64,000 nt of DNA. Source: Macrostomum lignano (lineage: Eukaryota). The stretch spans positions 53,109 through 117,108 of the forward strand of contig NIVC01000193.1 in assembly GCA_002269645.1 (NCBI GenBank), read 5' to 3'. Below, piece by piece: positions 1 to 64,000 of this stretch (position 1 is its first letter; each line of letters opens with the position of its first letter). The position numbers were made by a program, and so were the translations under genes. The notes under the pieces are model-generated. The model was not told the origin of the DNA. It did no database searches and was given only the letters and a program-made list of their open reading frames with translations.

Positions 1-190
1 AGCAAATGGATAAAGAATAAAAGTAGCATTTTTTCAGAGTTTTTTCGAACGCTTTTTTAAATCAATTTTTTGAGGCAGGTTTTCTCTCATTCGATCTTAA
101 TCTCGCTACAGTCAAGTCAAGTCAAAATTATCCATCTTTTGGTCCGAACATTTCTTTGAAAATCTTGGATACCATTATTGAGTGATGGCT

Positions 191-811
191 TTCCCACGCA
201 AGCGCTTGCAATGGTGGGTTCAGCACGCCTGTGTAGTATGAGACGAGCCAAGGTCTGTGATTCCATCCTACACACCTGCACCCCCTCTATTCTGGTGCAG
301 GAACTCTCCAAGCTGACTCACAAGCCGACCCAGGGGGTTCACGTCCCGCATGTGTTCAAGGCAGCTCTAGGGCTGCTGGACTGACTGGGCTCCAGCGGTG
401 GCAACCCATCCGTGGCCTCGGCTTCTGTCTTGGCCGATTTGGGTACGGGTTCCGTCCGGAAGTGAACCTGTGCGTATCAGGTACCTCTGGCCACGGCTCT
501 GAGGAACAGGTATCACCCTCTGACCGTAACAGGGTATGCGGCCAGTCCGGAGGCTCCGGAGACAGCCTCTTGTCCCCCCTCAAGGGCCAAGTGTACCACT
601 GCGCTGATGGTGCTTTGGTTCGGCCTCTGGTTTTTCCAAGCCGGGCTCTTAGCCGGGGAGTTTCACGGATGCTAGCGGTCGGGCCAGTAGGGGCTTAAGC
701 CACCCCCCGGTCGCCACCTCTTGGCCTGGCTGTTGGGTTTGGGGCTACGGCCCAGCAGCTTCTCACCTCTAGTCTAGCTGAGTCAATTTCAAGTCAAGTT
801 CCCACGCAAGC
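191..811. mobile_element. Unclassified ~600-bp insertion (204-798) flanked by a 13-bp direct repeat; probable non-LTR/SINE-like copy
   Basis: TTCCCACGCAAGC occurs at 191-203 and 799-811. The interior is GC-rich and ends in a short (TCAAG)n-like tail at 785-798; a similar (TCAAG)n tail lies at 111-124. Confidence 0.5.
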
Positions 812-1822
812 TCAGATAGTTATCATAAATTCGGTAATTATTTCTCATCCCTTTCCACCACTGAGATCCTTGATGCTCCTCTGAAAGCCTGATTTGAATT
901 TTGGTTGGCGCCGATTTCCAAATGATTGTTGGCGCCAATAGCCTAAAAACAATCCCTAATTTTTGGCACAACTGTTTGCCCACAGGGCGGGAAAGAATCT
1001 GAAAAAGCTACCCCTAGGGTTGACATTTGTGTAGGTCCAAACTGTGTCATTCAAATTATGTCAAGAGTTTGCGTCCTATCGACTTTGGCTGTTCTCAAGT
1101 ATGTAGTTTGCGCAATTAAAAAAAGATAAATTTAACGTTTAAAATGCTTGAAACAATTAGTAATTGACCCACTTCAACTAATATAGACGCTCGACATTGG
1201 GAGGGAGTTTTAGTTTCTTGAACAACTTCACTCTTCTAGTGACTTTCACCCTCAGTCCTCCCCTGTGCCTTAAGGGCTGAACCGTCAGATTTATATATAA
1301 GTGCCTGTCATTGTACAGTGTGAGTATAAACAGCTCATTATAAGTTATAATTATAAGTTATACTTATAATATACTATTATAAGTATATTCGAATGACCAT
1401 ATAATAAAATAGAATTGTTTTAAAGGCAATGTTTAAAGATTTATGAAAACTGAGATTTCCCTGCAACTGCAGCATCTAAGTGGGTGCGATAGACTATTTT
1501 AGTCATAGCAACTTTTTGGATTATTCCGACTCAGTTAATCCGTTGAAGCGACAGGCCTCAGATAAACGTGATTAAGCATAATGCGCCCTTTTGAATGCTT
1601 AATTATAATAATATTGAATCAATTTATTTGACAAAGCATGCAGAAGTGTTGAAATTATCTCAGATGTGCGTGAAGACACATTGACAGATGTAACAACTGG
1701 CACACCTGTTGCAGTGGCGTGGATTTGCATATTGATTTGGTTTTATCCAATATTATCTGATAATTAATTTTCATCAGAGTTGTGCGGATTAATGATTTTA
1801 GCCAATGCATGGTGTGTGCCTA

Positions 1823-2260
1823 GGCGTCATAGGATAGACAGGGCGTCATAGGATAGGCAGAGGCGTCATAGGATAGACAGTGGCGTCATAGGATAGACAG
1901 AAGCGCCATAGGATAGACAGAAGCGCCATAGGATAGACAGAAGCGCCATAGGATAGACAGAAGCACCATAGGATAGACAGAAGCGCCATAGGATAGACAG
2001 AAGCGCCATAGGATAGACAGAAGCGCCATAGGATAGACAGAAGCGCCATAGGATAGACAGAAGCGCCATAGGATAGACAGGGGCGTCATAGAATAGACAG
2101 AGGCGTCATAGAATAGACAGAAGCGCCATAGAATAGACAGAGGCGTCATAGGATAGACAGGGGCACCATAGGATAGACAGGGGCGCCATAGGATAGACAG
2201 GGGCGCCATAGGATAGACAGGGGCACCATAGGATAGACAGGGGCGCCATAGGATGACAGA
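1823..2260. repeat. 20-bp minisatellite (GCGCCATAGGATAGACAGAA)
   Basis: About 22 tandem copies with variants at a few positions. Confidence 0.95.
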
Positions 2261-2729
2261 GGCCGCCAAGAGAAGCAATACGAGGAGAATTTGAACTCAA
2301 TTACCAAACTCTGAAGCCAACAACAAATGGATTCTCATTGGCTGCTCAATCCGCTGCTCAAATTGAATCTCATTGGCTGTCAACTCGCGGGTGGCGGCAA
2401 AATTTTGAGCAATCCGACTGAGCCGCTCCGCCTGACCCCAACCTCCCCGCTTCTGGGATAAAAGTCTACCCCACAGGGATGAAGAACTGCCGGTATACCA
2501 GGTAACACTTAGCACAGCTTCTCAAATTCCACCCTTGAGTAAATAATTGGCTTAATATCTGCTGCATCAATTGTAAATTTCGTGAGGCTGTTCAGCCGCT
2601 CTGCGACACTGAAGTTAAAACTCTTTGAAAAGAAAGGTGAGCGCATTTACTATTAGTGTAAAGTATTCGTAACTGATTATTTGTCTCCTTTATCTCTAGC
2701 TAAGCTTTGAAATCTTTGGGTCACAAACG

Positions 2730-3086
2730 CCCTCCCAGATCCTCAGTCGCTGGGCCAGCCTCCCAGATCCTCAGTTGCTGGGCCAGCCTCCCAGATCCTC
2801 AGTTGCTGGGCCAGCCTCCCAGATCCTCACTTGCTGTGCCAGCCTCCCGGATCCTCAGTTGCTGGGCCAGCCTCCCAGATCCTCAGTTTCTGTGCCAGCC
2901 TCCCGGATCCTCAGTTGCTGTGCCAGCCTCCCAGATCCTCAGTTGTTAGGCCAGCCTTCCAGATCCTCAGTTGTTAGGCCACTGCTTCCCAGATCCTCAG
3001 TTGCTGGGCCAGCCTTCCAGATCCTCAGTTGCTGGGCCAGCCTTCCAGATCCTCAGGTGCTGGGCCAGCCTTCCAGATCCTCAGTT
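2730..3086. repeat. 28-bp minisatellite (CAGCCTCCCAGATCCTCAGTTGCTGGGC)
   Basis: Tandem copies directly visible. Confidence 0.9.
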
Positions 3087-3891
3087 CCTCTTTAGGTTCT
3101 CAGATATAAGTTTCTTAAGTCCTTATACCTGTATAATTTGCGGTTAAACTATTTTTCTCAAAATATATACAATGTCCCGAATCCCGACGACTTCTGAAGG
3201 TCACACAGTCTCAGAGTCGCGAGCCAAATCGCTGAACACAGACAAATATAAGACAAGACAAATAAGAATGGACTTGTTATAATGAGCATCATCACGCGCT
3301 TTACAACAAGTTACTAGATAAATCTAGTTTTATGACAACGGCTGGGGCTGGACCAGTTTATTAGTGTAGGAATATTTATTACAGTCAAGTCATGCAGTTC
3401 CAGTTTTTTGAGAAGTTATGCTCCGATGGAGGGAATAGATATTGTTCAAGTTGGAGGGGAGGCAGTGGCCACGGGACTGCAGCGCAGCCTTAGGATATAC
3501 CTGTTGTTGTCTCGTGAGGTCTGGGGATCCTGTCTGTGGTTCCGCAATCCTCTCTTGTTGCATTGGTATGTAATATGTATATACTGTGTATATATATGTG
3601 TAATCGCGGGTTTTGCTAAACGGTCTCTCAGCTGCTCTACCAACCGGACATATTAATAATATAAAAAACACTATAAATACGAGTATGATGCATATGCTGC
3701 ATTGAACTCAGCACACTAAACCATATGTTTAAACTATGCATATATATAGCAAGCATTGTATATAGAGGGCCCAATTATTTAGAAGCTGAAGCAGTGATGC
3801 GGAACGAGCAAAAGGGGAGGATGCCAAACTCGGTGATTGTCCGGTTTTGTGAGACCTGCGTTGTCTGGAGTCTGGGGCGATGTCTGGAGCG

Positions 3892-5078
<1,187 letters not shown>

Positions 5079-6900
5079 TTGTCAACTCAAGGGTGCTCCG
5101 CATAGAACCCCCAAATTACTTTGCTAGCAATTTTAATCCTGTCATCCAATTTCAATCGATCCCTAAGCCCCGGGAGCACTGAAGCTTTTATAATCTGTTT
5201 GCCAAGAGACCAGGCATTTACCATTAAACATCGCTATGGCAATATTCCCCATAAGCTTCTATTTATGCATTGCTTAGTTCCCCCTAGCGGCATAATTTTA
5301 AGTCTTTCATTTTATAGAATCGAGGATAATTCTCAAAGCGTTACCTGGGATTCAGTGGAATTTAAACCTGTCCCCTACTGCCCTAATGGTCACAGACAGA
5401 CCGCGCCATGACCCATTTATTATATTTTAGCCGGCAGTTAAACATTAAAAGCTTGACCTGTGCTCAAATTATAGCACAGACCCCAAGGGGAGGGAGCATA
5501 GCCAGATAGGGAGAATTGACGGCAAGATTCGTGCTCCTATTTCGATTCTCAAATATTTCCCCGAATGGAGGTCCCCTGGACCAACAAGGCAGCTCCACGA
5601 CCGTCTGTCGCAAAATTTTTTTTCAAATCGAGCAAAGTGTAGCCAACTTTGATTGATTGCTGGTTAAAGATTCTTGAAATCAAATTTTTGGTTATTCTTT
5701 ACTTTGATCTATCAGGGTCGGAGTATTTTAACTGTTGGTTTTTAATATTCTGAGTCTGAAAATGCAGAAATGAGTTTTGTGATTTGTTTGTCCACATTTT
5801 TCAGCTATCTTCGTTCTATGCATGTACATGATTTGAGCAGACACCTGAAGTGCTCAACCCAGTTTGAGTTCTTACTTTAGCTGGCGGACAAGTTTGTTAT
5901 CAGCGTGACATCTGTCGCTAAAATTTTTATTTTTATTTTTATCAGTTAGTGAGCCACATATTAAATCAGGCAAGTCAAAAACGGTACTGTCTGATACTCG
6001 TAACCAAAAGAAGTCCAGAAGTTACAGTAAGCCCCTCCCCCCCCCGGCAAAACTTCTTACTATTCGATTGAAGACCTTCTTGCGCAACTTTGCTTAGGGA
6101 AATTCTGTTACAAGAAAACTTCAGTTGCAGGCAAGGCACTCGCTATAAAGACTATTCGAAGTAATTTTTCTCAACATACTTCAAGAGCCTCGAGGAGACC
6201 AGGGAGAGATAGATATAGAGAGCATTCATTCATGTTTTATGAGCAGCAGTTGAAGATTCTGGCGCACATATAAGGGCCGGTAATGAAGTTAAAAGCTGTT
6301 AACTTCAGAGCTCCAGCCTCCGCGTAGGAATCTTCTTTCACTTCATCGCGGAGACGAGCAGAAAGAGAGACAGATGTGTGATCGCACAAGTGCCCGCCTC
6401 TCCAGTTTTTAATGATCAACTCAGCCAGTTTCCTCACACGTTAATTCTAGAAGAAGTCTGCCAGTTTCACTTCGGCAATAAAGAAATAATTACCTGCATA
6501 TGTGCTCTGCCTTTATCTTCTTTTTCGTCTTCTTGCTGGCCTTGGCCGGATATTTTTTATCACTTTACAGCACGCACGGATTTCTTATAATGTCAGACTC
6601 TCCCTCCTCTGCTTTTTGCTCTTCTGCTTTTGGCCCAAAGCTCAAAAGAGAGAGAGAGTGGGTCTGAGAGGGCATCCTTCTTTGTGCTGATGTCTATGGC
6701 CAAACTATCAACTTGGCTGCCTTTTTCGGTCCCTGTCTATATGTCTATGGCCAAAACCGAATCTACTGGCGCCAAAATGGCAATTCTCGACTTGGCTGAC
6801 AAAAGCAATGTACCCTGGTATGCTCTAAAAAATGGAGTTTTGCCATAGACGAAATCGGTCAAGTAAAGTTAAACGTCCTTCTAATAATTCAGAGCTGGGT

Positions 6901-6953
6901 TTCCAATCCATATTTACAATTTTAAGTGTCCATGAGCCGTGTGTTTATAAAAG
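6901..6953 (+). promoter_or_regulatory. Possible CCAAT + TATA core promoter for the NeuroD gene
   Basis: CCAAT at 6903 and TATAAAAG at 6946-6953, upstream of the repeat-filled intron ending at 7788. No TSS data. Confidence 0.25.
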
Positions 6954-7316
6954 CTGTTGCTTATCTGCTATAGGATCTCGAGTCAGATGAGGACAGCGCC
7001 CCCCCATTAATAGGGCTATTTATATGCCGGCAAAGCATAAAAATGAGACAAAGGGACAATTGATAAAACACTTCGGGTGCAGTCAAGTCCAGGGTCCTTC
7101 ACTCCTAATTGAACTTTTGCACTTTTTTTAAGTTGAGCATAAAAATAATAAAGTATGATGAAGAGAGCAATCATACAGTTGAATGCGTATTTGACATCAT
7201 AAATTCATATAAAAACTTGGCTTCCTTGTAAAACACCCTCATGACCTCCCTTAACTCAGTCCAATGCTCGACTCTCACGATCCCCTATTCTTGTCTTACC
7301 TTTGACCTAATTCTAC

Positions 7317-7745
7317 AGATCTCGCAGGTCCCAGATCCCCAACTCCCAGATCCCCAACTCCCAGATCCCCAACTCCCAGATCCCCAACTCCCAGATCCCC
7401 AACTCCCAGATCCCCACCTCCCAGATCCCCAAGTCCCAAATCCTCAACTCCCAGATCCCCAACTCCCAGATCCCCAACTCCCAGATCCCCAACTCCCACG
7501 ATCCCCAACTCCCAGATCCCCAACTCCCAGATCCCAACTCCCAGATCCCCAACTCTCAGATCCCCAACTCCCAGATCCTCAACTTCCATGATCCCCAATT
7601 CCCAGATCCCCAATTCCCAGATCCCCACCTCTCAGATTCCCAACTCCCAGATCCCCAAGTCCCATATCCCTAACTCCCAGATCCCACCTCTCAGATTCCC
7701 AGCTCCCACATCCCCAATTCCCAGATCCCAAATTCCCAGATCTCC
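7317..7745. repeat. 15-bp minisatellite (CCCAGATCCCCAACT) in the intron before the NeuroD coding exon
   Basis: Tandem copies ending ~40 bp before the acceptor TCCCGCAG at 7788. Confidence 0.95.
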
Positions 7746-7797
7746 AACATCCCAAATTGCATTTCTTCATCACCCCCTGATCCCGCAGGCAAGCCGC

Positions 7798-8473
7798 ATG
7801 ACAACAGCCACCGCCAGCTCGATGAAGTGTGAGCAGTCCGCAGAAGCTGGAAGCTCCGGCACAGCAGCCGACCCGTCAGCGGCCCAGACCGCCTCTGGCA
7901 AGGTGCCAAAGAAGCGCGGCCCCAAGAAGAAGCAGATGACGCCAGAGCGAGTGGCCAAGCTGAAGCTCCGGCGGGTTCGAGCGAACGCACGCGAACGCAG
8001 TCGAATGCACGGCCTAAACGAGGCGCTCGACAACCTGCGCCAGTACATCCCCTGCTTCTCGCAGTCTCAAAAGCTGAGCAAGATCGAGACTCTGAGACTG
8101 TCCAGGAACTACATCGCGGCACTCAGCGACATTCTGAGGCGGGGCGAGCAGCCGGACCCGCTGGCCTTTGCCAGAGCTCTGACGGACGGCTTGTCGCAGG
8201 GAACCGCCAATCTGGTTGCGGGTCGCTGCAGGTCAACCCGCGGCTGCTGCTGGCCGCGCAGGATCGGGAGGGATCGGCGGAACCGCCACACCCGCCGTCA
8301 CTGCCGCTGCCGACGCCCCCGCCGCCGCCTCCGCCACCTCAGCAGCAGCAGCGCCAGGCCAGTCACGTGACTTCTGCAGCATTCGGACATTCATCTGCAG
8401 TGTTCGGACATCAGCATGAGGGGCGGAACATTGGTTATGACTTCTACAGTGATGGATTTGCCGGCGGTTACTT

Positions 8474-8508
<35 letters not shown>

Positions 8509-8699
8509 TGTCGCTGCACTACCCATCGCATCACCCTCTGAGTGGAGGATATTGCTACGATGAGGGCAACATCAGCAGCGGCAGCAGCAGCAATAGCAGT
8601 CTTCTAGGAGGAACAGACCATCTGGGAGCTAGTCTTCAACTAACTGCTGTAATTGATGAGTGCGATGAGCTGCTGAAATCAGCTAATGAGTTTGAGTAG
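7798..8699 (+). CDS. neurod: NeuroD-family bHLH transcription factor (~300 aa), with a 1-nt frameshift at 8220-8222
   Basis: [56 protein letters not shown] is the NeuroD basic/HLH domain. The NeuroD-specific [19 protein letters not shown] is recovered by shifting to frame 3 at 8223, which runs to TAG 8697-8699. Acceptor at 7788. Confidence 0.9.
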
Positions 8700-9377
8700 A
8701 ATTCTCTCTCAAGTCTCTTTGTCTGACTGAAGTATTAAAATTTGTTATTTATTTTCTGAGAAATGCTGTCCCGTTGCGCCACAGCAGCAATGCTATCTGT
8801 TTGCAATTAGGCAAATCTTAATTCAAGTTGCGACCCTGTTCTATCGGCAAACAACAAAACTTGATGAATTGTCGCAACTTTGAGCAAAATATTTCGTTGT
8901 GGCTACTGAATTTGATTGTTGTCAGTAGTGCAGTTGGATTGATGTCAGTTAATATTATTTCCATTTGTGTCCCTATCTCGCTTGAAATCATTGTATATTT
9001 ATTTTGATACAATCCTGTTAGCGCATATTTTTCATTGCTATAATGCTATTCTGCAGTAAAAATTATTTGTATGTACATTTCAATGAGCTGCTTGAACTTC
9101 ACACTTTGAAAACTCCGATTAAAAACTGTACATAATGGATAATAAAATCACAAAGCGACTAATACAATTTTTTGTGTATGAAAACAATATACATGTGATT
9201 CTTTTAACTCAGAGCGTCAGTGCCGAAATGAAAGCTCACAATATAATTACACAATGTATAATAATTGCAGAAATTTTTAACTACCAAATTACATTTGCTG
9301 GTAAAACTGCGGAAATCTAACATCAGTGAAATATAAGCTCTGGAGCAAGCCTCCTTTAATAGCGGACTTCAGCAGGA

Positions 9378-11404
<2,027 letters not shown>

Positions 11405-11488
11405 GATTCTAAAACATTCTTATCAGAGTCGCCAGGAATGCAATCGGTATCCAGGCCACTTTGTCGCCAAGTCCGCTTGCAGCTCCCA

Positions 11489-17663
<6,175 letters not shown>

Positions 17664-18104
17664 GCCGCTAGCGTCGATCTGCAGAAAAGGGTGGCGAAAC
17701 AACAATCAACACAGAGACACTGGCGCTGCAGAGTTCAAGAGAAGAATTTTTTTATGGCGAAGTCAATTTTAGCTCGGATGGCTGTTGCAGTTTTAATGGC
17801 CTTTGCTGTCGAGGCTTCTACTTGCGTCCTAAAGCCCTAGCGTTCGGGCTTTGGCAGTGTTTACTTTGTGCTACATATGGTTATCATTTCATTGCCTTTA
17901 ACTGCTTTAATTGGCCAGGTTGAAAGTGGGGGTCGATGAAAAGACGGCTGGAATAAGCGGTGTTTTGAAAGATGAGCAACAATGAAAAAAGTTATGAAAC
18001 TGCAGTGCCTTTTAACATTGATGAGTCACCGCGCTAATATAGCTTGAATTGTTTGATAGGCACTGCATTAGCCTAGCCTATGTCAGTTGTTGCAGATAAC
18101 GGCG

Positions 18105-19010
18105 CCGAATCTAATAGCGCCAGATCTAATAGCGCCATATCTAATAGCGCCAAATCTAATAGCACCAAATCTAGTAGCGCCAAATCTAGCAACCTCAGAT
18201 CTATTGGCGCCAAATCTAATAGCACCAAATCTAATAGCGCCAAATCTAATAGCGCCAAATCTAATAGCACCAAATCTAGTAGCGCCAAATCTAGCAACCT
18301 CAGATCTATTGGCGCCAAATCTAATAGCACCAAATCTAATAGCGCCAAATCTAATAGCGCCAGATCTATTGGCGCCAAATCTAATAGCGCCAGATCTATT
18401 GGCGCCAAATCTAATAGCACCAAATCTAGTAGCGCCAAATCTAACAACCCCAGATCTATTGGCGCCAAATCTAATAGCGCCAGATCTAATAGCGCCATAT
18501 CTAATAGCGCCAGATCTAATAGCGCCATATCTAATAGCGCCAAATCTAACAACCCCAGATCTATTGGCGCCAAATCTAATAGCGCCAGATCTAATAGCGC
18601 CATATCTAATAGCGCCATATCTAATAGCGCCAGATCTAATAGCGCCATATCTAATTGCGCCAAATCTAATAGCACCAAATCTAGTCGCGCCAAATCTAGC
18701 AACCCCAGATCTATTGGCGCCAAATCTAATAGCGCCATATCTAATAGGGCCAAATCTAATAGCACCAAATCTAGTAGCGCCAAATCTAACAACCCCAGAT
18801 CTATTGGTGCCAAATCTAATAGCGCCAGATCTAATAGCATCATTCTAATAGCGCCAGATCTAATAGCACCATATCTAATAGCGCCAAATCTAATAGCGCC
18901 AAATCTAATAGCACCAAATCTAATAGCGCTTTGCTAATAGCGCCAAATCTAATAGCGCCAAATCTAATAGCGCCAAATCTAATAGCGCCAAATCTAATAG
19001 CGCCATCTCC
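18105..19010. repeat. 15-bp minisatellite (ATCTAATAGCGCCAA) with higher-order variants
   Basis: Tandem copies; accounts for the spurious LDLAL/SNSAK ORFs. Confidence 0.95.
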
Positions 19011-20948
19011 AACAGCGCCAAAACTGGATCTAAAATAGCCGGAACGATTCTGTAGCATACTGAATGATTTTTTAAGCATAAATAGTTTTAAAATTTTGTG
19101 TGGGCAGTTCCATTTTTACAATATTAATTTTTAACTTAGATAACGACTTTAAACTCATGTATGCTGCTTTTAATGCTTATCAATGTTTGAAATATGAACA
19201 AATGGGAGATTTCTAGGATGTATTGAACGGATTAACTGCGTTTCAATGACCAGAGTATGGTTTCAATGACCAGAATATGGTTTCAATTACCAGAGTATGG
19301 TTTCAATGACCAGAATATGGCTTCAATCACCAGAATATGGCTTCAGTGACTAGAGTCTTATCTATGACCAGATTCTTGTCTATGACCAAATTTATTTTAA
19401 AACGATTAGATCATCTATCTATATGATCAGAATACCTTAATGTCCAGAATACTTCAATGATCAGACTGATTCGATGACCAGACATTTTCAGTGACTATTA
19501 ATGCAATATAATATGTATTTGAATCATTCATCTTATCTAAGGATTCAACTATATTTGCATTATGTACTTTAAATAAAGTACATTCACGATGATTCATATA
19601 CAGATTGACACACTTTATAAATAAGTCAATGAGTAATAGTTCATACCTGATTCCCGACCATCTCGCAGAATGCAGACGAAGGTTTATAAATGTTTAGTTT
19701 TGAAAATACTAACAAATATGAAAATTAGATTAACGTGCAGTACAACGTGAAGTTTCCAATTTCAAACACAAGATCTCTGTACGTCTGCAGTGCGTTGTGT
19801 TTGTGTAGGTAGCTACAGTGTCTCCCGAATAACAGTTTCCAAGTGTACACACACGGTGTGATGCCATATGTGCACGGATAGCTAAGCTATAGAAAAACGT
19901 TCTAAAAAGAGGGGTTAGGAAGGGAGCTTGAAGTCGAAGCTATAGGTTTGCTTACCCCCTAAGGCTAAACCCGATATATTCCCTGTGCGAGCTAATCGTG
20001 TATATAGCAATAGCCAATAGCTTTGCAGCCATCTTGCCAACGTCAAGCCACGAGCATTTTAGGCTTGCCCGCAACCATTGGTGGGCATGGCTAAAGAAAG
20101 AAAGAAAGGCGTATAAAAAATACCGATTGGACATCGGTTCTTTCCGGTTGTGGCCCTGTGGTTGAATAAGTTTAAACTTATTTTGAGATGTCGTAGTCGC
20201 TTTTTATATTACTTGTGAGTAGCGATGTAATAATTTTGTGGTGCGGATCTTATAGTAATTTTGTAATGATAAGAAAGAAGGATTGTCAAAATGGTAACAT
20301 ATTATAGGATAAATAAATACCTTTATCTTAAGCTTTGTGGCCTCTGGACGCTTTCAGGGATCTCTAGACGGGTTTCAGGGTCCCTAGACGGGTTTCAAAG
20401 TCTCTATATGTGTTTCGGGCTTTCCTAGATATGTTTCAGAGTCTCTAGATATGTTTCAGAGTCTCTAGATGTGGTTCAGGCTCTCTAGATATGCTTCGGG
20501 CTCTCTAAATGCGTTTCAGGCTCTCTAGATCCTGAAAGGCGTCTAAAGAGCCTGAAACACATCCAGAGCCCGAAACACATCTACTCCTATTAAATCTACG
20601 TAGATCTTTCGGTAGCACAACCTGTTTTTAAAACTAAGAGTATTAAATATCATTTTATATTTTAACGAAACAGATTACAGATAAACAAACAGTATATATT
20701 TTAACAATAACCACTTCAACGGCGTGTCTTTGAAAGGTTAATTAATTAATTTTAGACTGTAGAGTAATATAAAAATTTTACCAAGCTTCAGCATTTGATA
20801 AGAGAAATGTGAAAAAACCTACTGATACTACTGAATACTACATGTATGCACTAAAGTAGCCTTTAACAAGCCGACCTACGTAACTTGAAGTTTAAAAACT
20901 CAATAAAAAACGAGGAAACCAGGTCTCTGAGTCTCATCATCCAGTCAT

Positions 20949-23395
20949 TCACTCCATCTCAAAGTCAGTTTGAAATTCCATTCCAATTCCCGCTTGAAAT
21001 TCCTCGCCAAAATCGTCAACTGGGATGTCCTCGACGGCGTTAGCAGCGGAGGAGGGAGATGCGGCAGTCACGGCAGCATCGGCGGAGCTCCATTTCAGAC
21101 AGCGTCTAACACTCTTGCTGCACTTCAGACCGGTGACCAAGCGAATCTCGTTGGCGCTTAAGCCGCTCTGGCTGAGGTCGCGAATTCGAGTCAGTCTGTC
21201 AAATTGAGTTCGCAGTTAAGGAGGATTTTTGTTGTTTGCCACCATTTTTCTATGAAAAGTATTTCATTTTCCAATAATAGCAAATCAAAGGTACCATTTG
21301 AATCGAATGAGCTGTCGGATGAAAAGTGACATACTGGGACTAACCCCTGGGATCCCGGGAATTTGTGAGCCCTAGTGACACGTGTGTAACATTCGGATCT
21401 GGTGGATAGTCTTGTCATTAATGTTACAGCGGATGGGTCTAACTACCATAGTTGACAGGATAGTATAGGATTTGCTACAACTGAAACAGGCAATATTTTG
21501 GCGTGCAGGGAAACTGGTACTCAACGTCTCTCAGGGCGCGTACGTTTATCTATCTCATCTGCCTTTATATTATGACTTGACTTGGTTAAATGTGGTTGGC
21601 GACACCCACCCCCACTCCGTAACTAATCAGACAGCCCTAATCATGTGTGCACTGGCCCACAATAACGGTGCGTACGCACGCACACTACAAGATCAATTAT
21701 TTATTTTATAGAACTTAGGTTACACCGATCCTCTACAGTGGCGTACGCAGGGGGGCAGGGGGCCGCGCGGCCCCCTCCCAATGGAAAGTCCTGCGTACGC
21801 CACTGATCCCTGTGTAAAAATTAGTAATAATAAATAATAATAAAATGTCTATGGCCTTAAATTAGTTAAATTATCACTTGTGGAGCCAGGACTGGTTAAA
21901 TGCTTTGGTTTAGTATACTTTAAGTGTCTTAGTCTGATTAAAAATAACAGTAAAATAAAACCCTCTCTCTAGCCGCCTTTATTATCGATTTTATTGCCTC
22001 GCCATCCGACCCCTAGCTATAACCCCTTCTAGGGACAGGATAATGTACATTGCAGACCCTATCGCAGTTTAAGGGTTGGTTGGGCCTGTCCTCTCTTCAA
22101 TTTTAGTATCACACCCTGCCAAGGCGCCAACCTCCTCCGGAGATAAGCTAGCCTGTACATCGATAACCCCTCCTCCCTCTTTTACAACCTCCCAAAGGCT
22201 CTCTTAAGTCCTGTTGGAACGAAATTAATCCCAAAGATTTTTTATAACTTGTCGCGATTTTATGAAATGAAGCCCAGTACCACCATGCTTGAGCAGAAGA
22301 TGTTTTTCGAACAAGCACTACTTGTATGTACCTATCTGTCATCTATATAATTCTTAAAGTAAACAGACGTATCTTACTTCTAAAAGTAATAAAGTACATG
22401 TAAGATTTTACGATGCGATTTTCTGTGTGTAATGTGAAATGACAAAGCCAGGGGATATAGTCTCACCGAATGCAGTGGTTCGAGTACAGCTTGCTAAGCC
22501 GTGCTTTCTTGCTGACGTATCGCATAAAATTCTGCATATAATTAATACCCCGATTAATACTGGTAGAATAGCCTCTACCGTTGCGCGCCGGTTTAGGGAA
22601 TAGCGAGTTGTCATTAGTAAATTCCGGCAATAGGTTGATGTATGACTTCAGCTGCTCTAAGCCCGTGTACATTCGCACCGACCCACAGGCATTCCTGCTG
22701 GTTCCGCCAGGTGTTAAATCTGTGTAGAAGCCTTCATCCTGCTCCAGAGTTGCGAATTCACGACCCTCTTCGTCGATAGAGAACACTAGGTGGTCGCGTC
22801 TTATTAGCTTTTGCTGGGCCTGTTGGTTATGCCTCTGCTGGTGCTGCGATGGGGTGCAGCCAAAATGGTAGAACAACGCGAATAGCGCTCCATCTTGTAG
22901 ACGCTCCTCCATCGAGTAACCTCCGGCACTGCTGCCATTGAAATAGTCTTCAAGCAGTTGACGGTCAGCGTGCAGCATTGGCGCATAGTGTCGCACGGAG
23001 CTGCCACTGGAGCTAGCATATTCCCGAGCTCGCTGGCCCAACATCCGGTTGGAGGTCATGAACACCGGATTTCCGGGCAGGATTAGCGGTCGACCCAGCA
23101 CCACATCGAAATAGCGCTGAATCCCAGCCCGGATGCAGATTAGCGACGACGGGGAATACAATTTATCTTGCTTCGTTCGCAACGTGAAATAGAAGAAGCG
23201 CAGGTACTCGTTGACGGCTCTCTCGTCGATTGTACGCAGATCAACTTTGGTATTTTTACTGTGAACAAACTGCACAAATCGGGTGCCGTGTTCTATCATC
23301 TGCTCTCGACTGGAGGGTGCAACGGTGCTTAGCATTTCAGCGCTAACTCTAACGAGGTTCTCCGTTGCTCCTGTCTGCTGTTTTACAGAGGACAT
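20949..23395 (-). CDS. Crypton-derived tyrosine-recombinase-like (DUF3504/KCTD1-ZMYM type) protein, ~391 aa, 2 coding exons, probably catalytically inactive
   Basis: Exon 1 23395-22467 ends NHCI-CG|GTGAGA; exon 2 21195-20949 starts after TTTGACAG. The join reads LSKLYSNHCIR-LTRIRDLSQSGLSANEIRLVTGLKCSKSVRRC, matching the Crypton YTNHSLRAT..TGHxS..SLxxY box. Upstream FYFTLRTKQDKLYSPSSLICIRAGIQRY matches the family N-terminal motif. Confidence 0.8.
21736..21805. mobile_element. 70-bp MITE-like palindrome in the Crypton-like gene intron
   Basis: 16-bp perfect inverted ends CAGTGGCGTACGCAGG / CCTGCGTACGCCACTG; no clear TSD. Confidence 0.55.
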
Positions 23396-24091
23396 TTTCT
23401 AAAGTGAAGAATCGCTGTGTAATGTAAAACAAAACCTCTTGTTGACGGCAGCTTAACTAAGTGAAGATTTCGATAGCTTTGCTTGCTTGATATTGTGCGC
23501 AGGGCAGGGGGTGATATTGGGGGAGGGTCGGAGGGAGGATAGTCTATGGCCATGCCTGGTTTTTTGACACAAAATTTAACTATCGGGTGGTGGTTAGACC
23601 ATAGATCTATGGGGCGTTTCTTAGCTTTCTGATCTTTTTTATCTCGCTTCTATTACTTCCGCGACTGCTGAGGCGGTGGCGATCTCTCTCGGGCGCTTTG
23701 TCTGCGGAACGTTGACCAAACATCTCGGTATAATGGGTAAATAATCAGCGGTCCCAGTGCGTGATAACGATTGTCTGGCGAGCGCCGGTAGGCGCGAGCC
23801 ATAGACAAATCGTTGTCACGTGCTGCGACCGCTGATTCTTTGCATTGTTTTTCTGTTTGACGATCCTACAGACAATGCATTGTTTGTAGTAGTGGATTGT
23901 TCTGCAGTAAAAATGTGAATAATGATCGTCAAATTGCTAAACAATGGGAAAGTATACACATTTACCAGCTACGTTGATAGACGTTTAAAACGGCGGCGGA
24001 CGTCTCACCGACGTCGGATTCCTGTAAGGGTGGCAGGCAAGATTTTGGCAGCATTTTGCCGCCAATATAAAGCGCTTATAGTTGCTAGCAG

Positions 24092-24564
24092 CGGTGTCGG
24101 AACATATTTCAAAGTGGGGGGGGCTATATATTGGTGGGAGGCCACATTGCTGCGATCTAAGGGCACCCTGGCCTACTCTCGCTGTTATGTCAGTTTGTGA
24201 CATTGTTACAACCAGGCTAATTATATTCAATTCTGTTTTGAAAGTGGCCAAAAGAGACGCCAAAGTACAAGAGGCGACACGTACTGTACATTCTTTGCAG
24301 TTCTTACATGTGCATTGATCTCTAAGGTGTGGATAGCAACGGTGCGGCCCTCTCGCTCTACCCTTATCTCCCAAGACCACAGACCATGCAATAAGTATAA
24401 CTTAAGTATAACCAATAAGTTATACCTATTGGTCTGCGCCCAAGACTCAGAAAAGCCAAGGCCCAACAAACCCTAACACTAACTTAAAATTAAAAAATGA
24501 CACATGCAGGATTATGCTAAAAGGTGGGGGCTCCCCCAGGCCCCCTTCCCAGGTTCCGACACCG
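24092..24564. mobile_element. MITE-like element
   Basis: Inverted ends CGGTGTCGGAAC / GTTCCGACACCG with G-run and C-run subterminal tracts. A related degenerate element lies at ~24773-24932 (CAGTGGCGGATCCAGG..CCTGGAACCGTCACT). Confidence 0.45.
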
Positions 24565-27500
24565 TATCCCTTTGGGTACGGCACTGAATAAACGGCATTA
24601 AATACTCGTACATCTGAAGCAATTATTGCCCAAGAGCACTTTACCGTTTAGCGAAGTACGTCATGATCGACGTACGTAGTATTAATACATGTACATATAA
24701 CAGATTATAAAAATTAAAGACGAAAATACTTGTATTGAGCATAAATTAAATTATATACTCCCATTAAGCGAACAGTGGCGGATCCAGGATGCTTTTAAAG
24801 TAGGGTGGGGCAAATTGGTCAAACTTTTTTGGTTGGCCCAAAATTTCGCCCTTTGCAAGTTCAGAGTCCAGCCATGCAGAGGGGCAGAGAGGCGTGTGGC
24901 CACCCCGCAGGCCCCACCCCTGGAACCGTCACTTTCGTCAGTCAGTAGTGAATCAGTTTAACATCCCAAAATGAAATTTCTTTATTATACAAAATCAGCC
25001 GCGGATCCAGAAAATTTCAAACGGGGGCACAGGATTTCTACATGTAGGTACATGTATGTAGCACATGACAATGTATATAACCCATAGAAAAAAAACTAAA
25101 ATAAACTCATAAAAACTGTCATGAATCAGACCTAGTCCATGGTCTAAATCAGCAACTGTATCAATTTATCAAATATACTTAATTAATGATTGTGAATCAG
25201 AATACATGCGAACACCATGGCGTGGAGTTAAACTGGGCCTATTACTGCAGACTGCAAGGTGATTAAAAATAATTTAACCGAATAATAATTGGTCATATTC
25301 ATGTAAAATCTGAGAATGAGATATTGTCGATAAATCAATACCTAATATATAGATTTAAATTTAGATTTGTAAATATTTAAAACAGTTTACGTCTAAAACC
25401 CGGAAAGAAAAGAAGTTTCTAGAAAGTTAGTGGCTATTTAAATTGAAATACACGAGTATGCCGTTAACGCCGATTCGCAACACAGCACAGAGTAGATCAG
25501 GCAAAGTATCTGCCAATATCAGCAGCTCTAGTTTGCTGGCCGTTCTTTAAAAACATTTTCATTGTAAACAGTAGGTAGAAGGTAGATGAATTTATGTCAA
25601 AAGTCATGGATGTGATCTTTGATGGATAGGCCTATTCATCAGACAGATGAAACGACCTGTCCATGACCATGTGACATGTCCATGGCGGCATGACCATGGA
25701 CAGACTAGGCGCTAGGCCAAGGCCTACTAAAAATTTCAGGAGAGTCAGGATGCTATAGCATCTTTATTGCACAAAAACCTATTATATTATATAGGGGTTT
25801 TTGTTCTTGGCTCCCTGAAATCTTTTTTTAATCTTAGGCCTATTGTTTCTATTTGGCATTTGTTACTAATACCATGGGCTTTTTTGTAGGGATATTATTT
25901 TTTCTAACTTTCTATTCTACCAATTATGTAGTAAACAAGAATACAATCCACTTTGGTAACAGGCAACAGCCATTTTGGGAACAGCCACTTCAGTAACAAA
26001 GTACAAAGCAGATTTAAGACTGTCAACACTTTATTTGTTTGCATTGCAATTGTTATTTTATATTATGTAACTTAGTAATGCTTGCATAGGTGTAGGAATG
26101 TTTCAAAAAGTGGGGGGGCCAGGTTCAATGGCAGATTTAGGGGGGGGGGGGGAAAGGTACACAGGATGCATGCCCTCGTCAAGTTAGATTTTTTATATGG
26201 AAAATACACATGGCCAATTATTTTCAGAATCCATCATATTAGCATTCATTTTATTAAGTGCTACAGGCATTCATTTTGGCACCAAAGATACTCATTTTAG
26301 TGTTATAGGTATTCATTTCATTTTAACATTACAGGCACTTATTGTAGTGCCATAGTCATAGACACTCATTTTAGCATTGCAGGCACGCATTTTAGTGTTG
26401 CATGTATATGTATTCATTTTGGCATTGCAGGCGAGGCATTATGTTTTGTCACCCTATAGCAAAATGCATTTATGCAAAGTAGCAAAAGTCAAGAATAAGC
26501 AAAAAGTTTACATTTTACATTTAAAATATAGAGGGCCAGGATACCATTATTGGCCTTCCCATTTTAGGCCTAATAGTAATACAAGTAATAGACTATAAGC
26601 TATAGTTATATTATAGATAAAAATATATTATTGGTCTAAGCAAGTCTTATTCCTATGTTATAACATTATTCCAGGATATATTTAGGTATATCTACTATTT
26701 TCTAATCTCTTTATTTACTCTAGTTGCAGATCCAGAGGGGGAGAAGTAGGCCTAGGTCTAGGAGGGCAGCTGCCCTCTTTTTTGCCATGCCATAGTTGAA
26801 CTTACATATGATAAATGGGGGAATATTGCAATTTAAATTTAAGCATAAGGCTTTTTTAGACCAATCTATCCTTTCATTTAAAAATCCTAGATCTACTACT
26901 GATTTGCACATATTAGGCCTTAAGGATTTTTTTTAATCTAGGCATTACTGCAATCAAAAGGGTAAAGGCTTATTTATAGTTTACTCTTAAGTGATATTCT
27001 ATTTATTAAGTAATTCTATTATTGACATTGTTTTATATCTAAATAAGATGATTTCTTTGATTATAAATTTAGAGATAATGTTTAGATAGTAAATCTTATT
27101 AGGCCTAACTTTCTTAATTTTTTGGTATTTTTAACTAATTAACTTCAATAATAAAATCATGACTTTTCTCTTGACTTATTTGACTTAGCTATGGGATAGT
27201 CCATAGACAATATAGAATCAAGGGTTGCCTATTTTTCTAGCCTTTGAAGGCTTAAAAATAGGCAAAAACATAGGTCTATTCAAAGTAGTCCATTAGTCTA
27301 TTTTGCCAATGGTTTGATGTTCTCTATGGACTAATTTCCATATTCTTAAATCTGTTACATAGTTTATTCCAAAGAAAATGACCCCTATGCTATAATTTTT
27401 ATGCAAAAATATTGCAAATGATATATATATTTAAAAGTTAAATATTATACCAAATTTTATCTCATAATTTTTAGCTCCAAATTTTAAGCCTTTTAAACAA

Positions 27501-28469
27501 AAGAATCTTAAAGTGAATAAATATTAATTGTTGTATAGTGTATCCTGTTTTCTATTTATTTTTTTTTCCAAAAAAACTTTAAAAAGTTTTTTTAGTATTG
27601 CCATTATGGCTATGCCATATATTGGCACAGTGGCATGCAAATTTACCATAGTATAGCTATTATGCTATACTAGATAATAGATAAATATGCCAAGCATATT
27701 TTCAGGTCCACTATATCTTAAAAATTTTGTAGCATACATGTAAGATTTGCAAAACAGGGACTTATCTATGATTAATTTCAGAAAAAATAGCTTAATCAAT
27801 TTCCATAAACTGTATACTATTGTCAATTCAATTAGAAATTTTACTACTATTGTGCATGTATCACATGGCTAAAAAATGCTACACATAAAAAGATATTTTA
27901 TTTGAAAAAATGTTTCTTTTGCAAAGGTCAAATTAACTTTTCCACTTAAAATGTATTTTTATAAGAATTTTGAAGAAAAAACTAAGTGACTAAATTCTGA
28001 TTGTAATAATACATTATTATTGTATCACAATAGACCTAAGCTTATCATTTATTGTTGATGAGTTTATTGGTTTATAGGCTATTTTATAGGTTGAAACAAA
28101 TATGTGCAACCCCCGTGCAACTGGCCGTGCAACTTAATTTTTGACCAAAATTGATTTACCTATGAAAGAAACAATCAAATATGAAATCTTACCAATCATT
28201 TGTAAGTATTTGTTAAGTATATAACCAAGGCTAATAATATAATTTGTTATGTAATATTTTTTAGCCATTCAAAAGTGTTATGCTAAAAGTCAATCAGCTA
28301 TACCAAATTTATAGTCAAGTTGCTTTTTCAATTCAATTCTTGAAAATGTTATAAAATTCTAATTTGCCATTTCTTTCAATTTTCTATTCCATTAAGTGAT
28401 GCTGCTAATCAGCATTGCAATAGAAGTCTCCAACTCCTATCAAGTTGTTGTCAATGCCAGACAATCAGC

Positions 28470-30037
28470 TTGAGGCAATTCAGTCAGCAGCTTCTATACT
28501 ACTCATCTGCTAGTAGGATCAGTAGTATAAACGAATGGCGCATTGCATTTGTATTAGGCAAGCCAGGCAGTGGAAAGGGCACTCAAGGTCAGCTCTTGGC
28601 CAGTCGTCTGGGCCTTCACCATCTGTCAGCTGGAGAGCTGCTGAGAAGTGAACTAAAGCGCCTGTCTGACACACCAACTGGTCAGGACATTGCAAACCGA
28701 ATGCTCACTGGCAAGATTGTACCGTCCGAGATCACTTGTCGGTTATTGTTGGATAACATGGCTGCCAGTGCTGTCAGTAGCGGTGCTTGTAAAACAGTAA
28801 GTAAGTCTATTTGCATTATTTTTGTATTAGAGTTTTGGTAAGTATAATTGAATCTTAGTTGAGGCAAACCTTCCGGTTTTGCGCCCTAGATCTAGAATCA
28901 GATCTCAGAATCTCACCCTAGATCTAGAATCAGGTCTCTAAATCTCACCCTAGATCTCGAATCAGCTCTCATAATCTCACCCTAGATCTAGAATCAGCTC
29001 TCTGAATCTCACCCTAGATCTAGAATCAGCTCTCATAATCTCACCCTAGATCTAGAATCAGATCTCTGAATCTCGCCCTAAATCTAGAATCATCTCTCAG
29101 AATCCCACCCTAGATCTAGAATAAGGTCTCAGAATCTCAGCCTCTAATTTGAATCAGATCTCAAAATCTCACTCTAGATCTAGAATCAGATCTTAGAATC
29201 TCACCCTAGATCTAGAATCAGATCTCTGAATCTCACCCTAGATCTAGAATCAAATCTCTGAATCTCACCCTAGATCTAGAATCAGATCTCAGAACCTCAC
29301 CCTAGATCTATAATCAGGTCTCAAAATCTCACCCTAGATCTCGAATCAGCTCTCATAATCTCACCCTAGATCTCGAATCAGCTCTCATAATCTCACCCTA
29401 GATCTAGAATCAGGTCTCAAAATCTCACCCTAGATCTCGAATCAGCTCTCATAATCTCACCCTAGATCTAGAATCAGCTCTCTGAATCTCACCCTAGATC
29501 TAGAATCAGCTCTCATAATCTCACCCTAGATCTAGAATTAGATCTCAGAATCTCACCCTAGATCTAGAATCAGCTCTCAGAATCTCACCTTAGATCTAGT
29601 AACAGATCTCTGAATCTCACTCTACAAAACCTTTCCATTGACTGTAATGCCAGCAGGCAGCCAGCTTCATAATTGATGGATTTCCGCGCAATCTGGACAA
29701 TTGGCTTGGCTGGCAAGGGTGCTGCCCACCTGACAGCGTCAGTAATGCAGCAGATTTGCCAGCGAACCTGTCAGTAGCCGGCGTGCTACTGTTTGATGTG
29801 TCAGACGAAACCTGTTTGAGTCGATGCCTTGAGCGCTCCGGCAGCGTCGGTGTCGGATGTCGAGCCGACGACAATGCGACAACTTTAGCCAAGAGATTGC
29901 AGTCGTACTCGGCCGATACGGAGCCTGTAGTTGGAGAGTTTCAGCGGCTGGGTCTGCTTCATCGGATTGATGCCAGCGGAGGTGTGGAAACGGTCTATCA
30001 ACTGGCCAAGTTGGCTTGCGAGAAAATGCGGTTGTGA
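28470..30037 (+). CDS. cmpk1: UMP-CMP kinase / adenylate-kinase family protein, 2 visible exons, start codon unresolved
   Basis: Exon ~28470/28535-28796 carries FVLGKPGSGKGTQ (P-loop), HLSAGELLR and GKIVP, then donor ACA|GTAAGT. Exon 29654/29657-30037 carries IDGFPRN, RCLER..RADDN and IDA. Confidence 0.8.
28878..29615. repeat. 32-bp minisatellite filling the kinase intron
   Basis: Unit CCTAGATCTAGAATCAGCTCTCTGAATCTCAC. Confidence 0.95.
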
Positions 30038-30139
30038 ATTTATTTGTAGAATTTGACATTTTAGGAGAAGCTGAATTGCTTGGAGTGGGTTTTTAGCTTA
30101 GCTATAAGATTGAAGTCTTGTTTTTTAACTGAGAGAATA

Positions 30140-31390
30140 TCATAGATTATCAGTGAGAATGGCTCTAATCTCATGGATTATCAGTGAGAATGGCTCTAAT
30201 CTCATAGATTATCAGTGAGAGAGAGAGAGAATGGCTCTAATCTCATAGATTATCAGTGAGAATGGCTCTAATCTCATAGATTATCAGTGAGAATGGCTCT
30301 AATCTCATGGATTATCAGTGAGAATGGCTCTAATCTTATAGATTATCAGTGAGAATGGCTCTAATCTCTTGGATTATCAGTGAGAATGGCTCTAATCTTA
30401 TAGATTATCAGTGAGAATGGCTCTAATCTCATAGATTATCAGTGAGAATGGCTCTAATCTCATAGATTATCAGTGAGAATGGCTCTAATCTCATGGATTA
30501 TCAGTGAGAATGGCTCTAATCTCATAGATTATCAGTGAGAATGGCTCTAATCTCATAGATTATCAGTGAGAATGGCTCTAATCTCATAGATTATCAGTGA
30601 GAATGGCTCTAATCTTATAGATTATCAGTGAGAATGGCTCTAATCTCATGGATTATCAGTGAGAATGGCTCTAATCTCATAGATTATCAGTGAGAATGGC
30701 TCTAATCTCATGGATTATCAGTGAGAATGGCTCTAATCTCATGGATTATCAGTGAGAATGGCTCTAATCTCATGGATTATCAGTGAGAATGGCTCTAATC
30801 TCATAGATTATCAGTGAGAATGGCTCTAATCTCATGGATTATCAGTGAGAGTGGCTCTAATCTCATAGATTATCAGTGAGAATGGCTCTAATCTTATAGA
30901 TTATCAGTGAGAATGGCTCTAATCTTATAGATTATCAGTGAGAATGGCTCTAATCTCATAGATTATCAGTGAGAATGGCTCTAATCTTATAGATTATCAG
31001 TGAGAATGGCTCTAATCTTATAGATTATCAGTGAGAATGGCTCTAATCTTATAGATTATCAACGGGAGTGGCTCTAATCTCATGGATTATCAGTGAGAAT
31101 GGCTCTAATCTCATGGATTATCAGTGAGAATGGCTCGCTCTAATCTCATGGATTATCAGTGAGAATGGCTCTAATCTTATAGATTATCAGTGAGAATGGC
31201 GCTAATCTCATGGATTATCAGTGAGAATGGCTCTAATCTCATGGATTATCAGTGAGAATGGCTCTAATCTCATAGATTATCAGTGAGAATGGCTCTAATC
31301 TCATTGATTATCAACGGGAATGGCTCTAATCTCACAGATTATCAGTGAGAAGGGCTCTAATCTCACAGATTATCAACGAGAATGGCTCTA
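30140..31390. repeat. 31-bp minisatellite between the kinase and CHORDC1 genes
   Basis: Unit ATAGATTATCAGTGAGAATGGCTCTAATCTC, about 40 copies. Confidence 0.97.
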
Positions 31391-31738
31391 AAATCAGAGA
31401 CTACCAATGGGATATCAGAGATTATCAATATAAATAACTCTTTAAAATACAGTAAAAATTGCTTACACTTACCATGAAGCCGCTGTTATAAGTCACAAAA
31501 TTCAGCAATCTTTTTAAAAAAAATTATTACTGCTTTGCGTAAATATTTTCATTTACGAAATTCTATTTAAAAAATAAATACATGATTTAAAACTGTTTGC
31601 GTTTGACTAGAAATTGTGTTTATTTTTTATTCTTTTACCAAAAAATTCCGTCTATACTACTAGTTGAGTTTACGGAAAGTAAGTAGCTACATCGAATTGT
31701 ATTGAATTTCATGCTTAATCAATCTACAATTAATTGCA

Positions 31739-34440
31739 ATGCAATACTGCTACAACAAAGGCTGCGATCAGAAGTTCGACCCAACTAAAAACTCGGACAA
31801 CGCTTGCGTATTTCATCCCGGCGCGCCAGTGTTTCACGATGGTGGCAAGAAATGGTCCTGCTGCAACAAGAGCTCGGTAGACTTCACCACCTTCCTGCAG
31901 ATCAAAGGCTGCTCTAAGGGGCCGCATAATCCCGTCAAGCCGCCGCCTCCACCGAAGCCGGAGAGAAGTGCTGAAATCTACAATGAGCCTGTGCTGGTGC
32001 GGAGACCCGCGGAGGCTGCCAGCAATGGAGAGGCTGCCAGTCGGCCGCCAGTTGATGAAGAAAAATTGCCGCTTAATAAACAGGTGAGGATTCTTAGAAT
32101 TAAGTGAGGTTTGGGCTCGGGGAATTTGCTATGAAATCGGCCTCCAAATATTCTTAGAATCATATTTAAATCATTTGTAGAATCGCTCTTAATACATTTT
32201 TAGAATTGCTCGTAAATGTTTCTTAGAAGCATGTTTCACTTATTCTTAGAATCGCTTTTTAAATGATTCTTAGAATCGCCATTAACTTATTCATAGAACC
32301 CATAAATCATCTTTAGAGTCATACTTAAATCATTCTTAGAGTCATACTTAAATCATTCTTAGAATCATACTTAAATCATTCTTAGAATCGCCCTCAACTC
32401 ATTCTTAGAATCGCCCTCAACTCATTCTTAGAATCGCCCTCAACTCATTCTTAGAATCGCCCTCAACTCATTCTTAGAATCGCCCTCAACTCATTCTTAG
32501 AATCGCCCTCAACTCATTCTTAGAATCGCCCTCAACTCATTCTTAGAATCGCCCTCAACTCATTCTTAGAATCGCCCTCAACTCATTCTTAGAATCGCCC
32601 TCAACTCATTCTTAGAATCGCCCTCAACTCATTCTTAGAATCGCCCTCAACTCATTCTTAGAATCGCCCTCAACTCATTCTTAGAATCTCCCTCAACTCA
32701 TTCTTAGAATCTCCCTCAACTCATTCTTAGAATCTCCCTCAACTCATTCTTAGAATCTCCCTCAACTCATTCTTAGAATCGCCCTCAACTCATTGTTAGA
32801 ATCGCCCTCAACTCATTCTTAGAATCGCCCTCAACTCATTCTTAGAATCGCCCTCAACTCATTCTTAGAATCGCCCTCAACTCATTCTTAGAATCGCCCT
32901 CAACTCATTCTTAGAATCGCCCTCAACTCATTCTTAGAATCTCCCTTAACTCATTCTTAGAATCTCCCTCAACTCATTCTTAGAATCGCCCTCAACTCAT
33001 TCTTAGAATCGCCCTCAACTCATTCTTAGAATCGCCCTCAACTCATTCTTAGAATCGCCCTCAACTCATTGTTAGAATCGCCCTCAACTCATTCTTAGAA
33101 TCGCCCTCAACCCATTCTTAGAATCGCCCTCAACTCATTCTTAGAATCGCCCTCAACTCGCTCCTTCTGAAATCCAGGTGGACTCCCGGTTGCTAGCCGA
33201 GCTGGACAAAACAGCCGAGCGTCGCAGGGCCGAAGCCGAGAAGGCCGCCGCCAGCGGTTCCGCCCAGCAACCAGACTCCGCTGCCTCGGCCTCATCCGAC
33301 AACGGCAGCGTTGCCATGGGAACCGGTTGCAAAAACTCGGGCTGCCGGGCCACCTACTCCGGGCCACAGTCGGACAGGCAGGTCTGCTACTACCACCCAG
33401 GCGGCCCCGTGTTCCACGAGGGCATGAAGTACTGGAGCTGCTGCCAGAGGAAGACCACAGAGTTCGATAATTTCATGTCTCAGGAGGGCTGCGAGCAGGG
33501 CAAGCACTGCTGGACTAAACCGAACTCTAAAGGTGACGATAGCAAGGATGGTCCTGCCAGCGTCCATTGCCGCTGCGACCATCATCAGGGCAAGGCCGGT
33601 TACATCACGCTTGATGTGTTTGCAAAGCTGTGTGTCCCAGAGGAATGCGTCATCGAAGCTAATCGGGTCTGCTGCTCTGTCAAGCTGCTGTTTGCAGCTG
33701 GGCAGAGCCGGTTTCAGCGCGACTTTGTGCTCTACGATGTGAGCACTTACTCATTTCATTGTTGTCTAATCTTATATGAGATTCCAGTGTCTAATCTTAT
33801 ACGAGAGTCCAGTGTCTAATCTTATATGAGATTCCAGTGTCTAATCTTATATGAGATTACAGTGTCTAATCCTATATGAGATTCCAGTGTCTAATCTTAT
33901 ATGAGATTCCAGTGTCTAATCTTATATGAGAGTCCAGTGTCTAATCTTATATGAGAGTCCAGTGTCTAATCTTATATGAGATTCCAGTGTCTAATCTTAT
34001 ATGAGAGTCCAGTGTCTAATCTTATATGAGAGTCCAGTGTCTAATCTTATATGAGATTCCAGTGTCTAATCTTATATGAGATTCCAGTGTCTAATCTTAT
34101 ATGAGATTCCAGTGTCTAATCTTATATGAGATTCCAGTGTCTAATCTTATATGAGATTCCAGTGTCTAATCCTATGTGAGATTCCAGTGTCTAATCCTAT
34201 GTGAGATTCCAGGGTCTAATCTTATATAAGATTTCAAGTCATTCACACTTTTCTTATTTGCACGTACATTTTTATGACCTTAACTGACCTTGATTTATTG
34301 TCTTAATAGCCATTCAACCCCCCCCCCTCTCGCAGGTGATTGACCCGTCGCAATCCTGCGTGAATATCCGACCGACCAAGGTGGAAATTCTGCTCAAAAA
34401 AGTCAACGCGGCCAATTGGCCCTCGCTCGAGCTGGTCTGA
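31739..34440 (+). CDS. chordc1: CHORD-CHORD-CS protein (CHORDC1/Morgana/CHP-1), 336 aa, 3 exons
   Basis: Exons 31739-32083, 33178-33738, 34336-34440, all phase 0 GT-AG. Two CHORD domains ([22 protein letters not shown] and [24 protein letters not shown]) plus a CS domain ending [19 protein letters not shown] at ~34512. Confidence 0.93.
32325..33156. repeat. 23-bp minisatellite, CHORDC1 intron 1
   Basis: Unit CTTAGAATCGCCCTCAACTCATT. Confidence 0.97.
33768..34228. repeat. 25-bp minisatellite, CHORDC1 intron 2
   Basis: Unit GATTCCAGTGTCTAATCTTATATGA. Confidence 0.95.
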
Positions 34441-35179
34441 GGGGGGAAGCCTGTTCGATCTGACCTTGACCTTGATTGACCTATAGAAAGTTATTGATTG
34501 ATTGGCGGAATAATAAAGCTATACAGTGCACTTTTGTGTTAAAGAATCAATAGCAATAATCAGCTACCCGCTTGACAACACAAAAAACCAAAATTTAGCA
34601 GTTAAACAGTTTGCCTAGCAACTTTGCATGGTTCCTCTTGCTCTTAGTTAGCTCTATTAATATCGACGTGTATGGGACGACAGCTCTCTAAAATTGAAAT
34701 AAACTGGCTTTTATATTATAAATATTATTATTTATTACTTCAGTGTGTTGCTCTAGACATTGAAATGCCTGTCAGTAGTTTTGTCATTTTCCACATTTTT
34801 CCACATGCTTACAGTCATGTGTGATCTTTAAGACTCAAAGCAGGACTTAACACCCCGTTGAAAACGTTCTCGTGACAAAAATGGTTGAAGAGTCGTTGCA
34901 AACAACTCACTAGTGACTCTTAGCGGCTCTTGTGACTTTTGAACGACTCAAACGACTGCAATGCGACTGAGAGGCGACTGTTGAGTCACGAGAGATGACA
35001 CTTGTCAACATCACACGAGTTGTAGAATCTAATTAAGAGTCGCGAAAAGGCAATAAAGTCAATGTGAAACAATAATGGCAATTTTCATGGGTAATCACAT
35101 CCGAGTTTATGACTCTGTTTTCGAGCTTGTAAATGTGACAGAATGGTTTTCAACGGTGTAAAGTTTGGTGCCTGTGAAA

Positions 35180-36140
35180 TTTCGAACTTGTGAAGATTCG
35201 AGTTTGTGAAGATCCAATCTTATGAAGCTTCGAGTTTGTGAAGATCCAATCTTATGAAGCTTCGAGCTTGTGAAGATCCAATCTTATGAAGCTTCGAGCT
35301 TGTGAAGATCCAATCTTATGAAGCTTCGAGCTTGTGAAGATCCAATCTTATGAAGCTTCGAGCTTGTGAAGATTCGATCTTGTGAAGCTTCGAGCTTGTG
35401 AAACTTCGATCTTATGAAGCTTCGATCTTGTGAAGATTCGATCTTGTGAAGCTTCGAGCTTGTGAAACTTCGATCTTATGAAGCTTCGATCTTGTGAAGA
35501 TTCGATCTTGTGAAGCTTCGAGCTTTTGAAGATTCGATCTTGTGAAGCTTCGAGCTTTTGAAGCTTCGATCTTGTGAAGCTTCGAGCTTTTGAAGATTCG
35601 ATCTTGTGAAGCTTCGAGCTTTTGAAGATTCGATCTTGTGAAGCTTCGAGCTTTTGAAGATTCGATCTTGTGAAGCTTCGAGCTTTTGAAGATTCGATCT
35701 TGTGAAGCTTCGAGCTTGTGAAGATTCGATCTTGTGAAGCTTCGAGCTTGTGAAGATTAGAGCTTGTGAAGCTTCGAGCTTTTGAAGATTCGATCTTGTG
35801 AAGCTTCGAGCTTTTGAAGATTCGATCTTGTGAAGCTTCGAGCTTGTGAAGATTCGAGCTTGTGAAGATTCGATCTTGTGAAGCTTCGAGCTTGTGAAGC
35901 TTCGAGCTTGTGAAGATTCGATCTTGTGAAGCTTCGAGCTTTTGAAGCTTCGATCTTGTGAAGCTTCGAGCTTTTGAAGATTCGATCTTGTGAAGCTTCG
36001 AGCTTGTGAAGATTCGATCTTGTGAAGCTTCGAGCTTTTGAAGATTCGATCTTGTGAAGCTTCGAGCTTGTGAAGATTCGATCTTGTGAAGCTTCGAGCT
36101 TTTGAAGATTCGATCTTGTGAAGCTTCGAGCTTTGGAAGA
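35180..36140. repeat. 16/32-bp minisatellite (TGTGAAGCTTCGAGCT / TGTGAAGATTCGATCT)
   Basis: Alternating 16-bp variants in tandem. Confidence 0.95.
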
Positions 36141-36608
36141 TTCGTGATTATGAAATTTGAGCTTATAAAGTTAGTCTCTTAATCGACTATATAAGTTTAG
36201 GAGCTTGTGAAAGCGGCAGAGGAGAGTAAACATGCAGAGACGAGGGCAGATGAATTAACTAATGAAATGACTAATAATAAAGTCGAGTCTTAAAATGATC
36301 CATGCAACTAGAAATATTTGTGCAAACAAATGCCTTCAAAGTACACAGTGTACTCGTATTTTTACTTCTTGGACTGCAAAATTGCCAGAGAAAGTCTACA
36401 AAACTGCTACTCGTAGTTAGTTTAAATTGTTTTAAAATCTGTCGAGCTAGTATTGTCTCTGGCCAATCCTCATTTAAATAGTCGCTTCTCTGATCTTCAA
36501 GGTTCCGCTCTAGACGCACATGTTTAGTTATTTATGCTGATTAGAAATCGATGTTGATTTGAAAGCAACTGAAATTGCTACATCCGTACATATTTGTAAA
36601 GTCGCGGG

Positions 36609-39600
36609 ATGGTTCGCGACCGCAGCTGGATCGAACTCCTGGGCGCCAAGGCCATCAGACGGAAGAGTCTGACAGAGGCGCAGTCTCTGGACACTCCGCT
36701 CAACCGGTGCCTGTCTGTGTGGCATCTGACCTTCTTCGGGGTGGCGCACATGGCTGGTGCCGGGATTTATGTTTTGTCCGGGACAGTCATCAAGGAGTAC
36801 GCTGGTGAGTGGCGCGCCTGAACGTGCGCATGTTGTGTACTTTTAAGCGCCGTTTCATCATCACCGGTATTTTGGCGCCATTTTTATCATCACCGGTATT
36901 TTTAACGCCATTTTTTATTATCACCGATATTATGGCGCCGTTTTTATCGTCACCGGTATTTGGCTCCGTTTTTATCATCACCGGTATTTTGGCGCCGTTT
37001 TTATCACCACCGGTAATTTGGCGTCATTTTTAATTATCACCGGTATTGGCGCCGTTTTTATTATCACCTGTATTTTAGCGCCGTTTTTTATCATTACCTG
37101 TATTTTGGCGCCGTTTTTTATCGTCACCTGTATTTTGGCGCCGTTTCTATCATCACCGGTATTTTGGCGCCGTTTTTATCAAACCGGTATTTTGGCGCCG
37201 TTTTTATCACCACCGGTAATTTGGCGCCATTTTTTATTATCACCAGTATTGGCACCGTTTTTTATCATCACCGGTATTTTGGCGCCGTTTTTTATCATCA
37301 CCGGTATTTTGGCGCCGTTTCTATCATCACCGGTATTTTGGCGCCGTTTTTATCACCACCGGTATTTTGGGGCCATTTTATCATCACCGGTATTTCGCGC
37401 CAGATGATGCCCGATTTCACACTCCAATATGCTATTATTCAGGCCCAGCCGCCAGCCTCAGCTTCACTCTGTGCGCCATCGCCTCGCTCTTCACCGGCAT
37501 GTGCTACGTTGAGTTCGCCAGTCTGGTGCCCAAAGCGGGCAGCTCCTACACCTACACCTACTGTGTTCTGGGAGAGCTGCCCGCCTTTATTGTTGGCTGG
37601 ACTATGCTGCTGGACTATATTCTCAGCATGGCAACTGTTGCTAAGGTACCATTAGTGCTTGCATAGTTGCATGAAATGAAAAAATTGCTGTATAATCCTG
37701 ACAATTACCCAAACCTGACCCGAACCTAGCTAAAACCTAATAGCATAATATTGATTACACCTGCCTCAATTGGGAAGATGGGCAACCGACAGCTCAGCCG
37801 CAGCTATTGCGCGGCGCATCTGAAGGCTGCGTACGGCTGTTCAGTCCAAAGATTGGGGGGGGGGGGTCGCCCCACACTCTCAATTGCCCCAAGCACCCAT
37901 TTTACAGCTGGGTGAACTGAAGCAATGCAGAGTTAAACGTCTAGCTCAAGGACACAAATTGTTCCGAGTGGGATCGGGAATCGAACACCTGACCTTTCAG
38001 TTTTACCACTATCGAGGAGAAAATCGCAATATTCGCTCCGCCTGGGTGACGGCCAGTGACCAACGAAGTCAGAGCTGATGCAGACACATATGGTCGATGT
38101 GCTGATGAAATTTGGAGGCTTGGCAAGGCCGCACTGAGGCGCAGTGCTGATTGCCGCACAGGAGTTTACATGGTAAAAGGCCGACCCTCTGGCAGAATTT
38201 CTGAATATCTCGACTGTCTGTCCCTCGGCTGTCTACTTGATTCTTGTTTGCGTAGGTGCCCAACAAAAAGTTCTTGTATTTGGTTCCGGCGCAGCAATAA
38301 AATGTCAAGGGGATTCTTCCTTGGTCTTATAGGGGCTTGTAGCCTAGTGGGTTAGAGCGTCAGACTCAACTTAAAGGTCGGGGGTTCGATTCCCGATCCC
38401 ACTGGAACAATTTGTGTCCTTGAGCAAGACGCTTAACTCTGCATTGCTTCAGTTCACCCAGCTGTAAAATGGGTGCCAGCATTAGCTGGGGTAATTGAGG
38501 CTGTGTGTAGCGACCCCCAGAGACGTCCTTGGACTGAACAGCCGTACGCAGCCTTCAGATGCGCCGCGCAATAGCTGCGGCTGAGCTGTCGGTTGCACAT
38601 CTGGCCGAAAAATTTAACGCACAGTTTCACAAGCCATCCGACAGGCATTCAGCGGCACAGTGGACTCTCTGAGCAAGCAGAAGATCAGCAACTTCGTGTC
38701 TGCAAATCTTGGCACTCTGCCAAAAGCTTGGTCAATCTTTGACGAGACCTGGGACCTGCTGGCTGTGGGCTTGATCCTAGTCTTGGCCCTGCTGCTCATC
38801 GGCGGAGCAAAGTTCTCAATGTCGGTTAACGCTGGACTGAGCACTGCTCAGCTGCTGTGCCTGCTCACCGCCACAGTTGCCTGCTTCGTCTACGGCTCCC
38901 TTGACAACTGGACTGCCGGCAGCGGCTTCTTCCCCTTCGGCGGCGTCGGCGTGGTGGAAGGCGCCAGCATCGCCATGTTCGCTTTCTCGGGCTTCGAGAG
39001 CGTCGGCTCGGCAGCGGAGGAGTGTAGCAACCCGAAGCGGGACCTGCCCAGGGCTCTGCTAGCGAGCCTGTCGGCTGTCAGTGTGGTGTACGTCGTGGCC
39101 TGCCTGGGCCTGTCATTCCTTCAGCCCTACTGGAAGCTCAACGTTGCTGCACCATTTGTGGTGGCTTTCTCCGGACATCCGGGAGCCAAATGGGCGGAGG
39201 TCACCGCCGCGGTTGGCACTCTGTTGGCCACGGGCGCGACCAAAGTTACCGGGCTGTTCGTGGTGCCGCGGCTCATGTACGCCCTGGCATCTGACGGGGT
39301 CATCTTTGGTGCCTTTGCCAACGTTAATGAGAGAGTGCAGGTGCGCGAGATGGAAAGGCTGGAGTGACGGGCAGATAGTGGTTGAAGTCTGAAGCTATAA
39401 GATAGAGATTCGGTGGATAAACAGACTGATAAGGTAGAGATTCGGTGGACAAACAGCCTGACAAGGTAGAGATTTGGTGGACAAACAGCCTAATAAGGTA
39501 GAGATTCGGTGGACAAACAGCCTGACAAGGTAGAGATTTGGTGGACAAACAGACTGATAAGGTAGAGATTCGGTGGACAAACGGCTTGATAAGGTAGAGA

Positions 39601-42319
39601 TTCGGTGGACAAACAGCCTGATAAGGTAGAGATTCGGTGGACAAACAGCCTGATAAGGTAGAGATTCGGTGGACAAACGGCCTGATAAGGTAGAGATTCG
39701 GTGGACAAACAGACTGATAAGGTAGAGATTCGGTGGACAAACGGCCTGATAAGGTAGAGATTCGGTGGACAAACAGCCTGATAAGGTAGAGATTCGGTGG
39801 ACAAACAGCCTGATAAGGTAGAGATTCGGTGGACAAACAGCCTGATAAGGTAGAGATTCGGTGGACAAACAGCCTGATAAGGTAGAGATTCGGTGGACAA
39901 ACAGCCTGATAAGGTAGAGATTCGGTGGACAAACGGCCTGATAAGGTAGAGATTCGGTGGACAAACGGCCTGATAAGGTAGAGATTCGGTGGACAAACAG
40001 CCTGATAAGGTAGAGATTCGGTGGACAAACAGCCTGATAAGGTAGAGATTCGGTGGACAAACAGCCTGATAAGGTAGAGATTCGGTGGACAAACAGGCTG
40101 ATAAGGTAGAGATTCGGTGGACAAACAGCCTGATAAGGTAGAGATTCGGTGGACAAACAGCCTGATAAGGTAGAGATTCGGTGGACAAACAGCCTGATAA
40201 GGTAGAGATTCGGTGGACAAACAGGCTGATAAGGTAGAGATTCGGTGGACAAACAGACTGATAAGGTAGAGATTCGGTGGACAAACAGGCTGATAAGGTA
40301 GAGATTCGGTGGACAAACAGACTGATAAGGTAGAGATTCGGTGGACAAACAGACTGCCAGGCAGAGGTCAGTGGAATGACTCAAAAAAGCCAGCAGTGCA
40401 GTGAATTGCCAACTCTCCCTCACGCAGGTGCCTCTGCTCGGCTTAGCCTTTGGCGCAGTCGTATCGAGTGTACTGGCCCTGCTGTTCAGACTCAACTTCC
40501 TAGCCGAGATGGTCAGCATGGGCACCCTGGTGTCGTACTGCTTCATCGGGGTCGACCTGTTCGTGCTGCGCTACTTGCACTTTGCAGAGCTGCCTGGCGA
40601 CTCGCCGGTTCAACTGAGAGCCTGGGCTGCCAACGGAATTCTGGCTCGATGCGTTCCAGGACTCGCCAGGGTTCGGTGGCTTCGCAGACTGTTTTTAGCG
40701 TTCCTGCTGGGTTGCGTCTGGCTGGCCACCACCCTGTCAGTCATTATCAAAGGCACTCAGCTCTGGCGCTGGGCCTTTCTTGCACCGCCAGGACTCGCCC
40801 TGATCTTCTCTGGAGCCCTGCTGACTGCCTTCAAGCCGTACGACGTGCCTGGAATGTACATGTCGCCTGGCCTGCCGCTGGCGCCTCTGTTGGCAGTTCT
40901 GATCAATGTCCTGCTGCTGTCCAGGCTGTCAATCAGATCCTGGATTCGGTTCTTCTGCTGGCTTTTCCTTGGTTTGCGACTGGTTTTGCTTCTAGGGGCA
41001 TTTGAAATTTTGCTCTACTGAGTCTGGTTCCATCCTTACTGTGTCTGGTCTCGTCCTTACTGTGTCTGGTCTCATACTTACTGTGTCTGGTCTCATCCTT
41101 ACTGTGTCTGGTCTCGTCCTTACTGTGTCTGGTCTCATCCTTACTGTGTCTGGTCTCGTCCTTACTGTGTCTGGTCTCATCCTTACTGTGTCTGGTCTCG
41201 TCCTTACTGTGTCTGGTCTCATCCTTACTGTGTCTGGTCTCGTCCTTACTGTGTCTGGTCTCATCCTTACTGTGTCTGGTCTCGTCCTTACTGTGTCTGG
41301 TCTCATCCTTACTGTGTCTGGTCTCGTCCTTACTGTGTCTGGTCTCGTCCTTACTGTGTCTGGTTCCATCCTTACTGTGTCTGGTTCCATCCTTACTGTG
41401 TCTGGTATCGTCCTTACTGTGTCTGGTCTCGTCCTTACTGTGTCTGGTCTCATACTTACTGTGTCTGGTCTCATCCTTACTGTGTCTGGTCTCATCCCAC
41501 TGCCCCACTTGTCACTCCCACTGCCCCAATTGTCACTCCCACTGCCCCAATTGTCACTCCCTCAGCCCCAATTGTCACTCCCACTGCCCCGATTGTCACT
41601 CCCACTGCCCCAATTGTCACTCCCTCAGCCCCAATTGTCACTCTCACTGCCCCACTTTTCACTCCCACTGCCCTAATTGTCACTCCCACTGCCCCAATTG
41701 TCACTCCCTCAGCCCCAATTGTCACTCTCACTGCCCCACTTTTCACTCCCACTGCCCTAATTGTCACTCCCACTGCCCCAATTGTCACTCCCACTGCCCC
41801 ACTTGTCACTCCCACTGCCCCAATTGTCACTCCCTCAGCCCCAATTGTCACTCCCTTAACCCCAATTGTCACTCCCACTGCCCCACTTGTCACTCCCACT
41901 ACCCCAATTGTCACTCCCACTGCCCCAATTATCACTCCCACTGCCCAAATTGTCACTCCCACTGCCCCAATTGTCACTCCCACTGCCCCAATTATCACTC
42001 CCACTGCCCCAATTGTCACTCCCTCAACCCCAATTGTCACTCCCACTGCCCCAATTGTCACTCCCACTGCAGTCCAAAGTCACTCTTGTGCAATTCGCTC
42101 CTCACCATCGCCGCAGGCCTGCTGATGTACATTCTCTACGGCGTGAAGCACAGCAAGGCCAAGTCCGTGGACGACTATCCGGACAGCAACCAGGATAAAG
42201 CAGTCAAAGACTCAAGGCCTGACGTCACTGGTGACCAACTGGCAGACACACCAGCCGCTGACAAGGACAAAACTACTTCTGAACCAGAGAATGAAGAGAA
42301 AAAGGAATCTGAAACTTGA
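36609..42319 (+). CDS. Cationic amino acid transporter (SLC7A1-4/CAT family), ~613 aa, 5 exons
   Basis: Exons 36609-36804, 37443-37645, 38645-39340, 40428-40971, 42117-42319; phases consistent, 1842 nt. Motifs LNRCL..GAGIYVL..YAGPA, CYVEFASLVPKAGSSYTY, FAFSGFE..AEEC.NPKR, PRLMYALASDG, MVSMGTLVSY, YILYGVKHS. Confidence 0.92.
36855..37395. repeat. ~29-30-bp minisatellite, CAT intron 1
   Basis: Unit approximately ATCATCACCGGTATTTTGGCGCCGTTTTT. Confidence 0.9.
37776..38002 (-). mobile_element. 5'-truncated copy of the tRNA-derived CORE-like SINE
   Basis: Reverse complement of 38367-38602 with scattered substitutions; retains the B box. Confidence 0.75.
38332..38602 (+). mobile_element. tRNA-derived SINE with a CORE(MIR)-like central domain
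   Basis: A box TAGCCTAGTGG at 38340-38350 and B box GTTCGATTCC at 38384-38393, followed by TGTGTCCTTGAGCAAGACGCTTAACTCT..CAGTTCACCCAGCTGTAAAATGGG, which resembles the CORE-SINE domain. Confidence 0.75.
39400..40355. repeat. 32-bp minisatellite, CAT intron 3
   Basis: Unit GATAAGGTAGAGATTCGGTGGACAAACAGCCT. Confidence 0.97.
41030..41493. repeat. 21-bp minisatellite A, CAT intron 4
   Basis: Unit CTTACTGTGTCTGGTCTCATC. Confidence 0.95.
41495..42070. repeat. 21-bp minisatellite B, CAT intron 4
   Basis: Unit CCCAATTGTCACTCCCACTGC. Confidence 0.95.
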
Positions 42320-42780
42320 AAAATAGTTATATATTGTCAGTCAAAATTAGTTGATCTCGCCAGAACCAGAAACATATAAGGAGCATGTAAATTATCAAGA
42401 CTGTGCTTACGTACTCTACGAGCTACAGGGTGTGCTTTCGATGACAGATGTCACAGATCGTTTAATAAAATAAACCAGCAGATATGCTTTTCAGTAGTGA
42501 AGCACGACAGTGCCAATTATTTTAGAGTGAAATTATTAATATTCAACAGTATAGTTACAGGGCTGTGTTGAGGTCAAGGATGTGGGCAAAAACAATCGGA
42601 TAGGGTACCATGAACATCTGCAGTAGAAGGCACAGAATATGGTAGAAGGGCAGGAAAATTCGGAGTTTTCTAGCCCAATTCGTATATGGAAAAACTCTAT
42701 TTAGCGCTGTGCATGCGTACATAAGAGCATACATAAGAAAATCCAGGGGAGTCTTCTACGGCAGCTGTCCATGACAGATG

Positions 42781-42783
<3 letters not shown>

Positions 42784-42876
<93 letters not shown>

Positions 42877-42886
42877 TAGACAGACA
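42784..42886. repeat. (GACA)n tract, left part (interrupted by the copia element)
   Basis: Direct reading. Confidence 0.95.
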
Positions 42887-43174
42887 TGTTGTTTATAGTA
42901 TATAGCTCGTACTTTTAGTACTTTATATAGTAATTGTCAGATACATAATATTGATTAATATTGTTAATGCAAATAGCTGTGCGTATCCCTTTCTAGAAAG
43001 TTCAATAAATATCCAATACAGTATCGTACCGATATATCTATGGTTGTTAGTTCATATCGCAAATACGCTTATACTTTAAGTGCCCCCCCCCAAACTGCTC
43101 AATTTTTCATCTTGTGTATTTCTTTTTGTTCAAACTGATAAAATACACTTAATTAAAAGAAGCAAGTTTCAACA
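42887..43174 (+). repeat. 5' LTR (288 bp)
   Basis: TG..CA termini; matches 47380-47664. Confidence 0.95.
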
Positions 43175-43188
43175 GGTTATGGGCCCAG
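43175..43188 (+). other. Primer binding site, copia-type (initiator tRNA-Met half-molecule)
   Basis: GGTTATGGGCCCAG immediately after the 5' LTR, as in Drosophila copia. Confidence 0.85.
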
Positions 43189-43290
43189 CACGCTTCCACT
43201 GCGAGTACTTCGATGTACTAGATCATTCTGGTAATCTGGTTCTTCGTGCCATTTGGAAACTTGATCGCTCGGTCGATCAGTTACGTTGCT

Positions 43291-46200
43291 ATGGCTGCAA
43301 GCGAAGAAAAATGGCACATAGAGAAGCTCACGAAGGACAATTGGATGACGTGGAAAATCCAAATGAAACATTGCTTAGTCGCAAGAAGACTCTGGGGCAT
43401 AGCTACCGGAGAAGATGTTCTTCAGCAAGACGCAAATGAAGCACGACGCAATGAATTCAAGGAACAGCAACAGCGAGCAGCAGCAATGATAGTTCTGTCT
43501 CTCAGCAGTGAGTACATCTACCTTGTGACTACATGCGATGATGATCCGAGGCAGATGTGGCAAATTTTATGTGGTCATTTCGAACGTGACTCGACTGCCA
43601 ACAAGTTGTTTTTGAAGAAAAAACTATTTAGACTGCAGATGACTGATGGGACTCCAGTTCAGGAGCACATTCGCTGTCTGAAGGAGTTAACTGACAAGCT
43701 GGCGTCCATTAATGCTGCTGTGTCTGACGAAGACCAGGTTGTGATTCTTCTTAGCAGTCTACCTGACAGCTACAGTCATCTGGTTACGGCTCTGGAGACC
43801 CGAAAGGAAGAGGAGCTGACTTTGCTGACGGTTCAACAAGCACTGCTTAATGAAGAAATGAAACGAAGTGAAACTATGAAATACGAATCCCGTGACTCGT
43901 AATCTGCTCTTCGTGTTGACAAATTTAAGGGACGCAGACCAATTAAGTGCTACACATGTGGCAAGGAAGGACACTTCAGTAGAGAGTGCAGGTTCAACGT
44001 GAGCAACAGGCAGCAAAACTCAAAATCGACTCTGCATAAAGCAAAAACTGCAGAAAGTACGAGTCATTCGAATCCGAACCTGGACAATGAGATAGCCGAT
44101 AGTGCCGCTACATTTCTTACCTCTGAAGAAACTGGTCCTCAGGACACAACCGCACGGTGGATAATTGACTCTGGTGCGACAAGACATATGACCTGTCAAA
44201 GGAATGCTCTAAAAGACTACACTGAATTCGATGAACCGGAAAATGTAGGGCTCGGAGACGGGCGAACAGTTCAAGCTTACGGAACTGGACGAGTGGACAT
44301 CGTCACGAGACTCCCTGGTGGTGAGCGTTCTAACGCAGTACTTGGATCTGTACTTTTCGTACCTAGACTAGCCTGCAATCTGTTCAGTGTACGTGCGGCT
44401 ACACTTAAGAACAATGCCATTCAGTTTGGTCACACTAGGTGCTGGATTCGAAACCAAACAAGGAAGCTAGTAGGCTTTGGAACACTAGTTGATCGATTGT
44501 ACCAACTTGAGTGTGATGTAGATTGCAACTTAGCTACAGCTGCAGTAACGACTACAAAGTCAGAGCTCGAAACTGCCAATTTGTGGCATCAACGTCTAGG
44601 ACATCTCCACAGAAATCAACTCGAACAACTATTCAAGAAAAGGTACGTCGAGGGTACTGACACTTCCATTGTGAGTGATACGAATTTTTGTGAAGCGTGC
44701 GTTGAAGGAAAGGCACATCGAAAGAATCACAAATCAGTGGGAGAAATTCGCTCATCAGAAGTACTGCAACTTGTGCACAGTGACATTTGTGGACCAATGC
44801 AGACGCAGTCGTTTGGCGGGAATCGATTTTTTGCGACTTTCATCGATGACTTCTCTCGCATTGTGAAGGTCTATTTTCTGAAGACTAAGTCTGAAGTCTT
44901 CCAGAAGTTTAAGGAATTCGAAGCGCAGGTGACTAATGAGACTGAAAAAAACAATAAAAGTTCTCCGAACTGATGGTGGAGGAGATTACATGTCCAAGGA
45001 ATTTTCTGCGTTTTTACTTGCAAAAGGAATTCGACACGAAATTTCGGTTGCCCACACACCAGAACAGAACGGTGTTGCTGAAAGAATGAACCGTACTCTC
45101 ATCGAATCTGCTAGAACAATGATAACTCATGCTGGTCTTAGCAATGCTTATTGGGCAGAAGCCATCAACACAGCCGCGTATATCCGCAACAGTGTCCCGA
45201 CGAACTCGGTAGCGCCAATGATGACACCCTACGAAAGATGGTGTGGACGAAAGCCAAACATCTCACACCTTCGAACGTTTGGCTGTGTAGCTTATGCTCA
45301 CATTCCTACAGTAGAGAAACAAAAACTTGATAAGAAGACTACCAAGCTTAGGTTCGTTGGCTACAGTGACAATCAAAAGGGCTACAGATTGTTTGACGAA
45401 AGAACTAGGAAAACAGTTGTTCGTTACGATGTCATCTTCAATGAGGGAGACTTCGGAAAGTTGAATGATTTCCAGCAGAACAATGAAAAGATAAATTCAC
45501 ATATGGAAGTGAACCTCGACGAGCACAACAGCCGAACAACTCCGAATGAAGAAATTGAAACTGAAATCCAAAAAATTCTGCCAACGACCACGCGACAAAG
45601 AAAAACCCCAGAGCGTTTTCAATACAATGAGAACTTCGAAGTAGCTAGCCTAAGTACAACAGAGCCACAACATCGTGCTTTTCGAGCCATGGAGATTTTG
45701 GAACCCAGATCGATTGACGAGGCTTGGAGTTGTGACAATGCGAAGGAATGGAAAGAAGCAACAGACTCGGAATACAACTCTCTGATAGAAAATGATACGT
45801 GGGAATTAGTTTCTCTTCCAGAAGGACGAAAGACTGTTGGCTGCAAGTGGGTATTCAAAGTGAAGCATGACAGCTGCGGAAACATTGAACGATTCAAAGG
45901 ACGCCTGGTTGCCAAAGGGTATTCTCAACAACCTGGAGTGGATTATGACGAGACGTTTTCTCCTGTGGTAAGATTATCATCAATCCGTACTATACTGGCA
46001 TTCGCAACTCAACGAGAAATGCACATTCATCAAATGGATGTGGTCACTGCATTTCTAAACGGACATTTAACAGAAGAAATCTTCATGGATCAACCACCCG
46101 GATACGTTAAATGCGACGAAGAGAATTTAGTCTGCAAGCTGAAAAGATCGCTATATGGTCTAAAGCAATCACCCCGGTGTTGGAACAAGGCCCTCTGTGA

Positions 46201-47254
46201 TTACCTAATCTCGATTGGATTCAAGGAAAGTGGAGCAGACCCATGTGTGTTCACTCGCAAACTTGGAAACATGTCAATCATTGCGGTTTATGTTGACGAC
46301 TTGGTGATGGCTACTGATACTATGGTTGAAATGCAGAGTATCAAGGAGGAATTCACTCGACGATTCAAGATAAAAGATATGGGAGAGCTTCATTACTGTT
46401 TAGGAGTGACAATAGTGATTGACTCAGAGAGACGATTTCTTCAACTTCATCAGAAGCAATACATTATGCAACTACTGAAGAAGTTTAAAATGTTGTAAGC
46501 AAACCCAGCCACAACTCCAATGGATTCAAGCGTCAAGCTAGTTGAAAACGATGGCTACAGCAAATTCGTGGATCCAAAGGCCTATCAATCAATTGTAGGC
46601 AGCCTATTGTACGCAGCGATCGCTACACGGCCAGACATTGCTCAAGCAGTGGGAGCAGTATCGAAATTCAATTCCAAACCAACTGAGGCTCATCTCACCG
46701 CTGCCAAGAGAATTCTTCGATACCTGAAAGGCTCATCGGACGTCGTTCTGAAATATGAGAAGTCTGGAAGTAACGAGATCATTGGCTACTCAGACGCTGA
46801 TTGGGCGTCGGACTTGGATAGCAGACGCTCAGTCACTGGAAGTGTCTTCATTATGGCCGGTGGAGCAGTAACATGGTTAAGTCAAAAGCAAACCACGGTG
46901 GCGTTGTCAACGACAGAAGCTGAGTACATGGCCCTTGCCTCTGCGACACAGGAGGCAATATGGCTTCGTCGACTTTTAAGCGATTTGGGTGCCAATGTCA
47001 CTGGGTCAACTGTAATTAAGGAAGACAATCAAGGAGCCATTGCAATGTCAAAAAATCCGATTCGACACAAGCGGACAAAGCATATTGACATCCGCTATCA
47101 TTTTATTCGAGATGCTATTCAAGCTGGTACTGTGAAACTGGAATACTGTCCGACAAAGGAAATGCTGGCGGACATTCTAACAAAGCCAATTCCCAGGCAT
47201 CAGTTTGAAAATCTGCGATCAATGCTTGGTATAAAGTGTATGGATATGAATTGA
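43291..47254 (+). pseudogene. Copia gag-pol polyprotein, disrupted by TAA at 43900, a +1 frameshift at 44945-44951 and TAA at 46496
   Basis: Zn knuckle CYTCGKEGHFSREC, protease WIIDSGAT, LWHQRLGH, integrase HSDICGP/FIDDFSR/TDGGGDY/NGVAERMN, RT YVDDL, RNase H YSDADW/EAEY/EDNQ/LADILTK. Confidence 0.9.
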
Positions 47255-47379
47255 AGTAACTGGAGTAACTGAAGTAACTAATGTCATTGTCATCCATTTT
47301 TAATATCAGAGACTACTGAGTAATCTACCGCGATTAACTTAAATCTTCCAATGATAAGTTTCTGACAATTAAATGGGAG

Positions 47380-47664
47380 TGTTGTTTATAGTATATAGCT
47401 CGCACTTTTAGTACTTTATATAGTAATTGTCAGATACATAATATTGATTAATATTGTTAATGCAAATAGCTGTGCGTATCCCTTTCTAGAAAGTTCAATA
47501 AATATCCAATACAGTATCGTACCGATATATCTATGGTTGTTAGTTCATATCGCAAATACGCTTATACTTTAAGTGCCCCCCAAACTGCTCAATTTTTCAT
47601 CTTGTGTATTTCTTTTTGTTCAAACTGATAAAATACACTTAATTAAAAGAAGCAAATTTCAACA
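47380..47664 (+). repeat. 3' LTR (285 bp)
   Basis: Preceded by a short purine tract AAATGGGAG. Confidence 0.95.
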
Positions 47665-48080
<416 letters not shown>

Positions 48081-48192
48081 CAGAGCTCAGCAGCCAATGT
48101 GCTGCAGTCCAATGTCCCCAAGCGAAGCACGAGGTCGCAGCCCGCTCAGTCGCCAAGGACAACTTAAGTATATGTTACTTCAGTTGTCCTTG

Positions 48193-49209
48193 TCAGTCGC
48201 AAGCGGCCTCCAGCGTCTCAAACTCGGACAAGCTGAGCTGTCTGTTGGCCAAGCCGAAGCACAGAACCCGGCCGTCCAGGGTGGCCGTGGAGTCTCCATA
48301 CTTGCCGCCGATCCGAGTCTCCGTGGAGGCCGACACCGCCGGGAGGTTGCCATCGTTGCTAGTCGCGTACATCGTGGCGTTGTTGAAGACGCGGAAGGCG
48401 CTGCCGTCGTAGCTGAAGCCGACAGACACCCAGCCGGCGGCTATCGGGGTCTTCAGCACCGCCTGCGTCGTGGTTTGGCTCCGCTGCGCGTAGAGCCTGC
48501 AGCCCACGGTGAACTTGCCGTCAGCTGCCTCAGACATGAAGGTCACAGCCTTGCCGCTGGACTCCGAGGTCTGCAGGTAGCTCACCTCCTGGCCTCTGGG
48601 CCTCCTGTCTACCTTTATGTAGACCGAAAATTTCCCGCTTGAGAACAGCGACTCAAGATTGCCGCCACCCGGGATGCTGACATTCGCGTGCGACTCGGTG
48701 CTGGGGTTCAGCACCAGGCCGGAGGCGTTCCTGACGGCGCCAAATCTCAGGCCTGCCACCGCCTGCTGGACGGTGCCATTGCCTGCCAGGTTGTCCAGCG
48801 AGTACCGGAAGCTGTACCACAGCGTCAGGCTGGCCTGGAGGGTCGCAGGCAGCTGCTGGGCTGGACTGGGCCGTTTGGTGAATGTCAGACAGTCAGCGGA
48901 CGGCGTCGCCGACCGGCCCCAGCGGTCCTGCCACTGCCAGCCGGAGGCTGTCCAGCAGGACGCGGCGGTCTTGTTGTAGTGTACAGCTGAGCAGTTGGGC
49001 CTGACTGCGCACTCCACTATGCAGGAGTTCGGCCGAGTCACTCCGGACACTGGCACGTCCAGGACTGACCAGTCGGACAGAGCGCTCGGACAGATTGGCT
49101 GTGAATCGAATCTGCTGCTGCTGCTGCTGCTGCTATTCTGAGCGCAGACTGCGGAGCTGGCGAGGATCAGAATGACAAGCCGGTCAGCATTGCTTGATGA
49201 CGGCATCAT
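48193..49209 (-). CDS. Secreted PAN/Apple + LamG (concanavalin-A-like) domain protein, 338 aa, intronless CDS
   Basis: Hydrophobic signal LVILILASSAVCA, PAN-like CIVECAVRPNCSAVHYNKTAASC, and LamG-like C-terminus WVSVGFSYDG..RIGG..LDGRV..NRQLSLSE. Confidence 0.7.
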   Translation of the reverse strand: MMPSSSNADRLVILILASSAVCAQNSSSSSSSRFDSQPICPSALSDWSVLDVPVSGVTRPNSCIVECAVRPNCSAVHYNKTAASCWTASGWQWQDRWGRSATPSADCLTFTKRPSPAQQLPATLQASLTLWYSFRYSLDNLAGNGTVQQAVAGLRFGAVRNASGLVLNPSTESHANVSIPGGGNLESLFSSGKFSVYIKVDRRPRGQEVSYLQTSESSGKAVTFMSEAADGKFTVGCRLYAQRSQTTTQAVLKTPIAAGWVSVGFSYDGSAFRVFNNATMYATSNDGNLPAVSASTETRIGGKYGDSTATLDGRVLCFGLANRQLSLSEFETLEAACD

Positions 49210-50303
49210 TGTGCTGGATGCTGGAAACTGATGCCGAAATTCTTGAGAGGAAAGTTTCTGACTTTTTCCATTTTATATAACAGCCCTGCATTGCGTGTAC
49301 GGTGGATTGTTTAACCAGGTAAACACCGAAACTCCGCTACTATAAACTCTGCGCATTGGCTGTTTCCGTTTACCTGGTGGCCACTCTCTCCCGTCAGGGG
49401 CCACTCAGCAACCGGAGCGGGACAATGGCCCAATTCTGAGGCCATCACAGCGCTCTCAATGCGAATTAGCTAATTAGATTGTACCGTGTGGCCCTCTCTT
49501 CCTTTCTGTCTGTCTCTATTCAGATTGTGGATTGCCTTTGTGGAACAAATTAGTTGTCATGGTAACATTGATTGTGATGTCAATTATTTTCGCATCTGTA
49601 TGTAGTTATAGTCTCTAAAGGCCATATACATGTACACACGAGCCGAGCGAAATTTTAAGGGCCAATTCATCTCAAATTCTAAAGCTATATATTGAGCCTG
49701 TGAAAGAAAGGCACTAATTTAAGCATAAACTAAGATTGTTATTGATATTTTACCATATAATTTTACCATAGAAGTCACACAGTCAGTGCCACGTTCTGTG
49801 TAGGGGGGGGGGGGCGGAATACACTCGGGGGGTTGCGACCATAGACTATTAAAAAACCAAGCTAGACAAATAAGTCTTCTGTGCACCCTGTGTGAGAGTG
49901 TGTATGAGTGCGCTCAGGAGTTCAGCGGAACGGGCAGGACTGCCGTCAGCGCTGGGTGTGGGAGACGATTTCGCTGAAGGCGCGGCGCGTACGTTGCGTC
50001 AAGGTGCCCCGCAACCCTTCTCCGAATATAATTTTTATATTATTACGTCTATAGTTTTGTTTTTCTTTCACTAAAAACTGACAACGAATCTTACAGAGAA
50101 GAGAACAGAAAATTGCAACAAAATCTTCTTCAAAGTGAAGGGTAAGCGGCAGCTACTTGTCTATGGCATATCCTGAACCAGTGGATAAGCGACAATCTTG
50201 CATGTATTGGGTACCTGTAAGCGGGTTAATAACAGTTGATGCGGGTGTGGGGGTATTATTGTCACATAAAAATGAGTTTATATTTGGTCTTAAGAGTGCA
50301 TGG

Positions 50304-53300
50304 CTACACGGGAGTGACAGTGGTGTAAGTCTCCTGTCCGGCCAGCTGCCAGCCTGTGATGTCGGACAGCCTGGCCAGTACCGGATACCAGACGGCGTCA
50401 ATCTGCAGAAACATCCTGGTGGTCCTGATGCGATAGAAAATGTCCCGGTATTCGTTCACTTCGTTCATTGCGCTGACTAGCAGGGCTATGATGAAGTTGA
50501 GCACGAGAACGGCGAACACCAGCACGAAGATCAGATGCACAACGCTGGCCTCCGAGTTGCCAATCTGGTCGCGCTTGGCAACCAGTTCCGACGGCTTCTC
50601 CATGTTCAGGCTGACAGTGAAAGCGTAGTACACTTGCCGGAGATGGTGAGAATAGTAATGCGTGAGGTTCTCGAGTTTCTCCCGGTCCTGGTGCGTGTGC
50701 ACCGAAGCGAAGCTGACCGAATAGAAGATGCTGGAGAAAACCCACAGCACTACCAGGTAGATGGCTGCAAACGATAGAAATCTTGAGAACATGCAGCGGA
50801 AAGCGTGCACAACCGGACCGAGGTGCGGTATCATCTCCAGGTAGTACACCAGCAGGATGTGCAGGAACAGGTAGCACAGGTGGAATATCACTCTCAGAAT
50901 TAGAAATATATCCGTGATGTGATCCTGCAAATGGTGACAGGGGAGGCAAGTGATACTGTAGAAATGCGTTCGAGCTGCTGAGAATTCCATAGAATGAAGT
51001 ATAGGGGGTTGTGAAGTCTCCGGGGGGTTGTGAAGTCTCGGGGGTTGTGAAGTCTCGGGGGTTGTGAAGTCTTGGGGTTGTGAAGTCTCCGGGGGGTTGT
51101 GAATGTGAAGCGCTCCCAATGTTATGGTCGCGAACTCACCCTGCTCAAAATACTCCTGTAGTGGATCAGATAGTCGTACAGAGGACTCTGAGGGCACGGC
51201 AGGGTGCTTATGCGCACCGAGCACAGAATCACGGAGAACAGGATGAGGCAGAACCGGCACAGATAGGACAGCCAGTCCTGGTCCATCCAGCCAGTCTCCA
51301 CCGAGTTCAGGAACCGTTTGTACACCAGCTGACCCTGCCGACGCATCCGTAGCTTGATCCAGACTCTCTGGCAGATGGTCAGGGCGTGCCACAGCACCAG
51401 GAACACGCTCACAGCCACGTAGGTGTAGCGGATAGTCGAAAACAGGCTGCACACATCTTGGCTGGCGTGGGTACCACTGGTTGCCAGGGCTAGGTGCTCG
51501 GTTGTCGATTCGTTTGTACTCGACGCATTTTTGCTGTAAAGATAATTGTGAAACTGGTGAAGGTTTTTCTGTCTGTAGTTATTAATGGAATATCATCATT
51601 TGTCTGTCACAAAGTTGGTTATTCGGTACGCCTTACGAGTACAGTAAAAAATTGACTGTTCAGGACATCTTAAGGTCAGAAATTTGACTGTTCAGGACAT
51701 CTTAAGGTCAGAAATTTGATTGTTCAGGACATCTTAGAGTCAGAAATTTGATTGTTCAAGACATCTTAGAGTCAGAAATTTGATTGTTCAAGACATCTTA
51801 GGGTCAGAAATTTGACTGGTCAGGACATCTTAGGGTCAGAAATTTGACTGTTCAGGACATCTTAGGGTCAGAAATTTGATTGTTCAAGACATCTTAGGAT
51901 CAGAAATTTGATTGTTCAAGACATCTTAGGATCAGAAATTTGATTGTTCAAGACATCTTAGGATCAGAAATTTGATTGTTCAAGACATCTTAGGATCAGA
52001 AATTTGATTGTTCAAGACATCTTAGGATCAGAAATTTGATTGTTCAAGACATCTTAGGATCAGATTGTTCAGGACATCAGGACATCTTAGGGTCAGAAAT
52101 TTAACTGTTCAGGACGTCTTAGGGTCAGAAACTTGACTGTTCAGGACGTCTTAGGGTCAGAAATTTGACTGTTCAGGACGTCTTAGGGTCAGAAATTTGA
52201 CTTTTCAGGATGTCTTAGGGTCAGAAATTTGACTGTTCAGAGCATCTTAAATTCAGTGATTGTCACTGGCCGGTTACTCACAGTCCCCACTGGCCTCCGC
52301 GAGTTTTGTTCTCAATCGCGCGAACGCTGACATTCTCCAGTACTTTGAGGTCATGAACCACAATAGTATAGAATGCCACCTTGATGGCCTCCTGGCTGAA
52401 GCAGGTGTCGCTGTCCGTGGTTACCTGTTGCATCTGCATCTCTAGCGGAATCTGCATGATGATGATCAGCGCCAGCCAGAATAGCGCCAACAGGATGCAA
52501 ATGAGGACGTTGCGGTACCACAGCTGCGAGATGAGGTACTTCACCACCGGATGGTTCATAATGTTGCTGCTGCGCAGATCCTTGAAGTCGGCTTTTCTGC
52601 AGGCGAAGAAAATTTCAAGAATACAATATGAAACTTGGTGTCAATGACTACACATGAATGTACCATTTGACATGTTTGAACATGTTGTCGTTTAAATTGA
52701 TACCTGAGTTCGGACAGCAGCAGTACAGGATTGCGCAACGACCTGCACACGGCGCCTTTGCCGCAACGAAAATAGCCGTGCAGGTAGTAGCGCTTCACCT
52801 GCAGATTGCCGCGCAGACTCGAATCCTGATAGACGCCCGGCGTCTCCAGAATCTCCACGGCCAGACGGAAGCATCTCAGCTTGATGGCTAACTCAACAGG
52901 TCGAAATCCGCCCAGATCCTCCGACAGAAGCAGCTCCTTCAACCGTTCGGTCTTGATCAGGGCGCAAACCGCTCGGTACAAGCTGATGTAGTCAGTCTCC
53001 TGCCGCTTCTGGTAGTGCGCGCCCCAGCAGAGGGCGTGGAACACTGTACTCTCGTTGGTGTCCTTGGCACACCAAATCGGAGTCTCGTACCGGCTCACCA
53101 GCTGGCGCATACAGTTGATGGCCGAGTTGAAGGCGCACAGGTGAGTCAGTCGGTGAAACGAGATGTAGTTGCAGGATGGATGGTCGTACACTAGGGTCAA
53201 CTGGTGCCGGTTGTCCTCCAGCAGGCAGACGAAATCGTCAGCCTTGTCCTCCTTCAGAATGCTGCTCCAGCGGTTCAGCTTGTCCGAAGACAGGCCGAAG

Positions 53301-53608
53301 AAGGCGGTGGAGGGGAATCGGAATGGCGTGACGTTGCCACCGCCGCTTCCACCGGCCGTCGGACTCACTCCTGAGGCGATGGTGGTGATGGTAGTCGGGG
53401 TGAATGACGGCGGCTCGGCGCCAACTGTCGGCCCTCCGCCTGCGCGGCCGTCGGCAACGCGTCGCCGACTGCAGCAGCAGCGGACGGCGAGCAGGCAGAG
53501 CCAGCGCAGCAGTGCGCGCAGCCGACAGTAGATGTGGTAGCAGAGACCGCTCGGATGGCACCGCCTGGCCGATGGCATCTCTAGGGAGTAGGCCTGACCG
53601 TAGTGCAT
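50304..53608 (-). CDS. Divergent TRPV-like ankyrin-repeat cation channel, ~744 aa, 4 exons
   Basis: Exons 53608-52704, 52596-52282, 51533-51140, 50924-50304 (phases 2, 2, 0; 2235 nt). Degenerate ankyrin motifs DTNESTVFHAL and DLGGFRPVELA, six hydrophobic segments, S4-S5 LGPVV..M..F, S6 LVLNFIIALL, TRP-box-like IFYRIRTTRMFLQID. Confidence 0.75.
51005..51100. repeat. Short ~16-bp repeat (GGGGTTGTGAAGTCTC), TRP intron 3
   Basis: Five to six tandem copies. Confidence 0.8.
51650..52245. repeat. 32-bp minisatellite, TRP intron 2
   Basis: Unit CAGGACATCTTAGGGTCAGAAATTTGACTGTT. Confidence 0.95.
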
Positions 53609-54241
53609 GATGTGGGAGGCCTCAGTAGATGATTCTCCCCAGTTCTTATGGAGATCGGATGCGGTCAGATACGCAGAGCAAACAGAGCGCTACTTGTGTC
53701 GGACACACCACCAATTTCTCTGTCATGTGATCTTTCTTGTCCTGGGAGAAAAGATGCTTCTTAAACAAGTACTTGCAGCCTCTTGAAAACGTGACAAAAG
53801 CAGAGCAATAAGAACAGACCGATTGAGCACGAGGGTTCCAACTGTGCTCTGACGTATAGCCAAAAAACTTTATTTGCTTCAGACTCCTGTGCGTTATCTG
53901 CCCGGCGGCTTATCGGCCCCCAGCCCCAGCGTCCAGGAAGGAGAAAAAACACACATCAGCAGAATCAGCAGAAAAACTGCTTGCGCAGATCCGGTTTGGC
54001 AAAAATTATCAGCACCAATTTAAGAAGCATAAATTATTGACGATAAGGAAAACTCGCTGCCAAACCGGCTGCTGCCCGCGCGGCAAACATTGAGCAACTT
54101 GAGTCAATTCTATCGACTTTGGAACGAAGTTTTTAAGCTGGTTGCCATGGTGACGAGGACGATTAGATTCGTAGAGCAACCGAGTTAAGTCTAGATAAAT
54201 TGTATCAGGGTTTAACAGGTTGGATAAAATCAGTTTTGTAT

Positions 54242-57200
54242 ATGTTTGTTCTGCTCATTCTTTTGTGCCGAGTTCACTCGATACAGTCGCTGCCAACCAG
54301 AGCCAATCAGGTGCTTTTGTTTTGAAGGCAATAAGATCAGCAAATGCATTTTTGTCAATCCGTAGATCAGTTTCCCAGCCTTCTATTATTATTTAATTAG
54401 TCTATTAGTCGTTTCTTAGTATGCTGCATCGTTTTGTGCTTTGCCTTTGACCAACAGAGCCACTGAGCGCGGATGCTTCTGCAACGAAGATGTCTTCTAA
54501 TAGTACAGTGATCTGTTCACAGCATTGCTTGTTGTGCCGTTGTGGAATAGCGAGCTACGGTATATTGTGTCTTAGCATCTAGTTCAAGTTAAAAAAATGA
54601 TTTCCTTAATGATTTTTTATTAATTTCCTCGTTTTTAGTTAAGCTACTATTAGTAAACTCAACGAGTAGTTAGAATCTTGACGGGAACGCGAAATTGCCT
54701 AGCGAATTTATAACGAATGAGTGAACGATCTGGCATTTTGTCAATATCCTATAGAACTGCACTCCATCCTAGACAAAAGCAATTAATTAATTTATTATTA
54801 ATTTATTATTATCTTTTGATAAATTGATAAATAATAGCCATCCTTCTTAGGCGCGGATGAAGGCATATAACCTATTTCTTATCTGCGAAATTTCCTGAAA
54901 TTAAGGAAAAACTAGCTTTGATGAGCTAGATATAAAAGCAGTGTGCAAAACCAAGAGTTGAATAGTTACTCAAAGAGCAGTCACAGTCTGGGTGGCTCAA
55001 ATTTAAGTTCATAAGTGTATTACAGCGCATTCCTCAGCGGCCGCTATTGTCACCAGCAAACTCTATTTTGTATATTTGAATAAATATCCAATGAGTAGCG
55101 AGACGCAGGACTCAACCGGAGAAAACACAAAGCTTAATAAACAAAAATGTCCGAATTCGTCAATACAATTCTCACGCCTCCCCTGAAGACAGAATTCGGT
55201 CGATACAATATGCCCTGAAAACTTCTGATTTCCCATGAATCCATGACCCAGCAGAAGTCCAAAAAAGCAATCCTAGAAATCCTATCGCATTGTCTGCACA
55301 GTGTACAGGTATGCAAAATATTACAGTGACTTTAGTTGATATCGGTATAGAATGAAACTAATCCATTCTGCCAGAGCCTCAGAAGTTGGCCTTTCATGGC
55401 TGAGTATCGCCTCAGGCCAATCGCACGGAATCGAACCAACTATACATGCATACATTTTTCGCAAGAGGCAGCTGCTCAGCCTCTCAATTGCTTCATCAGT
55501 TGTTTACTATTAAAGTGCAGCCGAGCTCCGGCAGCCCGTCTCCACTCTGTCCAGCTCTCGGCCGCAGCAATTCGCTGCATTTTGCATTCCTGCCACCTGC
55601 AGCCAGCAGCAACAGACAGGCTTGAGCACGCACTGAATGGCCTGAGAGCCATCGAATTATGATATGCGAGCATGGTCACAATGGCTTTTTAAGACAAAAC
55701 GCAGTCGAGCTGTAGGCAGCGGGTGGTTAGAGAGGCCAGCTTAACCTCTCTGTATCTCTGCTCGCTCGCTATTCTCAGGCCAGCTCACCGCTCTGTCAGC
55801 CTCCCTGCAGTTTGGCAGACTCCGGGGGCAACCAGCAGTGCTGTACTCGGTCTGTTTTGAGTAGTGAGCTGAATGGAGCTGCATTCTAGCTAGACTTATT
55901 TATTATCTCAGGCAGGAGTTGCGGGGTTGGGTGGTTCGAGAGGCCAGTATGGGGTGATTGCGAACTCGAGTAGTTTTCTCTTTGCGGGCTTTTATGACGC
56001 CAGACTGTCGCACTGCGAGTGCTGAGCTGGGTGGGGCCGTTCCAGATGAAGCTTGGAGATTCATTTAGCGATGAGGCTGCCGAGATGACCAGCGCAAAGC
56101 TGAGCTGTCTGAGGCTGCAGTGGCAGCTGCTCCCGAAAGAGTTGCAGCCCCAGCCTTGCACAATGGAGACTCTGCATTGTGCTTTAGCACCCTGCCTGCC
56201 CCCTCACTGCACCTTCGCTTCTGTGCTCAGAGATGACGGGCGGAGGCTGGGCTGCCAGCCAGCTGCATTTTTTTGATAGTTTAGCGCTTTCTCGAAGCAT
56301 GAGAAAACAAGCGTTTATTGAGCGGAGTCTGCATGATCTGAGCTGGGATCTGATAGAGAACAAAGAAGCTGAGCTGGGATCTTATGGAGAGTAGAGAAGC
56401 TGAGCTTTCGAGTTGACAAATCTCAGCAGTGAAATGCTAAAGTGCCGGTCACCAAGTGCAAAATGCAATAAAAAAGCCAGGCAGCCGCAGTGCACAGATA
56501 AACCGTGTGAAATCCAAAATCAGCCTATATGTGAGTCTCGCACTGTCCTGGGCAGGCCGAGAGCTGGACAGAACAGAGACGGGCTGCCAGAGCTCGGCTG
56601 CACTTTAATAATAAACAACTGATGAAGCAATTGAGAGGCTGAGCAGCTGCCTCTTGCGAAAAATGTATGCATGTATAGTTGGTTCGATTCCGTGCGATTG
56701 GCCTGAGGCGATACTCAGCCATGAAAGGCCAACTTCTGAGGCTCTGGCAGAATGGATTAGTTTCATTCTATACCGATATCAACTAAAGTCACTGTAATAT
56801 TTTGCATACCTGTACACTGTGCAGACAATGCGATAGGATTTCTAGGATTGCTTTTTTGGACTTCTGCTGGGTCATGGATTCATGGGAAATCAGTAGTTTT
56901 CAGGGCATATTTTATCGACCGAATTCTCTCTTCAGGGGAGGCAAAGCGCCGCCCGCATCATTGGTGATGGCGAAACGAAATCGTCCAACGAAAGTATTTG
57001 GTCGGCAATTTTCGACTGGTTCAAATCGAACCTTGACGTTTTAATTTGTCCCACTGTAGTCTGCTTGGTACTCACCGTGTCTTGCGTCTTGATGTGCTTC
57101 TGCTTCAATAAATTAAAAACCAAGAAATACAAAATGAGCAAAGTCAAGATCGCCGTTATGTGCATATCGATTGTCGGGCTGATGGCCTTTAGTGCGCTAT

Positions 57201-59255
57201 TTTGGTACCATTCAGCGACACTGCTTCGATCTACGGCTATGGTAAACAACTCTACGACTAACAGAGTCCGCAGCCGAGCCCCGGTTCAGTCCAGGACACC
57301 ATGACTAGCGTTGTTGACCAGTCCATGGTCTTCTTAGACAGCAGCGTTCGTAGAATTAACTCAACTCTGCTCACTCTGCGTTGGAATGCGCTGCCAAAGC
57401 TCCAGGGCCTGTTGAGAGGCATTTCAACCAACCTGCTCAACGCTCTGGCTTCCAACTCCAGCCTAAAGCCGCTTTTCGATTTGTTAGACACTTTCTTGGC
57501 AACTGCGCACCGAATCATGAGCAGCATGGAGTCCATTTCTCGAGCACGAAGTGGCGTCCTGACTCAGTTGGCACATCTGACTGGAATCCTAAACCAGCTG
57601 CATTCCAAAATCAATCGAACACTGGTCTCTGTGTGCGCATACGGCAGTTTTGCCTCAAACAGTTCAGAGTGCAGCAGTCTTACAAAGCATCTCGGCAAAA
57701 TAACTATCGGTCCGAACTCGTCGTCTATTGACACGGACGTGAGCGTTTCGGTTGTGACGTTGCAGCGGCTGTTTAACCTAAACATAACTCAGCTAGATGT
57801 TCGCCTTCGGGAAGCCAAGGAGTTGCTAAACAACATGATTGGATCCGTGGACACGTATGTTGAGAACTTGCTGAATCAGCTGATTGGGACAGTGTCTCGA
57901 GAGTTCCAAACCTGGTTGTCGGAGATCGCCAAGTTTGGCGAAACGATGCGGGATCACGTCACGGGCCCTGATGTCGAAGCATACGCCAACTATCCCAGGA
58001 TTGGCGTTTATATTATTCTCGCATTGTCGGTGCTAACTTCTCTGACTGTGATAACCGCAGTCCTTTGCTCCATTTCAGAGCTTAGAAAAGAGATTAACCG
58101 GCGGCAGATAGAACCGAATAATAACCGTTGCAACTCAAGAAAACGTTTTATTGCAGTACTTACCATTGTCATGATGCTTTTCATCATAGTCTTGCTCACC
58201 TGCGGCTGTCTCGTGCTCACAGTCGGGATCGTCGCTGAACGAGATGTAGTCGCGCCGATCACGACAGAAAGTGGCAGACGCGACCTGGACGGCAGCCTAG
58301 ACACCTTCGTGCGAGACGCGGGCTGGCCCCGACTTCGCCGATATCTGGAGTCGGTCACGGACATTCCGCTGCCGTTCAAGTTCTCCAAAGAGCTGCCGAC
58401 TGGAATCTTGCAGCGCATGCTGAGCCGATGCGGTCCGCCTAACAAAGAAACGCTGCCTCAGATTCTCGGTCTTTTGAGCATGGTCGACTCGACTCGGTTC
58501 GTCGACTCGGACTTGATTTCTCGGCAGATTGCTCAACTGCGTCGCAGTTTGACGTCACAGCTTGAGAACCGCAACTCGGAGTCCCTCATCTCGAAGCAGT
58601 ACGTGGCCGACCTCGCTGTTCAGCTGGAACCGTTTGTGCGCCTCGTGGACTCGGCCGACTACTCCGTAACTCCGGCAGCATCGCCGAGCTGTCGAAGCCG
58701 GTGATCGGTCTGAACGACACTCAGCTGCAGACGATGACCGGAGAGCTGCGGAGTCTCGGTCGGAGAGTCCTCCGCGAGAACAGTACCGACCCGAGGGGCT
58801 TCGAGCTGATGGTGTGGGCCGGCCAGCTGCAGTCGGCTTGGTCGGAGCGCGCGCCCGTCATCAAAGACGGACTGATGCAGCTTCGCGACAACTTCAGCTC
58901 GCTGCAGAGCGACAGAGTGCTCGGACACTTCACAGGTCAGCTGATGACGCGATTCGACCAATTTCGAGTCGGTTTCGACAGCCTCACTCGGAACTTGAGT
59001 CTGATTGAGCTGCGCTTCAACCAGAGCGTCGACGCGTCTCGTCCGAAGGCCGTCGATCTGCTGGACGACCTCCTGCGCAGCGCTCTCGCCAACATCGGCC
59101 ACTGCGACGGCCTCCTTCCGGTGTTCGAGGAAGTCAGCGACTTCAGCAGCAGAGTTGTCGGATTCGTTTGGCGTTTGGGTCTTTGCCTGCTGATGTCCAA
59201 TGCGTTTGCGCTCGTCTGCAGCTGCGTGTGGTACGCGCTAATTTTCATGCTGTAG
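54242..59255 (+). CDS. Prominin-like 5-TM glycoprotein (~780 aa), model tentative at the 5' end, 1-nt frameshift at 58664
   Basis: Candidate signal-peptide exon 54242-54310 (MFVLLILLCRVHSIQSLPTRANQ|GT), exon 56936-57241, possible short intron 57242-57294, exon 57295-59255. Five TM segments with two large N-glycosylated loops, Cys after TM1, and ELSKPVI in loop 2. Confidence 0.6.
55176..56942. mobile_element. Non-autonomous foldback-type element with 388-bp terminal inverted repeats
   Basis: 55176-55563 is the reverse complement of 56555-56942 (about 8 mismatches by eye). The ~1-kb core has no recognisable ORF. No clear TSD, at most GC. Confidence 0.75.
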
Positions 59256-60348
59256 ATGCTGATCTGCAACTCAGCTTCTGAAATGCTGCAGCTGGCGCCC
59301 TCCGTTGAGCAAGCAAAATTTGCGGAAACCTATTTATTATCGGATCTACAGTTGTAAAACAGCGATAATAATTTTATTGAACTTGAATGGGTCTCTCTTT
59401 ATAAGTTTTTGTGCTATCCAGTAATTCTACGTAGCCTAAAATACATGTACATTGCATGAGAAGAGAAGTGTGTTGCTACGGGCGGAGAACTGTTAAGAAC
59501 GCTGCTTTGAAGAGTGATAATTATGATGATGATTAAAGACAGTAATTGTAGGTTCTATAAAGTAAATCTGTCACTTAATACAGGTATATATAGTCGTCAC
59601 CAGGGGCACACCCCACCCCCAATAAAACCTATATGGGGGACATGCCAATGCTCTCCCTCACCCACCTTGTGACCCGTTATGGAAATCTATAATTTTGCTT
59701 CAGGACGACAAAACATATAGTACCTGCGGCGCTAAAATGAGTGCCTGCGGCGCCAAAATGAACGCTGACACAGATTCTGAAAATAATGTACATGTAGGAA
59801 TTTAGTCATGTATACATGTACATGTACAGTACAACTCTTGGCTTTGTCTCTCCCAACATAAAATCCATGGCGACGCCCCTGGGAATATCAGCTGGCATTA
59901 CGATTAACGATTTGGACTAGAATGACCAAAATTTACAGCTACTTTAATCTGTTTTTGCTCGCGGATTAAAAGTGTCGCAAACTATCCGGGCACCCCCTCG
60001 CAGTAATTTTTAAACGAAAGAATGTTTTATTGTTTTTTAATTCAGTGAAACAGTATGAACGAAATCGGTTACATAAGTTTAACATTATATTTGTATAACA
60101 TTAACATTAAAGTTATTGACATTATATCAGAATATGCGCTGATATTGACAACAATCGTTAAGGGTAACGTCGCAGACGCACTAACTACTCTTAAAAACCT
60201 CTAGTTAATTAGGATCGGCCGGGTCTGGCGAAAACACACAAGCAAGAATGAAATTTTGCGTGTTTTTTACCTATTTAAAGGCTTGTTTTTGGACACTTAA
60301 GTTATGAAATTGAGGAGTTGCAGTATTTTTCTTCTGGCGTCGCAAAAG

Positions 60349-63300
60349 TCAAAGTCGATCAACAAGTCCGCAAAACTCGCCAAGTCCCACATTACTCAGA
60401 GCCTGTTTGACCGCGTCAGGTTGAGCTTTGCCGAACCACTGCAACGCCACTCTCTCTGGCTGCTCCACTGTGCTCAACAGCATTGCTTGGGGATCCACTG
60501 CACTCAAACTGCTACTCAACAACTCCACAAACTCTGCAGATTTTTTTTGCATAGCCAATTCCGAACAGATCTTGTCCATGGCTTCTGGGCCGCTCGGAAG
60601 AAGCAGCGATGTAGCAGAACTTGACTGCATCGATTCGTCTCCTTCAAGCTCCTGGTCCTCCTCACCGACAGGCAGCTCCGCCATCAGGCCTTGCAAAGCT
60701 TTTTGAATATTTATTCCTTCAGCCGAACTGATTTCTAATAGATCTATGGGCCTCTTGCCAGATAAATCTCCGGTTGCCAGGGCGTTGCCAAGGCGACGGG
60801 CTAAGATTTGAGAATTCAAAGCCAATTGTCTCAGTTCGGTCAGCAATGGCAGAAGCAAGGTTGAGTACCACTTAGACTGTTCAGAGCAATAGTGCAGCGG
60901 GTTTTTACCAGCCGAGTCAGTGGTTGACAAAAGCTCAGGGCAAGCCTCAGCCAAGGTGGTCATCACCTTCATGGCTGGCCCGATGTCAGAGTTCTCATTC
61001 TCTTCAGCAGTTCTGAGAACAGCTTCAATTAGAAATGTCCGCCGCTCGGCACCTGAGCAGCGCTGTGTGAGCTGTCTGGTTTGCTGAAATATGCCGATAA
61101 ATTATGGCAATTTTAGTTGCTGTGGCAATTAATTGGCCTGCTTAGTAACCACTTGATTCTAGAATACAGTGGAAATTGAAAATATAGAGATAGAGAGGAA
61201 TAGAACGTATAGGGAAGGAAAGAACAGTATAGAGAAAATAGAACAGGATAGAGAAGGAATAGAACAGGATAGAGAAGGAATAGAACAGGATAGAGAGGGA
61301 ATAGAACAGAATAGAGAAGGAATAGAACAGGATAGAGAAGGAATAGAACAGGATAGAGAGGAATAGAACAGGATAGAGAGGGAATAGAACAGGATAGAGA
61401 AGGAATAGAACAGGATATAGAAGGAATAGAACAGGATAGAGAAGGAATAGAACAGGATAGAGAGGGAATAGAACAGGATAGAGAAGGAATAGAACAGGAT
61501 AGAGAGGGAATAGAACAGAATAGAGAAGGAATAGAACAGGATATAGAGAAGGAATAGAACAGGATAGAGAAGGAATAGAACAGGATAGAGAAGGAATAGA
61601 ACAGGATAGAGAAGGAATAGAACAGGATAGAGAAGGAATAGAACAGGATAGAGAAGGAATAGAACAGTATAGAGAAGGAATAGAACAGTATAGAGAAGGA
61701 ATAGAAAGAGGATAGAGAAGGAATAGAACGGATAGAGAAGGAATAGAACAGTATAGGGAAGTAATAGAACAGGATAGAGAAGGAATAGAACAGTATAGAG
61801 AAGGAATAGAACAGGATAGAGAAGGAATAGAACAGGATAGAGAAGGAATAGAACAGGATAGAGAAGGAATAGAACAGGATAGAGAGGGAATAGAACAGAA
61901 TAGAGAAGGAATAGAACAGGATAGAGAAGGAATAGAACAGGATAGAGAAGGAATAGAACAGGATAGAGAGGGAATAGAACAGGATATAGAAGGAATAGAA
62001 CAGGATAGAGAAGGAATAGAACAGGATAGAGAGGGAATAGAACAGGATAGAGAAGTAATAGAACAGGATAGAGAAGGAATATAACAGGATAGAGAAGGAA
62101 TATAAGGATAGAGAAGGAATAGAACAGGATAGAGAAGGAATAGAACAGTATAGAGAAGTAATAGAACAGGATAGAGAAGGAATAGAACAGGATAGAGAAG
62201 GAATAGAACAGGATAGAGAAGGAATAGAACAGGATAGAGGGAATAGAACAGTATAGAGAAATGGAACAGGATAGAGGGAATAGAACAGGATAGAGAAGGA
62301 ATAGAACAGTATAGAGAAGGAATGGAACAGGATAGAGGGAATAGAACAGTATAGAGAAGTAATAGAACAGGATAGAGGGAATAGAACAGTATAGAGAAGT
62401 AATAGAACAGGATAGAGAAGGAATAGAACAGTATAGAGAAGGAATGGAACAGGATAGAGAAGGAATGGAGCAGGATAGAGAAGGAATGGAGCAGGATAGA
62501 GAAGGAATAGACCATGAGAAAATGGAGGAATGAGTAATGTGTTATTATTAAAGATAGAATACACGCACACTACCGTCATTAGCTAAGCAAGAATAGCGCA
62601 CAGTTGGGAAGCAAAAGCGAAAACTTTTGGTTTTCCAGGAAATTGGCAGAATAAAAGTACAAGTAGTTCAACAGTGTTATTCCAACCAGTCAAAATTAAT
62701 GTCTAGGTCTCAGTTTCAATGCACAGCTTGTATACCGCATTTGGCTGTACACAAACCAGGCTGGGGCATGGAGGTACCTACTAACTTGTAACCTAGCTGT
62801 TTGTTAGTGTCTCAATTGAGCGACTCCAGTTCTAGAAACTACAGCCCCACCACCCCAGTCCACTCCCTCACTGATCTGCAGCCACAGCCCCAGCACCCCA
62901 GTCCACTCCTCACTGAACTGTAGGCACAGCCCCCACCCCAGTCCACTCCCTCACTGATCTGCAGCCACAGCCCCACCACCCAGTCCACTCCCTCACTGAA
63001 CTGCAGGCACAGCCCACCACCCCAGTCCACTCCCTCACTGATCTGCAGCCACAGCCCCAGCACCCCAGTCCACTCCCTCACTGAACTGCAGGCACAGCCC
63101 CACCACCCCAGTCCACTCCCTCACTGAACTGCAGGCACAGCCCCACCACCCCAGTCCACTCCCTCACTGATCTGCAGCACAGCCCCACCACCCCAGTCCA
63201 CTCCCTCACTGATCTGCAGCCACAGCCCCAGCACCCCAGTCCACTCCCTCACTGAACTGTAGGCACAGCCCACCACCCCACACTCCCTCACTGAACTGCA

Positions 63301-64000
63301 GGCACAGCCCTACCACCCCAGTCCACTCCCTCACTGATCTGCAGCCACAGCCAGCACCCCAGTCCACTCCCTCACTGAACTGCAGGCACAGCCCCACACC
63401 CCAGTCCACTCCCTCACTGAACTGCAGGCACAGCCCCACCACCCCAGTCCACTCCCTCACTGATCTGCAGCCACAGCCCCAGCACCCAGTCCACTCCCTC
63501 ACTGATCTGCAGGCACAGCCCACCACCCCAGTCCACTCCCTCACTGAACTGCAGGCACAGCCCCACCACCCCAGTCCACTCCCTCACTGATTTGCAGCCA
63601 CAGCCCCAGCACCCCAGTCCACTCCCTCACTGATCTGCAGCCACAGCCCCAGCACCCAGTCCACTCCCACACTGAACTGCAGAAAACCCCACAAATTCTT
63701 AACACAATCTTACCTCTCCTTTGATGCAAGCCTCAATAAAGTGCAAAGCGGGTGTCCAGTTGCCTTTTCGAATAGCAATGAGAATAGCTGACGGGTGCTG
63801 ATCGTTGCCAGCAAGCAGTTCAGGAAATCGATTAATCAAAGCCAACAGAGTCTGCTCGTGGTTTGTTGACTCGGCAAAACCGAAGTACAATTGCTTCAGA
63901 GCCAGAGGAAGCTCAATAGCCAACGCTGGTCCTGTCAGGCTTCTCGGAGAAGGCCTTTTCGAGATCGCTCATCGGTCTCTGTTGCATGGAGTTGGCGCGC
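60349..64000 (-). CDS. Ankyrin-repeat-like protein, 5'-partial
   Basis: Exon ~63935-63714 (AIRKGNWTPALHFI, donor GAG|GTAAGA) splices in phase 0 to exon 61083-60349 (DSAGKNPLHY, DLSGKRPIDL). The frame upstream of ~63930 is unresolved. Confidence 0.55.
61235..62510. repeat. 21-bp purine-rich minisatellite (GAATAGAACAGGATAGAGAAG)
   Basis: Tandem copies in the ankyrin-gene intron. Confidence 0.95.
62840..63680. repeat. ~42-43-bp minisatellite (CCCCAGTCCACTCCCTCACTGATCTGCAGCCACAGCCCCAGCA)
   Basis: Tandem copies in the ankyrin-gene intron. Confidence 0.95.

What the first reader, a model, noticed from the sequence alone, without database searches (positions are those of the whole stretch)
20949..23395. 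Domesticated Crypton tyrosine-recombinase gene with a dismantled active site
Seen: a clean 391-aa two-exon ORF with a phase-2 intron inside the HxxR Arg codon and no TE termini. Compared with Crypton/DUF3504 consensus motifs, the first catalytic Arg box (FGxRG) reads FGCTP, the TKN Lys is absent, HxxR is kept (NHCIR), TGH becomes TGL and the nucleophilic Tyr becomes Cys (SVRRC). A Gln-rich insert and an acidic C-tail were added. Established: Cryptons gave rise to host genes such as KCTD1/15, ZMYM and QRICH1. Inference: this stand-alone, non-catalytic form could be an independent domestication acting as a DNA-binding or chromatin factor, or as a repressor of active Cryptons.
Basis: partly seen in the sequence, partly recalled or inferred. 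Interest (0 to 1): 0.75.

Follow-up and report, generated by a model that had tools for sequence, protein, structure and literature searches.

The report
Catalytically dead Crypton recombinase gene, flatworm
A flatworm (Macrostomum lignano) gene descended from a Crypton "jumping-gene" enzyme keeps the enzyme's fold but has lost the residues needed to cut DNA. It still looks preserved by selection, so it is probably one more case of a transposon protein reused by its host.

Summary
Window 23395..20949 (minus strand) encodes a 391-aa, two-exon protein identical to GenBank "hypothetical protein BOX15_Mlig029737g1" of Macrostomum lignano.

- **Family and fold.** Its relatives are CryptonA-type tyrosine recombinases, and its predicted fold matches Cre.
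- **Active site.** All 47 aligned relatives keep the first Arg, the Lys and HxxR; all 44 that cover it keep the Tyr. The candidate alone has R181T, K to R234 (or absent), H333L and Y342C. It keeps only H307/R310.
- **Not a dispersed TE.** The three copies seen (window, g1, g3) share flanks and neighbouring genes.
- **Selection.** Exons carry about 10 times fewer substitutions than flanks and intron (P about 1e-5). Neutral decay explains four lost catalytic residues plus an open frame with P of at most 2e-4.
The intron in the HxxR Arg codon is shared with catalytically intact relatives, and animal Cryptons have no terminal repeats anyway. Neither feature argues for domestication.
- **Caveats.** No orthologue was found outside M. 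lignano, copy g3 has a 1-nt frameshift, and expression is inferred only from an RNA-seq-based annotation.

Most likely this is a lineage-restricted, non-catalytic DNA- or protein-binding derivative: a new member of a known kind.

The parts
22467..23395 (-). Exon 1 of the CDS (aa 1-309 plus the first two bases of the Arg310 codon). It encodes the N-terminal core-binding (QRICH1-type) domain and most of the recombinase catalytic-domain scaffold.
   Evidence: identical to BOX15_Mlig029737g1; weak PF25561 hit at aa 43-96; pLDDT 83-94 over aa 31-120
21196..22466 (-). Intron, 1271 nt, GT..AG, phase 2, inside the Arg codon of HxxR. It varies in length between copies: in the GenBank g1 locus about 13.8 kb of minisatellite arrays replace window 21341..21821.
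   Evidence: the same junction CG|GTGAG occurs in relative P0002
20949..21195 (-). Exon 2 (last base of the Arg310 codon, aa 311-391, stop at 20951..20949). It holds TGL, the Cys that replaces the nucleophilic Tyr, and the acidic tail.
22844..22864 (-). Degenerate box I: FGCTPSQ where all relatives have FG-x-RGRE (R181T, G182P, E184Q).
22808..22843 (-). Gln-rich segment HQQRHNQQAQQK, containing a 9-aa insertion relative to all relatives. Disordered in the model.
22691..22699 (-). S233-R234-N235, the likely counterpart of the xKN motif that carries the catalytic Lys (K to R). The alignment is ambiguous here.
   Evidence: low pLDDT at aa 220-238
22467..22480 (-). NHCI plus CG of Arg310: the retained HxxR motif (H307, R310), split by the intron.
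21126..21134 (-). TGL: the second catalytic His is replaced by Leu (H333L). Relatives have TGH; the candidate's own subclade has TGQ.
21099..21101 (-). Codon TGT, Cys342, in the position of the nucleophilic Tyr.
20952..21080 (-). C-terminal tail aa 349-391: 11 acidic and 0 basic residues, predicted disordered. It replaces the FxNCxF-type C-terminal motif of the intact relatives.
23399..23410 (-). Pyrimidine-rich tract plus AG (tcttcactttag) ending 3 nt before the ATG. Possibly a spliced-leader trans-splice acceptor (inference only); an in-frame TAG lies two codons upstream of the ATG.
   Evidence: what the sequence shows; 38.8% of M. lignano genes are trans-spliced (PMC5730564)

Best explanation
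This is a host-retained, catalytically inactive derivative of a CryptonA-type tyrosine recombinase. It belongs to a subfamily that has at least two intact lineages in M. lignano.

Shown:
- The protein keeps the two-domain recombinase architecture: an N-terminal core-binding (QRICH1-type) domain plus a Cre-like catalytic-domain scaffold.
- Four of the six catalytic residues are replaced (R181T, K to R234 or absent, H333L, Y342C), as is the box I Glu (E184Q). Only H307 and R310 remain.
- It has lost the N-terminal NIPG-type and C-terminal FxNCxF-type motifs of the intact elements. It has gained a Gln-rich loop and an acidic disordered tail.
- It sits at one locus, seen here in three copies that share flanks and neighbouring genes. 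Its exons evolve about 10 times more slowly than the surrounding DNA.

Follows from established knowledge of tyrosine recombinases: without the Tyr nucleophile and the first Arg it cannot form the 3'-phosphotyrosyl intermediate, so it cannot cut or rejoin DNA.

Inferred mechanism: it uses the preserved recombinase clamp surfaces to bind DNA and/or partner proteins without catalysis, as a transcription or chromatin co-factor. This is how the Crypton-derived domains of QRICH1, ZMYM/WOC and KCTD1b are thought to act. The acidic and Gln-rich additions would serve as interaction or activation-type modules.
For: - Gene model and identity to a GenBank protein. That annotation derives from RNA-seq transcripts and excludes transcripts overlapping annotated repeats (PMC5730564).
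- Family: 768 homologues at E<1e-3. Of 48 aligned members, 42 hit PF00589, 37 DUF3504 and 34 the QRICH1 domain.
- Fold: the AF2 model (mean pLDDT 70) matches Cre/Tre at E about 1e-6, TM 0.53. XerA and IntI follow, and QRICH1 in the Zincore-DNA complex 9hjt_H at E 2.8e-4.
- Catalytic residues are kept by every relative that covers them (TGH/TGQ aside) and lost only here.
- Scaffold: divergence is spread evenly over the N and C domains (C/N identity ratio 1.04, against a median of 1.02 in relatives). The invariant non-catalytic residues R89, R94, D144 and G283 are kept.
- Synteny of window, g1 and g3 over more than 8-20 kb, including the CHORD and adenylate kinase neighbours.
- Substitutions, window versus g1: 1 synonymous in 1176 exon nt against 35 in 3355 non-coding nt (Fisher P=4e-4).
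- Substitutions, three-way over exon 1: 2 against 16.5 expected (P=1e-5).
- Neutral decay gives at least 4 of 6 catalytic changes with no stop codon at P of at most 1.9e-4 for any divergence, indels ignored.
Against: - No orthologue with the same degenerate site was found among 1.84 billion representative proteins. The closest non-self hit is 42% identical. Long-term conservation and cross-species dN/dS are therefore unproven.
- Copy g3 (PAA50910.1) has a 1-nt deletion in a GGG run that truncates it to 196 aa. This could be an assembly error or real loss of a redundant copy.
- Expression is inferred from how the annotation was made, not seen directly. The gene id was not found in the supplementary expression tables I could search.
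- The candidate matches no Pfam model below E=0.01.
- DNA or protein binding is inferred by analogy only.
- The exon versus flank contrast rests on few substitutions between very similar copies.
Confidence: 0.6

Rival explanations
1. It is an expressed but decaying relic: a single old Crypton insertion, duplicated with the genome, that is slowly degenerating and has no host function. The open frame survives by luck or because inactivation was recent.
For: - No orthologue outside M. lignano.
- Longest terminal branch in its subclade, and no Pfam match.
- Copy g3 is frameshifted.
- Incipient domestication and degenerating remnants are hard to tell apart in CryptonA elements generally (PMC13465315).
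Against: - Neutral decay long enough to change 4 of 6 catalytic residues leaves an open 391-codon frame with joint P of at most 1.9e-4, before counting indels.
- Exons carry about 10 times fewer substitutions than adjacent intron and flanks, with no indel in two of the three copies.
- Non-catalytic invariant residues and both domains are as conserved as in the intact relatives.
- The GenBank annotation excluded repeat-overlapping transcripts.
Confidence: 0.2
2. It is a trans-dominant regulator of the intact Crypton-like recombinases in the same genome. A dead protomer would occupy their recombination sites or join their tetramers and block transposition, by analogy with truncated transposase repressors.
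For: - Intact relatives co-reside in M. lignano. The P0013 and P0161 clusters hold 8 near-identical predicted proteins, and BOX15_Mlig009749g2 is intronless with R, K, HxxR and Y intact.
- The candidate falls in the same subclade.
- Tyrosine recombinases work as multimers (PMC3212892).
Against: - It is only 34-40% identical to those relatives, which is distant for sharing DNA sites or forming heteromers.
- It lacks their conserved N-terminal and C-terminal motifs.
- Crypton target sites are unknown, so there is nothing to test against.
Confidence: 0.12
3. It is still an active recombinase or nuclease that uses an unconventional active site, for example Cys342 as the nucleophile.
For: HxxR is retained, and a Cys sits exactly where the Tyr should be.
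Against: - The first Arg, the Lys, the second His and the box I Glu are all replaced as well.
- To my knowledge no tyrosine-recombinase-fold enzyme is known to use Cys (own knowledge, not tested here).
- The locus shows no sign of mobility.
Confidence: 0.03

Closest known systems
QRICH1 (Crypton-derived; part of the Zincore co-regulator, PDB 9hjt)
   Same: It derives from a Crypton tyrosine recombinase and has lost catalytic residues. It carries Gln-rich sequence. The candidate's N-terminal domain weakly matches Pfam 'QRICH1 domain', and 34 of 48 relatives match it strongly. The model matches chain 9hjt_H, which is bound on DNA.
   Different: There is no detectable direct sequence relationship: no DUF3504 hit, and PDB sequence search is empty. 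[quoted passage not shown] According to PMC3212892 it lost the second Arg and the His as well as the Tyr. The candidate keeps HxxR, is a 391-aa stand-alone protein and is known only from M. lignano.
WOC/ZMYM2-4, KCTD1b and KIAA1958 (DUF3504 genes; Kojima and Jurka 2011)
   Same: These are animal host genes made from CryptonA recombinases whose catalytic site was lost. They are thought to act through DNA or protein binding in transcription regulation (PMC3212892).
   Different: Those genes are ancient and widely conserved. ZMYM/WOC and KCTD1 carry extra domains (MYM zinc fingers, BTB). The candidate has none, matches no DUF3504 model, shows a different pattern of residue loss, and groups with intact flatworm-type Cryptons rather than with these genes.
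Intact Crypton-like genes of M. lignano (BOX15_Mlig009749g2; UniRef A0A1I8HWE8 family)
   Same: They are the closest relatives (34-40% identity) and share the domain order. The CG|GTGAG intron junction is shared with P0002 at DNA level, and P0014 and P0163 end at the same point. They come from the same genome.
   Different: They keep R, K, HxxR and Y (with Gln in place of the second His) and the N- and C-terminal motifs. The A0A1I8HWE8 family occurs as 8 near-identical predicted proteins. Mlig009749g2 has no intron. The candidate has lost all of these features.
Cre recombinase (phage P1)
   Same: It is the best structural match, covering both domains (E 8.7e-7, TM 0.53).
   Different: Sequence identity is about 12-13%. 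Cre is catalytically active; the candidate lacks four of the six catalytic residues.

Membership tests
Tyrosine recombinase superfamily | Two-domain fold: a core-binding domain plus a Cre-like catalytic domain | tested here: met
   The AF2 model (mean pLDDT 70) matches Cre/Tre, XerA, IntI and Tn1549 Int. There are 29 PDB hits at E<=1e-3.
Tyrosine recombinase superfamily | Catalytic residues R-K-H-R-H/W-Y, including the nucleophilic Tyr | tested here: not met
   Only H307 and R310 are kept. The changes are R181T, K to R234 or absent, H333L and Y342C.
Tyrosine recombinase superfamily | Significant match to Pfam Phage_integrase (PF00589) | tested here: not met
   The candidate has no hit at E<=1, whereas 42 of the 48 aligned sequences do hit. 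Homology to them is secure (E down to 3.6e-51).
Crypton (CryptonA) DNA transposon | Encodes a recombinase related to animal Crypton / DUF3504-type recombinases | tested here: met
   The relatives match DUF3504 (37 of 48) and the QRICH1 domain (34 of 48). Direct comparison with Repbase Crypton consensus sequences was not possible with these tools.
Crypton (CryptonA) DNA transposon | Multiple dispersed copies whose similarity ends at the element's borders | tested here: not met
   Three copies were seen (window, g1, g3). All are syntenic over more than 8-20 kb of flank, including neighbouring genes. The GenBank annotation excluded repeat-overlapping transcripts. A whole-genome copy count was not possible.
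Crypton (CryptonA) DNA transposon | Intact recombinase able to catalyse transposition | tested here: not met
   The catalytic site is dismantled.
Domesticated Crypton genes (DUF3504: KCTD1b, KIAA1958, ZMYM2-4/WOC, QRICH1) | Match to Pfam DUF3504 (PF12012), or orthology to one of the named genes | tested here: not met
   No PF12012 hit at E<=1. The PDB sequence search is empty. The nearest proteins are intact Crypton-like recombinases, not DUF3504 host genes.
Domesticated Crypton genes (DUF3504: KCTD1b, KIAA1958, ZMYM2-4/WOC, QRICH1) | Loss of the catalytic site while the open reading frame is retained | tested here: met
   The pattern differs: the known genes lost the Tyr and the second Arg (PMC3212892), whereas this one keeps HxxR.
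Domesticated Crypton genes (DUF3504: KCTD1b, KIAA1958, ZMYM2-4/WOC, QRICH1) | Purifying selection and conservation across species | tested here: inconclusive
   Constraint is seen within the genome (exons against flanks P=1e-5; neutral model P<=1.9e-4). No orthologue from another species was found, and one copy is frameshifted.
Domesticated Crypton genes (DUF3504: KCTD1b, KIAA1958, ZMYM2-4/WOC, QRICH1) | Expressed as a host mRNA | not testable with these tools
   This is only inferred. The GenBank model comes from an RNA-seq-guided transcriptome (PMC5730564). The gene id is absent from the searchable supplements.

The most novel reading that the evidence does not exclude
In a genome that still carries intact Cryptons, a flatworm has kept a dead recombinase as a stand-alone regulator. 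It would either poison or guide the intact Crypton recombinases, or act as a sequence-specific DNA clamp in stem-cell or germline gene control. That would be a young, experimentally tractable snapshot of how the QRICH1/ZMYM-type co-regulators first arose.
Probability: 0.12. Interest if true: 0.7.

Novelty: new member of a known kind. Interest (0 to 1): 0.42.

Why it matters
Every well-described Crypton domestication is ancient, so the steps from transposase to host factor cannot be seen. This gene has three useful properties:
- It is apparently young and restricted to one lineage.
- It stands alone, with no added domains.
- Intact relatives sit beside it in the same genome, in a flatworm that has transgenesis and RNAi.

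It could therefore show what a recombinase scaffold does once catalysis is removed. If it proved to be only a decaying relic, it would be of little interest.

Tried and rejected
- The prokaryote-type promoter/terminator scan is irrelevant for a eukaryotic gene and was ignored.
- I looked for expression data under the id Mlig029737 in full text and in supplements of three M. lignano papers. Nothing was found; one file was truncated in storage and two papers held no supplements. Absence is not informative.
- I searched for the source of Logan run SRR28338156, which holds the closest foreign relative. Nothing was found, so the organisms behind P0002, P0012 and P0014 remain unknown.
- A brute-force neutral simulation timed out. 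An exact per-codon K80 calculation replaced it.
- I checked whether the 13.8-kb extra DNA in the g1 intron is a TE or a Crypton. It has no ORFs of note and consists of 23-nt and 18-nt minisatellite arrays in roughly 4-kb higher-order units.
- I tested whether the catalytic domain is more degenerate than the N-terminal domain. It is not.
- Cross-species dN/dS was rejected: the nearest foreign sequences are 37-42% identical, so synonymous sites are saturated.
- I looked for a second copy inside the window with tblastn. There is none.
Full report
**1. What is in the sequence**

On the minus strand an ORF starts at 23395 and runs to a GT at 22466/22465. Splicing 22467 to 21195 (GT..AG, 1271-nt intron, phase 2) continues the frame to a TGA at 20951..20949. 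This gives 1176 nt and 391 aa.

The spliced product is 100% identical over its full length to GenBank [quoted passage not shown]. The window is therefore flatworm DNA, and an independent annotation arrived at the same two-exon model.

That annotation (Mlig_3_7) was built from genome-guided RNA-seq transcripts. [quoted passage not shown] This is indirect evidence that the gene is transcribed and spliced and was not classed as a repeat. I could not see reads directly, and the gene id did not turn up in the searchable papers or supplements.

**2. Family and fold**

The word-indexed search found only nine relatives (29-36% identity), most carrying Pfam Phage_integrase. The exhaustive HMMER scan of 1.84 billion representatives found 768 at E<1e-3 and 168 at E<1e-10. 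Only eight reached E<1e-30.

In an alignment of the candidate with 47 relatives, 42 of the 48 sequences match Phage_integrase, 37 match DUF3504 and 34 match the QRICH1 domain. This is the signature of animal CryptonA-type tyrosine recombinases (PMC3212892; PMC13465315). The candidate itself matches nothing below E=0.01; its best hit is the QRICH1 domain at E=0.013 over aa 43-96.

An AlphaFold2 model (mean pLDDT 70) is confident for aa 31-120 and most of 241-340. It is disordered at aa 1-16, 181-195, 220-238 and 349-391. It matches Cre/Tre recombinase over both domains (E 8.7e-7, TM 0.53). XerA, IntI and Tn1549 Int follow. At rank 29 is QRICH1 in the Zincore-ZFP91-DNA complex, 9hjt_H.

**3. The active site**

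In the 48-sequence alignment, all 47 relatives have the box I Arg (FG-x-RGRE), the Lys of xKN and H-x-x-R. The Tyr is present in all 44 that cover it. TGH is found in 42 of 45; three have TGQ, and those lie in the candidate's own subclade.

The candidate is the only sequence with:
- FGCTPSQ at box I (R181T, G182P, E184Q);
- S-R-N for the xKN motif (K to R234);
- TGL for TGH (H333L);
- RRC for RY (Y342C).

NHCIR (H307, R310) is kept. The Lys loop aligns differently in the small alignment and in BLASTP, where SKN falls on TDL. The model is unreliable there, so "K to R or absent" is the honest statement.

Of the 22 columns that are at least 95% conserved in relatives, the candidate keeps 14. Six of the eight it changes are catalytic-pocket positions (R181, G182, E184, K234, H333, Y342). 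The other two are a conservative L to V and the start Met. The invariant non-catalytic residues R89, R94, D144 and G283 are kept.

Divergence is spread evenly over the two domains. The C/N identity ratio is 1.04, against a median of 1.02 in relatives. The scaffold is therefore preserved while the chemistry is removed.

The candidate also lacks about 60-80 N-terminal residues, including the NIPG-x-x-ISGL-type motif, and the FxNCxF-type C-terminus of the intact proteins. It has gained a 9-aa Gln-rich insertion and a tail with 11 acidic and no basic residues in 43.

**4. One locus, not a dispersed element**

The GenBank g1 locus (NIVC01000169.1, L001) and a second GenBank copy align colinearly with the window. 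The second copy is BOX15_Mlig029737g3 (PAA50910.1, on NIVC01003538.1, L003). Alignment runs from about 31,300-34,200 down to 21,809. For g1 it continues beyond the gene to about 11,700, including the neighbouring CHORD and adenylate kinase genes.

The copies are alleles or homeologues, which fits the redundancy reported for the DV1 assembly. They are not transposed copies. tblastn finds no other copy in the window, and no terminal repeats flank the gene. Animal Cryptons have no terminal repeats in any case (PMC3212892), so that last point is uninformative.

**5. Evidence for selection**

- Window versus g1: 35 substitutions in 3355 aligned non-coding nt (1.04%) plus many indels. The 1176 exon nt hold 1 substitution (C335C, synonymous) and no indel. 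Fisher P=4e-4.
- Three-way over exon 1 and its surroundings: non-coding tree length is 37 substitutions in 2078 nt. Exon 1 has 2 in 929 nt against 16.5 expected, P=1e-5. The two are M21I and the synonymous I284I, both in g3.
- Neutral model: under a neutral K80 model, at least 4 of 6 catalytic residues changing while no stop codon arises in 391 codons has joint probability of at most 1.9e-4 at any divergence. Indels are ignored, so this is conservative.

Against this, g3 has a 1-nt deletion in a GGG run (window 23025) that truncates it to 196 aa. This may be an assembly error or a recent loss of a redundant copy. Also, no orthologue from another species was found; the best foreign hit is 42% identical.

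**6. Relatives in the same genome, and the intron**

A neighbour-joining tree places the candidate in a subclade with P0012, P0013, P0002 and P0014, on the longest branch.

P0013 is a M. lignano protein (UniRef A0A1I8HWE8, "Tyr recombinase domain-containing protein"). Its cluster and the neighbouring P0161 cluster together hold 8 near-identical predicted proteins. BOX15_Mlig009749g2 (P0162, 449 aa) is another M. lignano relative. All of these retain R, K, HxxR and Y, with Gln in place of the second His.

The candidate's intron junction (CACTGCATTCG|GTGAG) is identical in the contig of the catalytically intact relative P0002. The predicted products P0014 and P0163 also stop exactly at NHC[IV]R. 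Mlig009749g2 is intronless. The intron therefore predates the loss of catalysis and is not evidence of domestication.

**7. Interpretation**

The best-supported reading is a lineage-restricted, non-catalytic derivative of a flatworm Crypton recombinase, kept by selection at a fixed locus.

- Shown: its ancestry, fold, selective active-site loss, single-locus status and exon constraint.
- Established knowledge: a tyrosine recombinase without the Tyr and the first Arg cannot cleave DNA.
- Inferred: it acts by binding DNA and/or partner proteins, as proposed for DUF3504 domains (PMC3212892). The DNA-bound QRICH1 complex 9hjt (Bianchi et al. 2025, cited) illustrates this.

Rivals are a slowly decaying expressed relic (0.2), a trans-dominant regulator of the co-resident intact Cryptons (0.12) and an unconventional active enzyme (0.03).

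**8. Comparison and novelty**

It works like the known domesticated Crypton genes but is not a member of any of them. It has no DUF3504 match and no orthology to them. Its pattern of residue loss differs: the known genes lost the Tyr and the second Arg, whereas this one keeps HxxR. It has no accessory domains.

No paper in the searchable library links Cryptons to Macrostomum beyond one passing co-occurrence. Several independent Crypton domestications are already documented, so this is a new member of a known kind. Interest is moderate. It would rise if orthologues or a phenotype were found, because intact relatives sit in the same tractable organism.

Noticed in passing
window 21341-21821; L001 11577-25383: The gene's intron differs greatly in length between copies. 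It is 1.27 kb in the window. In the GenBank g1 locus about 13.8 kb of 23-nt and 18-nt minisatellite arrays, in roughly 4-kb higher-order units and without ORFs of note, take the place of this stretch. The g3 locus stops aligning with the window at the same point (window 21809).
   Followed up: partly
window 21736-21805: A perfect 16-nt inverted repeat (CAGTGGCGTACGCAGG / CCTGCGTACGCCACTG) with a GC-rich 38-nt spacer lies in the intron, next to the breakpoint of the length difference. Related 15-nt words occur at 24773 and 24996. It may be a small palindromic repeat element.
   Followed up: no
L003 10001-10591 (equivalent to window 23025): The second GenBank copy, BOX15_Mlig029737g3, has a 1-nt deletion in a GGG run that shifts the frame after aa 126 and gives a 196-aa product. 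It also carries M21I. Whether this is an assembly error or a real pseudogenised duplicate is undecided.
   Followed up: partly
window 43246-47254 (+): A Ty1/copia-type LTR retrotransposon coding region: copia gag, Pol beta-barrel, pre-integrase, integrase remnant, SH3-like and RVT_2 domains. It is split over four consecutive ORFs, so it is probably slightly damaged.
   Followed up: partly
window 7588-8370 (+): An ORF with a bHLH domain and a Neuro_bHLH extension (NeuroD/atonal-like transcription factor), preceded by a 15-nt minisatellite that reads through as a repetitive N-terminus.
   Followed up: partly
window about 28400-34200, 38660-41021 and 48193-49209: Neighbouring host genes: a CHORD-domain gene (ORF 33178-33819), an adenylate kinase gene between it and the candidate (from the L001 annotation), amino-acid permease exons (38660-39367 and probably 40401-41021), and a PAN/Laminin_G_3-like ORF on the minus strand.
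   Followed up: partly
whole window, e.g. 3892-5078, 9378-11407, 11741-12261, 16632-17496, 61189-62511: Tandem repeats are very dense. There are kilobase-long (TATC)n, (ATAG)n, (GACA)n and (TGTC)n microsatellites and about 20 minisatellite arrays with 15-47-nt units. These produce most of the long spurious ORFs.
   Followed up: no
P0003, P0005-P0007, P0009 (C-termini); P0004, P0010, P0012, P0162: Intact Crypton-like relatives share terminal motifs of unknown role that the candidate lacks. These are an N-terminal 'N-x-P-G-x-x-ISGL' motif and either a 'KKARLHTSWGLLEIDL' or an 'F-x-N-C-x-F' C-terminus.
   Followed up: no
L004 6001-7350 (NIVC01002014.1): BOX15_Mlig009749g2 is an intronless, full-length, apparently catalytically competent Crypton-like gene (Gln in place of the second His). 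GenBank annotates it as an ordinary hypothetical protein. Whether it is an active transposon or another co-opted gene is open.
   Followed up: partly
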